Shown here piece after piece: positions 1-64,000 of a stretch of 64,000 nt of DNA. The notes below the pieces were generated by a model. That model saw only the letters and a list, made by a program, of their open reading frames with translations, searched no databases and had not been told where the DNA came from. Positions within the stretch are counted from its first letter, which is position 1, and each line of letters opens with the position of its first letter. The position numbers and the translations under genes were made by a program. This stretch comes from Actinomycetes bacterium (GTDB lineage Bacteria > Actinomycetota > UBA4738 > HRBIN12): contig JANLXF010000089.1 of assembly GCA_031364965.1 (NCBI GenBank), positions 15,709 to 79,708 of the forward strand. Direction: 5' to 3'.

Positions 1-504
1 ATCGAGGTGCTCTCCGCCCAGGAGCACGATCTCGTCAGCCAGCTCGCGGGCAGGGTGGAAGCTCTGCGGACCCGTCGGGAGGGGCTAGCCCAGTGGCTGG
101 ACACCTACGGCGTGTTCGAAGCGTGCCCCGTGTCGGGCTCGATCTCGATCGCGGACAACTTCGGGATCATCCGCGAGATGCCCGGCACCCCGCGGCACGT
201 GCACATGGGCGACGACATCTCGGCGCCGACGGGCGCGGCGATCGTCGCGCCGTTCGACGGCACGGCCGTGGCCACCAACAGCGAACTGGGCGGCCCCTCG
301 GTCAAGGTCTACGGCGCGGACGGCTACGTCTACAACGCCCATCTGTCGGCCTACGGGCGGTTGGGCGCCGTCACCGCCGGCACCGTGGTCGGCTATGTGG
401 GCTCGACCGGCAACGCCACGGCGCCCCACGACCACTTCGAGTGGCATCCGGGCGACGGCGGCGCGGTCGATCCCTACGTCTACCTGACCGCGATCTGCGG
501 CTGA
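1..504 (+). CDS. M23-family (LytM-type) peptidoglycan endopeptidase, 5'-truncated at window edge
   Basis: The frame is open from nt 1. C-terminal motifs HMGDDISAP...GSTGNATAPHDHFEWHP are typical of the M23 peptidase Zn site. High GC3. Confidence 0.7.
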   Translation: MEVLSAQEHDLVSQLAGRVEALRTRREGLAQWLDTYGVFEACPVSGSISIADNFGIIREMPGTPRHVHMGDDISAPTGAAIVAPFDGTAVATNSELGGPSVKVYGADGYVYNAHLSAYGRLGAVTAGTVVGYVGSTGNATAPHDHFEWHPGDGGAVDPYVYLTAICG

Positions 505-508
505 GGCT

Positions 509-545
509 TGAGGGGCGGGGCGTCCCTGCCGCCCCGCCCCCTCAG
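509..545. terminator. GC-rich hairpin between convergent M23 peptidase and gyrA (bidirectional terminator candidate)
   Basis: tgaggggcggggcg-tccctgc-cgccccgcccctca forms a near-perfect 14-bp stem located in the 51-bp convergent gap. Confidence 0.55.
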
Positions 546-555
546 GGCCTGCTCG

Positions 556-3009
556 CTACTCGTCGTCCTCGTCCATCTGTGTGATCACCGGGGCGAGGGC
601 GACGACCGTCGCGCCGTCCTCGACACGCATCGTGCGCACGCCCTGGCTCGCGCGACCGACCCTGCGGATCTGGTCGGCCGGGACGCGCACGACCTGGCCG
701 CTCGAGGAGATCACGAACATGTCGAGGTCCTTGGTCCCGATGTAGGCCCCCGCGAGAAGTCCCGTCTTCCCGGTGAGCTGATGCCCGATCACGCCCTTGC
801 CGCCGCGGCCCTTCGTCGGATAGTCCGAGAGCTTCGAACGCTTGCCGTACCCCTGCTCGGTGACGCTGATCAGCTCCTCGCCCTCGGACACGAGTCCCAC
901 TGAGAGCACGCGGTCGTCTTCGGCCAGGCGCATCCCGATCACGCCGCCCGTGCCGCGGCCCATGGGGCGCGCGAGCGCTTCCTTGAACCTGATCGCCTGG
1001 CCGTTCCGCGAGACCAGCATCACTTCGTCCTGGCCCTCGGTGAACTTCACGTCGATCAGCTCGTCGTCGCCCCGCAGGTTGATCGCGATGAGGCCCGAGC
1101 GCGGTGAGTCGTACTCGGGAAGCGCCGTCTTCTTCACGATGCCCTTGCGGGTCGCGAACAGCAGGTAGCGGCCCTCCGCGTACTCCTTCAGGTCGATCAC
1201 GGCGCTGATCTTCTCGTCGCCGTCGAGGGCGACGCCGGGCAGGTTCGCCGCGTACATCCCACGGGCGGTGCGGCCTGATTCGGGGATCTCGTGGGCCTTC
1301 ACGCGGTACACGCGACCCTTCGTGGTGAAGAACAGCATCCAGTGGTGGGTCGTGGTCGTGAAGACGTGCTTGACGACGTCTTCCTCCTTGAGGTTCTGGC
1401 CGCGCACGCCCTTGCCGCCGCGTCCCTGTCGTTTGAACGAGTCCATCGGCAGGCGCTTCACGTAGCCTGCACGGCTCACCGTGATCACGACGTCTTCCTC
1501 CGCGATCAGATCCTCGACGTCGAAGTCGCCCTCCTCGGCCCGGATCGAGGTACGACGCGAATCGGCGTGCTTCTTGCGGATCTCGGCGAGCTCCACCTTG
1601 ATCACGGCGCGGAGCTTCACGGGGTCGTTCAGGAGCGAGTTCAGGTACTCGATGCGCTCGAGCAGCTCGCCGTGTTCCTTCTCGAGCTCGGTGCGGGCCA
1701 GGCGCGTCAGGCGCCGCAGCGGCATGTCCAGGATGTGGTTCGCCTGGATCTCGCTGAGCTCGAACCGCTTCATCAGCGACGTGCGGGCAGCGTCGGCGTC
1801 CTGCGACCCGCGGATGATCTTGATGACCTCGTCGAGGTTGTCGAGCGCGATCAGCAGGCCGAGCACGATGTGGTCGCGCTCCTCGGCCTTCCGGAGGTCG
1901 TACCGCGTGCGCCGCGTGACGACATCGACCTGGTGGTCGACGTAGTACCCCACCATCTCGGCGAGGTTCAGCGTGCGCGGCACGCCATCGACGAGCGCGA
2001 GCATGATCACGCCGAAGCTGTCCTGAAGCTGCGTGTGCTTGTACAGCTGGTTGAGGACCACGTGCGGGTTCGCGCCGCGCTTGGTCTCGATCACGAGCCG
2101 CATGCCCTCGCGGTTGGACTCGTCCTTGAGGTCGGAGATGTCCTTCAGCTTCTGCAGCTTCACGAGCTCGGCGATCTTCTCGGCGAGCCGCGCCTTGTTC
2201 ACTTGATACGGGAGCTCGGTGACGACGATCTTCGACTTCCCGTTCGAGCTCTCCTCGATCTGGGTCACGGCGCGCACCTTCAGCGAGCCGCGGCCGGTCT
2301 CGTAAGCGTCCCTGACCCCTTGACGGCCCATGATCGTGGCGCCGGTCGGGAAGTCCGGCCCCTTGATGAACTTCATGAGGTCGTCGGGCGTGGACTCGGG
2401 GTTGTCGAGGTAGTGGACGACCGCGTCGATCACCTCGCCGAGGTTGTGCGGCGGGATGTTCGTGGCCATGCCGACGGCGATCCCGCCGGCGCCGTTCACG
2501 AGCAGGTTGGGGAACCGCGAGGGCAGCACGACGGGTTGCTGCTCGTACCCGTCGAAGTTGGGGACGAAGTCCACCGTCTCGGAGTCGATGTCGCGCAGGA
2601 GCTCCATCGCCATCGGAGCGAGGCGCGCCTCGGTGTATCGATAGGCGGCCGCGGGGTCGCCGTCGACCGAGCCGAAGTTGCCGTGGCCGTCGACGAGCGG
2701 GTACCGCAGCGACCATTCCTGCGCCATACGCACGAGCGCGTCGTACACGGACTGGTCGCCGTGCGGGTGGTACTTCTTCAGCACGTCGCCGATCACCGCC
2801 GCGGACTTGCGGTGCGGCCGGTCGGGCCGGTAGCCCGCCTCGAGCATCGCCCAGAGGATCCGTTTGTGGACCGGCTTCAGACCGTCGCGCACGTCGGGCA
2901 GGGCGCGCCCGACGATGACCGACATCGAGTAGTCGAGGTACGACCGCTGGATCTCGTCCTCGAGATCGACGGGCTCGACGTTGCCCACGAACAGTCCCTC
3001 TTGCGACAT
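556..3009 (-). CDS. gyrA: DNA gyrase subunit A
   Basis: 817-aa ORF with an ATG start. Contains hallmark GyrA motifs (AAMRYTEARL, active-site Tyr region, C-terminal beta-pinwheel repeats). Confidence 0.97.
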
Positions 3010-3025
3010 GCCTTCGATCAGCTCC

Positions 3026-4981
<1,956 letters not shown>

Positions 4982-5086
4982 TCACGCTGCCTGCGGGAAG
5001 CCGTGCGCGGGAAGGTCGCACGAACCCGGTCATTCTACCGTACGGGAGTGACGCTCGACCCCTTCGGGGGCCTCGAAAACCGTGCT

Positions 5087-5434
5087 CTAGCTGGGGTTTC
5101 GGACCACGATCCTGATGCGCCGGACCGGGCCGCCGCCGAGGGCCTCGTCGGCCTTGCGACGGATCTCCTCATGCAGGAACCGGGCCTGGGCTCCCCACGG
5201 CCCGTTGCTCGCACCCACCGTCAATAGGCCGTCGTCCAGGCTCATCGGCGAGGTCTCGGCCGCCAGGCGAGGCCCGACGATCTCGGGCCAGCGCGACGCG
5301 AGCTCGGCCACCGGCATCCCCCGGGAGAACACTTCCTCGGCGAGCAGGCCGTCGACGATGTCGCCGAGCGCCACGGGGTCCCGGGAGCGCTTGCCCTTCC
5401 CCTTGTCCTTGTCGAAGCCCTTGGCCCGTGCCAT
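5087..5434 (-). CDS. dciA: DUF721/DciA-family protein (Rv0004-like helicase-loader candidate)
   Basis: Conserved position between recF and gyrB. The ATG at 5434 overlaps the recF stop. Lys-rich N-terminus followed by a DUF721-like core. Confidence 0.75.
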   Translation of the reverse strand: MARAKGFDKDKGKGKRSRDPVALGDIVDGLLAEEVFSRGMPVAELASRWPEIVGPRLAAETSPMSLDDGLLTVGASNGPWGAQARFLHEEIRRKADEALGGGPVRRIRIVVRNPS

Positions 5435-5435
5435 G

Positions 5436-6527
5436 TCAGGCGTCCCGCCGGACGACCGCGCCGCCGGCCACGTCCCAGACGGCGGCGGCATCGCGCGGGA
5501 CGTGTGCATCGTCGGCCACCGTGATCAACACCTGGCCACCCCGAGCGGCCAGGCGCGCACCGATGTGATCTCGGCGGGCAGGGTCCAGCGCGCTGAAGGG
5601 GTCGTCGACCAGTAGGAGCGGGGCCTCTCCGATCTCGGCCGCCACGGCGGAGGCGAGCCCCAGCCGCACGCAAAGGGCGGCGGCCCAGGTCTCGCCGTAG
5701 GACGCGAATGCCCGGGCGCCGAGGTCGCGGACCGCCAGCGTGAGGTCGTCGCGGTGCGGGCCCACCAGCGAGGTGCGACGCGTGAGCTCGTCACGGCGTC
5801 GGTCCGCCAGCCGTGCCCGGAACGCTTCCTCCAGATCCTCGTCCCACAGGTTGGGTGCGTAGGTGCACTCGAGACCGTACGAGGCGAGCGCCTGGAACTC
5901 CTCGTCGGCGTACGGGGAAAGCGCGCCCACGGCCGCGTGCCTGGCGCGGATCACCGCGCTCCCAGCCTGCACCAGCTCCTCGTCCCACGCCTCGAGGCCG
6001 GCCGGCGATCCTGGCCGATCCCACTCCTTCAGGAGCCGGTTGCGCTGACGCACGACCCGGTCGTAGGCCGTGAAGAGCGCGTCCTTGGCCGGCCAGAGCG
6101 CGGTCGCCGCCTCGTCCATGAACGCGCGGCGCTTCGACGGGTCTCCGATCACGATCGGCAGATCGAAGGGACCGAAGAGCACGGCCCGCACCTGTCGCCG
6201 CAGGTCCCGCTTACGTCGGACGGGCGATCGGTTCACCTTCACCTTGCTCGCCCCTTGCACGGGGATCTCGATCTCCACGAGCGCCCGGCCGTCCCGCGTG
6301 TCGAATTCGCCGCGGACGTACCCCGCTGGGGCGCCCACGCGCACGAGCGGAGCGTTCGTCGACACGCGGGGCGACCCGAGTGCATACAGGAAGTGCATCC
6401 CCTCGAGGAGGTTCGTCTTGCCTTCGCCGTTGGGCCCGACCGCGACCAGCAACCCCTCGGGCAGTGGATCGATGCGGGTCAGCGCGTGGTTGCGGAAGTC
6501 ACGCAGCTCGACCCAGGTCAGGCGCAT
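5436..6527 (-). CDS. recF: DNA replication/repair protein RecF
   Basis: 363 aa with a Walker A motif GPNGEGKTNLLEG and an SMC-like signature. Lies immediately downstream of dnaN in the conserved order. Confidence 0.95.
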   Translation of the reverse strand: MRLTWVELRDFRNHALTRIDPLPEGLLVAVGPNGEGKTNLLEGMHFLYALGSPRVSTNAPLVRVGAPAGYVRGEFDTRDGRALVEIEIPVQGASKVKVNRSPVRRKRDLRRQVRAVLFGPFDLPIVIGDPSKRRAFMDEAATALWPAKDALFTAYDRVVRQRNRLLKEWDRPGSPAGLEAWDEELVQAGSAVIRARHAAVGALSPYADEEFQALASYGLECTYAPNLWDEDLEEAFRARLADRRRDELTRRTSLVGPHRDDLTLAVRDLGARAFASYGETWAAALCVRLGLASAVAAEIGEAPLLLVDDPFSALDPARRDHIGARLAARGGQVLITVADDAHVPRDAAAVWDVAGGAVVRRDA

Positions 6528-6554
6528 CGAGGGGAAGGCCTGCGCGACAGTCGG

Positions 6555-7664
6555 TCACGACACCGATGCGGGCAACCGCACCGGCATCACGAGGTACGTG
6601 AACTCGTCGCCGTCGCCGCGCACGACCCCCGGCTTCAGCCCGTCTCGCACGTCGAGCCGGACCGATTCCCCGTGGCAGGCGGTGAGCCCGTCGGCCAGGT
6701 ATTGCGGGTTGAACGCCGCGGTGAGGTCGTCGCCCTCGTAGCGCGCCTCCACCGTCTCGACGGCCTGGCCGAGATCGGGGCTCGAGCTCGAGAGCTTCAC
6801 GCCGAGCGCGTTGAACTCGAGCCTGACGGGCGTGGTGTCGCGAGCCAGGAGCCCGACCCGGCGGACCGCGTCCAGGAGCGCCTGGCGGCTGATCGTGAGG
6901 CGGCTCTCGTGCTGCTCGGGCAGGAGCTGCCGGTAGTTCGGAAACTCGCCCTCGATCAGCCGTGAGGTCAGCGTGAGCTCCCCGATCCGGAAGGCGACCT
7001 GGGACTCGTCGACGAAGATCTCGATTGAGCCCTTCTCCGCGGTCTGGGCGGCGCGGCCGGCCTCGGTCAGGGCGCGCTCCGGCACGATTGCCCGGTTCTC
7101 TCCGTCGGCCGTGGCCACCAGGTCGCGCACGGCCAGGCGGTAGGAGTCGGTCGCGGCCATCACGACGCCCTCACGGCTCACCTCGATCAGCACGCCGGTG
7201 AGCACGGGGCGCGCCTCGTCGCGCGATGCCGCCCGGCCGACCTGCGTCACCGCGTCGGCGAACGCCCCCGCCTCGGCCGTGATCGACGTGCCGCTGGGTT
7301 CCTGCAGACCGGGGAAATCCTCGGACGGCAGCAGCCTGAGCGTGCCCTCGTACGCCGCGCAGCGAAGGTGCGCCTGCGACTGATCGGTCTCGAATTCGAC
7401 CGGCGCGTCCGACAGCGACTTCACGGTGTCGCCGAGGAGGCGAGCCGGCACCAGCGCGACGCCCGCCTCCTGGACCTGGACCTCGGTCGACAGGCGCGCC
7501 GACACCTCGAGGTCGGTGGTCGTCAGCGTCAATCGTCCGTTGTCGGTCGCCTCGAGCAACACGCCCGTCAGCGCCGGGATCCCGGGCCGCGACGACACGC
7601 CTCGCTGCACGGTCTGGAGCGCCTCGGAGAGCGCGTCGCGGTCACATCGGAACTTCATGCCCAC
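6555..7664 (-). CDS. dnaN: DNA polymerase III beta sliding clamp
   Basis: 369 aa with three-domain beta-clamp similarity (MKFRCDRDALSEALQTV...LVMPVRL). The track start is GTG; an alternative ATG lies 2 codons in. Confidence 0.95.
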   Translation of the reverse strand: MGMKFRCDRDALSEALQTVQRGVSSRPGIPALTGVLLEATDNGRLTLTTTDLEVSARLSTEVQVQEAGVALVPARLLGDTVKSLSDAPVEFETDQSQAHLRCAAYEGTLRLLPSEDFPGLQEPSGTSITAEAGAFADAVTQVGRAASRDEARPVLTGVLIEVSREGVVMAATDSYRLAVRDLVATADGENRAIVPERALTEAGRAAQTAEKGSIEIFVDESQVAFRIGELTLTSRLIEGEFPNYRQLLPEQHESRLTISRQALLDAVRRVGLLARDTTPVRLEFNALGVKLSSSSPDLGQAVETVEARYEGDDLTAAFNPQYLADGLTACHGESVRLDVRDGLKPGVVRGDGDEFTYLVMPVRLPASVS

Positions 7665-7872
7665 CCCCTGCTTCTGTTCTTATGAATCCTGAAAGACCGG
7701 TAGTAGTAGGCGCTGTGGAGATGTGCACAACGGTCCCGTTCACGCAGCGTAGTGGGCTCGTGAAACATGGGGAAACCCGGTGGGCAACCCATGTCACTCC
7801 CGGCTCGATCCCGAGAGCGACACGAACTCCGAACCGCGGGCGCGGCGGTTTTCCACAACCTCGCGCGACCCA
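7665..7872. promoter_or_regulatory. dnaA-dnaN intergenic region: oriC-like element with DnaA box(es) and an AT-rich tract
   Basis: TTTTCCACA box at 7849-7857 and a CTCCACA-like box near 7712. Local AT-rich segment at 7670-7705 (ttctgttcttatgaatcctgaaag). This is the canonical oriC location in Actinobacteria. Confidence 0.5.
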
Positions 7873-9309
7873 TCACGCCGCTCCCCGGACGCGACCACGG
7901 ATGCTCCGCGTGAGGTCCTGTACCTGCCGGAACGTCGCATCGCGGGCGCGCATCTCGTCCTCGACCTTCTTGATGCCGTGTAGGACCGTGGTGTGATCGC
8001 GCCCGCCGTAGATGTCTCCGATCTTCACGAGCGAGAGACCGGTGTTCTCCCGCGTCAGATACATCGCGATATGGCGGGCGTGGGTGAGCGGGCGCGAACG
8101 GCTCTTCGAGATCAGCTCGTCGATCGCGATCGAGAAGTATGCGGCGGTCTCCTCGAGGATCAAGGGAGCCGGGATCTCGGTCTCGGTCTGCGGGATCAGG
8201 TCTTGCAGGGCGCGCTCGGCGAGCGACTCGTCGATCGGCTGGCTCGTCAGCTCGGACCACGCGACCACGCGGACGAGGGCCCCCTCGAGCTCTCGGACGC
8301 TCTGGTCGAACTTCGAGGCGGCGAACTCGATCACGGCGGGCGGCACCACGATGCGGTCGCGCTCGGCCTTCAGCTGCAGGATCGCGATCCGCGTCTCGAG
8401 GTCGGGCGGCTGCACGTCGACGCACAACCCCCACTTGAAGCGGCTCACGAGTCGCTCCTCCAGCCCGGACAGCTCGTTGGGCGAGCGGTCCGACGCGATC
8501 ACGATCTGCTTGCCGGCGCCGTGCAGGTGGTTGAACGTGTGGAAGAACTCGGTCTGGGTCTCTTCGCGCTTGGCGAGGAACTGCACGTCGTCGACGAGCA
8601 GGACATCGACCTCGCGGTATCGATGGCGGAACTCATCGCCCTTGCGTTCGCGGACCGCCTTGATGAACTCCGTCACGAACTGCTCGGACGTCACGTATTT
8701 CACCCGGGTGCCCGACGTGAGCCGGTGCATGTGATGACCGACGGCGATCAGCAGGTGGGTCTTGCCCAGACCAGTTGCGCCGTAGATGAAAAGAGGGTTG
8801 TACGCCGTCGAGGGCGTCGCCTCGGCCACGGCCATCGCGGCGGCGTGGGCGAAGCGGTTCGACGGGCCGGGGACGAACGCGTCGAAGGTGTAGTTCGGGA
8901 ACGGCAGCCCGGGCGCCCCCATCGTCTCGCCGGCGGGCAGCAGCTCGGAGGGCGCGCCGATCGCGGCGTACGCGGCGGGCGGGCGCGAGGCTTCGACGTC
9001 GGCGCCGTCATCGCCGCGCCGCGCCGCGGCGTCGGAGCGCAGGTGCTCGTCGACCACGAGCTCGATCTTCACGGGGCAGCCGGCCATGGTCGCGGCCGCC
9101 TGTTCGATCAGCGAGAGATGGTCGTGCTGCAGGCGATCGCGGACGAGCTGGCTCGGCGCCGCGAGCTGCAAGACGTCGTCCGCCAGTTCGAGCGGCGCGA
9201 CGTCGGCGAACCACATGACGACCGTGGTTTCCGGGAGATCTGCGCGTGCTCGCTCCAAGACGAAGGACCACATCTGACGCGCTTCGTGCTCAGGAACGGC
9301 AACCGGCAT
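7873..9309 (-). CDS. dnaA: Chromosomal replication initiator DnaA
   Basis: AAA+ motifs GATGLGKTHLL and a C-terminal DnaA-box-binding HTH. Chosen start is the ATG at 9309 (MPVAVPEHEARQMW...), which matches the DnaA domain I consensus. The upstream 42 codons of the track ORF lack coding support. Confidence 0.93.
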   Translation of the reverse strand: MPVAVPEHEARQMWSFVLERARADLPETTVVMWFADVAPLELADDVLQLAAPSQLVRDRLQHDHLSLIEQAAATMAGCPVKIELVVDEHLRSDAAARRGDDGADVEASRPPAAYAAIGAPSELLPAGETMGAPGLPFPNYTFDAFVPGPSNRFAHAAAMAVAEATPSTAYNPLFIYGATGLGKTHLLIAVGHHMHRLTSGTRVKYVTSEQFVTEFIKAVRERKGDEFRHRYREVDVLLVDDVQFLAKREETQTEFFHTFNHLHGAGKQIVIASDRSPNELSGLEERLVSRFKWGLCVDVQPPDLETRIAILQLKAERDRIVVPPAVIEFAASKFDQSVRELEGALVRVVAWSELTSQPIDESLAERALQDLIPQTETEIPAPLILEETAAYFSIAIDELISKSRSRPLTHARHIAMYLTRENTGLSLVKIGDIYGGRDHTTVLHGIKKVEDEMRARDATFRQVQDLTRSIRGRVRGAA

Positions 9310-9577
9310 ACGTATCCACAGAACCTTTCCACAACGGTGGAAAACCCTTACGGGAAGCTTTGGCTGGCGGGCGAGATTCGGAGCCGCACCGCCGGGGGGA
9401 AGCGCGGGGCGCACGATAGCACGGGGCTTTTCCACACGACCCGCCGTGCGGGGGGTCTTGGCACTCTTTCTCCTGTCAACCCCTTTGTCCTGCGGCGATG
9501 CGGCCCCGTATACTCTGTGACCTTGGCCGGCGCGAGCCGGCTTTCGTCACGAAATCCGACTGACCGAGGGACCGATC
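9310..9577. promoter_or_regulatory. rpmH-dnaA divergent region with DnaA-box cluster and rpmH promoter
   Basis: DnaA boxes GTATCCACA at 9312-9320, TTTCCACA at 9326-9333, GTGGAAAAC at 9337-9345 (reverse) and TTTTCCACA at 9428-9436. TATACT -10-like hexamer near 9507 upstream of rpmH. Confidence 0.6.
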
Positions 9578-9721
9578 ATGGCCAAGGGCAAGCGTACCTA
9601 CCAGCCGAACAACCGCCGCCGACACAAGCGCCACGGCTTCCGTCTGCGCATGCGAACCCGCGCCGGCCGCTCGATCCTCGCGGCGCGCCGCCGCAAGGGC
9701 CGCGCTCGGCTGACGGTCTGA
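9578..9721 (+). CDS. rpmH: 50S ribosomal protein L34
   Basis: 47-aa product [31 protein letters not shown]..., highly conserved L34. RBS gaggga precedes the ATG. Confidence 0.95.
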
Positions 9722-9731
9722 AGCGCCGCCC

Positions 9732-10031
9732 GTGCGTGCGCGGGAGGTTCGCCGGGTGTTCGACGTGGCCCGGCCGCTGCATGGGAGGCGGGTGGTAGTG
9801 TTTCTCGCGCCCGGGACCGGGTCGCTCGCCGTCGTCGCCGCACGTCGCGTCGGTGGCGCCGTCGAGCGGAACCGAGCCCGCCGCATCCTGCGTGAAGCCT
9901 GGCGACAGGTCTCGCCGCAGATCACCGACGATGCCGACGTCGTCCTGGTGGCTCGTGAGGCCATCCGGGGCGCCATGACTCACGACCTGGTGGCCGAGAT
10001 GACCGATCTGCTCGAGGCGAGAACCTCGTGA
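9732..10031 (+). CDS. rnpA: Ribonuclease P protein component
   Basis: 99-aa basic protein immediately downstream of rpmH. Contains the RNR motif (VERNRARRILREAW). Confidence 0.88.
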   Translation: MRAREVRRVFDVARPLHGRRVVVFLAPGTGSLAVVAARRVGGAVERNRARRILREAWRQVSPQITDDADVVLVAREAIRGAMTHDLVAEMTDLLEARTS

Positions 10032-10339
10032 ACGTGATCCGCCGCACGCTGTGGGGCCTCGGTGCCCCCGCCCGCGCGCTCCTGACGGGGGCGATCCGGT
10101 TCTATCGCGCCTCGCTCTCGGGTTGGCTGGGGGGCCAATGCCGCTTCTACCCCTCGTGTTCGCGCTACGGTGAGGCCGCGATCCGAACCCACGGTGCGTT
10201 GAAAGGATCCGTCCTCGCTGCCTGGAGAGTCTTGCGCTGCAACCCTTTCGGGCAGGGTGGCGTGGAGCACGTGCGTCCCCGCCCTCCGGGCACGTCGTAT
10301 GAACACATCATACATAGCTCGGAAGGGGCGGACGTTTAA
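10028..10339 (+). CDS. yidD: Membrane protein insertion efficiency factor YidD
   Basis: Motif FYPSCSRYGEAAIRTHGALKGSVLAAWRVLRCNPFG is diagnostic for YidD. Overlaps the rnpA stop. Confidence 0.9.
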   Translation: MNVIRRTLWGLGAPARALLTGAIRFYRASLSGWLGGQCRFYPSCSRYGEAAIRTHGALKGSVLAAWRVLRCNPFGQGGVEHVRPRPPGTSYEHIIHSSEGADV

Positions 10340-11449
10340 ATGCTCGCCTTCGGCCCCTTCCAAGCGCTGCTCGACGCGATCGGGTGGGTCCTGGCCGGCA
10401 TCTTCGACCTGGTCCCCAACTACGCGGTGTCGATCATCATCCTCACGCTCGTGATCCGGCTGGTGCTGCTGCCGCTCGGGATCAAGCAGATCAAGTCGAT
10501 GCAAGCGATGCAGGCGATCCAGCCTCGGGTCAAAGAGCTCCAGAAGAAATACAAGGGCAACAAGCAGAAGGCGCAAGAAGAGACGATGAAGCTCTACAAG
10601 GAAGCCGGCGTGAACCCGCTCGGCGGCTGTCTCCCCCTGTTGCTGCAGTTCCCGATCCTCATCGCGATGTATGCCGTGATCCGTGCCCCGGTGTTGTCTC
10701 CCGTCGACGGAGCGGCGCAGACCTACCAAGTGCAGAACAACCACCTGCCCGAGGACAGCACGCTCTTCAAAGACGTGATCACGCATACCGACACCTCGGT
10801 CGTCTCGTTGAACTTCCAGTGCTCGGCAGCCCAGAGCGGGACGCAGGCGCAGCTCAACGACACGGCCGGCGAGGCCGTCCAGAGCGGATGGTCGATCCGG
10901 GGAAGGGAGGGGAACCCGCTCGCCTTCACCTCGATCGGCACCCTCGATTGCGGGAACGGCCCCACCGACAAGATCGCGTACTTCGCGATGCTGGTCGTGA
11001 TGATCGGCACGACGTTCTACCAGCAGCGACAGATGCAGAAGGCGAGTCCTCCGGGCGCCGCCTCGTCGCAGCAGCAGGCCATCATGAAGTTCATGCCGCT
11101 GATGTTCGGGATCTTCGGGTTCAGCTTCCCGGCCGGCCTCGTGCTTTATTGGATGGTGTCCAACCTGTTCCAGATCGGACAGCAGGGGTTCCTGCTGCGT
11201 GCAGGCCATATCGGTCCCGACGCCCTCGATCGCCGGATCGCCGAGCAGAAGGCCCGCGCGGCCAACCAGCCCGAGAAGAAGGGCTTCATCGCGGGGATGA
11301 TGGAGCGTGCGGAGCAGGCTCGTCAGCAGGAGGGAAGCAAGGGCGCAGCCGCCCCCGGCACCTCCTCGAAGCGGGGGCCTCGTAAGCCGCCTCCGAAGAA
11401 CCAGCCGCGCCCCAAGCCCAAAGATCCGGGAGGCACCGATGGCCAGTGA
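10340..11449 (+). CDS. yidC: Membrane protein insertase YidC
   Basis: 369 aa with multiple TM segments and 60-kDa inner-membrane-insertase core motifs. Conserved position in the gene order. Confidence 0.93.
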   Translation: MLAFGPFQALLDAIGWVLAGIFDLVPNYAVSIIILTLVIRLVLLPLGIKQIKSMQAMQAIQPRVKELQKKYKGNKQKAQEETMKLYKEAGVNPLGGCLPLLLQFPILIAMYAVIRAPVLSPVDGAAQTYQVQNNHLPEDSTLFKDVITHTDTSVVSLNFQCSAAQSGTQAQLNDTAGEAVQSGWSIRGREGNPLAFTSIGTLDCGNGPTDKIAYFAMLVVMIGTTFYQQRQMQKASPPGAASSQQQAIMKFMPLMFGIFGFSFPAGLVLYWMVSNLFQIGQQGFLLRAGHIGPDALDRRIAEQKARAANQPEKKGFIAGMMERAEQARQQEGSKGAAAPGTSSKRGPRKPPPKNQPRPKPKDPGGTDGQ

Positions 11450-12128
11450 GATCGAGCGGACCGCCCCCACCGTCGACGAGGCGATCGCCGCCGCGCTCGG
11501 GTGGCTCGGGGTCGGCGCCGACGAAGTGGACGTCGAGGTACTGGAGGCCGGTGATCAGGGCGATCCCGGCGGGGCTGCGACGGTGCGAGTGACGGTCCGC
11601 GAGGCGGGACCGGTGTCCGCGCCTTCGGCTGGTGATGCCCGTCGGGAAGACTGGGCCCCCGAGGACCTCGAGGCGCAGGCAGATGCCGTCGCCGACTTCG
11701 TGGACGAGCTCCTCGCGAAGATGGAAATCGACGCGATCGCCGAGCCCAACCCCCAGGACGATGGCCATATGTACGTCGACATCGTCGACGGCCCGGAAGA
11801 GGACATGGCGCTGCTGATCGGCCGCCACGGGCAGACGCTGGAGGCGATCCAGGAACTGGCCCGTATGGCGGTGGGCCGGCGTCTGGACCAGCGAGTGCGC
11901 GTCATCGTCGACGTCGAGGACTACCGGAAGCGCCGCGAGTCCGAACTGATCGAGGACGCCCGGGAGGCCGCGCTCCGAGTGGTCGCCGAGGGAGGCGAGT
12001 ATGCCTTCGACCCCATGAATGCGTACGAGCGCAAGCTCGTCCACGACGCGGCCGCGGATGTCGAAGGAGCCGAGTCGTTCTCCCGCGGGGAAGCGCCCGA
12101 CCGCTACGTCGTGATCCGCAAGCTTTAG
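11439..12128 (+). CDS. jag: Jag/KhpB RNA-binding protein (KH + R3H domains)
   Basis: The ATG at 11439 with RBS ccgggagg overlaps the yidC end by 11 nt. The C-terminal R3H motif (ESFSRGEAPDRYVVI) is present. Confidence 0.88.
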   Translation: MASEIERTAPTVDEAIAAALGWLGVGADEVDVEVLEAGDQGDPGGAATVRVTVREAGPVSAPSAGDARREDWAPEDLEAQADAVADFVDELLAKMEIDAIAEPNPQDDGHMYVDIVDGPEEDMALLIGRHGQTLEAIQELARMAVGRRLDQRVRVIVDVEDYRKRRESELIEDAREAALRVVAEGGEYAFDPMNAYERKLVHDAAADVEGAESFSRGEAPDRYVVIRKL

Positions 12129-12162
12129 TCCCTGATCGTCCCCTGGTCCCCTCCCGTCGTGT

Positions 12163-12783
12163 GTGAGAGGCGTGTTTCACGTGAAACATGAGGGTTGGTC
12201 CGCTCACGAGATCCTCGGGGTGCCACTCGACGCGCGCGCGTCCGCACGGCTGGAACGGTTCGAGGCGCAGCTTCTCGCTCTTGCCGTCCCGATGGGGATG
12301 ATCTCCAAGGGCGATGTCCCCAGACTCCGAGAGCGCCATCTCCTCGACTGTCTGCGAGCCCTCCCACTGTTGGATGCGAACGATCGGCGACTCTGCGATC
12401 TCGGCGCCGGGGCCGGTCTTCCGGGCTTGGTCCTTGCGTGCGTCAGGCCCGACCTCGAGATCGTCCTGACCGAAGTTCGGCGGAACCGAGCGTCGTTCCT
12501 CGAGAGGGCGGTCGTCGACCTCGAGCTCTCCAACGTGCGGGTATGGGGGCGGCGCATCGAGACCCTGCGGGAGCGGTTCGATGTGTGTACCGCCCGGGCG
12601 TTCGGGCCTGCGCCGCGCGCCTGGTCGGCGGCGGAGCGCTTGCTCGAGCCCTCCGGTCGGCTGGTCTACTGGGCCGGCGAGCGATTCGACATCGCTGATG
12701 TCCCCGATGGGGTCGCGACGACGCTTTTCGAGACCCCGGCGCTTGCAAGGTCGGGGGCACTCGCTATCATGAGCCGGCAGTGA
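12163..12783 (+). CDS. rsmG: 16S rRNA (guanine527-N7)-methyltransferase RsmG/GidB
   Basis: SAM-binding motif DLGAGAGLPGLVLA and GidB-type sequence. The start is ambiguous among in-frame GTGs at 12163, 12172 and 12181, which overlap parS. Confidence 0.9.
   Translation: MRGVFHVKHEGWSAHEILGVPLDARASARLERFEAQLLALAVPMGMISKGDVPRLRERHLLDCLRALPLLDANDRRLCDLGAGAGLPGLVLACVRPDLEIVLTEVRRNRASFLERAVVDLELSNVRVWGRRIETLRERFDVCTARAFGPAPRAWSAAERLLEPSGRLVYWAGERFDIADVPDGVATTLFETPALARSGALAIMSRQ
12173..12188. promoter_or_regulatory. parS centromere-like site (perfect 16-bp palindrome TGTTTCACGTGAAACA)
   Basis: Exact match to the chromosomal parS consensus tGTTNCACGTGAAACa. Lies in the first codons of rsmG, about 600 bp upstream of parA. 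Confidence 0.85.
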
Positions 12784-14336
12784 CGAAGGCCTCTTCCGGC
12801 GCCTCAGCCTCGCGTACCTCCGGCTCCACGACGGGTGCCCCATCTTCCGCATCCAAGCCCGGCTCCAAGCCGAAGACGAAGCGAGTCCCCGTCGTGCCTG
12901 ACACCCCCGGGAACGCGAGAATCATCGCGATCGCGAACCAGAAGGGCGGGGTGGGAAAGTCCACCACGGCCGTCAGCCTTGGCGCCGCACTCGCCGATCT
13001 TGGCTTTCGGGTGCTGGTCGTGGACCTCGACCCCCAGGGCAACGCTTCCACCGGGATGGGGATCCGCCACGAGGCCCGGGAGCGGACGATCTACGACGTC
13101 GTCGTGGGCGAGGCTCCGATCCGAGACGCGGTCGTTCCCACGCTGGTCCCGAACCTGCATGCGGTCCCCTCGACGATCGATCTTGCGGGGGCCGAGATCG
13201 AGCTCGTGAGCCAGTTCTCGCGGGAGCATCGCCTCAAGAAGGCGCTCGCCGAGGTGTCGGAGGGCGTGTATGACTTCATCCTCATGGATTGCCCTCCGAG
13301 CCTCGGCCTGCTCACCGTCAATGCGCTGACCGCGGCCGAAGAGCTCATCGTCCCGATCCAATGCGAGTACTACGCCCTCGAGGGGCTCGGCCAGCTCCTG
13401 CGCAACGTCTCGCTCGTGCAGCAAAACATCAACCCGGGCCTGCGCCTCTCCGGGATCGTGATGACGATGTTCGATCCCCGAACCAAGCTTTCCGAGCAGG
13501 TGGTCGAGGAGGTGCAGCGCTTCTTCGGCGACCTCGTCTACGACGTGATCATCCCGAGGACGGTCCGATTGTCGGAGGCGCCCGGCTATGGGCAACCGAT
13601 CACCGTTTACGACCCCAAATCCAAGGGAGCCGAGTGCTACCGGGAGCTCGCACGGGAAGTCGCCCTGCGTCCGCCCCCCGACGAGCCCATGCCGATCTTC
13701 GACGACCTGCCGACCGTGGTGGTGCCCGCCGTGGCGGCAACGATCGCTAGTCCCCCCATGGACGAGGCCGACCTCGCAGAGCTCCCGACGGTGCGATCGG
13801 TGATGCACGAGGCCGCCGACGCGGAGGTGACCGATCAGGTCGAAGACGAATTCGAGACCGAGCAGATCCAGGATGAAGTCGTCGAGGTGGTCGAGGCGAC
13901 GATCGATGCGGCTGAACTGGACGAGGGCCCGGCCCCGAGCGCCGAGGAGATCGTCGCCGCCGACGCGGGGCGCCAGAGCGAGGAAGCCGACGCCCGCGAG
14001 CTCGAGGAGACGCCGTCGGTCGCCCAGGCGCTCGGCGATCCGCCACCCGACGATGACGACGACGTCTGGGAAGAGGTCGATGAGCCGCCGCCGGCGGTCC
14101 CGCGAGTCTCGGCTCCTCGTTCGCCCGCTCCCCCGGGCCAACTGCCCGAGCGCCGCGTGGTCGTGATCGACGAGGATGCCGTCGATTACTCGACGGCGGC
14201 CGAGGCCGGCGGACCGACTCCTTCCCGTGCGACCGAGGATCCGCACACAGCCGTGGCCGACATCGGGGCCACGCTCGAGGATGACGAGGGGTTGCCGAAG
14301 CGCCGATGGAGACTGTTCCGCAAGGGAGGCGAGTGA
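12780..14336 (+). CDS. parA: Chromosome partitioning ATPase ParA with a long acidic C-terminal extension
   Basis: Deviant Walker A KGGVGKSTTAV. The ParA core spans roughly residues 45-300. Followed by ~220 aa of D/E-rich low-complexity sequence ending in a basic tail LPKRRWRLFRKGGE. The GTG start overlaps the rsmG stop. Confidence 0.9.
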   Translation: MTKASSGASASRTSGSTTGAPSSASKPGSKPKTKRVPVVPDTPGNARIIAIANQKGGVGKSTTAVSLGAALADLGFRVLVVDLDPQGNASTGMGIRHEARERTIYDVVVGEAPIRDAVVPTLVPNLHAVPSTIDLAGAEIELVSQFSREHRLKKALAEVSEGVYDFILMDCPPSLGLLTVNALTAAEELIVPIQCEYYALEGLGQLLRNVSLVQQNINPGLRLSGIVMTMFDPRTKLSEQVVEEVQRFFGDLVYDVIIPRTVRLSEAPGYGQPITVYDPKSKGAECYRELAREVALRPPPDEPMPIFDDLPTVVVPAVAATIASPPMDEADLAELPTVRSVMHEAADAEVTDQVEDEFETEQIQDEVVEVVEATIDAAELDEGPAPSAEEIVAADAGRQSEEADARELEETPSVAQALGDPPPDDDDDVWEEVDEPPPAVPRVSAPRSPAPPGQLPERRVVVIDEDAVDYSTAAEAGGPTPSRATEDPHTAVADIGATLEDDEGLPKRRWRLFRKGGE

Positions 14337-15226
14337 TGTCGAAGCGAGGTGGGCTCGGTCGAGGGTTGTCGGCGTTGATCCCCGGAGCGCCCGAGGCCGG
14401 CGAGACCGCAGGCGGTCTCCTCGAGGTGCCGGTGAACGCGGTGGCGCCCAACCCGAAGCAACCCCGAACCCATTTCAACGCCGAGGAGCTTTCTGCGCTC
14501 GCCGCCTCGATCCGTGAGGTCGGGATCTTGCAGCCGATCGTGGTCCGCAAGGCGGGGGAGTCCGGCTACGAGCTGGTGGCGGGGGAACGGCGCCTGCGGG
14601 CGGCCAAGCAGGCAGGCTTGGCGACGGTACCCGTTGTCGTGCGGGACACCGACGACGCGGACATCTTGCGTGAGGCCCTCATCGAGAACATCCATCGCGA
14701 GGATCTCGGGCCGATGGAGCTCGCCGAGGCGTTCCGGGCTCTCCTTGAGGACCTCTCGCTCAAGCAGGAGGAGCTCGCCGACCGAGTCGGTGTGTCGCGG
14801 TCACACATCGCGAATACGATCCGCCTGCTGCAGCTGCCGATGGACGTCCAGCAGCTCTTGGCCGACGGGAAGATACAGGCCGGACACGCCAGAACGCTGC
14901 TCTCGCTCGGCGACGCAGAGGCACAGAACACACTCGCCCTGCGGGTGGCCGCCGAGGATCTCTCGGTCCGCGAGACCGAGGAGCTGGTGCGGCGATACTT
15001 GGAGGCGCCCAAGGCGGTCGCGCCGGTCGACAAGAGTGCGCCCAAGCCCGCGGCGAGCGGGATGGCCGAGGTCGAGGAGATCTTGTCCGAGCAACTCGCG
15101 ACGCGCGTGTTGATCCAGATGGGAAAGAAGCGGGGAAAGGTGATCATCGAGTTCGGCTCGCCCGACGACCTCGAGCGGATCGTCTCGGAGATCATCGGCT
15201 CCGGCCCCGGTCTGGCTCCCGAGTAG
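14336..15226 (+). CDS. parB: Chromosome partitioning protein ParB
   Basis: The ATG at 14336 overlaps the parA TGA and has a strong SD agggagg. ParB box motifs (GERRLRAAK; HTH) are present. Confidence 0.93.
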   Translation: MSKRGGLGRGLSALIPGAPEAGETAGGLLEVPVNAVAPNPKQPRTHFNAEELSALAASIREVGILQPIVVRKAGESGYELVAGERRLRAAKQAGLATVPVVVRDTDDADILREALIENIHREDLGPMELAEAFRALLEDLSLKQEELADRVGVSRSHIANTIRLLQLPMDVQQLLADGKIQAGHARTLLSLGDAEAQNTLALRVAAEDLSVRETEELVRRYLEAPKAVAPVDKSAPKPAASGMAEVEEILSEQLATRVLIQMGKKRGKVIIEFGSPDDLERIVSEIIGSGPGLAPE

Positions 15227-15229
15227 GCC

Positions 15230-16165
15230 TCAGCCGCGAGAGAGCGCCGACCGTAGGACGCGGTCGCACAGATCCGAGAGTGTCATGCCGGCGGCCACCG
15301 CCGCCATCGGGAGCAGGCTCGTCTCCGTCATGCCCGGGCTCACGCTCACCTCGAGCACCCATGGTCGCCCGGCCGCGTCAACGATCGCGTCCACGCGCGT
15401 GACGTCGCGCACGCGCAGGGCCCGCGCGGCCAGCGCAGCTGACGCGATGAGCACCTGGACCGAGGCATCGGCCAGTCGCGCCGGCGCGAAGAACTCGGTG
15501 GCGCCTGCCGTGTAGCGCGCCGCGTAGTCGTAGGTCCCTCCCCTCGGCACGATCTCGACCGGAGGCAGCACCTCGAAGGGGGTCCCCACCATGCCGACCG
15601 CCACCTCGCTGCCGACCACCCGACGCTCGACGATCGCCGCAGCGCTGAAGGAGAGTGCGGCCATCACGGCGGCGGGGAACTGGCCGGCCTCGTCGACGAA
15701 GGTCACGCCGAGGGCCGAGCCGCTCCTCGAGGGCTTCACCACGCACGGGAGTCCGACCTGGGCGATGACGCGATCGAGGGCCTGCCCCGCACCGAGATCT
15801 CGTAACGCCGATGCTTCGATCACCGCCCATGGCGGCGTGTCGACCCCGGCACGATCCAGCTCGTCCTTGGCCAGTGTCTTGTCGAACGCGATCTCGCAAT
15901 CGAAGGCGGCGGTCCCCGTGAAGGGGAGGTCGAGGAGGTGCAGCAGACGCTGGACGGTCCCGTCCTCCCCTTCCTTGCCATGGAGCGCGAGGTAGCACAG
16001 ATCGGGCCTGCGATCGTCGAGCGCCCCGACCAGCGGCGTATCGGCGGGGTCGACGAGCCAGGTTTCATGGCCCAGGTGGGTGAGTGATGTCATCACACGG
16101 TGCCCGGACCTCAGCGAGACGTCACGCTCGGGCGTGCGTCCGCCGGCGAGGACCGCGACCTTCAT
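15230..16165 (-). CDS. ddl: D-alanine--D-alanine ligase
   Basis: 311 aa with an ATP-grasp fold and Ddl motifs (LHGKEGEDGTVQ, ...VEVSVSPGMTETS). Confidence 0.9.
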   Translation of the reverse strand: MKVAVLAGGRTPERDVSLRSGHRVMTSLTHLGHETWLVDPADTPLVGALDDRRPDLCYLALHGKEGEDGTVQRLLHLLDLPFTGTAAFDCEIAFDKTLAKDELDRAGVDTPPWAVIEASALRDLGAGQALDRVIAQVGLPCVVKPSRSGSALGVTFVDEAGQFPAAVMAALSFSAAAIVERRVVGSEVAVGMVGTPFEVLPPVEIVPRGGTYDYAARYTAGATEFFAPARLADASVQVLIASAALAARALRVRDVTRVDAIVDAAGRPWVLEVSVSPGMTETSLLPMAAVAAGMTLSDLCDRVLRSALSRG

Positions 16166-17388
16166 CCGCCCAGGCTCCCGAACATCTGTGCCTTCTCGGC
16201 CAAGAGCGTTCCCAGCCGGGCGATCCCCTCACGGATCTGCTCCTCGGTGGGGTAGCAGAACGCCAGTCGCATCTGGTGAAGGCCCCGCCCGTCCGGGTAG
16301 AACGCCGTGCCGGGGACGTAGGCGACACGGCGTTCGACCGCGGCGGCAAGCATCGCCCTGGTATCGATCCACTCCGGCAGGGTCACCCACACGTAGAAGC
16401 CGCCGCCGGGTGTGGTCCAGGTCGCACCGGCGGGGAACGATTCCTCGAGCGCCTCGAGCATCGCGTCTCGCCGATCCCGGTAGGTCGCGACCAACGTCTC
16501 CAAGTTCGCGCGCCAGCGCTCGCCCGCGAAGTACCGCTCGGTGACCAGCATGGTGAACGACGAACCGCACAGATCCGCCGCCTCCTTCGCGAGGATGAGT
16601 CGCTGCGTGACGGATTGTTCGGCCAGTGCCCACCCGACGCGGACCCCGGGGGAGAAGACCTTCGACACGGTGCCCAGGTAGATCACGTTGTCGGGGTCGA
16701 GGGTTCGCAGCGCCGGGAGGGCATCCCCTTCGAAGCGCAGCATGCCGTAGGGGTTGTCCTCCACGATCGGGACGCCGGCCTCTCGGCACAGACTCGCGAG
16801 GCGTTGTCGTCGAGAGTATGATAACGTCACACCTGATGGATTGCCGAAATTCGGGCACGTATAGACGAACTTGGGTCGCTCGCCGCGAACGAACGCCTCC
16901 TCGAGCTGGTCGACGATCATGCCCTCCTCGTCGAGCTCGATCTGCAGATACCGCGGCTCGTACGCCCCGAACGCGGTGAGCGCCCCCACGTAGGCCGGGG
17001 CTTCGACCGCGATCACGTCGCCGGGGTCGATGAAGATCTTGCCCACCAGGTCGAGCGCCTGCTGCGCGCCGGTGGTGATGACCATGTCATGGGGGTCGGC
17101 CGCGACGCCCTCCTCGCGCATCAGAGCCGACAGCCGCTCCCGCAAGGAGACGTGTCCCTGGCCGCCGCCGTACTGCAGGGCCATCGAGCCGTGCTCATCG
17201 AGCACCTGTCTGACCACCTCGAGCAGGTCCTCGGACGGCAACGCCTGAACGAACGGCATGCCCCCGGCGAGGGAGATCACTTCTGGTCGCGAGGCGACGG
17301 CGAACAACGCACGTACCTCGGAGGCCGACATCCCCTGCGTGCGGCGCGCGTAGCGGTCGACGAAACGATCGATCGAGAGCTCGGCCAT
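16162..17388 (-). CDS. PLP-dependent aminotransferase (class I/II family)
   Basis: 408 aa. Contains a putative lysine-PLP region SKVFSPGVRVGW and an aminotransferase fold signature. The 4-nt overlap with ddl suggests operon arrangement. Confidence 0.8.
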   Translation of the reverse strand: MAELSIDRFVDRYARRTQGMSASEVRALFAVASRPEVISLAGGMPFVQALPSEDLLEVVRQVLDEHGSMALQYGGGQGHVSLRERLSALMREEGVAADPHDMVITTGAQQALDLVGKIFIDPGDVIAVEAPAYVGALTAFGAYEPRYLQIELDEEGMIVDQLEEAFVRGERPKFVYTCPNFGNPSGVTLSYSRRQRLASLCREAGVPIVEDNPYGMLRFEGDALPALRTLDPDNVIYLGTVSKVFSPGVRVGWALAEQSVTQRLILAKEAADLCGSSFTMLVTERYFAGERWRANLETLVATYRDRRDAMLEALEESFPAGATWTTPGGGFYVWVTLPEWIDTRAMLAAAVERRVAYVPGTAFYPDGRGLHQMRLAFCYPTEEQIREGIARLGTLLAEKAQMFGSLGG

Positions 17389-17441
17389 GGGAAGGGCCCC
17401 AGCCTAGCATCGGGCGCGGGCCATCCCGCGCGCTGCCGGGC

Positions 17442-18398
17442 TCATGTGGGGGAGACTGCCGGGAGCACTTCTGCGGCAAGGACTTCGAGCATCTCGAGAT
17501 CGTCGAACAGCTCGTGATTCAGCATGATGCGCTGCACGCCGGCCTCCTCGTACTCCAGGAGGCGTTCGACGGCCTGCGCGGGGGAACCGACGATGCACTC
17601 TGCACGGAGCGTCGCGAGCTCGTCCTCGAACGCTCCGGCGCGCATCGCCCGTTCTCTCGCGCGCTCGATCCGCTCCACGGCCTCGGCCTCGGTGGCGCCG
17701 ACGTAGCACCAGGTCATCAGCGAAGTCGTGAGCGATGCCTGATCGCGCCCGTCGGCGTCGAGCCGGTCGCGCACGCGCAGGAACCGTTCGCGGACGCTCG
17801 CCGGGGGTCCGCTCACGGTGTTGAACTCGTCGGCCCACCGCGCCACGAGCGCCGCCAGACGAGGCCCTCCGTCACCACCCACGATGATCGGTGGATGCGG
17901 GTCCTGCACCCCCTTGGGTGCGAACGGCGCCGCGTCGAGCCGGTAATGGCGGCCTTCGAACGAGACCTCGTCCTGCGTCAACAGCCCGTGCACGATCTCG
18001 AGCTGCTCCTCGAGTCGGTCGAACCGCTCGGCGGCCGAGGGGAACGGGAACCCGTGGGTGCGATGTTCCTCTTCCCACCAGCCCGCGCCCATGCCGATCT
18101 CCACGCGGCCGCCGCTGATCCGGTCGACCGTGACGGCCGCCTTCGCGAGGACCGCGGGCTCACGGAACGTCACGGGCGACACCAGCGTGCCCAGGCGGAT
18201 CGCCGAGGTGACCGCCGCGATCCCGGCGAGGTTCGTCCACGCGTCGGAGGATCCGCGGTCCCGATCGCGCATCACGCTCAAGTAGTGATCGGAGGTGAAG
18301 ATCGCCTCGAACCCGAGCCGCTCGGCGGCCTGCGCCGCGGCGACCCACTCCTGCCAGGTCACGCCTTCTTGGCCCTCGAGCATCAGGCAGACACGCAT
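17442..18398 (-). CDS. LLM-class (luciferase-like) F420-dependent oxidoreductase
   Basis: The ATG at 18398 gives a 318-aa product MRVCLMLEGQEG...FTSDHY.. typical of the bacterial luciferase-like monooxygenase family. The longer track ORF has an Arg/Ser-rich non-coding-like N-terminus. Confidence 0.8.
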   Translation of the reverse strand: MRVCLMLEGQEGVTWQEWVAAAQAAERLGFEAIFTSDHYLSVMRDRDRGSSDAWTNLAGIAAVTSAIRLGTLVSPVTFREPAVLAKAAVTVDRISGGRVEIGMGAGWWEEEHRTHGFPFPSAAERFDRLEEQLEIVHGLLTQDEVSFEGRHYRLDAAPFAPKGVQDPHPPIIVGGDGGPRLAALVARWADEFNTVSGPPASVRERFLRVRDRLDADGRDQASLTTSLMTWCYVGATEAEAVERIERARERAMRAGAFEDELATLRAECIVGSPAQAVERLLEYEEAGVQRIMLNHELFDDLEMLEVLAAEVLPAVSPT

Positions 18399-18419
18399 CG
18401 GCGCGTAGCATAGTCGGCC

Positions 18420-18557
18420 ATGGAACCCGGCCCCGACCCACACGACACGCCCGACACCGGGTTCGGCGAATCGTCCGAGCGGGACCGCGCCCTCCGCGCG
18501 ACGGTGATGGGTCTCGTGCTCGGTGTCGTGCTGGCCGCGCTCGGCCGATCGCGCTGA
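18420..18557 (+). CDS. Possible small membrane protein (45 aa)
   Basis: Unlisted short ORF with high GC3 and a C-terminal hydrophobic helix (TVMGLVLGVVLAALG). Divergent from the LLM gene. Too short for the track threshold. Confidence 0.25.
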   Translation: MEPGPDPHDTPDTGFGESSERDRALRATVMGLVLGVVLAALGRSR

Positions 18558-18567
18558 GACGCCCGCC

Positions 18568-19623
18568 CTAGCCGACGAAGAACCGTTGCACGCCCGCCGC
18601 GATCGCGCGGCCGATCGCGGCCGAGATCGCCGGGTCGGCGAGCCGTGCCGACTCGTCGCCGTTCGTCTCGAAGACGGGCTCGACCTGCACGGCAGGCATC
18701 CGCGTTTCACGCACGATGCTTCCCGTGAGTGGTTGCAGCCGCCCGCCCCGCTCGAGCACGGATTCGAGCTCGTCCAGGATCAGCTGCGCGAGCAGCATCC
18801 CCGCGGGCGAGTGGGTCACGAGGCTGCCGAAGTATGAGCACGTCGGTCCCGCCGCCTCGGAGGAGCCTTCCGCGAGTCGCAGCGAGACACACACGGCGGC
18901 GTCGAGATCGTTGGCTGCGCGTGCGTGATCCGAGGGCGCAGACCCCTCCGCGTCGTCGAGGATCACCGGCTCTGCGCCCGCCGACCGGAGCTCCGCCGCG
19001 AGCGACCTCGCGACCTGCGAGAGGCCTACATCGCCCGCGTCGTTGCCCGCGTCGATCGCGATCAGGCGCCCCTCGATCGACCCGCGTGCGCCTCGAAGCT
19101 CCTCTTCCTCCCGAACCAACGCCCGGCTGGGAGCGGACTCCTGCGGCCGCATCCGCTCCAGCGAGACGATCATCTGCGGCCCCACGATGCCGTCCACCTC
19201 GTCGGCGACGTTGCGCTGGAACTCCCTGACGGCGCGGTCGGTATGCGGTCCGTGCAGTCCGTCTTCCTTGCCCGCATCGAAGCCCAGGGCATTCAGCTTG
19301 CGTTGGAGAGATCGGACATCGTCACCGCGGAACAGCGGGGAGTGCAGGTAGAGCGTGCGGTCGCCGAGCCGCCAGCCTGCCTCGACGAGCTGGCCCCAAG
19401 TGTCGGGTCCGACCAGGCCGTCGACACGCAGGGTCCGTGCAGCCTGGAAGGCCCGCACCGCGCGATCGGTGGACGCCCCGAACCTCCCGTCGAGTTCGGC
19501 GGGATCCAGGACCGCCCCGAGCTCGATCAAACGTCGCTGGATGTCGAGGACCTCGGTGCCCTCGTCTCCGAGGCGGAAGATGCGCACGTTCCGAGTCTGC
19601 GCCCCCCGCGCGCGGAGCGGCAA
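18568..19623 (-). CDS. cwlM: N-acetylmuramoyl-L-alanine amidase with two N-terminal peptidoglycan-binding domains (CwlM-like)
   Basis: Two PG_binding_1 repeats (RAVRAFQ...GLVGPDTW; RAVREFQ...GIVGPQ) plus an amidase_3 domain. Same position downstream of trxB-trxA as Mtb Rv3915. TTG start. Confidence 0.88.
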   Translation of the reverse strand: MPLRARGAQTRNVRIFRLGDEGTEVLDIQRRLIELGAVLDPAELDGRFGASTDRAVRAFQAARTLRVDGLVGPDTWGQLVEAGWRLGDRTLYLHSPLFRGDDVRSLQRKLNALGFDAGKEDGLHGPHTDRAVREFQRNVADEVDGIVGPQMIVSLERMRPQESAPSRALVREEEELRGARGSIEGRLIAIDAGNDAGDVGLSQVARSLAAELRSAGAEPVILDDAEGSAPSDHARAANDLDAAVCVSLRLAEGSSEAAGPTCSYFGSLVTHSPAGMLLAQLILDELESVLERGGRLQPLTGSIVRETRMPAVQVEPVFETNGDESARLADPAISAAIGRAIAAGVQRFFVG

Positions 19624-19636
19624 CCGTCGGGTCGGC

Positions 19637-19963
19637 TCAGCCGAGGTGCGGCTCGAGGTCGCGCATGATGGCGTCCTTCGGGCGAGCTCCGACGACCCGG
19701 GCGACTTCCTCGCCGCCCTTGAACAGGATCAGCGAGGGGATGCTCATGACACCGTATTGGCGGGTGGCGTCGGGGTTGTCGTCGATGTTGAGCTTGACGA
19801 CCTTGAGCGCCTCGCCCTTTTCCTGGCCGATCTCCTCCACGACGGGGGAAACCATGTGGCAGGGCACGCACCATTCAGCCCAGAAATCGACCAGCACCGG
19901 GGTCTCCGAGTCGAGCACGGTCGTCTTGAACTCCTGGTCGGTTACGTCGCCCATGTTGGCCAT
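19637..19963 (-). CDS. trxA: Thioredoxin (variant active site WCVPC)
   Basis: 108 aa with a thioredoxin fold. Active site is FWAEWCVPCHM instead of the canonical WCGPC. Confidence 0.9.
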   Translation of the reverse strand: MANMGDVTDQEFKTTVLDSETPVLVDFWAEWCVPCHMVSPVVEEIGQEKGEALKVVKLNIDDNPDATRQYGVMSIPSLILFKGGEEVARVVGARPKDAIMRDLEPHLG

Positions 19964-20059
19964 GTCGTGTCGCTCCTCGTTTCGTGGGGTGGGGCCCGGC
20001 GACCGTCGGCCGCCCGTCTAGATTCTCAGAACGCGCCGACGTCGCCTCGGATTCCCGGC

Positions 20060-20989
20060 TCAGCCGTGCGCCTCGGCCTCCAGCAGATGCTCGGCGTCGA
20101 TCGCGGCCTTGCAGCCTTGTCCGGCGGCGGTCACGGCCTGCCGGTAGATCGTGTCCGTGACGTCACCCGCGGCGAACACGCCCGGTACCGAGGTGGTCGT
20201 GCGTGGTTCCGCGACCTTCACGTAGCCGTCGGCGAGTTCGAGCTGGCCTTCGAACAGCGATGTGTTGGGGGTGTGTCCGATCCCCATGAAGACCCCGTCG
20301 GTGCGGAACTCGGCCCGCTCGTCGGTGTTCAGGTTGCGGAGTCGGATCCCGGAGACGGCGTCCTCGCCGAAGATCTCTTCGACCACCGAGTCCCAGATCA
20401 CCTCGATCTTGGGATTGGCGAGCGCCCGTTGGGCCATGATCGGCGATGCGCGGAACTCGTCGCGCCGATGCACGATCGTCACCTTGCTCGCGAACTTCGT
20501 GAGGAAGGTTGCCTCTTCCATCGCGGTGTCGCCTCCACCGACGACCACCAGCTCCCGATCACGGAAGAAGAACCCGTCGCACGTCGCACAGGCGCTGACG
20601 CCTCGGCCGCGGAGCTTCTCCTCGCCGGGCACGTCGAGCCACTTCGCGCTCGCGCCGGTCGCCACGATCAAGGTTCGCGCTCGCCATTCCTGATCGCCGG
20701 CCCAGACGCCGAACGGCCGCGCCGAAAGATCGACCCGGGTCACATGGACGGGCAGGATCTCGGCTCCGAACCGAGACGCCTGCTTCTCCATCTGGTCCAT
20801 CAGCTCGGGACCCAGGATGCCGTCGCCGAATCCCGGGTAGTTCTCGACGTCGGTGGTCAGCATCAGCTGGCCGCCGGCCTCCAGGCCCTTGAGCACGAGC
20901 GGGCTGAGGTTGGCGCGTGCCGCATAGAGGGCCGCGGTGTACCCGGCCGGTCCCGACCCGATGATGATCACGTCACGCACGTCGCTCAT
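20060..20989 (-). CDS. trxB: Thioredoxin-disulfide reductase
   Basis: FAD motif GSGPAGYTAA, redox-active CATC, and an NADPH-binding GGGDTA motif. Confidence 0.95.
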   Translation of the reverse strand: MSDVRDVIIIGSGPAGYTAALYAARANLSPLVLKGLEAGGQLMLTTDVENYPGFGDGILGPELMDQMEKQASRFGAEILPVHVTRVDLSARPFGVWAGDQEWRARTLIVATGASAKWLDVPGEEKLRGRGVSACATCDGFFFRDRELVVVGGGDTAMEEATFLTKFASKVTIVHRRDEFRASPIMAQRALANPKIEVIWDSVVEEIFGEDAVSGIRLRNLNTDERAEFRTDGVFMGIGHTPNTSLFEGQLELADGYVKVAEPRTTTSVPGVFAAGDVTDTIYRQAVTAAGQGCKAAIDAEHLLEAEAHG

Positions 20990-21045
20990 CCGAACCTCCC
21001 GACAGCTTCAACGCCCCCATATTCCCAAAGCGGGGCGCCTCCGCC

Positions 21046-21795
21046 TCAGATGCGCGTGGTGGTGAAGCTCAACGCGTCGCATGTCGCTCGATCGGCGACC
21101 CACACGGTGACGGTATCGGCAGGCTGACCCGGCCCGGGGCCCTCCAGGACCACGGCCAGATAGGCGGGGGTTCCACGGAATCGGGCGGAGAGCAACCTGA
21201 TCGGCGAGCCGGGGAATCCTGGGAATGCGGTGGCGACGCAGCCCTGCGCCCGCTCGGTCTGGGCCGGCGTGCCCAGCGGCCCCGACGTCGCGATCTCGCC
21301 AGGGGCGCTTGCCGCCGCCGATCGTGCGTAGCCGCCCGCGAGGGTCTGGATCGCCGCCTCGTCGTAGTCGATCTCCTGTAACTCGAGGCTGAGGGCCGCG
21401 AGGGTCTCCGTGCCGGCCACCGTCGGCCGAGTTACGTCGCCCGATCCCGCGGCGCGATCGGACGCACCGTTGGTTCCCACCTTGGGGAGCACGACGGCGA
21501 TCAGGAGCGCGATGACCGCGGCCGCCGCGATCGCCCCGAAGCGGTACCAGGGGGGAGCGGCCGATGCTGGAGCCGAGTCTCGACTGCCCGTTCCGATCGC
21601 GGCGATCACCCGGCCGGCGAGATCGGGCGACATCGGGTCGGGGAGACGGGCCAGCGCGAGACGTCCGGCATCGGCGAGCTCGACCTCGGCCCGGCAGCGG
21701 GGGCAGGCCTGGAGGTGGGCGTCGACGGAGGTCCGAAGCGATCCGGACAGCGAGCCGTCGACGTAGTCGGCGAGGAGCTCTTCGGGGTGCGTCAT
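21046..21795 (-). CDS. Membrane-anchored zinc-binding (ZAS) anti-sigma factor
   Basis: H-x3-C-x2-C motif HLQACPRC, followed by a TM helix. Overlaps the ECF sigma stop by 4 nt. Confidence 0.85.
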   Translation of the reverse strand: MTHPEELLADYVDGSLSGSLRTSVDAHLQACPRCRAEVELADAGRLALARLPDPMSPDLAGRVIAAIGTGSRDSAPASAAPPWYRFGAIAAAAVIALLIAVVLPKVGTNGASDRAAGSGDVTRPTVAGTETLAALSLELQEIDYDEAAIQTLAGGYARSAAASAPGEIATSGPLGTPAQTERAQGCVATAFPGFPGSPIRLLSARFRGTPAYLAVVLEGPGPGQPADTVTVWVADRATCDALSFTTTRI

Positions 21796-22370
21796 CGTTC
21801 CTCCTCCGACGCTTCCGGCACGCCCTCAGGTTCCGCGAGTGCGCGGGCCAAGGCGACCCGGCCCCGATGGACCCGGGACTTGACCGTGCCGACCGGGACG
21901 TCGAGGACGCGCGCGATCTCCTCGTAGGGGAGGTCTTCGATGTCCGCGAGCACCAGCACCACCCGGAAGTCCTCGGGGATCAGGGCGAGAGCGCGAGCCA
22001 CGTCGATCGTGCCCGCGATCTCGTCGGCGGGGTCGGGTGTGGGGGGTGCGTCGTCCAGCGCGCGTTCATCGTTGTGGTCGGCCCTGTGGAGCATCGGTTG
22101 TCGCTTCGCGCGTCGCAGCGAGTCGTAGCAGGCGTTCACGGCGATCCGGTGGAGCCAGGTTCCGAAGGCCGCGTCGCCCCGGAACTGTTCGAGCTTGCGG
22201 AAGGCCGTCATGAAGGCGTCCTGGGCAGCGTCGCGCGCGTCTTCGGGGTCGGCGAGGATCCGCAGGCACACCGCGTAGATCCGCGTCTGGTGCAACTCGA
22301 CGAGCGCGCCGAAGGCCGTTGGATCGCCCCCGCGGGCTCGGCGCAGCAGGAGGTCGTCGGGCCGGCTCAC
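21792..22370 (-). CDS. sigM: ECF (sigma-70 family) RNA polymerase sigma factor, SigM-like
   Basis: Sigma regions 2 and 4 (DAAQDAFMTAFR...; EEIARVLDVPVGTVKSRVHRGR). Position next to murJ and trxB matches Mtb sigM. Confidence 0.88.
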   Translation of the reverse strand: MSRPDDLLLRRARGGDPTAFGALVELHQTRIYAVCLRILADPEDARDAAQDAFMTAFRKLEQFRGDAAFGTWLHRIAVNACYDSLRRAKRQPMLHRADHNDERALDDAPPTPDPADEIAGTIDVARALALIPEDFRVVLVLADIEDLPYEEIARVLDVPVGTVKSRVHRGRVALARALAEPEGVPEASEEER

Positions 22371-22380
22371 GTCACCGACG

Positions 22381-22788
22381 CTACACGGACGAGGGGCCGA
22401 CGGTTTCCGTGTGCACTACCTGCGCGTAGTGCTTGGTAAAGCTCAGATGGCCGGCCAGGAACGTGTGGGCCGTCTTCTTCACGGTGATCGTGATCCGACC
22501 CGTCTGCGGATCAACGGTGCAGAACCCCTTCTTGGGGATCTTGATCGTGTCGTCCTCGGCACGGATCGCGGTGGCCGCCTCCTCGCACGCGCTCGGGGCA
22601 CTCCCGGTTCGGGCGTAGGCGTCGACGCCCGCGCTCGCGGCTCTGCTCGCCGCGTCGGCGACGTGGAACGTCGTGAACATGATCGAGAACGTATCGACGG
22701 CCGAGACGCACATAAGGGCGAGTAGCAGCAACCACACGATCACGAGCTTGCCCATCATCCCGGTCTCGCTTCGCAGACGTGCGTGCAT
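22381..22788 (-). CDS. Small membrane-anchored hypothetical protein (TadE-like N-terminus?)
   Basis: The ATG at 22788 is preceded by a strong SD gagggagg, directly after the murJ stop. One N-terminal TM helix plus a soluble domain. Tightly packed between murJ and sigM. Confidence 0.55.
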   Translation of the reverse strand: MHARLRSETGMMGKLVIVWLLLLALMCVSAVDTFSIMFTTFHVADAASRAASAGVDAYARTGSAPSACEEAATAIRAEDDTIKIPKKGFCTVDPQTGRITITVKKTAHTFLAGHLSFTKHYAQVVHTETVGPSSV

Positions 22789-22798
22789 CAGACCTCCC

Positions 22799-24373
22799 TC
22801 AGCCACGGAATCGGCTGAGCATCGCGCTCTTGACCTCTTCGACCTCGCGGAGACCGACGATAAGCGCCCCACCGAGGAAGACAAGCAACGCGGCCGAGAC
22901 GGCGACGGCGACCTCCACGAGCCCACGCACGTCCGACGCTCCCGCAGGGACGATGCGCGTGGCCGCCCACGCCGCGAGGCCGGCGGCCGCGGACAACGGG
23001 AGCACCTTCACGAGGGTCACGCCGATCCGGGCGCCGTCGAGCCCCTGGATCCGACGTCGGGCGATCAGCAGCAGCACCCCGGTCCCGACCGCGTACGAGG
23101 CGGCGTGCCCCAACGCCAGCCCCGGGATCCCGAGGTCGAGCCCGAAGAAGAAGAGCAGGTCCGCGGCCACGTTCACGACGGCGGCACCGATGTTCACGAG
23201 CGCGGGGGTTCGGGTGTCCTGCATCGCGTAGAAGGTCCGCGTGAGCAGTTGGAAGACCGAGAAGAAGGGCAGACCGACCGCGAAGGCCCGAAGCGTGTCG
23301 GAGATCAGGACCGCGTCGCGCGGGTTCGACGCGCCGTGCTGGAACAGCAACCGAGTGAGCGGCAGCGCGATCGCGATGAATCCGAAGGCGGCGGGCACGA
23401 TGATCACGGACGTGTCGCGGACCCCTCTCGAGAATAGGGTGCGCACGTCGTCGATCCGCCGGTCGGACCAGGCGGCCGACATGGCGGGGAGCAGGGCGGT
23501 GAAGATCGACACCGCGAAGATCGCATGGGGAAGCGAGAACACGATGAATGCCGCCGCGTACGCGGTGATCCCACCCTGGACCCGGCGATTGAGGACGATG
23601 ATCACGAGGTACGCGAGCTGGTTCGCGGCCACGTAGACCACGACCCAGACCGCGAGCCTGGCCATCCGGCGGAGCGCGGGATGACCCCAATCGAACCGCA
23701 GGTGCCACCGATAGCCTGCCGAGCGCAGCGACGGCCATAGGGCGAGCGTCATGGCGGCGACGCCCACCGTCGTGCCCGCGCCGAGCACGAGCCGCTGCGA
23801 CGCGGTGATGTCGGCGACGCTGGCCGGAGAGCCGCCGTGCATGACCCACGCGTAGACGCCGAACGTGGCGATCACCACGAGGTTGTTCAAGACCGGCGCG
23901 AACATGGGCGCGGCGAACCGGCGGTTCGCGTTCAGGAGTCCCCCTGCGGCCGCTCCCACGCCGTAGAACACGATCTGCGGCATGAACCATCGCAAGAAGT
24001 ACGTCCCGAGGGCGAGCTGCGCGGCCTTGTCGGGAGCGTCGGAGATCGAGTTATAGAGCCCGATGATCTGCGGGGCGAAGATCATCCCGAGGACGGCGAT
24101 CGCGGAGAGCAACACGAGGGTGAGGGTCAGGATGCGGTCGGCGACCTCCCAGGAGGCGCCGCGGCCGTATTGCTGCATCCGGTCCACGAACAGCGGCACG
24201 AACACCGAGGTGAGCACACCCCCGAGGGCCAGCTCGTACAGGATGTTGGGCGTGGTGTTCGCGGTCGTGTAGGTGTCGGCGAGGGCGCTCCCGGTGACGC
24301 CGATCGCGGCGATCTGTGCCGAGAGGCGCAGGAATCCCGTGACGCGCGACAACGCCGTTCCCACGGTCATCAC
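22799..24373 (-). CDS. murJ: Lipid II flippase MurJ/MviN
   Basis: 524 aa with 14 predicted TM helices. The MurJ N-terminal motif (LSRVTGFLR) is present. Confidence 0.93.
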   Translation of the reverse strand: MMTVGTALSRVTGFLRLSAQIAAIGVTGSALADTYTTANTTPNILYELALGGVLTSVFVPLFVDRMQQYGRGASWEVADRILTLTLVLLSAIAVLGMIFAPQIIGLYNSISDAPDKAAQLALGTYFLRWFMPQIVFYGVGAAAGGLLNANRRFAAPMFAPVLNNLVVIATFGVYAWVMHGGSPASVADITASQRLVLGAGTTVGVAAMTLALWPSLRSAGYRWHLRFDWGHPALRRMARLAVWVVVYVAANQLAYLVIIVLNRRVQGGITAYAAAFIVFSLPHAIFAVSIFTALLPAMSAAWSDRRIDDVRTLFSRGVRDTSVIIVPAAFGFIAIALPLTRLLFQHGASNPRDAVLISDTLRAFAVGLPFFSVFQLLTRTFYAMQDTRTPALVNIGAAVVNVAADLLFFFGLDLGIPGLALGHAASYAVGTGVLLLIARRRIQGLDGARIGVTLVKVLPLSAAAGLAAWAATRIVPAGASDVRGLVEVAVAVSAALLVFLGGALIVGLREVEEVKSAMLSRFRG

Positions 24374-24435
24374 GCCCGCGTTGCGGGCGTACCCGGCGTC
24401 TCGCGCCGCGAGGTCGCCCGGATCGGAAGCGGGGG

Positions 24436-26478
24436 TCAGGTCCGGCGTCTGATCACCCTCCTCACCCAGAGCCCCGCCAGCAAGAGGGCAGCCGCGGCGG
24501 TGACGATCAGCGCGATCCGGTTCACCGCGGTCACGCGCACCACGAGCTGCTGTTGATGGATCGGCAGGTTGTTCGGCGCCCTGGTGATCACCTCGATCGA
24601 CGCGGGGCCCGCCCCTGTGGCGAGGACCCGGAGGTTCACGATCTGGTTCGAGCCGGTGAGTTCGATCGTCTGGCGGTCTCCATCGGGGAAGGTGAACCGC
24701 GAGGACCGGAACTGGAGCTGCACGGTGATCGGGGTGTCGCCGGGATCGCTCATCCTGATCGGGATCGTGCCCTCGCGCGATGTCAAGGTGAACACCTGGC
24801 TCGTGTCGGGCGCCGCATGATCGAACAGGGCGCCCGTGACGGCGTCGACCTGCGCGATCCAGCGCGAGCCCGCCGACGGATCCGCCACGTACTCACCGGA
24901 CTCCGCCATGAGCAAGGCACGACGCAGCCGGTCGGGTACCGGGGAAGGCTCGAGGAGCATCGCCTCGAATCCGTCAACCCGGCGTCGAGCATCCCGGATC
25001 GCGTCGGCATAGGTGCGCGGGAACACCGCCGAGGGTGCCGTGGTGAGCGCCGTGGCGTCGCCCACGGGGAACACCTGTCGCACGAGTTGGCGGGCGGTCA
25101 CCCCCCGCAGGAACGGAGCGTCGGCGAGGCGGCGCGTGATCGGACCCCAGATGCCCGGCGGCAGGTTCGCGGGGAGGGCGAGTGAGACCCCGCGCACCGT
25201 GGGGGGCACGGGCACCGGCGATTCACGCCAGATCGTGGCGAGCTCGCCCAGCACGACCTGGGCCGCGAGGATCGGGTCCTGCTCGATCGCCGGGTCGGCA
25301 AGCAGCCCCGCCACGTCCGGGTCGGGGAGCACGATCGACACTTCGTCGCCACCGGTCACCGGAACCCCCGCCGTCGGCAGCGGCGCATAGGCGTTCTCCT
25401 GTTCCGGCCGCTCCACGGTATCGGCGGCACCCAGGACGGTGAGGATGCCACGCGACGACAGGAGGGCGATCGTCGCGTCGTCCAACGCACTCTGGGGCGG
25501 TCTGATCACCTCCCGGACGGGCGGATGATCGAGCGTGAGGGCGACGGTGCGCCGCCCGAGCGCCAGTTGCGCGGTCAGGTCGGGCGCGAGGGTCGTCGCG
25601 AGCAACGAGGGCAGGAGCGGCGCCGAGAAGGGCATCGCCGACGGCTCCACCCCGGGATCGCTCGCGAGGCGTGCGAGCATGCGGAGCATGCGGTCGGCGT
25701 CCTGGGCCGGAGGGTCGCCGGCGTTCACCTGACTCCCGTCGGTACGCTCGTAGCCGTCGCGCATCCGGGCCAGCTGGTCCAACGTGGACGGCTGCAACGC
25801 GAGATCGAACGACGCCTGGCGGTCGGCGTCGTCGGCGATCCGCACGAGCGCGTCGAGCTGCGCCGAAAGGACGCCCTCGTGGGCGATGGCGGTCTCGAAT
25901 CCCCGGTCGGCGAGCCGGCCATCCGGATCGAACGCCGACGGCGCGGAGAACTCGGCCCACCACGAGAGCCGCAGCGGTTCCTCGGGCGGGCGCACGAGAT
26001 GGATCGCGGCCGAGTTGATCGCGGCGACAGGAACCCCCCGGCTCCGCAGGTCGATCCGGAGCGGGTAGACGAGGGAGTCGAGCGCGCTGACCCCGCCGAT
26101 CAGCGACAGATCGATATCCTCGGAGAAGCTGCGCGGCTCGCCGGATGCCAGTGCGTCCTTGCGGGCGAAGGTCTGGGTGAAGACGGGAGAGTCGCCGGGC
26201 CCGTCGACCAGCGAAGATCCGTACAGGGTCCGGGAACGGATGGGCTGACCGATCGTGACCCCGAGTGAGAGATCGTCGACGGGGGCCGTTCCGTCGTTGC
26301 TCGCCTCGACGGTCACGGAGAGCACCGGGTCCTTCAGCGTCGTCCAGGCCGTCTGCGCGACGAGCCGAAGGGTGACGTCCGTCTGATCCTGCGCCCGGGC
26401 GATCGGCGCGCCGCTCAGGCACGGCAGCGCCGCGAGGAACAACGAGAAGAGTCCGCGGGACACGCGTCGGGTGGTCAT
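24436..26478 (-). CDS. Large secreted conserved hypothetical protein (Rv3909/DUF6049-like, murJ-adjacent)
   Basis: The ATG at 26478 gives a signal peptide MTTRRVSRGLFSLFLAALPCLSGAPIARA and a C-terminal TM anchor. The upstream 189 codons of the track ORF look like non-coding GC-rich run-on. Confidence 0.75.
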   Translation of the reverse strand: MTTRRVSRGLFSLFLAALPCLSGAPIARAQDQTDVTLRLVAQTAWTTLKDPVLSVTVEASNDGTAPVDDLSLGVTIGQPIRSRTLYGSSLVDGPGDSPVFTQTFARKDALASGEPRSFSEDIDLSLIGGVSALDSLVYPLRIDLRSRGVPVAAINSAAIHLVRPPEEPLRLSWWAEFSAPSAFDPDGRLADRGFETAIAHEGVLSAQLDALVRIADDADRQASFDLALQPSTLDQLARMRDGYERTDGSQVNAGDPPAQDADRMLRMLARLASDPGVEPSAMPFSAPLLPSLLATTLAPDLTAQLALGRRTVALTLDHPPVREVIRPPQSALDDATIALLSSRGILTVLGAADTVERPEQENAYAPLPTAGVPVTGGDEVSIVLPDPDVAGLLADPAIEQDPILAAQVVLGELATIWRESPVPVPPTVRGVSLALPANLPPGIWGPITRRLADAPFLRGVTARQLVRQVFPVGDATALTTAPSAVFPRTYADAIRDARRRVDGFEAMLLEPSPVPDRLRRALLMAESGEYVADPSAGSRWIAQVDAVTGALFDHAAPDTSQVFTLTSREGTIPIRMSDPGDTPITVQLQFRSSRFTFPDGDRQTIELTGSNQIVNLRVLATGAGPASIEVITRAPNNLPIHQQQLVVRVTAVNRIALIVTAAAALLLAGLWVRRVIRRRT

Positions 26479-26504
26479 GCCCGGCCCATCGTAGCGGGCG
26501 GCCC

Positions 26505-27269
26505 TCAGCCCCGGAGGAGGGCGAGCGCTTCGTTCAGGCCGTACGCGACGGCGACGAACAGCAGGAACGAGCCGACCGCGAGACGCAAGACGCGTTCCTG
26601 GGTTCCGAGCGCGAGCCGTGCGCCCACCAGCGCCCCGGGCACCGCGCCCACGGTGACACCCAGGAAGATCCACCAGTCGATGTGGCCGAGCCAGCCGTGG
26701 ACGATCGTGCCGGGGATCACCAGCACGACGATCGCCAGGAGCGAGGTTCCGAGCGACCGCTTGAGCGGCATGCCGAGCCAGCCGGCAAGCAACGGCACCA
26801 TGATCAACCCGCCACCGATCCCGAGCAGACCGCTGATGAACCCTGCCGCAAGCCCGACGCCCACGTAGGCGGCCGTCGTGGCCTCGCGCGCGGGCCTCCT
26901 CGATCCGGCTCGGCGCGTTCGGAGGATCCCGACCGCCTGGTAGGCCAGCAATGCGGCCGTCGAGACCAGGAGCAGATGGGTGTCGATGAACTTCGTCAGA
27001 GCCGCTCCAACGACCGCCGCCGCGACCCCGGGCACGGCCATCCACATCGCCGCCCGCTCGTCGATCTCCCCGGCCTTGCGATACGTGAGGGCGCCGGTGA
27101 TCGCGGTGGGCAAGATCGCGGGCAAGGGGGTTGCCAGCGCGACGATCGGGGCGGCGCCGAGCAGCACCTGGATGCCGGGTGTCATGACGATGCCGCCGCC
27201 GACCCCGAACAGTCCCGAGAGGACCCCCGACACGAGGCCGATCAGCGCGGCCACCCAGACGTCGGTCAT
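26505..27269 (-). CDS. Sulfite exporter TauE/SafE family membrane protein
   Basis: 254 aa with two internally repeated 4-TM halves and GxGGG motifs (LFGVGGGIVMTP; LLGIGGGLIMVP). The start ATG overlaps the NUDIX stop (ATGA). Confidence 0.85.
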   Translation of the reverse strand: MTDVWVAALIGLVSGVLSGLFGVGGGIVMTPGIQVLLGAAPIVALATPLPAILPTAITGALTYRKAGEIDERAAMWMAVPGVAAAVVGAALTKFIDTHLLLVSTAALLAYQAVGILRTRRAGSRRPAREATTAAYVGVGLAAGFISGLLGIGGGLIMVPLLAGWLGMPLKRSLGTSLLAIVVLVIPGTIVHGWLGHIDWWIFLGVTVGAVPGALVGARLALGTQERVLRLAVGSFLLFVAVAYGLNEALALLRG

Positions 27270-27991
27270 CCCAGGATCTCTGCGGCGCGGACGAGCACGT
27301 CGCGTTCCCCCCGGTAGGCCGCCCGCTTCATCGCGCGCTCGAGCGGGAACCAGCGGATCTCCTCCATCTCGTCGTCGTGATCCGCCGGGTCGCCGCCGGT
27401 GTGCCGCATCAAGAAGAAGTGCACGGTCTTGCGGATCCGCGTGTCTCCCCAGACGTAGAAGTACTTGGTCTCGCCCAGGGAGGACTCGATCACGGCGGTG
27501 AGCCCTGTCTCCTCGTGGACCTCGCGGACGGCGGCTTCCTCGTGACTCTCGCCCGCTTCGATCCCGCCCTTGGCCAGACCCCAGGCGAGCTCGCCCCTGC
27601 GGGTCCGCCGCGATGCCAGGACCACCTCGATGCCGTCGTCGACCCGCCGGTAGACGACGCCACCGGCGGAGATCTCCTTGACGACGGGGCCTTTGCCCGG
27701 CGTCTTGGCGGAAGTCTTGCCGGGGGTCTTGCCGGAAGTCTTGGACGCGGGCTTCTTCTTGCGGCGCTTCTTGGTGGCCTTCGGCTTGGCGGCGGCTCCG
27801 GAGCCGGAGGACGCGGCCTCCGTGGGAACGGGCGGCTCGGCGACGCGAGGCGACGACTTCGTACCAGCGGGTGGCGCCGCCTGGGTCCGCGCCGCCGCGT
27901 GATCGGTCGCCGTCCCCGGTCGCCGTCGTCGCCGTCTGCGCCGCCGACCCGCTCCGCCGGTTCCCGTTTCGTTGCCATCTGGCGCACCCAT
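27266..27991 (-). CDS. NUDIX hydrolase with poly-Arg/Lys-rich N-terminal region (MutT4-like)
   Basis: Nudix box GGIEAGESHEEAAVREVHEETG. The N-terminal [10 protein letters not shown] and K-rich low-complexity region resemble Mtb MutT4 (Rv3908), which occupies the same position. Confidence 0.85.
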   Translation of the reverse strand: MGAPDGNETGTGGAGRRRRRRRRRPGTATDHAAARTQAAPPAGTKSSPRVAEPPVPTEAASSGSGAAAKPKATKKRRKKKPASKTSGKTPGKTSAKTPGKGPVVKEISAGGVVYRRVDDGIEVVLASRRTRRGELAWGLAKGGIEAGESHEEAAVREVHEETGLTAVIESSLGETKYFYVWGDTRIRKTVHFFLMRHTGGDPADHDDEMEEIRWFPLERAMKRAAYRGERDVLVRAAEILG

Positions 27992-28107
27992 CGCGGGCGA
28001 TTCTAGGCCGTGGGCTCAGGTGAGCCGGGACCACGGCCGATGTCTTCGGCATGCGGCCGCTGGGCGGCCGCCTGATCCGCTCGAGCGCAAGGAGCGATGA
28101 CGTCGGC

Positions 28108-29220
28108 ATGGATATCAACGAACTCCTGAGGTACGCCGTGGAGCGGGGCGCCAGCGACCTGCACCTCAAGGTGGGGAACGTTCCGTTCATCCGGGTTGAC
28201 GGAGCGCTCGATCCCGCTCCGTTCGACGCGCTGACCGCATCCGATACCGAGACGTTCGCGTCGGCCCTGATGTCGGAGCACAAGCGGCGCGAGTTCGAAG
28301 CGTCGAGCGAGGCGGACCTGGGGTACACCCTGGCAGGCGTGGGGCGGTTCCGGGTCAACGTGTTCCGCCAGCGGGCGGTCATCGGACTCGCGGTGCGTCG
28401 CGTGCGCTCCGAGGTGCCCACGTTCGAAGAGCTCCGGCTCCCCACCGTGATGCGGTCGTTGGCCGAATCTCCCCGGGGGCTCGTGCTGATCACAGGCCCG
28501 ACCGGCACCGGCAAGACCACGACGATCGCCTCGATGATCGGCCATATCAACCGGACTCGCCGGGCCCACATCGTCACGATCGAGGACCCGATCGAGGTCA
28601 TGCACGACGACATCCGCTCGATCGTGCAGCAGCGGGAGATCGGCATCGACACCGATTCCTACGGCGCGGCGCTCCGCCACGTGATCCGTCAGGACCCCGA
28701 CGTGATCTTCATCGGAGAGATCCGCGACGCCGAATCGGCGCTCTCGGCGATCCAGGCGGCCGAGACCGGCCATCTGGTGATCTCGACCCTGCACACGATC
28801 GACTGCATGGAAACGATCAACCGCATGCTCGACCTGTTCCCGCCGCAGCAGCAGAAGGAGGTCCGGACCTCGTTCGCCGGCTCGCTCCGCGGCATCGTTT
28901 CGCAGCGACTCGTGACCCGCGCCGATGGGAAGGGACGCGTGCCTGCCATCGAGGTGCTCGTGAACACCGGCCGCGTGTTCGACCGGATCGTCGATCCCGA
29001 CAAGACGGATTCGATCGTCGAGGTGATCGCCGACGGCGAGTTTTACGGGATGCAGACCTTCGATCAGTCGCTCGTCCAGTTGGTGCGGGAGGGGCTCGTC
29101 GAGGAGGCCGAGGCCCGACGCACCGCGACGAACCCGCATGACTTCGACCTGCAGCTGCGCGGGGTGCTCGACCGGGGCTCGGCGCTCTCGGCCGACGAGA
29201 TCGCCGGGCTTCCCTTCTAG
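28108..29220 (+). CDS. pilT: Type IV pilus retraction ATPase PilT-like (orphan)
   Basis: Walker A GPTGTGKTTT, Asp box, His box and the PilT-specific AIRNLIRE-like region. Aligns along its whole length with PilT/PilU. No other pilus genes are present in the window. Confidence 0.88.
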   Translation: MDINELLRYAVERGASDLHLKVGNVPFIRVDGALDPAPFDALTASDTETFASALMSEHKRREFEASSEADLGYTLAGVGRFRVNVFRQRAVIGLAVRRVRSEVPTFEELRLPTVMRSLAESPRGLVLITGPTGTGKTTTIASMIGHINRTRRAHIVTIEDPIEVMHDDIRSIVQQREIGIDTDSYGAALRHVIRQDPDVIFIGEIRDAESALSAIQAAETGHLVISTLHTIDCMETINRMLDLFPPQQQKEVRTSFAGSLRGIVSQRLVTRADGKGRVPAIEVLVNTGRVFDRIVDPDKTDSIVEVIADGEFYGMQTFDQSLVQLVREGLVEEAEARRTATNPHDFDLQLRGVLDRGSALSADEIAGLPF

Positions 29221-29597
29221 GCGGGTTCGGCGCCTGGGGGGAGCTCGCCGGCCGCGCGTTGGGCTCGGAGCTCCATCGGATGCCGCCGATACCCGTACGG
29301 GATCGCGAGCACCAGGTACACCGGGATGAAGAGAGGTCCCCACGCGCCGTACTGACGGATGTGATGCCGTTCGTGCGCGAGCAGCGTCCCGGTCACGGGT
29401 CGCGCCGACACGATCACGAAGCCGATCGTCATCGCCGCCCGGTTCGCTTTCGGCATCAGTGCCGTCACACCTCGCGGGACCCGGTCGAAGATCAGCGCGC
29501 CGTCGGATAGACGTGGCGGTTGGAACGTGAGGAGCCCGACGACGAGGCCGAGCATCGTGTTGGGGAGCGTCCAGATGAACCCGAGCCAGGTGGGCAC
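29217..29597 (-). CDS. Small membrane protein with HExxH-like motif (AHERHHIRQ)
   Basis: 126 aa with a GTG start and 2-3 hydrophobic helices. HERHH fits a minimal Zn-peptidase HExxH motif. Function unknown. Confidence 0.45.
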   Translation of the reverse strand: MPTWLGFIWTLPNTMLGLVVGLLTFQPPRLSDGALIFDRVPRGVTALMPKANRAAMTIGFVIVSARPVTGTLLAHERHHIRQYGAWGPLFIPVYLVLAIPYGYRRHPMELRAQRAAGELPPGAEPA

Positions 29598-29674
29598 GTC
29601 TCGACCGTACCCGACGACGGGAGTGCCGCGCGCGGCCTCGGGCGGCGCAGGTCGGGGGGTATCCTCGTGCCGTC

Positions 29675-31078
29675 ATGACCGAGCCCACGTCGCAGCCGGG
29701 CGCCACGATCGAGGTCGACCCGCTCGCGGACGAGCTGGGAGCCCTGTTCGAGGCAGCCGGCCACCAGCTCTATCTCGTCGGGGGTTCCGTGCGCGACCTC
29801 GTGATGGGCCGGGTTCGACTCGACGAGGCCGATCTGGACTTCTGCACCGACGCGGCGCCGCACGAGACCACCCGTCTGATGCGCGGGTGGGCCGACGGCA
29901 TCTACCTCGTGGGGGTCAAGTTCGGAACGGTGGGGGCGCGCAAGTCCGGGCGCACGCTGGAGGTCACCACGTTCCGGGCGGACGCCTACGACGAGGCCCA
30001 CCGCAAGCCGGCCGTGACGTTCGCGAAGGACGTCGAGTCGGACCTGTCCCGACGGGACTTCACGATCAACGCGATGGCGGTCCGGGTGCCGGGCGGCGCG
30101 TTCGTGGATCCGTTCGGCGGCGTGCGTCACCTCGCGACGAAGACGCTCGACACGCCGCTCGAGCCGGAGGTGTCGTTCTCCGACGACCCGCTGCGGATGC
30201 TCCGTGCGGCTCGCTTCGTGTCGCAGCTCGAGGTGATCCCGGCGGCTCGCTTGGTCGAGGCCCTCACGGAGATGCGAGGTCGCCTGTCGATCGTGAGCGC
30301 CGAGCGGATCGCCGACGAGCTCGTGAAGCTCCTGAACGGCGCGAACCCCTCGGCGGGTCTCGACCTGTTGGTCTCGACCGGGCTTGCGGACGAGTTCGTG
30401 CCCGAGCTCTCGGCGCTCAGCCTCGAGCAGGACCCGGTCCACCGCCACAAGGATGTGCTCCGCCATACGTACGCCGTGGTCGAGCGCTGCGAGCCCGACC
30501 CGTCGGGGACGCTCCGGCTCGCGGCGCTCCTGCACGACATCGGTAAGCCGAAGACCCGCGAGATCACGCCCGGCCGTGTGACGTTCCATCATCACGAGGT
30601 CGTGGGCGCACGGATGGCGGAGGCTCGTCTGCGCCAGCTCCGGTTCCCGAACGCGGTGATCGACGACGTGCGCAGGCTCGTCGAGATGCACCTGCGGTTC
30701 CATGGGTACGGCGAGGGGTGGAGCGACTCGGCGGTCCGTCGATACGTCCGCGACGCGGGGCCGCTCCTGGACAAGTTGAACCAGCTCACCCGCGCCGACG
30801 TCACGACTCGGAACGAGCGACGCGCGGAAGCCTTCGCCCGGCTGCAGGACGACCTCGAGGAACGGATCGCCCGGCTCGCCGAGCAGGAGAACCTCGACGC
30901 GATGCGTCCCCCGCTCGACGGTCGGCAGGTGATGGAGCACCTGGATCTTCCCCCCGGACCCGAGGTCGGCGAGGCGCTCGCGTTCTTGATGGAGGACAGG
31001 ATCGAGCGGGGACCGATCGAGGAGGCGGAGGCGTTCGCCCTGCTGGAAGGATGGGCGAAGGAGCGCGGACTGCGCTAA
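29675..31078 (+). CDS. cca: CCA tRNA nucleotidyltransferase / poly(A) polymerase family with HD domain
   Basis: Head-domain motif LYLVGGSVRD...D.D and an HD domain (LLHDIGKP). Syntenic with Mtb pcnA. Confidence 0.9.
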   Translation: MTEPTSQPGATIEVDPLADELGALFEAAGHQLYLVGGSVRDLVMGRVRLDEADLDFCTDAAPHETTRLMRGWADGIYLVGVKFGTVGARKSGRTLEVTTFRADAYDEAHRKPAVTFAKDVESDLSRRDFTINAMAVRVPGGAFVDPFGGVRHLATKTLDTPLEPEVSFSDDPLRMLRAARFVSQLEVIPAARLVEALTEMRGRLSIVSAERIADELVKLLNGANPSAGLDLLVSTGLADEFVPELSALSLEQDPVHRHKDVLRHTYAVVERCEPDPSGTLRLAALLHDIGKPKTREITPGRVTFHHHEVVGARMAEARLRQLRFPNAVIDDVRRLVEMHLRFHGYGEGWSDSAVRRYVRDAGPLLDKLNQLTRADVTTRNERRAEAFARLQDDLEERIARLAEQENLDAMRPPLDGRQVMEHLDLPPGPEVGEALAFLMEDRIERGPIEEAEAFALLEGWAKERGLR

Positions 31079-32241
31079 GGCACGGTGAGCTCGGCGGTGT
31101 CGGGACCCTGCTCGCCGGCCAGACCCTCGCCGCCCGCGCGTCGCACGTCCAGCGCAACGGTCACGACCAGGACCACGAAGACCACACCCGTGAGCCCGGC
31201 CGGAGGCAGACCTCGCCCGATGCCGACGGTGACCAGGAGCAGGGCGATCGCGATCAGCCGCTGGCTCATGACGGCGTCCCACGCCTGGATGTTCGCCTTG
31301 TGGATCACGGCGAGCGCGAAGAGCACGGCGGCCGGCCCGGCGCACAGCATCAGACGCGTCGCCAGCGACAGGCCGTGATCCCCATGTGCGCCGGCCTCGA
31401 TCGCGAGTTGGACCCCGACCGCGGACGCCGCGATCCCGGAGTACGCGAACAGGTGGCCGTATCCCCAGAGGAACGACGCCACCACTCGCTCGCGCGACAG
31501 GGCCGACGAAGACACGGTCTCGAAGTAGGCCCACCAGATCGCCGCGGCGATCCCGAACCCGAGGAGCGCCGATGCCACCGAGCCTCCGTCGAACGTCACG
31601 CTGCTCAGTCCCGTCGTGACCGCGACGACGCCCTCACCGAGCACGATGATCGCGAACAAGCCGTAGCGCTCGGGGATGTGCCGAGAGTCGAACGGCTGGC
31701 CTTCGTACGCACGCACGGCGAACACCGGGGCCACCATGAGCGCGATCAGGGCGAGTGCCCAGATCCAGTGCCGGGCCGGCGCGTCCACGGCCAGGGAGGC
31801 CAGCATCAACCCGCCACCGATCGCATCGCCGATCAGATAGTTCCTCGCGAGTCCTCGGGCATCTCCGGCGTGGGGCAGCACGCGAAGGAACATCACGACC
31901 AAGAGCGCCTGCATCGCGGCATACGCGAGCACGAACGCCACGTCGCTCTCGCCCGACAGGACGTCTCGGATCCCGGACGCGAGCACGATGACCAGCAGCA
32001 TCGCGAGCAGCAGCGAGAGCCGGTGGAACAGATCGTCGTTGTCCCACGCGGTGGCGAACCACGTGAACTCCATCCACGCCCACCACACGGGCACGAACAA
32101 CAGGCAGAAATGCCAGAGCCCGGCGAGCGTGGGGTCGGAGCGGAGGCCGTTGGCGAGGGCGGTCACCGCCGCGACGAAGCAGAGATCGAAGAACAGCTCC
32201 AGCCAGGTGCTCGTGCGATCCTCGACGTCGAAGTCGCGCAT
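31075..32241 (-). CDS. ltrA: Low-temperature-requirement protein A (LtrA) family membrane protein
   Basis: The ATG at 32241 gives a 388-aa polytopic protein (MRDFDVEDRTSTWLELFFDLCFVAA...) with an LtrA-like N-terminal motif. The rest of the 1078-aa track ORF is run-on. Confidence 0.8.
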   Translation of the reverse strand: MRDFDVEDRTSTWLELFFDLCFVAAVTALANGLRSDPTLAGLWHFCLLFVPVWWAWMEFTWFATAWDNDDLFHRLSLLLAMLLVIVLASGIRDVLSGESDVAFVLAYAAMQALLVVMFLRVLPHAGDARGLARNYLIGDAIGGGLMLASLAVDAPARHWIWALALIALMVAPVFAVRAYEGQPFDSRHIPERYGLFAIIVLGEGVVAVTTGLSSVTFDGGSVASALLGFGIAAAIWWAYFETVSSSALSRERVVASFLWGYGHLFAYSGIAASAVGVQLAIEAGAHGDHGLSLATRLMLCAGPAAVLFALAVIHKANIQAWDAVMSQRLIAIALLLVTVGIGRGLPPAGLTGVVFVVLVVTVALDVRRAGGEGLAGEQGPDTAELTVP

Positions 32242-32267
32242 CGGCGCAGGCTTGAGCCACCGGCCCT

Positions 32268-32669
32268 TCACGCGGCCCCGGCTCCCAGACCCGCCAGGCG
32301 GAAGATCGTCGCGAGCGTCGCGGGATCCCCTCGCCAATGGGCGTTGACGGCATCGCGCCCGGCGTGCTTCACGAGATGGCGGAGCACGAGCGCGGCCACG
32401 ATCACGTCGTCGAACGGCCCGATCACGGGGACGAACTCGGGGATCAGGTCGATCGGATTCACGAGGTAGAGGAACCCGAGGCCGACCACGATCTTCGATC
32501 CGAAGGGCGTGGCGGGATCGCGCATCAGGCTTCGGAACAGCGCGAGCACATCGGGGATCGTGCGCGCGAGCTTGGCGGCGGTCATCCGCCGCCCGAGGAC
32601 GTAGAGGAGGCCGATGGCCGCAGCCCATACGGCCAACGTGACCCCCACGACGAGCAAGAACGTGCGCAT
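32268..32669 (-). CDS. DUF1232 (YkvA-like) membrane protein
   Basis: 133 aa. Motif YLVNPIDLIPEFVPVIGPFDDV is typical of DUF1232. Confidence 0.75.
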   Translation of the reverse strand: MRTFLLVVGVTLAVWAAAIGLLYVLGRRMTAAKLARTIPDVLALFRSLMRDPATPFGSKIVVGLGFLYLVNPIDLIPEFVPVIGPFDDVIVAALVLRHLVKHAGRDAVNAHWRGDPATLATIFRLAGLGAGAA

Positions 32670-32700
32670 CGCTCCAGCCTAGCGCCGCTAGGCTGCGAGC

Positions 32701-35094
32701 ATGCCGCCGAACACCCTCGCTCCAGCGGTCGAAGCCGACCGTGGCCTGTCGGCGGCCGAGGTGGCCGCCCGCGTTGCCGACGGCCGCACGAACGACGTGC
32801 CCGCCGCACCCACCCGCACGGTCGCCCAGATCGTGCGGGCCAACGTGTTCACTCGATTCAACGCGATCCTCGGCGCGATGCTCGCCGTCATCGTCGTGGT
32901 CGGACCGGCGCAGGACGCGCTCTTCGGGTTCGTCCTGTTCGCGAACGCGCTGATCGGCATCGTCCAGGAGCTCCGCGCGAAGGGGACCCTCGATCGGCTG
33001 ACCCTGTTGACGGCTCCCCGGGCGCGGGTGGTCCGAGACGGCGAGGTGCACGAGGTCTCGGTGGGCGAGGTCGTGCAGGACGACGTGCTGGAGGCGCCCG
33101 CCGGCGCCCAGATCGTCGTGGACGGCGAGGTGCTGACCACCGAGGGGCTCGAGGTCGACGAGTCCCTCCTGACCGGCGAGGCCGAACCGGTGATCAAGCG
33201 GGCCGGCGACGAGGTCCGTTCCGGATCCTTCGCGTCCGCGGGGATCGGTCGCTACCGTGCCGTGAACGTCGGCCGCGAGGCGTATGCTGCGCGGATCGCC
33301 GAGGACGCGCGCCGGTTCACGGTCACGCGATCCGAGCTGCGGTCGGGCATCGACACGATCTTGACCTACGTGACGTTCGCGATCGTGCCGACCGCGGCGC
33401 TCCTGTTCTTCAGCCAGCTGCGAACGCACGAGGCGTGGCGCCGGGCGGTGTCCGGTGCCGTGGCCGGCACCGTCGCGATGGTGCCCGAGGGGCTCGTGCT
33501 CCTGACCTCGCTCGCGTTCGCCCTGGCCGCGATGCGGCTCGCCCGGCAACGCGTCTTGGTGCAGGAGCTGCAGGCGGTCGAGGGTCTCGCCCGCGTGGAC
33601 GTGCTGTGCGTGGACAAGACCGGCACCCTGACCGAAGGAAAGCTCTCGGTCGACCAGCTCGATCCGGTCGGAGACGCAACGTTGGAGGTGGCCGAGCGCG
33701 CGATCGCCGCCCTCGCGGCGAACGACGCGTCGCCGAACGCCACGATGCAGGCGATCCGGAAGCGTTACCCCGATCAGGCCGGGGGGTGGCGTGCGGTCGC
33801 ATCGGTGCCGTTCTCGTCGGGACGCAAGTGGAGCGGTATCGAGTTCGACGGAGAGGGCGCCTGGCTGCTCGGCGCGCCCGACGTGCTGCTCGCCGGGGGC
33901 ACCGGCGACGACGCGGTGCTCGCGGCCGTCGACGCCGAGGCCGATCAGGGGCATCGCGTCGTCCTGCTCGCCCACGCCGCCGAGCTCGATGAGGAGCGGC
34001 TCCCGGCGGCGCTGTCGCCGATCGCGCTCGTCGTGCTCGCCGACGCGCCGCGGCCCGATGCCGCCGACACGCTCGCCTACTTCGCCGAGCAGGGGGTGAC
34101 CGTCAAGGTGATCTCCGGTGACGATCCGCGCACGGTGGGCGCGATCGCCTCGACGCTGGGTCTTGCCGGCGCCGACGAGCCGATCGACGCGCGCGACCTT
34201 CCCGACGACGACAGCGAGCTCGCCGGATTGATGGAAGCCCACTCGGTGTTCGGTCGCGTCACGCCTCAGCAGAAGCGTGCGATGGTGAAGGCGCTCCAGG
34301 GTCTCGGCCACACCGTCGCGATGACGGGCGACGGCGTGAACGACGCGCTCGCGCTGAAGGACGCCGACATCGGCATCGCGATGGGCTCGGGGTCCGACGC
34401 CACCCGCGCGGTCGCCCAGCTCGTGCTCCTGGACTCGAACTTTGACGCGCTGCCCCCCGTCGTGGCCGAGGGCCGGCGGGTGCTCGGCAACATCGAGCGC
34501 ACGTCAGGTCTCTACCTGACGAAGACCGTCTATGCGATGTTGATCTCGCTCGCGACCGGCGTGGTGGGCTTCGTGTTCCCGTTCCTTCCGCGTCATCTCA
34601 CGTTGATCGGCGCCCTCACGATCGGGATCCCCTCGTTCTTCCTTGCGCTCGCCCCCAACACCGACCTGTTCCGCCCCGGGTTCGTGCCGCGCATCCTGCG
34701 GTTCGCGATCCCCGCCGGGGCGCTCGCAGCGACGGCGAGCTTCCTCTCCTACTCGCTCGCGCGCGTGGAGCCCGGTGTCTCGCTCGAAGGGGCGCAGACC
34801 ACCGCCGTGATGGTGCTGATCTGGATCGGTCTGCTGGTGCTCTCGATCCTCGCGGCCCCGCTCACGCGTGCGCGGCTCGCCCTGATCTGGACGATGGCCG
34901 GGTTGTTCCTTCTGGTGCTGAATCTGCAGGTGACGCGGACGTTCTTCGCCCTGGAACCTCCGTCGCTGATCGTGTGGCTCGCGGCGTTCGGCATCGCGGC
35001 GATCACCTGGTCGTTCGCGCGGCTCTTCGTGCCCGGCGAGGAGCCGGTGGGCCCCCGAGCACCCGGCCGTGCCCGCGGGTCCGAGAAGCCCTAG
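32701..35094 (+). CDS. Cation-transporting P-type ATPase (HAD superfamily)
   Basis: 797 aa. Contains the phosphorylation motif DKTGTLT, the hinge GDGVNDALAL, the TGE actuator motif, and 8-10 TM helices. Confidence 0.92.
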   Translation: MPPNTLAPAVEADRGLSAAEVAARVADGRTNDVPAAPTRTVAQIVRANVFTRFNAILGAMLAVIVVVGPAQDALFGFVLFANALIGIVQELRAKGTLDRLTLLTAPRARVVRDGEVHEVSVGEVVQDDVLEAPAGAQIVVDGEVLTTEGLEVDESLLTGEAEPVIKRAGDEVRSGSFASAGIGRYRAVNVGREAYAARIAEDARRFTVTRSELRSGIDTILTYVTFAIVPTAALLFFSQLRTHEAWRRAVSGAVAGTVAMVPEGLVLLTSLAFALAAMRLARQRVLVQELQAVEGLARVDVLCVDKTGTLTEGKLSVDQLDPVGDATLEVAERAIAALAANDASPNATMQAIRKRYPDQAGGWRAVASVPFSSGRKWSGIEFDGEGAWLLGAPDVLLAGGTGDDAVLAAVDAEADQGHRVVLLAHAAELDEERLPAALSPIALVVLADAPRPDAADTLAYFAEQGVTVKVISGDDPRTVGAIASTLGLAGADEPIDARDLPDDDSELAGLMEAHSVFGRVTPQQKRAMVKALQGLGHTVAMTGDGVNDALALKDADIGIAMGSGSDATRAVAQLVLLDSNFDALPPVVAEGRRVLGNIERTSGLYLTKTVYAMLISLATGVVGFVFPFLPRHLTLIGALTIGIPSFFLALAPNTDLFRPGFVPRILRFAIPAGALAATASFLSYSLARVEPGVSLEGAQTTAVMVLIWIGLLVLSILAAPLTRARLALIWTMAGLFLLVLNLQVTRTFFALEPPSLIVWLAAFGIAAITWSFARLFVPGEEPVGPRAPGRARGSEKP

Positions 35095-35744
35095 TTCAGG
35101 CCACCGGCGCGGCCGGGTGGCCAGATCACCAGGTCCGCCTTGCCGATCACTTGGCTCAGTGGGACGAACCCGAGCCCGAAGCGAGAGTCGAGCGAGTTAC
35201 CGCGATTGTCGCCCATCACGAAGAGCGTCCCCTCGGGCACCTTGGTCTTGGGGAAGTCGTCGGTCTTCTGGACGAGGTACGGCTCGTCGATCCGTACGTT
35301 GTCGACGTAGACGTCTCCGCCCTTTGCCCAGACGGTCTCACCGGGCAGCCCGATCACGCGCTTGATGAAGTCCTCGTTGTCGGGCGGGGCGGCGCCCAGG
35401 CCCTGCACGAGCCAGTGGACGAAGCCGCCGACCACGCCTCGGTCGGGAAGCTTGGACGGGTCGGGGTCCTCGAACACGATCACGTCACCGCGCTGGGGGT
35501 CGTGGAAGTAGTAGGGGACCTTGACCACGATCACGCGGTCGCCGGGCAGCAAAGTGGGCTCCATCGAGCCCGACGGGATGAAGAACGCCTGCACCAGGAA
35601 GGTCTTGATCAGCAGCGCCAGGATGAACGCCATCAGGACCAGCCCCGGCAGTTCGCCGAGGAACTGGAGAACGGGATTCCGGTGCTTCTGGGGGACCTCG
35701 GGATCAGGGGCCTCGAGGGAATCCCGCTTCGCGGTCGTCGTCAC
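35091..35744 (-). CDS. lepB: Signal peptidase I (S26 family)
   Basis: Box B GSMEPTL, box D KRVIGLPGE and box E GDNRGNSLDSR. The GTG start overlaps the stop of the upstream gene (GTGA). Confidence 0.88.
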   Translation of the reverse strand: MTTTAKRDSLEAPDPEVPQKHRNPVLQFLGELPGLVLMAFILALLIKTFLVQAFFIPSGSMEPTLLPGDRVIVVKVPYYFHDPQRGDVIVFEDPDPSKLPDRGVVGGFVHWLVQGLGAAPPDNEDFIKRVIGLPGETVWAKGGDVYVDNVRIDEPYLVQKTDDFPKTKVPEGTLFVMGDNRGNSLDSRFGLGFVPLSQVIGKADLVIWPPGRAGGLN

Positions 35745-36946
35745 CCGCCAAGGGTACCGGGCGATCGCCCCTGGCGGAGGCGGACCGCCACGTGCACCGC
35801 CACGAGGGCGATCGCTGCGGTGATCGCCAGGTTGCCGAACCAGGCGCCGATCACCCCCGCCGCCACCGCGATCGCGAGGTCCGCGCCGCGGAGGTCGCTG
35901 ACGAGCCACGCGTGGCGCAAGCCGGCGAAGGCGAGGAACGCCGCGAGCCCCCATACGGGGAGCAGCCCGAGGATCTGCGGGACCTGCGGGGCGAAGAACA
36001 CGCCGAGTCCTATGAACCCCGCGCCGAGCAGGAGGTTCATGCCGGCGGTCCGCGCCCCGAGGCGGGTATGGGCGGTGAGGCCGCCGGCGCCGTGGCACAT
36101 CGGCATCCCGCCGAGGATCCCGCTCACGGCGTTCCCGATCCCCGCCGACAGGCACACCCTGCTCGGCGACACTCGATCGGCGCGCGCGCCGAAATACCGG
36201 TGCGAAAGATCGTCGACCGCGACGACGGCGTTGCCGAACGTGAGCGGAAGCTGTGGCACGACGAGCAGGTAGAACGCCGTGCCGAACGCCGCGAGCGGCG
36301 GGAGCGAGACGGATGGGAGGGTGACCGTCGGCCCCGAGAACTCGGGCGCCGCGGTGAGCAGCGTTCCCGCCACGCCGGCGACCACGATCGTGATCGCGAG
36401 CCAGTAGTGGCGGGTCCGGGACGCGAACACCACGCCGGTGAACGCGGCGATCATCAGGATCCACGGCCACGGGGCTTCGGGCGTGCCCGCGAACACGGCC
36501 GGGGGCTCGTTCACGAGCTTCGCCGCCGCGATCGTGAGCAGCACCCCCACTCCGAACTGCAGAGAGCGCACCACTGGCTTCGTGAAGACCTTGGCTACCA
36601 CGTCGGCGACGTGATGGAACGACAGGAGCAGCAGGAAGGCGGCGATCTCGAGGCCCGCCGCGTGGATCACATCGGGGGAGAGCTGCTGCGCCACGGCGAC
36701 GGCGGTGAGCGCCTTCAATGGCTGGACGGGAAACGGGATCTTGAACGCGACACCGGCCCCGATCACCAGGAGGCCCGCGCACACCAGGACGCTCGAGGCG
36801 TCGAGCCCGTTCACGAGGATCAGTGCCGTTGCGAGCGGCACCATCACCCCGAGGTCGGCGATCGCCCCCGCGGCCTCCCCGACGCCGATCCCGAACGCGC
36901 GGACCGGACGCGAGGGCGCCGAGGTGGGGTTGACGGCGACCTTCAT
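35741..36946 (-). CDS. MOT1-family (SulP-related) molybdate transporter
   Basis: The ATG at 36946 gives 401 aa. Signature region DLGVMVPLATALILVNGLDASSVLVCAGLLVIGAGVAFKIPFPVQPLKAL matches the MOT1 family. A Mo-binding regulator gene follows. Confidence 0.7.
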   Translation of the reverse strand: MKVAVNPTSAPSRPVRAFGIGVGEAAGAIADLGVMVPLATALILVNGLDASSVLVCAGLLVIGAGVAFKIPFPVQPLKALTAVAVAQQLSPDVIHAAGLEIAAFLLLLSFHHVADVVAKVFTKPVVRSLQFGVGVLLTIAAAKLVNEPPAVFAGTPEAPWPWILMIAAFTGVVFASRTRHYWLAITIVVAGVAGTLLTAAPEFSGPTVTLPSVSLPPLAAFGTAFYLLVVPQLPLTFGNAVVAVDDLSHRYFGARADRVSPSRVCLSAGIGNAVSGILGGMPMCHGAGGLTAHTRLGARTAGMNLLLGAGFIGLGVFFAPQVPQILGLLPVWGLAAFLAFAGLRHAWLVSDLRGADLAIAVAAGVIGAWFGNLAITAAIALVAVHVAVRLRQGRSPGTLGG

Positions 36947-37044
36947 GCGGCGATCCGACGCGACGGTGACATCGGGGGGACGATACCGCATCACCGTACG
37001 TGAGGCCCAGCCAAACCTGGCGATGGAATTCGAGAAACCTGGTT

Positions 37045-37437
37045 CTAGGACTCCGGCAGGTTCACCATGACGCTCGTGGCCTTCACGGTGGCCACGGCCT
37101 CCATCCCGGGCTCGAGGCCCATCTGGTCGGCGGCCTCGCGCGTGATGAAGGCGAGCACGCGATGTGGGCCCGCCTGGATCTCGACGGTCGCCGCGAGCCC
37201 ATCGCGCTTGACCTCGGTGATCACGCCCGGGAAGCGATTTCTTGCGCTGCCTGCCGCGATCGGAGTCTGCCCGTGGTGCTCGGCGAGGATGCGCGCCACC
37301 TCGCCGGCCGGAACGAGTCGCTGGCCCCCCTCGGTGCGCTCGACGTGCAACGTGCCGTCGCGCTCCCACCGTCGGAGGGTCTCGACGCGGACGCCGAGCA
37401 TCTTGGCCGCTTCGCCGATCCGGTACGCGTCGCTCAT
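37045..37437 (-). CDS. MerR-family HTH regulator fused to a TOBE (molybdate-binding) domain, ModE-like
   Basis: N-terminal MerR-type HTH (IGEAAKMLGVRVETLRRWERDG) plus a C-terminal TOBE/Mop domain (ITEVKRDGLAATVEIQAGP...ATVKATSVMVN). Confidence 0.8.
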   Translation of the reverse strand: MSDAYRIGEAAKMLGVRVETLRRWERDGTLHVERTEGGQRLVPAGEVARILAEHHGQTPIAAGSARNRFPGVITEVKRDGLAATVEIQAGPHRVLAFITREAADQMGLEPGMEAVATVKATSVMVNLPES

Positions 37438-37446
37438 CGGCCGAGC

Positions 37447-38427
37447 TTAAACCGAGAATCGCACGTGCAGGATGTCGCCCTCGGCGACCTGGTAGTCCTT
37501 GCCTTCGACGCGGATCTTGCCGTGGTGCTTCGCGGCTTCCATCGATCCCTGCGCGACGAGTTCGTCGTAGCCGATCACCTCGGCGCGGATGAACCCGCGC
37601 TCCAGATCCGTGTGGATCACGCCGGCGGCCTCGGGCGCCTTGGCGCCTCGGCGCACCTCCCACGCCCGGGTCTCGTCCTCGCCGGTGGTGAGGAATGTGA
37701 TCAGGTCGAGCGCGCGGTACGACGCGTGGATCACCGTGTCGAGACCGGGCTCCTCGACGCCGAACTCCTCCAGCAGGGCGCGTGCCTCTTCGGGTTCCAT
37801 CTCCGCGGTCTCGGCCTCGATCGAGGCGTACACACCCACGGCGTCCTCGCCCGCGAGCTCGGCCGGCACCGTGGTGCCCTCCTCCAGGTTCGCGATCACG
37901 ACCAGCGGCTTCATCGTGAGCGGCGCGATCCCGCGGAGCAGCTCGACCTGTTGCGGATCGAGTCTCGCGGCCCGGATCGGTGTCTCGGCCTCGAGCGCGT
38001 CCTTCGCGGTCTGGAGTGCCGCGGTCTCGTCGTTCGTCTTGCCCTTCGCGCGCTTAAGGGCCTTCTCGAGCGCGCTCTCGATCACGGCGAGGTCCGCGAG
38101 CAGCAGTTCCGCGCGCACGTTCGCGAGCTCGGCCGCAGGGGTCGCGTCGGGACCGAAGCACCGGAGGACCACGGCGAGCGCATCCACCTCTCGCAGCTTC
38201 GCGATCCCCTGCGCGCTCGCAACGCCGCCGGGAACGTCGACGAACCCGACCTGCGAGGCGACGGTCTTCTTCGATGACTCCATCTCGGTCAGCACGCCGA
38301 GACGCGGATCGGGCACCGCCACGACCGCGACGTTGGCCTGACCCCCGTGCGCGCCGGCGCGTGTCAACGCTCTGAACAGCGTCGACTTCCCGCTGAACGA
38401 CACCCCGACGAGCCCCACGTCCTTCAT
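37447..38427 (-). CDS. ychF: Redox-regulated ATPase YchF (Obg-family GTPase)
   Basis: P-loop GVSFSGKSTLF and a C-terminal TGS domain (DYQVAEGDILHVRFSV). ATG at 38427. Confidence 0.88.
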   Translation of the reverse strand: MKDVGLVGVSFSGKSTLFRALTRAGAHGGQANVAVVAVPDPRLGVLTEMESSKKTVASQVGFVDVPGGVASAQGIAKLREVDALAVVLRCFGPDATPAAELANVRAELLLADLAVIESALEKALKRAKGKTNDETAALQTAKDALEAETPIRAARLDPQQVELLRGIAPLTMKPLVVIANLEEGTTVPAELAGEDAVGVYASIEAETAEMEPEEARALLEEFGVEEPGLDTVIHASYRALDLITFLTTGEDETRAWEVRRGAKAPEAAGVIHTDLERGFIRAEVIGYDELVAQGSMEAAKHHGKIRVEGKDYQVAEGDILHVRFSV

Positions 38428-38646
38428 CGACCGCCGAGTGTACGGAACGTGCGCGGTCCCTCGGTCGACCTCTGGAGACAACTCGGGCGCCAGAGCAGAT
38501 CCCTCCGTGTATTTCTGGCCCACTGCCCGATACACAGGTACGACGGCAACCTCGGCGGGCCCGAAATCGGAGCTACGAATCCAAGACTGAGTCCGCGTCA
38601 GACAGGCATCGAGGCCGAGAGGCCTCTCGAAGAAGGAGAGAGTCAC

Positions 38647-39057
38647 ATGGACGTAAAGAAGCGGATCACGATGATCGTCGCGGTCGCGATGGCGGGGTTG
38701 CTCAGCGTGGGCATGGCCAGTGCGAGCGTGCGCCACTCGGTGGGCGGGTTGCTCGCCGGGCATCGCGGCAAGGTCGCTCCCGTGGTCCGACACAGCGCTC
38801 CGGTTTCGACTGGCGCCTCCGGCGAAGAGGCCGTCTCCGACGACTCGAAGGACGAGGCCGCGGAGATCGACGACCAGGGCGACGACGGCGGCACCACCGA
38901 GTCCGACCAGGGCGACCAGGGCGACCAGGGCGACCAGGGCGACCAGGGAGACCAGGGCGACACCACCGAGTCCGACCAGGGCGACCAGGGCGACGACAGC
39001 CAGGGCGACACGACCGAGTCCGACCAGGGCGACCAGGGCGACGACAGCCAGGGCTGA
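38647..39057 (+). CDS. Secreted acidic protein with tandem Asp-Gln-Gly (DQG) repeats
   Basis: Strong SD gaaggagag. Signal peptide MDVKKRITMIVAVAMAGLLSVGMASA. The C-terminal half is made of (DQG)n and TTESDQGDQGDDSQG units. Confidence 0.7.
   Translation: MDVKKRITMIVAVAMAGLLSVGMASASVRHSVGGLLAGHRGKVAPVVRHSAPVSTGASGEEAVSDDSKDEAAEIDDQGDDGGTTESDQGDQGDQGDQGDQGDQGDTTESDQGDQGDDSQGDTTESDQGDQGDDSQG
38905..39054 (+). repeat. 9-bp tandem repeat GACCAGGGC (x~10, with two 15-bp TTESDQ-type interruptions) encoding DQG units
   Basis: Direct reading of 38905-39054. The array is perfectly in-frame. Confidence 0.9.
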
Positions 39058-39239
39058 GAGCAGCCACACCCAAAGCACTTCCTCGGCGGAGGAGGCCCAA
39101 GGGCCGCCACCGCTTCTGTTTTACCCGACCGTTCGGCCCGGGCGTCGGGCCCGAGGCGCTCCCCCCTTCGCCCCACAACTACCGCCGTTCGGTCACTGCT
39201 CCGGCGCGACGCCCCATGCCGATGTGGTTCAACGAGACC

Positions 39240-39280
39240 GGGCGGGGTGGGGCGCCGCCAGACCCGCCCCACCCCGCCGG
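39240..39280. terminator. Strong GC hairpin between the two secreted acidic protein genes
   Basis: cgggcggggtggggcg-ccgccaga-cccgccccaccccgcc forms a ~14-bp perfect stem. It has no U-tract, so it is a hairpin/terminator candidate only. Confidence 0.45.
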
Positions 39281-39334
39281 GCTCGTTCGCCGCGGGGGTT
39301 GGCTGCGCGGTGGGGACGGATGAGAGGGGGCAAC

Positions 39335-40069
39335 ATGCAGCGGACGCACAGATCGCGACTCGGGATCGTGGTCGTGTTCGCGATGGTCGCCACGATGGTC
39401 GCTGCGACCTCGGGCATCGCCATGGCATCGGCCGGCGCGCAGGCGCGGGCGTCGGCCAATCGGCTGAAGGACTCAGACGGCGACGGCATGCCGAACCGGT
39501 GGGAGCGGGCGCACCACACGAGCCCGCACCGCCGCGACGCCAAGGCGGATCCTGACAAGGACGCGCTGAAGAACCTGGGTGAATACCGCCAGCGCACGCT
39601 ACCGTACAAGCCGGACACGGATCGTGACGGGCTGTACGACGGCGCCGAGGTCAAGCAGTTCCATAGCGACCCGAAGGACGCTGACTCGGACGACGATGGC
39701 GTCGAGGACGGTTCGGAGGACACGGACGACGACGGCGTCGTCGACGAGGGCGAGGACGGCGACCACCAGGGGTTCGTCGGCACGATCATCTCGTTCGACG
39801 CCGACACCGGTCGCCTGCTGTTCGAGAGCGTCCTGGGGTGGCCCGTGACGGCGGAGATCACCGACGAGACACGGATCCTCGTGTCCGAGGACTGTCAGGG
39901 CGACGAAGGCGGCGACGAGAGCGGTGACGCTCCGGTGGTCAGGTGTGACGCCGCGCTCCTGCAGGAAGGGCAGGACATCGTCGAGATCGGGTTCGCGTCG
40001 GGATCTGACCACGGCGTGCCCGTGGTCAGGTGGATCGTGCTCGCCTGCCCATGGCAGTCGGGCATCTGA
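39335..40069 (+). CDS. Secreted calcium-binding protein with thrombospondin-type-3-like DxDxDG repeats
   Basis: Signal peptide MQRTHRSRLGIVVVFAMVATMVAATSGIAMA. Repeats DSDGDGMPNRWE, DTDRDGLYDGAE, DADSDDDGVEDG and DTDDDGVVDEGEDGD. Confidence 0.7.
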   Translation: MQRTHRSRLGIVVVFAMVATMVAATSGIAMASAGAQARASANRLKDSDGDGMPNRWERAHHTSPHRRDAKADPDKDALKNLGEYRQRTLPYKPDTDRDGLYDGAEVKQFHSDPKDADSDDDGVEDGSEDTDDDGVVDEGEDGDHQGFVGTIISFDADTGRLLFESVLGWPVTAEITDETRILVSEDCQGDEGGDESGDAPVVRCDAALLQEGQDIVEIGFASGSDHGVPVVRWIVLACPWQSGI

Positions 40070-40162
40070 TCCGCTGAGGTTGCGCAGAGGGGGCGCATCG
40101 TCCGGGTGGGTGGGGAATCCGACGGCCCCGCCCGCCCGGCGTCTTCGGTCGTCGTCAGTGTC

Positions 40163-40555
40163 TTAGCTCTTGGTCTCCCAGAAGATCTTCGCGAGCTCGT
40201 CGATCGCATCGAGGAGCTGCTGCCCCTGGGCCGGGTCGACCGACTTCTTCGACTCGCCCGCGAGCTTCGCGGCCTTCCAGAACTTGTCGTGGAGGTCGGG
40301 GAACTTCTCGAGGTGCTCGGGCTTGAAGTAGTCGGTCCACAGCACCCAGAGATGCTCTTTGACCATCGTCGCGCGCTCTTCCTTGATCGCGACCGCCCGC
40401 CCACGGAACACCGGGTCCTCGTTCCCCTGGTACTTCTCCTGGCAGCCCTTGACCGACTCGGCCTCGATGCGAGCCTGGGCGGGGTCGTACACCCCGCAGG
40501 GCAGGTCGCAGTGCGCGTGGACGGATCGGTGCGGCTTGAGGAATGCTTCGAGCAT
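40163..40555 (-). CDS. sodN: Nickel-containing superoxide dismutase precursor
   Basis: After a 14-aa leader MLEAFLKPHRSVHA comes the Ni-hook HCDLPCGVYDP. The full length aligns to Streptomyces NiSOD (...VLWTDYFKP...IFWETK). Confidence 0.95.
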   Translation of the reverse strand: MLEAFLKPHRSVHAHCDLPCGVYDPAQARIEAESVKGCQEKYQGNEDPVFRGRAVAIKEERATMVKEHLWVLWTDYFKPEHLEKFPDLHDKFWKAAKLAGESKKSVDPAQGQQLLDAIDELAKIFWETKS

Positions 40556-41015
40556 GGAACGGCCTCCTTCTGACGACGTCTCGACCGAAACCTACCACCG
40601 GGGTCGGAAACGGGTGGCGGCCCTTACGACGGGGGTGTCGGTGGCGGCAGGGGTCACCTGGGCCTGTCTTCGATTCCGGCCTCAGCGCGTCGAGATCGAA
40701 GGGGGCTCGATGGCCCCGACCCTGGCCCCGGGCGATTGGGCGCTCGCCATCGTGCCGCGTCGGTTCGCGCGTGGCGACGTCGTCGTCGTGGAACACCCGG
40801 GCCGCCCCGGGTACGAGATGGTCAAGCGACTGACGGGCGTACCCGGCGACGCGGTGGGTGAACGGGTCCTCGGCCCCGACGAGTTCTGGGTCGAGGGCGA
40901 CCACGAACCTGCCTCGACCGACAGCCGTCACTTCGGGCCGGTGCGAGCGGGCGCGATCAAGGCGAAGGTACCGCTCGTCTACGGTCCGGGCGAGCGGCGT
41001 CACCTGGTTCGATGA
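40554..41015 (+). CDS. sodX: NiSOD maturation peptidase SodX (S26 signal-peptidase-like)
   Basis: S26 catalytic motif EGGSMAPTL and GDHEPASTDSR. Divergent to sodN. The ATG at 40554 overlaps the sodN start (CATG). An alternative in-frame GTG at 40614 would leave a 58-bp divergent promoter. Confidence 0.8.
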   Translation: MERPPSDDVSTETYHRGRKRVAALTTGVSVAAGVTWACLRFRPQRVEIEGGSMAPTLAPGDWALAIVPRRFARGDVVVVEHPGRPGYEMVKRLTGVPGDAVGERVLGPDEFWVEGDHEPASTDSRHFGPVRAGAIKAKVPLVYGPGERRHLVR

Positions 41016-41083
41016 GGGCGGAGTGGGCGGCCCCCTCCCGGGTGCCGCCCTCTCCCTCCAACGACTCGGCACCGCCCGCCGCG

Positions 41084-42436
41084 CTAAGCCTCGCAGCGCT
41101 TGACGATGTCGCCCGGGCCCACCAGGCAGGTGTCGGTCCCGGTGCCGCCGTCAAGGCTGTCCTTGCCACCCTTGCCGTTCAGCGTGTCGTCGCCTCCCAG
41201 TCCCGAGATCGCGTCGGCGCCGCCCTGGCCGAGCAGTGTGTTCGCGTGGCCGTCGCCGGTGAGGAGGTCGTTGAAGCGTGAGCCGAGGACGTTCTCGATC
41301 GCGATCAGCACGTCGTTGCCCTTGCCGGTCTGCTTCACGTTCAAGATCGCGATGACCTTCGCCGTCGAGTTCTTGTAGGTGATCGTGTCGTTGCCCTGGC
41401 GTCCGTTCAGTTTGTTCAGACGGTTGCCGTCGATGAACCGGTCGTCGCCGGCGCCGGTCGCGATCCGCTCGATCGACTCGAAGTGATCGGTTCCCTGACC
41501 GGTGACCACCCGTGACCCGAGGTTCACGACGAGGCCGCCGGCCCCCGTGAAGTCCAGGAAGTCGCGCTTGCCCGCGCCGCCCCGGATCGTGTCGTCTCCG
41601 GCTCCCGGCCGGAACGTGTCCGCCCCGCCCCTGCCCTCGAGCACGTCGTTGCCGACGCCCCCGAGCAACGTGTCGGCGAGGGAGGTCCCGATGACGTGTT
41701 CGACGCCGGTGATCTGGTCGTTGGGCCCGGGTCCCGTGTTGGCGACACCGTCGTTGTAGACGAGTCGGGCGGTGTTGCGGAAGTAGTCGATGGTGTCCTT
41801 GTCGTCGCCGCCGATCATCGTGATGCCGCCGTTCCCGTTCCCGATGAAGCGGTAGTTGTCGGGGCCTGCGTCATAGGTGCCACCGATCGCGCCCGTTCCG
41901 CCGATCAGCGAGATCTGGTCGCGCCCGAACGACGTGGTGGCCCCCGTGAGCACCGCGCCGCCGCTCACGAGCAGATCGAAGTCCTTCGGCTTCTCCCGGG
42001 CGTTCAGGTTGACCTTCTTGGCCCCGAACGTGATCCGGTCGATCCGGTTACCGCCCTGCACCTGGACGTCACCGCCGTTGCCGCCCGCGTCGGCGGTGAT
42101 CTCGATCTCGGACCTGCCCGTCGACTCCTTCGTCGCGCCGGGCGCGAGCGGCCCGTTCGCCAGCGAGATCGTCACCGTGTTGAACCCGTTGTTCCCGGTG
42201 ATCGTGATCGTGTCCGTGTTCTTGACGGTGGCCGAACCACAGAGCGCGCCGCCGACCGTGATGCCGTCGGCTCCCGTCTCGCGCTCGACGGTCGTCGAGT
42301 CCGATCCTCCGAGGGTGATGGTGACCTCCTGTGCTCCTGCGTCGTACGAACAGTTCACGGCCGCGGAGGCGGGGATCGGCGTGAGCAGCGCGACCAGGAG
42401 GCCGGCCGCTGCGGCGGGCAGCGTTCGAAGCTTCAT
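41084..42436 (-). CDS. Secreted RTX-type (hemolysin-type) calcium-binding repeat protein
   Basis: The ATG at 42436 gives the signal peptide MKLRTLPAAAAGLLVALLTPIPASA. Multiple GGxGxDxUx nonapeptides are present (GGVGNDVLEGRGGADTF; GQGGADAISGLGGDDTLNGKGGKDSLDGGTGTD). Confidence 0.8.
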   Translation of the reverse strand: MKLRTLPAAAAGLLVALLTPIPASAAVNCSYDAGAQEVTITLGGSDSTTVERETGADGITVGGALCGSATVKNTDTITITGNNGFNTVTISLANGPLAPGATKESTGRSEIEITADAGGNGGDVQVQGGNRIDRITFGAKKVNLNAREKPKDFDLLVSGGAVLTGATTSFGRDQISLIGGTGAIGGTYDAGPDNYRFIGNGNGGITMIGGDDKDTIDYFRNTARLVYNDGVANTGPGPNDQITGVEHVIGTSLADTLLGGVGNDVLEGRGGADTFRPGAGDDTIRGGAGKRDFLDFTGAGGLVVNLGSRVVTGQGTDHFESIERIATGAGDDRFIDGNRLNKLNGRQGNDTITYKNSTAKVIAILNVKQTGKGNDVLIAIENVLGSRFNDLLTGDGHANTLLGQGGADAISGLGGDDTLNGKGGKDSLDGGTGTDTCLVGPGDIVKRCEA

Positions 42437-42617
42437 CAGTGGGGGGGATCCTTCCGATGGGGGTGTGGGCACCTGCAATCATCCACAGCGAAGGGCGCAG
42501 AGTCATCGGCCGAAAGTCCGTGAGACTCGGACGGCGTGCCGAACCGATGGCGCGCTGCGGCCAAAGGCGGGGTACGGTGAGGTCAAGAAGCTCGGCCTCG
42601 GTCCCGACCAACTCCCT

Positions 42618-43457
42618 GTGAGCCTTCCCCCGCCGTTCGGTGTCCCGCCCCGCCCCGACCTCGGGGGCGAACGCTTCCCGCCGCCTCCCGCCGGGCCGCG
42701 CACGCCTGATCGCCAGGCGCCCTCGCCGCCCCGGCGGTCCGCTTTCCCCGTCCTCGTTGCGCTCCTGGTGGTTGGTGCGCTCGTGGGGGCGTTGGTGGAT
42801 CCGCTCCTGGGCTCCACGACGGTCGAGCCGAGCGCCGTCGGCGCGAAGGGCGATTACTCGTTCATCCACACCCACGGCGGCGACCCCACCCGCTGGAACC
42901 CCTGTGAGCCGATCCACTACGTCCTGGGTCGCGCCGGGCTCACGGAAGGCGGGATCCAGGATGTCCGTGGAGCGATCGAGCGTCTGACCGACGTCACGAG
43001 GGTGTCGTTCACCTATGACGGCCTCACCGACGAGACGCCGAGCCGCGGCCGGGAGCCGTACCAGCCCGATCGGTACGGATCCCGGTGGGCTCCCGTGCTG
43101 ATCGCGTGGGTGGATCCGGCCACCACGGACATCTCCTTCGACGATGACGGGCAGGTGGTGGCGGCCGTGGCGACGCCGCAGGTGGCGAACCCCGACGACG
43201 ACGACACGTACGTGACCGGTTGGATCGCCGTGAACGCCGACGATCCGAACCCGTCCGGCTTCCGCCTCCCCGGCATGCAGGGACCGGTCGTCCTCCACGA
43301 GCTCGCGCATCTGCTCGGCCTCGGCCACGCCGAGTCCAACGGGAATTTGATGGAGCCCTCGGGTGGCGGTGTCACCTCGTTCGGGCCCGGCGACCTCGCG
43401 GGGCTCGAGCTGCTGAGTCGCGACGCGGGCTGCCTGCCGAGTCCACCGATCCCCTAG
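42618..43457 (+). CDS. Membrane-anchored metzincin-type zinc metalloprotease (start uncertain)
   Basis: HELAHLLGLGH matches HExxHxxGxxH. A Pro-rich N-terminus, a TM helix AFPVLVALLVVGALVGAL, and then the catalytic domain. The first in-frame start is the GTG at 42618 with no strong SD. Confidence 0.65.
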   Translation: MSLPPPFGVPPRPDLGGERFPPPPAGPRTPDRQAPSPPRRSAFPVLVALLVVGALVGALVDPLLGSTTVEPSAVGAKGDYSFIHTHGGDPTRWNPCEPIHYVLGRAGLTEGGIQDVRGAIERLTDVTRVSFTYDGLTDETPSRGREPYQPDRYGSRWAPVLIAWVDPATTDISFDDDGQVVAAVATPQVANPDDDDTYVTGWIAVNADDPNPSGFRLPGMQGPVVLHELAHLLGLGHAESNGNLMEPSGGGVTSFGPGDLAGLELLSRDAGCLPSPPIP

Positions 43458-43646
43458 GTCCCGGTTGGACCTGGTCGGAATAGCTGCCGTGGGGTACGCT
43501 GTTGCACCTGCAAATGATCTGCACACGCGAAGCCGGCATCGTGGGGGCCATGATCCCCGATCGCCTCTGCTGTCAGTCCTGACACAGAGGACGTTTCGCG
43601 CAGCCCCGCACCATCCCCGCTCCTCACGCTTCCGGAGGTTTCCCGT

Positions 43647-43880
43647 ATGTCCACGACCGTTACCACCACCGTCGACGCCCGCGGCCAGTCGTGCCCCGGC
43701 CCGCTCGTCTCGCTCGCGAAGGCGTTGAAGGACGCGCGGTCGGGCGATCTGCTCGAGCTGCTCGCCACCGACCCCGGCTCCAGGTCCGATGTCCCGAGCT
43801 GGGCCGAGATCAGCGGTAACGAGCTGCTCGAGTCGGCCGAGACCGGCGACGGCTACCGCTACCTGGTCAGGAAGGTCTGA
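43647..43880 (+). CDS. tusA: TusA-like sulfurtransferase
   Basis: 77 aa with the CPxP motif (DARGQSCPGPLV). SD ggagg precedes the ATG. Confidence 0.85.
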   Translation: MSTTVTTTVDARGQSCPGPLVSLAKALKDARSGDLLELLATDPGSRSDVPSWAEISGNELLESAETGDGYRYLVRKV

Positions 43881-43882
43881 GC

Positions 43883-44452
43883 GTGGCCACGACCGAAGAT
43901 CGGATCGAGGCACCGACGTACGCGGAGTTGCTCACGCGGATCGAGGCGCTCGAGGCTGCCCAGAGCCCGATCAAGAAGAAGAACAAGCTCACGATCATCG
44001 CGTGGGGGGGCGACCTCGACCGGATCTGGCCGACGACGATCCTCGCCACGACCGCCGCGGCGAGCGGGATGGAGTCCAGCGTCTTCTTCACGTTCTGGGG
44101 GCTGTTCGCGATCGTGAAGCCGGGAGTCCGCATCACCGGCGACAACTGGATGCAGAAGATGATGTCGGCGATGAACCCGGGCTCGGCGCAGAAGGCGAAG
44201 CTTTCGCACTACCACTTCGCCGGCGCCGGCCCCGCGATGTTCAAGAAGCTGGCCTCCGACCGGCAGGTCGCCAAGCCCGAGGAGCTGATCGAGACCGCCA
44301 AGGATCTCGGCGTGCGGCTGATCCCGTGTCAGATGACGATGGACCTGCTGGGCCTCAAGTCAGAGGACCTGATCGATGGGCTCGAGGAGCCGATCGGAGC
44401 CGCGACGGCGATCGCCGAGATGCGCGATGCCGCCGTGTCATTGTTCATCTGA
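43883..44452 (+). CDS. DsrE/DsrF-like (DsrE2-type) sulfur-relay family protein
   Basis: 189 aa. Translationally coupled to tusA (SD aggaagg, GTG start). DsrE-fold motifs with conserved Cys (LIPCQMTMDL). Confidence 0.7.
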   Translation: MATTEDRIEAPTYAELLTRIEALEAAQSPIKKKNKLTIIAWGGDLDRIWPTTILATTAAASGMESSVFFTFWGLFAIVKPGVRITGDNWMQKMMSAMNPGSAQKAKLSHYHFAGAGPAMFKKLASDRQVAKPEELIETAKDLGVRLIPCQMTMDLLGLKSEDLIDGLEEPIGAATAIAEMRDAAVSLFI

Positions 44453-44454
44453 GG

Positions 44455-45120
44455 TCAGGGCACCCACTGCTGGGCGATGCGAACGATCTCGCCGCCCGTC
44501 ACCCTGATCCACCAGCCCCAGTGCTCCATGTTGGGGTAGTCGGTCTGCGCGGTCCCGTTCACGGCCGCGCTCCACGCGTCGAGATCCCCGGCTTTCAGGT
44601 AGCAGCACGTCCCGTCAGGGACGTAGCGAACGATCGCGTCGGGTGACAGAGGCATCGTCCGCAGCGTGGGATTGTCGTTCACGATGTAGTAGTCGTTGGG
44701 CACGGGCACCTCGCCCCCGTGCTCGGCGGCCGCTTCGTTCGCGGCTTCGCCACGGAGGAAATAGGCCAGGTCGAACGTCAATGCCGGGGTGGAGCTCCCG
44801 GAGACCGCCGTGGCGTACACGTAGTAGCGACCGTCGGGGAGCGCGTCGCCGGCGGGCTCGGGCGAGACGCTCTCGCTCGCCTCCTCCGAATGGCTCTCGC
44901 TCGGCTCGGGCGAGGTCGACGACGACGATGCCGGGGACTCGCTCGAGGGGGTCGAAGGCGTCGGGCTCGCCTGGGTGTCGGTGCCTCGGCTCGCCACAAC
45001 GTATCCGAGCCCGAACGTCCCCAACGCGATCAGCGCGGCGGCGATGACGGCGATCGCGCGGTTGCGCCGCGCCCGTCCCTCGGTCGTCTGCCGTCCGTGT
45101 CCGTTGTCGCGCGCCGACAT
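44455..45120 (-). CDS. Membrane-anchored hypothetical protein with Ser/Pro-rich linker
   Basis: The ATG at 45120 gives MSARDNGH...RNRAIAVIAAALIALGTFGLGYVV (TM), then an S/P/E-rich low-complexity linker and a C-terminal globular domain. Confidence 0.55.
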   Translation of the reverse strand: MSARDNGHGRQTTEGRARRNRAIAVIAAALIALGTFGLGYVVASRGTDTQASPTPSTPSSESPASSSSTSPEPSESHSEEASESVSPEPAGDALPDGRYYVYATAVSGSSTPALTFDLAYFLRGEAANEAAAEHGGEVPVPNDYYIVNDNPTLRTMPLSPDAIVRYVPDGTCCYLKAGDLDAWSAAVNGTAQTDYPNMEHWGWWIRVTGGEIVRIAQQWVP

Positions 45121-45208
45121 GCGTTCCTCCCGCGGCGTTCGCCGTCTCGACCTCTGCTCACGATAGCTGGTCCCCAGGGGCGAGCCGCACATGTCCCGCA
45201 CGGAGTGG

Positions 45209-45233
45209 TGATAGTTAGCGTTGCGAACTATCA
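45209..45233. promoter_or_regulatory. Perfect 8-bp inverted repeat TGATAGTT-N9-AACTATCA overlapping the marR start (candidate MarR operator)
   Basis: Direct reading. The palindrome ends at the A of the marR ATG. Confidence 0.6.
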
Positions 45234-45688
45234 TGGTGGGCATGACCGCTGCGCCCCTCGCCACCATCGATCTGCCGGCCCTCGCGGCGCACCTTCGCAT
45301 CTCGGTGTTCCGGACCGCCCGCAGGCTGCGGTACCAGGGCCACGCCGGGATCACGCCCACCCTGCTGGCGGCGCTCGCTACGATCGAGCAGCACGGCCCG
45401 ATGACGCCGGGCGCGCTCGCGGCTCACGAGCACATCCGCAAGCCGACGACCACCCGCATCATCGGTTCCCTCGCCGAGCTGGCGTTGATCGAGCGCACGC
45501 CCGACCCGCTGGACGGGCGTGTGTCCTGGGTGCAGATCACGGCCGCGGGACGCAAACTCCTGCAGCGTGTCCGCCGTCGCCACGACGCCTATCTGTCGGA
45601 TCGCCTCAAGCGGCTGACGCCCGATGAGCTCGAAACCCTCGGCAACGCCGCCGACATCCTCGATCGGATGACCGAGGCCGACCGATGA
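45233..45688 (+). CDS. MarR-family transcriptional regulator
   Basis: Winged HTH (GPMTPGALAAHEHIRKPTTTRIIGSLAELALIERTPDPLDGRV). The stop overlaps the MFS start (ATGA). Confidence 0.88.
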   Translation: MVGMTAAPLATIDLPALAAHLRISVFRTARRLRYQGHAGITPTLLAALATIEQHGPMTPGALAAHEHIRKPTTTRIIGSLAELALIERTPDPLDGRVSWVQITAAGRKLLQRVRRRHDAYLSDRLKRLTPDELETLGNAADILDRMTEADR

Positions 45689-46935
45689 GCCCGCGCGTGG
45701 ACGCGGCCGTCCGTCGCACCTTCTCCTCGCTCAGTTCGTCGCGCAATTTCCGGCTGTATCTGTTCGGGCAGCTGATCTCGGCGATCGGTACGTGGATGAA
45801 CTTCACGGCGTCGGCCTGGCTCGTCCTGCGGCTCACCGACAGCGGGACGGCCCTCGGTGCGAACGTCGCCCTCTACTTCCTCCCGGTCTTGCTCGTCGGC
45901 GCCTACGGCGGCGTCTTGGCCGATCGTTTCGACAAGCGCCGGATCCTGATCTGGACCCAGTCGGCCTACGCGGTCGTCGCACTCACGATGTGGGGGTTCG
46001 TGGCCACCGACCTGGTCAAGGGCCACATCTGGATCGTCTTCCTCCTGTCCCTGGCCTCGGGGTTCGTGACGGCGATCGACAATCCGTCGCGCCAGAGCTT
46101 CTACGTCGAGATGGTGGGCGAGGAGCACGTGCGGAACGCCGTGAGTTTGAACAGCGCCGCCTTCACCGGCTCCCGGGTCATCGGGCCGGCAGTGGCGGGC
46201 GTGTTGATCGCCACGGTCGGGATAGCGACGTGCTTCCTGATCGACGGCATCTCCTACGTCGCGGTCCTGACGGCGCTGCTGTTGATGCGCTCGGCCGAGC
46301 TGCACCCCCAGACACGCAGCACTCGGGAGAAAGGTCATCTCGTCGCCGGCCTGAAGTACGTGTGGCGAACCGACGAGCTCCGTCGCCCGCTCATCGCGAT
46401 GGCCGTGGTGTTCACGTTCGCGTTCAACTTCGCGGTGTTCGTGCCGCTTCTCGCGGATCGCACCTTCCGAGGCGACGCCGGCACGTTCGGGATGCTCTCG
46501 GCGCTCGCCGGGGTCGGGTCGTTCCTCGGAGCGATGACGATGGCGAGCCGTGCGGCGGAGCCGCAGATGCGGGGACTCGCCCTCTGGTCGGTCGCGGCCG
46601 GGGTCGCGCTCGCGATGGCCGGGCTCGCCCCCACCCTCGCGATCGCCGCGGTCGCGATGATCCCGATGGGCTTCGCGATCATGGCCTTCATGATCACGGG
46701 CAACACGATGCTGCAGCTCAGGGCGCTCCCGCAGGCGCGCGGGCGCGTCATGGCGCTCTACGGGATCGTGTTCCTGGGGTCCACGCCGATCGGGGCGCCC
46801 ATCGCCGGGGTGATCGGTCAACGGCTGGGGCCGCAGGTGGGGTTCGTGCTGAGCGGACTCGTCGCTGCGGGTCTCGGAGTGGGGTTGCTCTGGGCGAGGC
46901 GCCGGGTGGCCGAGGCGGCGCCCGTACCGGTCTGA
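45685..46935 (+). CDS. MFS transporter (MarR-associated efflux pump)
   Basis: 416 aa with 12 TM segments and MFS motifs. Confidence 0.88.
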   Translation: MSPRVDAAVRRTFSSLSSSRNFRLYLFGQLISAIGTWMNFTASAWLVLRLTDSGTALGANVALYFLPVLLVGAYGGVLADRFDKRRILIWTQSAYAVVALTMWGFVATDLVKGHIWIVFLLSLASGFVTAIDNPSRQSFYVEMVGEEHVRNAVSLNSAAFTGSRVIGPAVAGVLIATVGIATCFLIDGISYVAVLTALLLMRSAELHPQTRSTREKGHLVAGLKYVWRTDELRRPLIAMAVVFTFAFNFAVFVPLLADRTFRGDAGTFGMLSALAGVGSFLGAMTMASRAAEPQMRGLALWSVAAGVALAMAGLAPTLAIAAVAMIPMGFAIMAFMITGNTMLQLRALPQARGRVMALYGIVFLGSTPIGAPIAGVIGQRLGPQVGFVLSGLVAAGLGVGLLWARRRVAEAAPVPV

Positions 46936-47136
46936 GGATCCTCACCGAAGCGGTCGGTGCGTGGAGGCCGACGGGTCCCGGACGGTGGCCGGTGACGGTG
47001 ACCGAGGGGGGTCGTCACCTGTGCGTACGGGGAGGGGGTACCGCTACCACCGCCCGGGATGTCGGGTACTGCGTGGCGCCGGGGGGCGCCGTCGGGGGTC
47101 GTCCGGGAGGCTCTCGCAGCGTCCCGGTCGGTCCGA

Positions 47137-47307
47137 CTAGAAGCCGGCCTTCGAGCTCATCGCCCGCTCGGCGGAGAGGACGATCACGTCGCGCTCCTCC
47201 TTGGAGAAGGCGAGCATCGCCGCGTACCAGCTGGGCTCGTAGGCCAGCTGGCTGCAGTCCGTGCAGCTGTCCACTTCGCCTGCTCCGTGTGTCGCGTGAT
47301 CGCCCAT
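47137..47307 (-). CDS. Small CxxC protein (56 aa) of unknown function
   Basis: The ATG at 47307 has a strong SD cggaggacacg. Sequence MGDHATHGAGEVDSCTDCSQLAYEPSWYAAML.... Confidence 0.5.
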   Translation of the reverse strand: MGDHATHGAGEVDSCTDCSQLAYEPSWYAAMLAFSKEERDVIVLSAERAMSSKAGF

Positions 47308-47503
47308 CGTGTCCTCCGAGTGCCGTCTTGACTGGTGCATCGTGCTCCTGAACCGCCCGGGAATGAATACCCGAGGGGAGGGGAACTTAGCTACCACAAG
47401 CTAAGTAATCAGAACTACGTACGGTGCCGTAGGTAGTCATCTCTGTCAAGGGGCGGCAGGGCGTCTCAGGATTGGGCTCAGGGCGAAGACAGGCGACGAC
47501 AGA

Positions 47504-48967
47504 TCACTCGATCAGCTCGCGGTCGATCGTCCACGCCCCGCCCGGCTCGCGGCTGCTGACGTCGATCGTCGTGCCGTCGGCCATGGCCAGCCGGAACGTT
47601 CGGAACCGCTCGCCCTCGCGCTCGACCAGCGCGGCGTGCACGACCTCGACGGGCTCCTCCACCCCGCCCCAGAGCACGGCGCGTGGCCACTCGTCGGCGC
47701 GCGCCCCTTCGTGGAACCGGAGCCGGATCTCGGGCTCGCCTCGGATCCACCGTGGGAGCACGGGAGCCCACAATAGGAATACGACCCCGATCAGGGCTGC
47801 CGAACCGTTCTCGCCGATCGTCGGCAACAGCACGATCGCCAGGACCGCCGCGAACAGACGCGACATGTTGTAGGCGACGTCGTAGACCGCGAACACGCGT
47901 CCTCGCAGGCCGTCGGGGACGGCCTCCTGCACCATCGTGTCGACCGGGATCTTCTTCCAGGCGAACGAGAGTCCGATCGCGAAGCTCGCGATCAGTACGG
48001 TCCAACGGTCCAGGAGCAGGCTCACCGCCAGGAGTGAGACCCCGCCGAAGACGAACGACCACGCGACGATCCGTTCGCGAGCGAAGCGTCGATCGAGCCG
48101 TCCCACGGTCGCGAGTCCGAGGAACACCCCCACACCGCCGGCTCCGATCAACCACGAGAACGACCCCACGCCCTGGCCGAATCGCTCTTTGAACACCACG
48201 AGGGCCAGCACGAGCACGAGGCCCTGGCCCATCTGATCCACCGAGATCGAGGCGATCGGGCCGATCGCGCGCGGCGTGCGGACGATGTGTTTGATCCCCT
48301 CGGTGAACTCGACCGCGACTCGGGTGATCTGACGGCGGAGCTGCTCGGGCGCCTCCGGAAGCTGGTGCGGTCGCAGGTCGCTCCGGATCGTGACCGCGAT
48401 CGCCGACGCGACCAGCCACGCGGTGGCGGCGAGGGTCACGATCGTGCCGTTGCCGAAAGACTCGGACACGAGGCCGCCCGCGAACACGCCGACGAGCAGC
48501 GCCACCGTGCCGCCGACCGTGGCGACGGAGTTCGCCGCCAGGAGGTCTTCGGTGGGGACGAGCCGCGGCACGACCGCCTGCGCCGTCGCCAGGAAGAACC
48601 GGTTCACCGAGGTGACCCAGAGCGCGCCCGCGTAGAAGAGCACCGCCCGCCGATCGGGGTTCAGGAGCACCAGGAACGCCGGCGCGGCGCGGAGCAGCGG
48701 CGCGACGATCATGATCTTCCGCCGCGACCAGCGGTCGATGAAGACCCCTGCGAACGGCCCGAGGATCGAGAACGGCACGATCACGATCGCCGACGCGAGC
48801 GCGAATCCGGCCGCGGTGGTGGCTCGGTCCGGAGCGAAGGCGAGCGAGGCGACCAGGGCAGCCTGGATGAGCCCGTCCGCGGTCTGGCTCACCAGCCGGA
48901 TCCCGAGGAGCCGCCGGAAATCCGCGTGGCGCAGCGCATCGCGCACGCTCCCCATCTTGCCGGCCAT
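47504..48967 (-). CDS. MFS transporter with C-terminal cytoplasmic extension
   Basis: 487 aa. 12 TM segments plus a ~90-aa soluble tail. Confidence 0.85.
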   Translation of the reverse strand: MAGKMGSVRDALRHADFRRLLGIRLVSQTADGLIQAALVASLAFAPDRATTAAGFALASAIVIVPFSILGPFAGVFIDRWSRRKIMIVAPLLRAAPAFLVLLNPDRRAVLFYAGALWVTSVNRFFLATAQAVVPRLVPTEDLLAANSVATVGGTVALLVGVFAGGLVSESFGNGTIVTLAATAWLVASAIAVTIRSDLRPHQLPEAPEQLRRQITRVAVEFTEGIKHIVRTPRAIGPIASISVDQMGQGLVLVLALVVFKERFGQGVGSFSWLIGAGGVGVFLGLATVGRLDRRFARERIVAWSFVFGGVSLLAVSLLLDRWTVLIASFAIGLSFAWKKIPVDTMVQEAVPDGLRGRVFAVYDVAYNMSRLFAAVLAIVLLPTIGENGSAALIGVVFLLWAPVLPRWIRGEPEIRLRFHEGARADEWPRAVLWGGVEEPVEVVHAALVEREGERFRTFRLAMADGTTIDVSSREPGGAWTIDRELIE

Positions 48968-49026
48968 GGTCCGAGCGTACCCGCGGGGGCTACGGAAACG
49001 GTGCCGTCGATGCCGATATCACCTGG

Positions 49027-50592
49027 GTGCGACGAGCGCTCTACCTGCTGCCCGCAGCGATGCTCGCGGCCTCCTTCGTGGTGGCCGGCCGAAGCCTGTC
49101 CTCGTTCGCCGTGGCGCCCGGTGCGAACGGATCGATCGCCTTCGAGTCCGACCGCGACGGCGATCTCGACATCTTCACGATCCAGCCCGACGGGACCGCG
49201 CTCACGAAGCTCACGCAGAACACCGTCGCGGATCGCGACCCGGCCTGGTCACCCGACGGCTCGAAGATCGCGTTCGTGCGCGACGGGTGTTCGGGGACAT
49301 GCCGGAACCTCTGGGTGATGAACACCGACGGGACCGGCGAGCTGCAGCTCACGAACGAGCCCTCGAGCGTGGCCGACGCCAACCCGTCCTGGTCGCCCGA
49401 CGGCACCACCATCGCCTTCGCGCACCCGACGGATAACGGCGGTCAGTACTACAAGCAGATCTGGTCGGTCCCGGCGGCCGGCGGATCGCTCACCCAGCTC
49501 ACCGCGGCCGCCTTCGCGAGCTGGTCGCCGGACTGGTCCCCCGACGGCTCGAGGATCGTGTTCACCTCGACCCGCGCCGGGGATGCCGCGATCTACACGA
49601 TGAACGCCGACGGCAGCGCTCAAACCAAGGTGTCGTTCGCCGGCGTCACCACGCCGCCCGCCTTCTTGCTCGGCGGTCCGTCGTGGTCGCCGGACGGCAC
49701 CACGTTCGCGTTCCACGGCGCCGGGAGCGCCACGCTCGAGGTACCCAGGCTGCTGCTGTCGGACGCCGACGGCGCGAACACCCGGACCCTGTACGACCCG
49801 ACCGGCGAGGTGTACCCACCCTCGTGGGCGCCCAACGGCAACAAGCTGGTCGTCACGGTGAACACGGGGAGCGGCGCGGTGACGAACATGCAGCTCTACG
49901 TCGTGAACGTCTCGACGGGCGCCGCGACGGCGCTGGCCTCGTCCGGCTCGGTGGAACAGAACCCGAGTTGGCAGCCGGGCATCGCTGCGTCCCCGACACC
50001 GAGCGCGACCGCCTCGGCTTCCGCCTCGCCCGATCCGAGCCCGACGGCGACCCCGCCGCCTCCACCGCCGGGTGGGATCCACGTGGCGGTCACCGACGAC
50101 CTCTTCACGCCGCCGACGGTCGATCTCGCGCGCGGTGGCACGATCGTGTTCGATCACCTCGGGCCCTCGCATCACACGGCCACCGACGCGACCGGGATGC
50201 TCCTGTACGACTCGGGCGCGGTCGACGACACGAGTCCGCCCACCTGGTACACCTTCGAGGCGGCGGGGGTGTATCCGTTCACGTGCCTGCTGCACCCGTG
50301 GATGGGCGGACGGGCGCGCGTGCCGCTGCGCGCGGCCCCGGCCACCGGGCTACTCGGGAAGATCCGCACCGTCACGTGGTCGACCGGCTCGGCGTCGGTC
50401 GGGTTCGTCTTCGACGTGCAGGTCCGACGTCCGGGCCAGGGATGGGCCTCGTGGCGGAAGGCCACCCCGTGGCCCTCGGCCTCGTTCCTGGCGGACGCGG
50501 GGACCGGGGGGTACCGGTTCCGCGCACGGCTCCGTGAGGTGGGGGTCGCCGCGTCGCGATGGTCGCAGCCAGCGACGATCCGCGTGGGTTAG
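49027..50592 (+). CDS. Secreted TolB-like (PD40) beta-propeller protein fused to a C-terminal cupredoxin (type-1 copper) domain
   Basis: Signal peptide. PD40 repeats (DPAWSPDGSKIAFV, NPSWSPDGTTIAFAH, SWSPDWSPDGSRIVF, PSWSPDGTTFAFH). A Pro/Ser/Thr linker precedes the plastocyanin-like ligand set HH...YPFTCLLHPWMGG. Confidence 0.8.
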   Translation: MRRALYLLPAAMLAASFVVAGRSLSSFAVAPGANGSIAFESDRDGDLDIFTIQPDGTALTKLTQNTVADRDPAWSPDGSKIAFVRDGCSGTCRNLWVMNTDGTGELQLTNEPSSVADANPSWSPDGTTIAFAHPTDNGGQYYKQIWSVPAAGGSLTQLTAAAFASWSPDWSPDGSRIVFTSTRAGDAAIYTMNADGSAQTKVSFAGVTTPPAFLLGGPSWSPDGTTFAFHGAGSATLEVPRLLLSDADGANTRTLYDPTGEVYPPSWAPNGNKLVVTVNTGSGAVTNMQLYVVNVSTGAATALASSGSVEQNPSWQPGIAASPTPSATASASASPDPSPTATPPPPPPGGIHVAVTDDLFTPPTVDLARGGTIVFDHLGPSHHTATDATGMLLYDSGAVDDTSPPTWYTFEAAGVYPFTCLLHPWMGGRARVPLRAAPATGLLGKIRTVTWSTGSASVGFVFDVQVRRPGQGWASWRKATPWPSASFLADAGTGGYRFRARLREVGVAASRWSQPATIRVG

Positions 50593-50655
50593 CCCACCGT
50601 CGGCGGGGTCCCCCCGCGGTACGGTCGTGGCGTGGACGCGACGAGAGGGGACCCG

Positions 50656-51429
50656 ATGGCCCGCTTCAAGGTGGGGGCGCAGTTCCACCCGCAGCACACG
50701 ACGATGGACGTGCTCCGAGCCGGCTGGCGCGAGGCCGACGCGCTCGGCGTCGATTCGATCTGGACGTGGGATCACTTCTACCCGCTGTACGGCGAGGCGG
50801 ACGGGGCGCACTTCGAGGGGTGGTCGATGCTCGCCGCGATGGCCTGCGACACCGAGCGCGCCGAGTTCGGGATGCTCGTGACCTGCAACTCGTACCGGAA
50901 CCCCGAGCTGCTCGCCGACATGGCGCGCACGATCGACCATCTGAGCCACGGCCGGCTGATCCTCGGGATCGGGTCGGGCTGGTTCGAGCGCGACTACGAC
51001 GAGTACGGGTACGACTTCGGCACGGCGATCGGGCGCCTGCAGGCCCTCGAGGCCTCGCTCCCGCGGATCGAGGCGCGCCTCGGCAAGCTCGACCCGCCGC
51101 CGGTTCGCTCACCGATGCCGCTCCTGATCGGCGGCAGCGGCGAGAAGGTTACGCTGCGGCTCGTCGCCGAACACGCCTCGATATGGAACAGCTTCGGTCC
51201 GCCCGAGACGTACGCGAAGAAGAACGCGGTGCTCGACGGATGGTGCGAGCGGATCGGCCGCGACCCCAAAGAGATCGAGCGCACGGTGCTCATCGACGAC
51301 GCCGACGACATCGAGAACACCGACGCGTATCTCGAGGCGGGCGCCCAGCATCTGATCGTGGGGCTGGGGACGACGGGCGAGACCCCGTTCGACCTGGCGC
51401 CGGTGCGGGCGCTTCTCGACGCGCGGTAG
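50656..51429 (+). CDS. LLM-class F420-dependent oxidoreductase
   Basis: The ATG at 50656 has SD gagagggg. Luciferase-like TIM-barrel motifs are present (IWTWDHF; RLILGIGSGW). Confidence 0.8.
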   Translation: MARFKVGAQFHPQHTTMDVLRAGWREADALGVDSIWTWDHFYPLYGEADGAHFEGWSMLAAMACDTERAEFGMLVTCNSYRNPELLADMARTIDHLSHGRLILGIGSGWFERDYDEYGYDFGTAIGRLQALEASLPRIEARLGKLDPPPVRSPMPLLIGGSGEKVTLRLVAEHASIWNSFGPPETYAKKNAVLDGWCERIGRDPKEIERTVLIDDADDIENTDAYLEAGAQHLIVGLGTTGETPFDLAPVRALLDAR

Positions 51430-51440
51430 CCACCCGTAAC

Positions 51441-51471
51441 GGCGACCGGGCTCCCGAAGAGCCCGGTCGCC
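51441..51471. terminator. Perfect 13-bp stem hairpin between convergent LLM and ino1 genes (bidirectional terminator)
   Basis: ggcgaccgggctc-ccgaa-gagcccggtcgcc. Confidence 0.65.
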
Positions 51472-51491
51472 GTGCAATGGGGCCGCGATGG

Positions 51492-52640
51492 TCAGATCGT
51501 GGGCTGGGTCTCCCGCGTGTCCACGATCTGGATCGCCTGCTGATGACTCTGCTGCGTCTCGAGGTCGGCCGGCTTCCCGGCGATGTAGGCCTCCACCATC
51601 TGGTGCGCCTCCTCGTCGGTGAACTGCACGGGCGGGGACTTCATGAAGTACGACGATGGTCCGATCAGCGGACCGCCGATCCCGCGATCGAGCGCGAGCT
51701 TCGCGCAGCGCACCGCGTCGATGATCACACCGGCCGAGTTCGGAGAGTCCCAGACCTCGAGCTTCATCTCGATCGTCAGCGGGATGTCGCCGAAGTTGCG
51801 GCCTTCGAGGCGGATCATCGCCCACTTGCGGTCCTCGAGCCACGGCACGTGGTCGCTCGGCCCGATGTGGATGTTCTCCTTCGAGAGCGGCTCCTCGAGC
51901 TGGGACTGCACCGACTGCGTCTTCGAGATCTTCTTCGAGACGAGGCGCTCGCGCTCGAGCATGTTCATGAAGTCCATGTTGCCGCCGAAGTTCAGCTGAT
52001 AGGTGCGGTCGAGCTCGACGCCGCGATCCTCGAAGAGCTTGGCGAGCACGCGGTGCGTGATCGTCGCGCCCACCTGGGACTTGATGTCGTCGCCCACGAT
52101 CGGCACGCCGGCATCGCGGAACTTCTTCGCCCATGCGAGGTCGCTCGCGATGAACACCGGCAGCGCGTTCACGAAGGCCACGCCGGAATCGAGCGCGCAC
52201 TGCGCGTAGTGGCGGGCGGCTTGCTCCGAGCCCACGGGCAGGTAGCACACGAGCACGTCGGCGGCGGTGTCCTTCAGGACCTGCACGACATCGACCTCGG
52301 GCGCGTCGGACTCGGTGACGACCTGGCGGTAGTAGACGCCGAGGCCGTCGAGGGTGCGGCCCTTCTGGACGGTGACGCCGGTCGGCGGGACGTCGGAGAA
52401 CTTGATCGTGTTGTTCGGCGCCGTGAAGATCGCGTCGGCGACGTCCTTGCCGACCTTCGCGGCGTCGACATCGAACGCGGCCACGACCTCGACGTCGCGG
52501 ACGTGGTAGCCGCCCAGCTCGACGTGCATCAGGCCGGGGACGCGGTCCTCGGGGCTGGCGTCCGTGTAGTACTCGAGGCCCTGGATCAGCGATGAGGCGC
52601 AGTTGCCCACGCCCACGATCGCGATACGAACCCTGCTCAT
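51492..52640 (-). CDS. ino1: myo-Inositol-1-phosphate synthase (actinobacterial type)
   Basis: The ATG at 52640 has SD aggaagga. NAD-binding [11 protein letters not shown], and strong similarity along the whole length to Rv0046c-type INO1. Confidence 0.92.
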
Positions 52641-53209
52641 GACGTGTGCTCCTTCCTGCGGAGCGAACGTCGCTCCGATGGGGTGGTCTTGGTACGGGAA
52701 CGCTCTGCCGTGAGCAGGCCGTCGACCCACGCGAGGTCGGACTCGGTAGCCGAACGGCCGTGCTCCATCAGCGAGAGCGTGTAGTCGTCGACGCGCGCGC
52801 GGGTCGTGCGCAGCGAGTCGCTGATCGTGTTGAGCCGCTCCTCCAGGGTCGCCCGGCGGCGCTCCAGGAGGCGGATCCGGGTCTCGGGCGGCAGGTACCG
52901 GAAGAACGCGAGTCGCACCCGGAACCGGGTGTCCTCGGTCGAGTTGTCGTGCGGGGTCTCCTGGAGCAGCTCCAAGAACGCGACCTCGCCCTGCTCGGTG
53001 ATGCGATAGACGTGCTTTCGGCGCCCCGCCGTGGGCTGTTCGCCCTCGACCTCGATCGCGCCGCTCCGCTCGAGCCGGCGAAGGGTCGGGTAGAGGGAGC
53101 CGTAGGAGACCCGCCAGAATCCGCCGAGCGCGTCACCCAGCTCCCGAGAGAGTTGGTAGCCGTGCATCGGCTGCTCCTTGAGGAGGCCGAGGATCGCAAG
53201 CTCGAGCAT
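52637..53209 (-). CDS. PadR-family transcriptional regulator (Rv0047c-like, ino1-linked)
   Basis: PadR wHTH ([21 protein letters not shown]...[16 protein letters not shown]). Upstream of ino1 with a 4-nt overlap. Confidence 0.85.
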
Positions 53210-53244
53210 CTGGGTGTGGGCCCTTCCGGGGTCGGATGACGGTT

Positions 53245-53280
53245 CGATATATCGCAAGCATATATCGCTTCGATATATCT
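53245..53280. promoter_or_regulatory. Three copies of palindromic ATATATCG motif (CGATATATCG / CATATATCG / CGATATATC) at ~13-bp spacing in the padR/RHH divergent promoter
   Basis: Direct reading. Located 36-71 bp upstream of the padR ATG, in the only AT-rich patch of the region. Confidence 0.6.
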
Positions 53281-53362
53281 ATACCGGGCGACCGGCGGAG
53301 GCGTCAACCATCCGAATGGCCGTTGGGAAGCACGAGCGCTTCAGGGAAGATATCCCCTGGAG

Positions 53363-53596
53363 GTGACCGAGATCCGCCAGCCCCCCATCCACGTCCCCCG
53401 GGCCGTCTACGACGAGCTACGTACGGTCGCGCTCGCATCCGGGATCGATGTCGACGAGCACGTGGCGCGCGCCCTGCGCGCCTATCTCGCCGACGGCGGC
53501 CATCAGGCCGCGGTCACGGGGTTCGCGGAGCGGGCCCGGCAGCGCCATCGTGGCGCGCTCGACCTGCTCGCAGCGCCATCGAGATCGCATACCTGA
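53363..53596 (+). CDS. Ribbon-helix-helix (CopG/antitoxin-like) protein
   Basis: GTG start with SD cctggagg. Beta-strand IHVP followed by two helices (AVYDELRTVAL; VDEHVARALRAYL), typical of RHH. Confidence 0.6.
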   Translation: MTEIRQPPIHVPRAVYDELRTVALASGIDVDEHVARALRAYLADGGHQAAVTGFAERARQRHRGALDLLAAPSRSHT

Positions 53597-53631
53597 GCGC
53601 GGCCGATGTCACCTCGATCGCCTCGGCCGAG

Positions 53632-53979
53632 GTGGGCGCGGGCGGCGCCTGCGATGCCCTGGCGCTGCAGGCGGCCGTGGAGCTCCCGAGATCCCGCGAC
53701 GGGGACCGCGACGCCTATCCGGGCATCCATCTGAAGGCGGCCGCGCTCCTCGAGGCGCTCGTGCGGTTGCGCCCCTTCGAGCAGGGCAACGATCAGGTGG
53801 CCCTGCTCGCCGTCGCCGTGTTCGTGAACCTGAACGGCTGGGATCTCGAAGCCGAGCCCGACGAGCTCGCGCTCCTTACCCGGATGAGCGCGCAGGGCCG
53901 TCTGCCGCTGTTCGATATCGCGGCCGGGCTCGAATCGGCGACCGTCAGGCTGTCGCTGGAGGAGGAGGAGCCGCCGTGA
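53632..53979 (+). pseudogene. Doc/Fic-family toxin-like protein with degenerate catalytic motif (RPFEQGNDQ in place of HxFxDANKR); no canonical start in frame before 53632
   Basis: Aligns with P1 Doc across the motif and the C-terminal region (FEQGNDQVALLAVAVFVNLNGW.....LALLT vs HIFNDANKRTALNSALLFLRRNGV.....LADLT). The frame is open from 53236 and overlaps the RHH ORF in another frame. Confidence 0.45.
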
Positions 53980-55174
53980 CGGCTGCCGGCGCCGGACGCC
54001 GCCCGGCGGCCAGAGCGAGCCAGGCCGACGCGAGGCCCAGCACGCCGCACCCGAGCCACAGCGTTGTTGTGCTGACGTCGTAGACGGCGGTGCCGGCCAT
54101 CGGCCCGGCGATCGCGGCGGTGGCGTACATCATCCCGAGCGATCCCTGATACCGGCCCCGCGCATGCTCCGGCGCGCGGTCGGCCACGAACGCCGAGGTC
54201 GAGGGCGATTCGACGATCTCGCCGAGCGTCCAGATCACGACCATCAACACGAGCCCGGGAAGCCCCTGGACGACCGCGAGGATGGCGAACCCCAGTCCGA
54301 CGAGCACGGCACCACCCGCGACCATGCGCGTGCGCTCGCGGCGCATCGCCCACGCGGTGATCGGCAGCTCCAGCAGCACGACGAGGACGCCGTTCGCCGC
54401 CTGCAGGAAGCCGTACGTGGCGGTGGAGTAGCCGAGGTCGCGCACATGCAGCGCGAAGGTGCTCGCGTTCTGCATGTAGACCACCGCGGTGAGGAAGACG
54501 GCCCCCAGGAACAACTGGAATCCCCGGTCGGCGGCGATCGATCGGCCGGCCGACCCCAGGCTGCGCTCTTCCTGCTTCGTGGTGCGCGTGCCGTGGGGGA
54601 GCGCGATCAGCGCGATCCCGGCGAACGTCCCCGAGGTGATCGCGTCGCCGACGAACAGCAGGTCGAACGAACGCTGCGCGAGGAGTCCGGCGAGCGCGAG
54701 GCCGAACGCCCACCCGATGTTCAACATCAGACGGTAGGCGCTGAACGCCGCGACCCGGTCCTGGGGCGGAACCAGATCGGCGACGAGCGCGCTCGAGGCC
54801 GGTCGATACAGCTCGGCGACGAACCCGAGCACCAGGATGAGACCGACGATCTCGGGCAGCCCGTCGGCCCAGACCAGCGACAGGGTGAGGGCCGCGCCAC
54901 CCGACATCGACAGGACGATCGTGTTCCGCCTTCCGACGCGGTCGGCGAGCAACCCGCCGACGCCTTGCGCGCCCGTCGCCCCCAAGCCGTACGCGGCGAG
55001 CCCGAGACCGGCCTGGGTCGCCGAGTATCCCCGGTCGGTCAGGTACAGCGTGATGAAGGGCAGCACGAAGGTGCCGAGCCGGTTCACGAACGCGCCGATG
55101 AACAGGATCCACACCTCGCGCGGGAGCGATCGCAGGGTCGCTCGCAGGGAGCGCGCGTCGGGGACGACGCTCAC
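53945..55174 (-). CDS. MFS transporter
   Basis: 409 aa with a GTG start and 12 TM segments (FIGAFVNRLGTFVLPFITLYL...). Confidence 0.85.
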   Translation of the reverse strand: MSVVPDARSLRATLRSLPREVWILFIGAFVNRLGTFVLPFITLYLTDRGYSATQAGLGLAAYGLGATGAQGVGGLLADRVGRRNTIVLSMSGGAALTLSLVWADGLPEIVGLILVLGFVAELYRPASSALVADLVPPQDRVAAFSAYRLMLNIGWAFGLALAGLLAQRSFDLLFVGDAITSGTFAGIALIALPHGTRTTKQEERSLGSAGRSIAADRGFQLFLGAVFLTAVVYMQNASTFALHVRDLGYSTATYGFLQAANGVLVVLLELPITAWAMRRERTRMVAGGAVLVGLGFAILAVVQGLPGLVLMVVIWTLGEIVESPSTSAFVADRAPEHARGRYQGSLGMMYATAAIAGPMAGTAVYDVSTTTLWLGCGVLGLASAWLALAAGRRPAPAAVTAAPPPPATA

Positions 55175-55260
55175 CGGTCCGACCGGCGACGGCCCGCGGG
55201 CACCGTGGTCTCAGGCTCGGGGCTCAGCGCCGGCCTCGGAGGGTCTGACGACGGAGCGCC

Positions 55261-56172
55261 TCACCGAGCGACCGGCACGCACGCCGGCGCCGCTGGCGTG
55301 GGTTCGTCGGCATCGGCGGGTTCCTCTCTCGTCGTCGGCGGCGGGGGCAGCTGGTTCATATCATCGCCGACGTCGAGTCGCATCCGGCGGGCCGCCCGGT
55401 CGAGCGCACCCAGGAGCGGCCGCCCGAGCACGAGGACGAGCACCGCGTTGCCGACCGCGCGGAAGGAGTCCCACACGAGTGAGGTCGCCGCGTAGAAGGT
55501 CGCGTAGTGACGCAGGTTCGTGACTGCGGTGGCGTCAGCGTTCCAGCTGATCGACGATCCACCCGTCAGGAAGGGCCAGGACCACAGGTTCATCAGCGCA
55601 CCGAAGAGGTAGCCCGCCACGATGCCGTAGATGGCCAGCGCCCCGATCCGAAGGCGCCAGGACCCGGTGCGGGGCATGAGGCCCGCCCCCATCCCCACCC
55701 AGCCGACGGCGACCATCTGGAAGGGCAGCCACGGTCCGAGCCCGCCGATGAACAGCCCGCTCGCGAACGTCCCCACGGCGCCCAGAAGGAATCCGAACGT
55801 CGGGCCGAACGCGTTGCCGGCGACCAGCACGACGATGAACATCGCGCTGAACCCCGCCACGAAGCCCGGGAGGCGCAAGGCGACCATCGCGGCCCCGAGC
55901 ACCCCGAGCAAGGCGATCGTCTTCGGCCCCATGCCGCCGCGCCCCAGCTCGAGGAAGAGCAGCGCCCCGAGGCCGCCGAGCAGCACGAGCAGCACGGCGG
56001 GCCCGTCGACATGGTGGTTCTCGTTCCCGCCGGTGAGCGCGGGCAGCGCGAACGGCCAGAGGAACGCGAGCAGTCCCACCAGGTTAAGGACGATCAGCGC
56101 GGCGCCGCGCACGCGGGATCCGCCGGTCAAGGTGCGAACGCTCATCGGTCGCGCACTGCCCGCCATGTTCAT
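55261..56172 (-). CDS. Putative ECF-transporter substrate-capture (S) membrane component
   Basis: Polytopic membrane protein. Its ATG overlaps the EcfA stop (ATGA). Last gene of the riboswitch operon. Confidence 0.5.
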   Translation of the reverse strand: MNMAGSARPMSVRTLTGGSRVRGAALIVLNLVGLLAFLWPFALPALTGGNENHHVDGPAVLLVLLGGLGALLFLELGRGGMGPKTIALLGVLGAAMVALRLPGFVAGFSAMFIVVLVAGNAFGPTFGFLLGAVGTFASGLFIGGLGPWLPFQMVAVGWVGMGAGLMPRTGSWRLRIGALAIYGIVAGYLFGALMNLWSWPFLTGGSSISWNADATAVTNLRHYATFYAATSLVWDSFRAVGNAVLVLVLGRPLLGALDRAARRMRLDVGDDMNQLPPPPTTREEPADADEPTPAAPACVPVAR

Positions 56173-57737
56173 GCGAGCGCCTCGGCGACCTGCTCGGGTG
56201 TGAGCCATCCCGCACCGAACGCCCGGGTCATCTGGGGGGCGAAGACGTGCGAGTCGCCGAGCACCTCGCCGGGATCACCGTCGGCGATGACCTCGCCGCC
56301 CGCGAGCATGACGACGCGGGTGGCGACGGCCGCCGCGAGCTCGACATCGTGGGTGGCGAACAACACCGTGCCGCCTTCGGCGGCGTGGGATCGCAGGAAC
56401 CGCGCCAGGCGGGCCTTGGCCTCGGGGTCGAGCCCGCGCGTGGGCTCGTCGAGGAGCAGCACGGGAGCGTGGCCCGCGGCGATCGCCGCGGTCGCCACGA
56501 GGAGTCGCTGCCCGGCCGAAAGGTCTCGGGGGTGCTGCCCCGCGAGGTCGTCGATCCCGAGCGCCGCTAGCACCGCCTCGGGTCGCACGTGATCCATCCC
56601 GCGTGCCTTCAGGGTCACAGCCACCTCGGCGGCGACGGTCTCGGAGAACAGCACGGACTCGGGCTCCTGAGGGCAGAGCGCCGCATCGACGCCCGGCCGC
56701 GGCGCATGGCCTCCGACCCGGGCGGTCCCGGAGGCGGGAGCGTGGACGCCGGCGATCGAGCGCAGCAGCGTCGTCTTGCCCGCGCCGTTGCGGCCCATCA
56801 CGGCGACGATCTCGCCTTCGCCGGCGACGAGGTCGACGTCGTGCAACGCAGTGGCGTCGCCGTGCCGCGCGGTCAGATGACGCAGCTCGACCCGTACGGC
56901 GCCCGGCACCGGGACCACCGGGCTCCGTCGTGCGGGGAGCGCCCCCGCAAGCCGGCGCGCGTCGCGGACCGTCAGCGGGACGGGGTCCCAGCTCATGAGC
57001 CGTCCCAGCCGTGCGACGGGCGGCCCCATCTTCAAGCGCCGGATCACCGCGGCGGGGTCGCCCGCCGTCAGGCGACCTTCGTCGAACCCGATCGCCAGGT
57101 CGACCTGGCCGGCGACGCGCTCGAGCCGGTGCTCGGCGAGGACGACGGTCATCCCCTGGTCGTGCACGAGCCGCTGCAACGCGGCGAACACGTGTTCCGC
57201 GCCCTGGGGATCCAGCTGCGAGGTGGGCTCGTCGAGCACGAGGATCCGCGGGCCGGCGGCGAGCGCGGCCGCGATCGCCACGCGTTGCCGCTCGCCACCC
57301 GAGATCGCGCGGACGCTCCTGCCGCGCAGCGGCTCGATATCCAACAGATCCAGCATCTCCTCGACGCGCCTGCGCATGTGCGCGGGAGCGACGCCGAGGT
57401 TCTCCATGCCGTACGCCAGCTCGTCTTCCACGCGATCGAGCACGAACGACGAACCCGGATCCTGGGGCACGAACGCGACCGCGTCGGCGAGCGCGCGTGG
57501 CGCATGGGCGAGGGTGTCACGCCCGGCGGCGAGGACGCGACCCGTGAATGCGCCGCCTGTGAAATGCGGCACGAGGCCGTTCGCCAGGCGCAGGAAGGTC
57601 GACTTGCCCGCCCCCGTCGGCCCCACCGCGAGGGCGAACGTGCCTTCTTCGATGTCGATGGTGACGTCGCGGAGCGCGGGTTGCGACGCGTCGGGATAGC
57701 GGAAGGAGACGGCATCGATGCGCAGGGCGTCGGTCAT
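56169..57737 (-). CDS. ecfA: Energy-coupling-factor transporter ATPase, fused tandem EcfA1-EcfA2
   Basis: 522 aa with two ABC cassettes: Walker A GPTGAGKST and GRNGAGKTT, two LSGG signatures, and two Walker B motifs. The 777-aa track ORF has a non-coding N-terminus. Confidence 0.88.
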   Translation of the reverse strand: MTDALRIDAVSFRYPDASQPALRDVTIDIEEGTFALAVGPTGAGKSTFLRLANGLVPHFTGGAFTGRVLAAGRDTLAHAPRALADAVAFVPQDPGSSFVLDRVEDELAYGMENLGVAPAHMRRRVEEMLDLLDIEPLRGRSVRAISGGERQRVAIAAALAAGPRILVLDEPTSQLDPQGAEHVFAALQRLVHDQGMTVVLAEHRLERVAGQVDLAIGFDEGRLTAGDPAAVIRRLKMGPPVARLGRLMSWDPVPLTVRDARRLAGALPARRSPVVPVPGAVRVELRHLTARHGDATALHDVDLVAGEGEIVAVMGRNGAGKTTLLRSIAGVHAPASGTARVGGHAPRPGVDAALCPQEPESVLFSETVAAEVAVTLKARGMDHVRPEAVLAALGIDDLAGQHPRDLSAGQRLLVATAAIAAGHAPVLLLDEPTRGLDPEAKARLARFLRSHAAEGGTVLFATHDVELAAAVATRVVMLAGGEVIADGDPGEVLGDSHVFAPQMTRAFGAGWLTPEQVAEALA

Positions 57738-58534
57738 GTGTGCTCCGTCGGGGAGCGGACCACACCCGGGAGGGCAAGGATCCCGATGACGGCGAGCATC
57801 GCGGGGCGGACCGGTGGCCATGCGAGCGGGGAGGTCGCGGGATGCAGATCGGGCCCCTGCTGCCACGCCGCCGCGAGTGACACCGCCGCGCACGCGATCG
57901 CGGACGCCGAGACGCCGACCGCGGCGGGGGTCCAGCGCGAGGGCCGGTACCGGCTCCGACGTCCCCGGCCGTGGCCGCGCGAGTCCATGCTCTCGGCGAG
58001 GGTGACCGCCTCCTCCATGCCGGTCTCGAGCACGGGGACGGCGAGCGCGGGAAGGGTCCGCCACGAAGTCGGGATGCCGCGGAGCGTCTGCGCCTCGCGA
58101 ACGCGCCCCACCATCGCGACGGTGCGCGGCGCGATCGAGAGCGCGAGCGCGGCCGCGAGGGCCGGCTCGTGGAACCGCCGCGGCGCGAGCCGCACGACGC
58201 CGAACGGATCCGTCACGGCATTGAAGGTCCCGAAGACGATCAGGAGGGTCGCCAGCCGAGCGCCCTCGAGCGCGGCGAACGCGACGTTTCCGGCATCGAC
58301 GGTTCCCAGGAAGACCAACGAGGTGCGTACCACCACCGTGATCAGGCCCGCGATCGCGAACAACCGGAACGATCGCGCGGTGGGGCCGGGTATCCGCTGG
58401 GACGCGTAGACGAAGAACGAGACCGCCACGATCAGTGCCAGGTAGAACGGATTCGTCGTGGTGAACGTGACCAGTCCGGCGCAGGTCGCCCACGTGATCC
58501 ACGCACCCGGGTGCAGCCCGCTATCGCGATGCAA
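57734..58534 (-). CDS. ecfT: Energy-coupling-factor transporter transmembrane component EcfT (CbiQ family)
   Basis: CbiQ-like polytopic protein (LHPGAWITWATCAGLVTF...). Candidate TTG start at 58534 with SD ggagac. The stop overlaps the ecfA start. Confidence 0.7.
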   Translation of the reverse strand: MHRDSGLHPGAWITWATCAGLVTFTTTNPFYLALIVAVSFFVYASQRIPGPTARSFRLFAIAGLITVVVRTSLVFLGTVDAGNVAFAALEGARLATLLIVFGTFNAVTDPFGVVRLAPRRFHEPALAAALALSIAPRTVAMVGRVREAQTLRGIPTSWRTLPALAVPVLETGMEEAVTLAESMDSRGHGRGRRSRYRPSRWTPAAVGVSASAIACAAVSLAAAWQQGPDLHPATSPLAWPPVRPAMLAVIGILALPGVVRSPTEHT

Positions 58535-59402
58535 GGGTGCGTCTCCGGCGCATCGTGAGCCAGCCGGCGGCACCGAGCGATGCCACCGCGACGAGCGCGA
58601 GCCACGCCCCTGCGGGTGGCCCGCCCGCTCCGGGCGAGGCGCCGGCGGCGAGGGTGCCGACCGGGCTCGCTCGCACGACCGTCTGGGCGGGCGGTGGGGT
58701 GGGCTCCGTGATGGGCGCCTGAGAATCGTGTGCGCTCGCGCGCGCGCTGGCGGAGGGCTTCGCGGGGCCGGCGGCGCCCGAGGCGCTCGCGTCGGCGCCC
58801 GGGCTCGCACCGGACCCGCCGCTCCCGGAGCCGGTGCCGCCGCCCGCTGGGGCGGGATCCGGACTGGGCTTCGGGCTCGGCGAAGGCGAAGGCGACGGCG
58901 CGGGTGCGGGTTCGCAGACGTCGCCGGAGGCGAGCGCCGGCGGCGAGGCGTGCGTGGTTCCGGAGTCACCCGGCCCCCAGACCCAGCCCTCCATGTCGCC
59001 GTCACCGATCGATGCCGACGCGGCGCCGGAGCCGGCCCAGCTCCAGTTCCCGTTCCCGTCGCCGTGCCAATACCCCCAGTAGTCAGGATAGTCGGCGAAG
59101 CAGTCGCCTCCGCCCGGCCCGATGCCGTCGAGCTGACAGACGGCCTGGCCCCCGAACCCAAGCCCGTACTGCAGGCCGTACTGCCGCCCGGCGAGCTGGA
59201 TCAGGTGCAGGCCGCTCACGCTCGCGGCGTCGAGCGCCACGCAGTAGGTCGACGTGCGGCTCCCGTTGTCGATCACGAGCGCGGCGTGCGGGGCGCCCGT
59301 GGCGGCCGCGCACGACACCCCCGTTCCGGCGACGGCGGGACCGAACGCCGGGAAGGTCAGCGCCAGCGCGACGACGAGCGTGCGGAGGCGACGGGTCGTC
59401 AT
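58521..59402 (-). CDS. Secreted, C-terminally membrane-anchored DUF4430-like protein (candidate cobalamin-binding beta-domain protein)
   Basis: Signal peptide MTTRRLRTLVVALALTFPAFGPAVA. Motif DYWGYWHGDGNGNWSWAGSGAASASIGDGDMEGWVWG fits the DUF4430 W/G pattern. Followed by a Pro/Ser-rich linker and a C-terminal TM helix. Confidence 0.6.
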   Translation of the reverse strand: MTTRRLRTLVVALALTFPAFGPAVAGTGVSCAAATGAPHAALVIDNGSRTSTYCVALDAASVSGLHLIQLAGRQYGLQYGLGFGGQAVCQLDGIGPGGGDCFADYPDYWGYWHGDGNGNWSWAGSGAASASIGDGDMEGWVWGPGDSGTTHASPPALASGDVCEPAPAPSPSPSPSPKPSPDPAPAGGGTGSGSGGSGASPGADASASGAAGPAKPSASARASAHDSQAPITEPTPPPAQTVVRASPVGTLAAGASPGAGGPPAGAWLALVAVASLGAAGWLTMRRRRTLASR

Positions 59403-59405
59403 CGG

Positions 59406-60407
59406 CTACGTCGCACAGGGCGGGGTGGGGGTGATCGGGCCGGCCACCGGGCCGCTGATCGGCAGCGCCCGCAGGAGCAGGCCGGGAACGGCGCCGATCG
59501 TGGCACCGATATCGGGTACGCCGCGCGATGGACCGTCGTACGAGTACGCCCAAGCGCCGCAGTTCGGGTACTGGAGTGCGCGGAGCGCGGTACGTCCTCC
59601 CGCGGGCACCGGGTCGCCCGCCGATGCGTACGCCTGCAGCACGAGCGCGGTGGAATTCGCGTCGGTGGCGATGAACCCGGCCGAGTAGCTCCACCCTCCG
59701 TGGGCGTCGTCGCGCACCGTGTCGAAGAAGGCGAACGGATCGGCCCCGAACTTGCCGCGGTTCGCGGCCTCGAGCGCCTGCACGACGTAAGACGTGGTGT
59801 TCGAGTCGGAGGTGAAGAAGTCGGTGCCCGAGCCGTCGTCGCACGAGGCGTCGTCGGTCCCCGCGGCGTAGGGCTCGTCGTACGCCCATCCGCCGTCGGG
59901 GCACTGCGCGTCGAGCAACCATCCGGTGACGGCGGTCGAGGGCGTGATACCGGCGCTCTCGAGGGCGAGCGTGGCGAGCGCGTCGTCGAACACGGCCGCG
60001 TCGCCGAACCGTCCCGCCGAGATCGTGCCGCGCAAGCCGGCCACGAGGTTCGCGCCGCCGAACGCCCGTGGATCGCGCCCGGCGGCGCTCACCGCGAGCA
60101 CGACCTTCGCCTGGAGGCCCACCCCGGTGACGTTGCCGGCCTCTACCTGGCGGGCCAGGTAGCCGAGCGCGTCGCGCACGACCCCTCTACCCTGGCCGAC
60201 CGCGACGGCGGCGAGGACCGCGTCGGCGGTGGATCCGATCGGCGAGAACGCCGGGATCGAGCCGTTCGGCTTCTGCTGCGATGCGATGTAGCCGAGGCCA
60301 CGCTGGGCGCGTTCGGCGTCGGTGGTCGCGAAGGCCGCCGCCGGGACGGCGAGCAGCAGCGCCCCGATGGTGACAACGGTGAAGATCTTCCTGCGGGTCG
60401 AGCCCAT
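59406..60407 (-). CDS. Secreted prenyltransferase/squalene-cyclase-repeat (alpha/alpha toroid) protein (candidate cobalamin-binding alpha-domain protein)
   Basis: Signal peptide MGSTRRKIFTVVTIGALLLAVPAAAFA. Recurrent GGW-type repeats (QCPDGGWAY; DDAHGGWSYSAG; NCGAWAYSYDG). First gene after the riboswitch. Confidence 0.6.
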   Translation of the reverse strand: MGSTRRKIFTVVTIGALLLAVPAAAFATTDAERAQRGLGYIASQQKPNGSIPAFSPIGSTADAVLAAVAVGQGRGVVRDALGYLARQVEAGNVTGVGLQAKVVLAVSAAGRDPRAFGGANLVAGLRGTISAGRFGDAAVFDDALATLALESAGITPSTAVTGWLLDAQCPDGGWAYDEPYAAGTDDASCDDGSGTDFFTSDSNTTSYVVQALEAANRGKFGADPFAFFDTVRDDAHGGWSYSAGFIATDANSTALVLQAYASAGDPVPAGGRTALRALQYPNCGAWAYSYDGPSRGVPDIGATIGAVPGLLLRALPISGPVAGPITPTPPCAT

Positions 60408-60439
60408 GTGGGTCTACCCCTTTCCGAGCGTCCGCGCGC

Positions 60440-60665
60440 CCTCACGGAACGACCTCCCGGAACACGGCGGGAGGTCGGCGTCGGGGCGAATCGCCCGGCG
60501 GCGCGATCCCCTGTCCACGAGGGTCGTTCGGCCGTGCGTCGCGCAGGGCGGCCTGGCTCGTCCACTCCGATGGTGGACCTACAGTTGCGGGACAGCGCCG
60601 GAATCCGACCGGCTTCGCCTCCGCGACGCGGTGTGCCCGTGACGCTAGCACGCGAGCCGCGAGCG
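60440..60665 (-). ncRNA. Cobalamin (B12) riboswitch
   Basis: Minus-strand transcript contains GGUCGGAUUCCGGCGCUGUCCCGCAACUGUAGG, which matches the conserved core GGUG..AAUCC...CUG.CCCGCAACUGUA. A B12-box-like GAGCCAGGCCGCCCUGC follows. An expression-platform hairpin GACCUCCCG-N8-CGGGAGGUC lies ahead of the RBS AAAGGGG. Confidence 0.75.
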
Positions 60666-60789
60666 CGGCCAATCGCCCCCTTCGAAGGCCCCGTGCGGAT
60701 GATGCCCGAGCGTTGAACGTTCCTTGGGGTGACCTTTACCCGTGGAAGCGTTCATGGGAGGCACGAACCCCGTGAGGAAAGGTGCACCC

Positions 60790-61299
60790 ATGGAGACCCT
60801 CCGCAAAGGATCGACCGAGGCAGCGACAGCACCTCCGGTGGCCGTCAAGCAGATCCCGCAGGCAGAGCCTCCGCACCCCCGCTCGATGCCGTGGCTGGTG
60901 GCCGGCCTCATGGTCATGACCGCGGCGTTCCTCGTGCTCGCGATCTTGACGGTCTTGCCCCGGCTGCGACCGAGCGAGCCGGTCCGCCTGCTGGATCAGA
61001 CGATGGCGACGTGGGATTCGGGAACCCCCTCATCGTTCGCCGCCATCTACGCCCGCGACGCGGTGGTGGTGCACGCCGACGGTACGAAGGTGACCGGACT
61101 CGCCGAGATCGTCGCCGACGCGAAAGCGGCCGGAGCCGACTTCACGATGGTGCGCACGGGCGACGTCTCGGTGACGCACAGCGGTTCCTACGCCGCGGCC
61201 ACCTTCCGTTACACAGGAGCGGGCCGGGGTTCTGGCCTCCTCGTGATCCAGATCGTTGACGGGGAGATCACCCATCAGTGGAGCTACGCGCTGCCTTGA
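60790..61299 (+). CDS. Membrane-anchored SnoaL/NTF2-like domain protein
   Basis: The ATG at 60790 has SD gaggaaagg. A TM helix WLVAGLMVMTAAFLVLAIL is followed by an NTF2-like fold region (FAAIYARDAVVVHADG). Confidence 0.6.
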   Translation: METLRKGSTEAATAPPVAVKQIPQAEPPHPRSMPWLVAGLMVMTAAFLVLAILTVLPRLRPSEPVRLLDQTMATWDSGTPSSFAAIYARDAVVVHADGTKVTGLAEIVADAKAAGADFTMVRTGDVSVTHSGSYAAATFRYTGAGRGSGLLVIQIVDGEITHQWSYALP

Positions 61300-61340
61300 T
61301 CTACCGGGTGACGCAACGGCGGCCATCGCCGACCTCTCGC

Positions 61341-62126
61341 TCACTCGCTGACGAACGAGAGCAGGGTGAGGTCGCCGGCGTCCTCGGTCCGTGCGGGGTC
61401 CAGGCGATACCCGGCCGGGTGCTCCCATCCGCTCAGGTCGTCGGGGCTCGCGCCCGGGTGGGCGAGCAGGAACCGCACGAGCGCCCCCTTCAGGAACTTG
61501 TTCCAGTGGGAGACCGGGGCGAGGGTCCCATCCGGACGCCGTTTGAGGAACGTGGCGGAGTACTGCGCCAGACCGCTCGGCGCTCGCCAGGCTGCCGCGT
61601 GCTCCTGCGGGAGGAGGTTCCAGACCGCCCGGCCTGCGGCCCGCTCGGCGATCGCCGCCGAGAGGTCGTCGCGCCACCAGGTCGACAGCTTCCCGAGACG
61701 GGGCAGGGCGGCGCCGATCTTCAGCTTGTAGTCGGGGATCGGGTCGGTCGGTGCGAGGGCCCCCCAGAGCCCCGAGACGATCAGCACCGAGGCGTCCAGC
61801 CGGCGCCGTTGCGCGGCACCGAGCGATCGATGGTCGAGCGCGTCGTAGAGCACCCCGGTGTACCGCTCGATCGCGGGCATCGTGGGGGTCGCGCGCGCGT
61901 CTCGGTCGGCCTCGGTGGCCGCGGCGAGCGCAACCCCCTTGACGCCCAGGAGCTTCCCGCGGGCGGCCGCGCTCGCACGCATCGCGCGCGCGAGCGCGTC
62001 GAGCACTTCCTCACGACGGTCATCGAGCGCGAGCGCCATCGTGTCGCGCGCCCATGGGTTCCCCTCGCCTCCCGACGCCTTCCCCTCGGACGGGGGCAGC
62101 AAGATCAAGGGGAGCGACGCGGACAC
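61341..62126 (-). CDS. yaaA: YaaA-family peroxide stress protein (UPF0246/DUF328)
   Basis: N-terminal LILLPPSEGK matches the YaaA signature. 261 aa. Confidence 0.85.
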   Translation of the reverse strand: MSASLPLILLPPSEGKASGGEGNPWARDTMALALDDRREEVLDALARAMRASAAARGKLLGVKGVALAAATEADRDARATPTMPAIERYTGVLYDALDHRSLGAAQRRRLDASVLIVSGLWGALAPTDPIPDYKLKIGAALPRLGKLSTWWRDDLSAAIAERAAGRAVWNLLPQEHAAAWRAPSGLAQYSATFLKRRPDGTLAPVSHWNKFLKGALVRFLLAHPGASPDDLSGWEHPAGYRLDPARTEDAGDLTLLSFVSE

Positions 62127-62132
62127 GAACGG

Positions 62133-62978
62133 CTACCGGGGATCGTCGCCGGCGTCGCGCAGGTACCGCTCGATCTCGCTCGCGAGCTCGTCGCCCGAGG
62201 GGATCCCGTCCTCGGGCTGCTGCGCCTCGAGCCGGGTGACGAAATCGCGCGTCTCGTCCTGGGCGCTCACGGCGCTGTCGAGTCCCACCCGCTGGGCGTT
62301 CGCCTCGTCCATCAAGGAACCGAGCGGCAGCTCGATCTCGAGGTGCCGGGCGACGTGCTCGACGAGCGCGATCGTGCCGGCGGCGTAGGGGCCGCCCACG
62401 TACGGCGGGACCTGCGCGTAGAACCCGGTCGTGGGGATCCCCGCTCCGCTCACCCCCATCTCGAGGACGCTGAGCGCCGCAGCGGGCACGCGGAGCAGGC
62501 CTTCGGGGCCCTGCGACTCGCCGTGCCGCAGCAGGCCCGCATCCGAGGCGGTCGCGAACACCGGCACGGGGCGCGTGTGGGGCACCGCCGCGGGAACCGC
62601 CCCGATGCTCACCCACTCGACCACGCCGTGCATCAGGGCGAACTCCATCACGTCGTCGGCGAGCTGCTTCCAACGGAAATCCGGCTCGGCCCCGTGCAGG
62701 ACGAGGAGGTCCCGGCCGCCCACGCGCCGGCGCCGGATCGCGAGCTGCGGGTAGTCGAGCCGGCTCAGCACACCATCGACGACATCGAGCACCGGACGGC
62801 GTGAGCGATAGTCGAACAGCGCATCGGGATCGAACGTCGCGACCGTGTCGGCGCCTTCCGCAAGATGGGCGGCGGTCGTCGAGGCGACGCCGGCCGCGTC
62901 GATCCATCCGTCGAACGCGCCCACCAGCACGGGAGCGACGAGATCGTCCAGCGGGACGACGAGCCGGATCAGGTTCAC
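62133..62978 (-). CDS. PAC2 (proteasome assembly chaperone 2-like) family protein
   Basis: 281 aa. PAC2-like N-terminal region (LVGAFDGWIDAAGVASTTAAHL). Confidence 0.65.
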   Translation of the reverse strand: MNLIRLVVPLDDLVAPVLVGAFDGWIDAAGVASTTAAHLAEGADTVATFDPDALFDYRSRRPVLDVVDGVLSRLDYPQLAIRRRRVGGRDLLVLHGAEPDFRWKQLADDVMEFALMHGVVEWVSIGAVPAAVPHTRPVPVFATASDAGLLRHGESQGPEGLLRVPAAALSVLEMGVSGAGIPTTGFYAQVPPYVGGPYAAGTIALVEHVARHLEIELPLGSLMDEANAQRVGLDSAVSAQDETRDFVTRLEAQQPEDGIPSGDELASEIERYLRDAGDDPR

Positions 62979-63021
62979 CCACCCAGGATAGGCGGCTGGC
63001 TGGATCGTGGCGGGCCGGTGG

Positions 63022-63300
63022 TCAGCCGCGACCGAGACGTTCCATCTCGCGTCGGAGCCGCGCCTCCGACGGCTCGAGGCGGCGGAAGGTCTCCCACGCG
63101 TGGAACGCGATCCCGATCCCCCACCCCAAGATCGGGAAGATCGGCCAGAAGAATCCGCCTCCGCTCATCCACCAGATCACGCCGAGCATCCCGTTCACCA
63201 GCACGTAGGCCAGCAGGTTCGCGTAGAACTCCTGCGCGTGTTCGAGGCGGGTACGCGCCAACTCCCGGAGCTCGTCTTCATCGTGCCATCGGGCCATCAT
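63022..63300 (-). CDS. 2TM-domain small membrane protein
   Basis: The ATG ATG at 63300 gives 92 aa. Motif LVNGMLGVIWWMSGGGFFWPIFPILGWGIGIAFHAW is typical of the 2TM family. The remainder of the 317-aa track ORF is run-on. Confidence 0.75.
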   Translation of the reverse strand: MMARWHDEDELRELARTRLEHAQEFYANLLAYVLVNGMLGVIWWMSGGGFFWPIFPILGWGIGIAFHAWETFRRLEPSEARLRREMERLGRG

Positions 63301-63420
63301 CGACGACCACCTCCTCGGGCCATGCTCCGGCAGCGGAGCCGGGTCGCGTCCCGGCCGAACGGCGGGCCTGCGGCGGGCCGTTCGGGTAAGGGGAGGGGCC
63401 GGGAGTGCCGATGGTGCGGC

Positions 63421-63999
63421 ATGCGTCGGTTCCGGCATCCTGCGACCGAGGGCGGCTCGTCTCCGGTCGAGACGTTGCTGCTCGGCGCGCTCGTCTTCGT
63501 GCTCACGGCGGCGATCGTGGGGTTCGCCCTGATGATGACCCTGGCGCCCCGGTCGGCTCCGGTACCCGCCCCGGGTCCTGTGGCGTCGGCACCGGTGATC
63601 GAGATCGCCTGCGGCGCCGCCGCTGCGACCGTGACGGGCCAGGCCGTGGACGCCGGGCCGCGTGGCGCCCCGGTACAGGTCGCCGGCGACGACGGCGCCA
63701 CGCTCGCGTTCACCTCGCCCGGCAGTCCCGACTATGGGATGCGGGTCTTCGAGCCCACCGGCCGCTACCTGCTGCCGCTCGCGCCCGGCGTGTGGGAGGT
63801 CGCGTGCGCCGTGCCGCGCTCGGGTCCAACGACCGTGTTCCTCGGCACGTTCGAGGTGCGCGATCCCTTGCAGGTGTACCTGCGGTCGCTTCCCGATGGC
63901 CCGCCGGAGGGGACGTGCGCGCACGTCCTCGACGTGCCGTCGGGGTTCGCCACCGATCAGCTCGGCGCGCTGCACGAGGGCCTCGCCGGCGTCGGCGTC
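63421..63999 (+). CDS. Membrane-anchored hypothetical protein, 3'-truncated at window end
   Basis: ATG at 63421. Product MRRFRHPATEGGSSPVETLLLGALVFVLTAAIVGFALMMTLAP... contains a TM helix and has high GC3. The frame is open to the last base of the window. Not in the ORF track because there is no stop. Confidence 0.5.
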   Translation, partial: MRRFRHPATEGGSSPVETLLLGALVFVLTAAIVGFALMMTLAPRSAPVPAPGPVASAPVIEIACGAAAATVTGQAVDAGPRGAPVQVAGDDGATLAFTSPGSPDYGMRVFEPTGRYLLPLAPGVWEVACAVPRSGPTTVFLGTFEVRDPLQVYLRSLPDGPPEGTCAHVLDVPSGFATDQLGALHEGLAGVGV

Positions 64000-64000
64000 C

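Follow-up and report, generated by a model that had tools for sequence, protein, structure and literature searches.

To our knowledge, bacteria that need vitamin B12 mostly cannot make it, its capture by Gram-positive and other monoderm bacteria is poorly understood, and the only characterised systems are ECF-CbrT and those of the BtuFCD type. ECF-CbrT of L. delbrueckii imports cobalamin and cobinamide and lies in a B12-related gene context (PMC5997447). Its S-component, CbrT, belongs to group II and works with a shared general ECF module, and no toroid partner is described in that paper. In freshwater acI Actinobacteria, ECF modules located behind cobalamin/AdoCbl riboswitches have been predicted to be the cobalamin transporters of B12 auxotrophs, with no toroid or β-domain accessory proteins described (PMC5301498). 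A five-gene ECF-like operon of the Firmicutes species L. sakei, lsa1836-1840, has been read as a split transcobalamin-like binder combined with an ECF importer (bioRxiv 10.1101/864751). In the available portions of that report, the operon encodes an exported α-like protein, an exported β-like protein, EcfT, a fused EcfAA', and an S-component; the two exported proteins are homologs of transcobalamin by HHpred (E values of 1e-21 and 1e-24), heme is proposed as the substrate, and no riboswitch is mentioned. Both the five-gene architecture with its split reading and the presence of B12-riboswitch ECF modules have thus already been published, for L. sakei and acI, respectively.

We analysed a locus in a window of 64,000 nucleotides (the whole stretch of DNA examined) from a contig of an uncultured member of the Actinomycetota. 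The locus shares the five components of the L. sakei operon, as matched by the described architecture, and differs in that a cobalamin riboswitch precedes it and nearly all its homologs. We estimate a probability of about 0.6 that it encodes a B12-repressed group I ECF importer for a corrinoid (cobalamin, another cobamide, or cobinamide) with a two-protein extracytoplasmic capture module. The B12-scavenging function proposed in the original prediction is supported: of the computational checks suggested there, all those that were run favoured it, with the qualifications given below.

Gene organization and the ECF module

The riboswitch and the five genes lie on the minus strand in the order protein 1, protein 2, EcfT, EcfA1A2, and S-component (Table 1). 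As had been predicted, the genes are co-directional and tightly packed, with three overlaps and one gap: the stop codon of protein 1 and the ATG of protein 2 are 3 nt apart, EcfT starts with TTG and overlaps protein 2 by 14 nt, and EcfA1A2 and the S-component each start in an ATGA overlap with the preceding gene. The S-component start at 56172 gives a protein of the same length as the database protein P0241. The upstream ATG at 56208, used in the original prediction, is a possible alternative start.

Table 1. Features of the locus and the evidence or properties assigned to each.
Feature	Position	Strand	Evidence or properties
Cobalamin riboswitch aptamer	60526..60664	-	RF00174 match and alignment to full-length homologous leaders
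Aptamer closing helix	60623-60629 with 60536-60542	-	GCGTCGC pairs with GCGACGC
B12 box	60552-60559	-	GAGCCAGG
Expression platform	60408..60525	-	Leader alignment fold
Platform hairpin	60451-60476	-	GACCTCCCG...CGGGAGGTC
Conserved anti-SD element	60446-60453	-	GTCGTTCC
Shine-Dalgarno sequence	60417-60425	-	GGAAAGGGG
Protein 1	59406..60407	-	333 aa, exported (α/α)6 toroid
Protein 2	58521..59402	-	293 aa, signal peptide
Protein 2, transcobalamin-β-like domain	58908-59300	-	aa ~35-165
Protein 2, linker			~90 aa, Pro/Gly/Ser-rich
Protein 2, C-terminal TM helix	about 58548-58619	-	Followed by RRRR tail
EcfT	57734..58534	-	266 aa, transmembrane coupling component, CbiQ Pfam
Fused EcfA1-EcfA2 ATPase	56169..57737	-	522 aa, two ABC cassettes
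ECF S-component	55261..56172	-	303 aa, substrate-specific membrane protein, PF12822

EcfT matched CbiQ in Pfam just below the cut-off (23.5 bits, E = 5e-5; cut-off 25) and contains two xRG coupling motifs, EAQTLRG and ESMDSRG. The fused EcfA1A2 has Walker A motifs at aa 39 and aa 315 and matched ABC_tran twice (Pfam, 160 bits), and in NCBIfam it matched TIGR01166 cbiO (250.8 bits; cut-off 211.8) and both ECF_ATPase_1 and ECF_ATPase_2 (280 and 273 bits; 273–282 bits over the ECF_ATPase models). The S-component matched PF12822 ECF_trnsprt at 42.1 bits, over the cut-off of 30.7; PF12822 and PF07155 were its only Pfam matches, and no NCBIfam subfamily was assigned. Neither its sequence nor its profile matched a solved S-component in the PDB, ECF-CbrT included, at E ≤ 10. 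S-components diverge fast, so the lack of a CbrT match is weak negative evidence. The EcfT, double-cassette ATPase, and S-like membrane protein of the original prediction were thus all recovered. Because the operon encodes EcfT and the S-component alongside both EcfA cassettes, the module is of group I (dedicated), with fused ATPases, in contrast to the shared module used by CbrT. The original prediction had named S-component homology to a Co/Ni or other-vitamin system as one result that would speak against it; the protein belongs to PF12822 and did not match CbiM. A metal ECF system of the CbiMNQO (cobalt) or NikMNQO type was rejected on the basis of the S-component family (PF12822, PF07155) together with the gene calls and Pfam searches, in which no CbiN-like ORF or small membrane protein was found in the operon.

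The cobalamin riboswitch

A sensitive Rfam scan of 701 nt matched the RF00174 core at 60552-60613 on the minus strand with 31.3 bits and an E value of 4.2e-6, or roughly 4e-4 when scaled to the whole window. The match is significant, though 0.2 bits below the gathering score of 31.5 bits; a whole-window scan at the gathering score gave 0 matches, and the E-value mode was therefore needed to detect the riboswitch. Homologous leaders supplied the remaining support. The gathering score was met or passed in 7 of 11 (31.5–44.1 bits), and the aptamer boundaries of approximately 60526-60664 were set by alignment to the full-length RF00174 matches in loci L004, L007, L014, and L051. The core GCTGTCCCGCAACTGT and the B12 box were invariant in 9/9 aligned leaders, and compensatory changes at 11 of the 34 predicted aptamer pairs support the predicted helices by covariation. 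Of 72 loci that could be evaluated, 71 contained the core and B12 box, usually ~115–180 nt 5' of the protein 1 start, and a motif search over the homologous loci found them nowhere else in 839 kb. The range of 60440-60665 originally predicted for the riboswitch covers the aptamer and most of the expression platform.

In regards to the expression platform, the consensus fold of a 12-leader alignment pairs a conserved GUUCC with the Shine-Dalgarno (SD) sequence GGAGN, so that switching probably proceeds by SD sequestration. The single-sequence fold of the platform had no significant stability (z = −1.19), and a scan of the leader for intrinsic terminators gave none that was convincing; a transcriptional mechanism is therefore not claimed.

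The two exported proteins

The N-termini of both proteins resemble signal peptides, and each protein contains conserved pairs of Cys residues. In protein 1, the signal peptide ends in AFA and four Cys residues (169, 189, 283, and 331) are invariant. The predicted α6/α6 toroid fold was borne out by structure comparison; the Pfam match to SQHop_cyclase_C (16 bits) was under the cut-off. The GGW repeats described in the original prediction comprise two GGW motifs and one GAW motif. By sequence as well as by structure, protein 1 is most closely related to class II terpene cyclases, squalene-hopene cyclase among them, and to the hydrolase MmpH; on both measures, transcobalamin is more distant from it than the terpene cyclases are. 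PF01122 gave no match in Pfam at E ≤ 0.1. The likeness of protein 1 to the transcobalamin α-domain is therefore generic to the fold. Assignment to the class II terpene cyclases failed in the absence of the catalytic DxDD motif and of any Pfam match above the cut-off, and a terpene cyclase was rejected given also the export, the disulfide Cys pairs, and the ECF context. A tblastn search of protein 1 against 72,556 plasmids gave no match.

Protein 2 combines a β-domain with a linker and a C-terminal membrane anchor; AF2 placed a helix at residues 264-292 before the RRRR tail, in agreement with the anchor that had been predicted. It contains conserved His and Cys residues, and the four conserved Cys of the β-domain most simply form two disulfides. 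The DUF4430-like assignment by HMM did not hold: PF14478 gave no match to protein 2 in Pfam at E ≤ 0.1, matched 0/20 close family members at E ≤ 10, and matched one of 27 diverse members with E = 0.11, so that neither protein 2 nor its 46 relatives gave a meaningful match. No sequence method that we ran linked protein 2 to DUF4430 or to the transcobalamin β-domain, and PDB sequence searches with three β-domain profiles (A2; diverse A6) returned nothing relevant. An exact-sequence lookup of protein 2 gave no record.

The best curated matches of the two proteins are families named after the adjacent S. coelicolor genes SCO2321 and SCO2322. Protein 1 matched NF053823 (SCO2321) at 90.6 bits against a cut-off of 300, and protein 2 matched NF040672 (SCO2322) at 30 bits (cut-off 85), over residues 107-166 only; these scores are far under the cut-offs, which indicates relatives and not equivalogs. 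Many close homologs of protein 2 carry PF28005 'SCO2322' in precomputed annotation. The SCO2321 model has 405 positions and carries the name of a membrane protein, unlike the anchorless protein 1. We found no functional literature on SCO2321 or SCO2322.

By structure comparison, the folds of proteins 1 and 2 match the two halves of transcobalamin, as the original prediction of split α and β halves had proposed, and the pair has the α6/α6 barrel and transcobalamin-fold β-domain that characterise the carrier family. The sequences differ: identity to the eukaryotic cobalamin carriers is ~14%, there is no HMM link, and the family profiles gave no PDB sequence match to transcobalamin, intrinsic factor, or haptocorrin at E ≤ 10. 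Eukaryotic carriers hold both domains in one polypeptide and deliver to an endocytic receptor, whereas the locus uses two genes, anchors one half in the membrane, and would deliver to an ECF transporter. The locus also departs from the L. sakei operon, in which both proteins have transcobalamin homology by HHpred: here the PF28005/SCO2322-like β-domain has no sequence link to transcobalamin, the toroid is nearer to squalene-hopene cyclase, and the β protein has a long linker and TM anchor compared with its counterpart as described in the available part of that report. The closeness of protein 1 to terpene cyclases, the missing sequence link of protein 2, and the missing solved match of the S-component all count against the reading as a corrinoid capture and import system, as does the marginally low riboswitch score.

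Homologous loci, fusions, and distant relatives

The order protein 1, protein 2, EcfT, EcfA, and S-component is kept in ~67 of 75 loci, EcfT is kept in 69 of 75, and the toroid and β genes adjoin in essentially all. Rare homologs are natural fusions. P0475 contains the toroid, the β-domain, and a TM anchor in one chain (hhalign 99.6%, E = 5e-24) in the domain order of transcobalamin, with EcfT and EcfA homologs directly 3', and P0481, found on 3 contigs, is a β-β-toroid fusion. Chains with two or three β-domains but lacking a toroid also occur in the family. P0376, a further candidate toroid-β fusion, still contains an internal signal peptide and was therefore attributed to a frameshift or a gene-calling error. 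For the fusions at L076, L077, and L079, no riboswitch was found in the ~140–210 nt upstream that their contigs provide, a length too short to inform. Distant β-domains of ~31–33% identity share this gene context and are likewise preceded by strong cobalamin riboswitches of full length (RF00174, 62.5 bits in L081 and 50.3 bits in L082). Over close and distant members alike, the linkage to the riboswitch holds almost without exception.

Proposed function and alternatives

We propose that high intracellular coenzyme B12 would bind the leader aptamer and turn the operon off, and that at low B12 the five proteins, translationally coupled, would be produced. Protein 2 would be held in the membrane by its C-terminal helix, with the flexible linker of ~90 residues keeping the β-like domain off the membrane. 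Protein 1, an exported, disulfide-stabilised toroid, would join it in clamping a corrinoid at their interface, by analogy to transcobalamin, and would thereby be retained at the cell surface. The corrinoid would then be passed to the S-component, with EcfT and EcfA1A2 powering import.

Part of this model could be wrong while the ligand is right. The transporter could import corrinoids with proteins 1 and 2 not forming a transcobalamin-like clamp, which we consider improbable. Protein 1 could then be an extracytoplasmic enzyme or envelope protein, a terpene-cyclase/glycosidase-like toroid that, for example, releases or remodels bound corrinoids, and protein 2 could bind alone or serve as a scaffold. 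The cyclases and MmpH as nearest relatives of protein 1, the members with multiple β-domains and no toroid, and the crystallisation of an isolated transcobalamin β-domain with cyanocobalamin bound (entry 5np4) fit such an arrangement; the absence of DxDD, the adjacency of the toroid and β genes, and their fusion in P0475 and P0481 argue against it. Furthermore, protein 1, being unanchored, would need a partner to remain at the surface.

A distinctly unlikely explanation is a cobalt (or nickel) importer, in which the riboswitch would control the metal supplied to B12 synthesis and the two exported proteins would bind metal or a metallophore outside the cytoplasm. Cobalamin riboswitches commonly control cobalt transporters too, which counts against the corrinoid reading; the ATPase is over the 'cbiO' cut-off, EcfT matches CbiQ, protein 2 has the conserved His and Cys, and 3u7z, a structural neighbour from bacteria, bears the deposition title 'putative metal binding protein'. 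However, cbiO and CbiQ are historical names that cover every ECF A and T subunit, the S-component fits the generic vitamin-type families and not CbiM or NikM, and no CbiN-like small membrane protein is present. The β-domain Cys are most simply disulfides, and both accessory proteins share the folds of corrinoid carrier halves.

Import of heme or another non-corrin tetrapyrrole is very unlikely: the L. sakei authors, in the available portions of the only experimental study of the same architecture, tied lsa1836-1840 to heme uptake and docked heme at the α/β interface (bioRxiv 10.1101/864751), which counts against a corrinoid ligand, but the nearly invariable cobalamin riboswitch ties expression to B12 status and not to iron or heme, and no heme-related genes lie in the neighbourhood of the locus.

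As genetic evidence that ties a transcobalamin-like module of two proteins to B12, the locus is the clearest to date; its association with the riboswitch is near-universal and extends to distant relatives. Beyond the locus, we suggest more tentatively, at somewhat less than even odds, that the toroid and SCO2322-type β proteins together form a bacterial counterpart of transcobalamin that is widespread, a corrinoid trap tethered to the cell surface by a flexible linker that feeds dedicated ECF importers within the B12 regulon of distant lineages. If so, it would represent an uncharacterised major B12-scavenging route among soil-dwelling monoderms and would offer a plausible model for the origin of the eukaryotic B12-carrier architecture, the α-then-β order of which is repeated in rare fusions. 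If corrinoids are bound, a function could be assigned to the PF28005/SCO2322 and SCO2321-type toroid families, the Streptomyces members included, many soil Actinomycetota represented only by MAGs could be recognised as scavengers of B12, and a bacterial system with carrier halves naturally separate or fused would become useful for studying transcobalamin-type function and evolution. The SCO2322-type β-domain is borne by ~2,600 clusters at 50% identity.

Gene organization of the operon

The operon, at 55261-60665 on the minus strand, comprises a structured leader followed by five genes in the same orientation. The genes are spaced by 3 nt or overlap by 4–14 nt and were found, tightly packed, where the original prediction had placed them. 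The G+C content of the window is 69.5%, and antisense ORFs of up to 752 aa lie opposite the operon (e.g., plus strand 58458-60716), which could deceive gene callers. Analysis of the codon-position GC showed that these long opposite-strand ORFs are compositional artefacts at this G+C content.

Genes of the operon and of the chromosomal origin region in the window
Feature	Position	Strand	Description
Protein 1	59406-60407	minus	333 aa, exported toroid
Protein 2	58521-59402	minus	293 aa: β-domain, linker, TM anchor
EcfT	57734-58534	minus	266 aa, TTG start
Fused EcfA1A2	56169-57737	minus	522 aa, ATGA overlap
S-component	55261-56172	minus	303 aa, ATGA overlap
gyrA	556-3009		
gyrB	3026-4972		
dnaA	7873-9435		
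ParA-type ATPase (parA)	12780-14336		

The two exported proteins

Protein 2 begins with a signal peptide, which leads into a conserved domain (~135 residues; aa ~35–165). A low-complexity stretch of Pro, Gly, and Ser (~90 residues) then links this domain to a C-terminal TM helix and its Arg-rich tail. Four Cys residues in the domain are kept across the wider family. The domain was modelled with a pLDDT >90, and its top 16 Foldseek matches were solely transcobalamin structures and 3u7z, a bacterial structure deposited as a "putative metal binding protein" (probability, 0.99–1.00; target-normalised TM for isolated domains, 0.76). A PDB sequence search with the protein 2 profiles, a diverse profile included, gave no match. 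In regards to the original prediction of a DUF4430-like protein, the C-terminal membrane anchor and the transcobalamin-β-like fold held, whereas neither protein 2 nor 46 relatives matched PF14478 (DUF4430), save for one noise match (E = 0.11). The Pfam family of its kin is PF28005, "SCO2322".

In the alignment of protein 2 relatives, the C-terminus (58521-58640) shows a conserved GGPPxGA followed by a hydrophobic helix and an RRRR tail. This arrangement resembles a sorting signal, and some homologs are named "LPXTG-motif cell wall-anchored protein" by JGI; the region is without an LPXTG motif and matched no NCBIfam sorting-signal model. Judged by its sequence, the region may serve as an ordinary TM anchor or as a sortase-type signal that has so far gone unrecognised.

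Protein 1 lacks the DxDD motif, has a signal-peptide-like N-terminus, and carries Cys residues invariant at four positions. These features indicate that it is an exported and probably non-catalytic toroid. Its closest NCBIfam family is SCO2321 (90.6 bits against a cut-off of 300), and it resembles the transcobalamin α-domain in fold only.

The gene order protein 1, protein 2, EcfT, EcfA, and S-component is retained in essentially all loci with sufficiently long contigs. A search with the β-domain profile gave 2,599 cluster representatives (E ≤ 0.001) among 1.84 billion, and the best 150 of these 2,599 contained two genuine single-chain fusions. One of them, P0475, comprises the toroid, then the β-domain, then a TM anchor (hhalign 99.6%, E = 5e-24), a domain order like that of transcobalamin, where the toroid also precedes the β-domain; homologs of EcfT and EcfA are encoded directly downstream. 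The other, P0481, is a β-β-toroid protein present on three contigs. A corrinoid importer in which the toroid has a different role, e.g., as an enzyme or envelope protein, is rather unlikely: protein 1 lacks DxDD, its gene consistently neighbours that of protein 2, and natural fusions of the two exist.

P0376 was considered as a third toroid-β fusion and rejected as an artefact. Two or three tandem SCO2322-type β-domains per protein, or two consecutive β-domain genes, were observed in P0476, P0488, and the related locus L081 (4416-7272). Such repeats suggest that the stoichiometry varies or that a single system has several binding units.

Transporter genes

The predicted ECF transporter parts were borne out by Pfam and NCBIfam matches. 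The fused EcfA1A2 matched ABC_tran twice (160 bits) and ECF-ATPase models at 273–282 bits, and the S-component matched ECF_trnsprt (PF12822) with 42 bits against a Pfam cut-off of 30.7. EcfT scored 23.5 bits against the Pfam CbiQ model (cut-off, 25) and contains two xRG coupling motifs. A cobalt or nickel importer of the CbiMNQO type, which the original prediction had set against its own reading, would be compatible with the riboswitch but is very unlikely, because the S-component is not CbiM and CbiN is absent.

Cobalamin riboswitch

The Rfam scan of the whole window gave no matches at gathering score. A sensitive scan placed RF00174, the Rfam cobalamin riboswitch, at 60552-60613 with 31.3 bits, just below the gathering score of 31.5 (E = 4.2e-6). 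The predicted B12 riboswitch is real and is backed by homologous leaders. We compared 75 loci encoding protein 2 relatives, nearly all from Actinomycetota MAGs, with a few bins labelled otherwise. RF00174 reached at least the gathering score in 7 of 11 scanned loci, at the equivalent site upstream of the protein 1 homolog, and four of these seven matches were full-length. Alignment to the full-length matches gave an aptamer extent of ~60526-60664. In the leader alignment, the core and the B12 box are invariant, and 11 of the 34 predicted pairs show compensatory changes. Of 72 evaluable loci, 71 carried the composite motif of core and B12 box, usually ~115–180 nt before the protein 1 start codon, and the motif occurred nowhere else in the 839 kb searched on both strands.

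The expression platform contains a conserved GUCGUUCC element, the putative anti-Shine-Dalgarno element at 60446-60453, and its predicted pairing with the Shine-Dalgarno sequence suggests that control of the operon is translational. The single-sequence fold of the platform is unremarkable, and a terminator scan of the leader found no terminator.

Distant members, whose β-domains are ~31–33% identical, have an equal context with strong full-length cobalamin riboswitches upstream. The order in L081 is riboswitch (62.5 bits), toroid, β, β, EcfT, EcfAA′, and S-component, and the riboswitch of a second such locus, L082, scored 50.3 bits. Therefore, the module belongs to the B12 regulon well outside the clade of the window. 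In L082, a 151-aa ORF (716-1171) that matches no Pfam family separates the toroid gene from the riboswitch. Upstream in L081, on the opposite strand, are one gene of the URO-D family and one MFS gene (1-596).

Comparison with known systems and proposed mechanism

The authors who described the lsa1836-1840 operon of L. sakei took it for an ECF-type heme importer whose transcobalamin-like α and β halves are separate proteins (bioRxiv 10.1101/864751), and the five-part architecture described there is the same as that of the present operon. Heme import by the present operon is nevertheless highly improbable given the near-universal B12 riboswitch at these loci. The split transcobalamin-like ECF architecture is thus already known from L. 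sakei; the present locus differs in the β-domain from another sequence family, the toroid nearer to squalene-hopene cyclase, the tether and anchor, and the tight linkage to a riboswitch. The characterised B12 ECF transporter is ECF-CbrT (PMC5997447), and ECF modules with a riboswitch upstream have been reported in acI Actinobacteria (PMC5301498). We found no published work on SCO2321 or SCO2322.

In the proposed mechanism for corrinoid import, the leader would sense B12 and the operon would be repressed. Under B12 limitation, anchored protein 2 would display its β-domain on the long tether and the anchorless toroid may pair with it. With transcobalamin as the analogy, we infer that the two proteins would hold a corrinoid clamped between them and hand it to the S-component for ATP-driven import.

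Genomic surroundings

The genes around the operon are unrelated to B12 and encode an MFS transporter, PadR, inositol-1-phosphate synthase, a SnoaL-like protein, YaaA, and PAC2. The MFS transporter gene (53945-55174, 409 aa) follows the S-component gene on the same strand after a gap of 86 nt, and no terminator-like site was found between the two. Bacterial RNase P RNA (RF00010) was detected at or just beyond the end of the S-component match in the related loci L028 (10029-10409, 274 bits) and L051 (9942-10366, 259 bits), and the whole-window Rfam scan gave none at gathering score, which indicates that the downstream neighbourhood varies among loci. The far end of the window is the chromosomal origin region (556-14336), and dnaA is ~45–50 kb from the operon.

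A PD40/WD40-like β-propeller gene (49027-50592) lies on the opposite strand ~4.7 kb from the operon, and a Tricorn/PD40 propeller gene (11126-12940) directly follows the S-component gene in L081. BtuG of Bacteroides is a β-propeller B12 binder. The propeller genes near the operon in the two loci are possibly a coincidence. The gene call at 41084-42478 is ambiguous because a second high-GC3 ORF overlaps on the opposite strand (41877-43457); the 464-aa ORF contains RTX calcium-binding nonapeptide repeats (HemolysinCabind, E = 9e-11).
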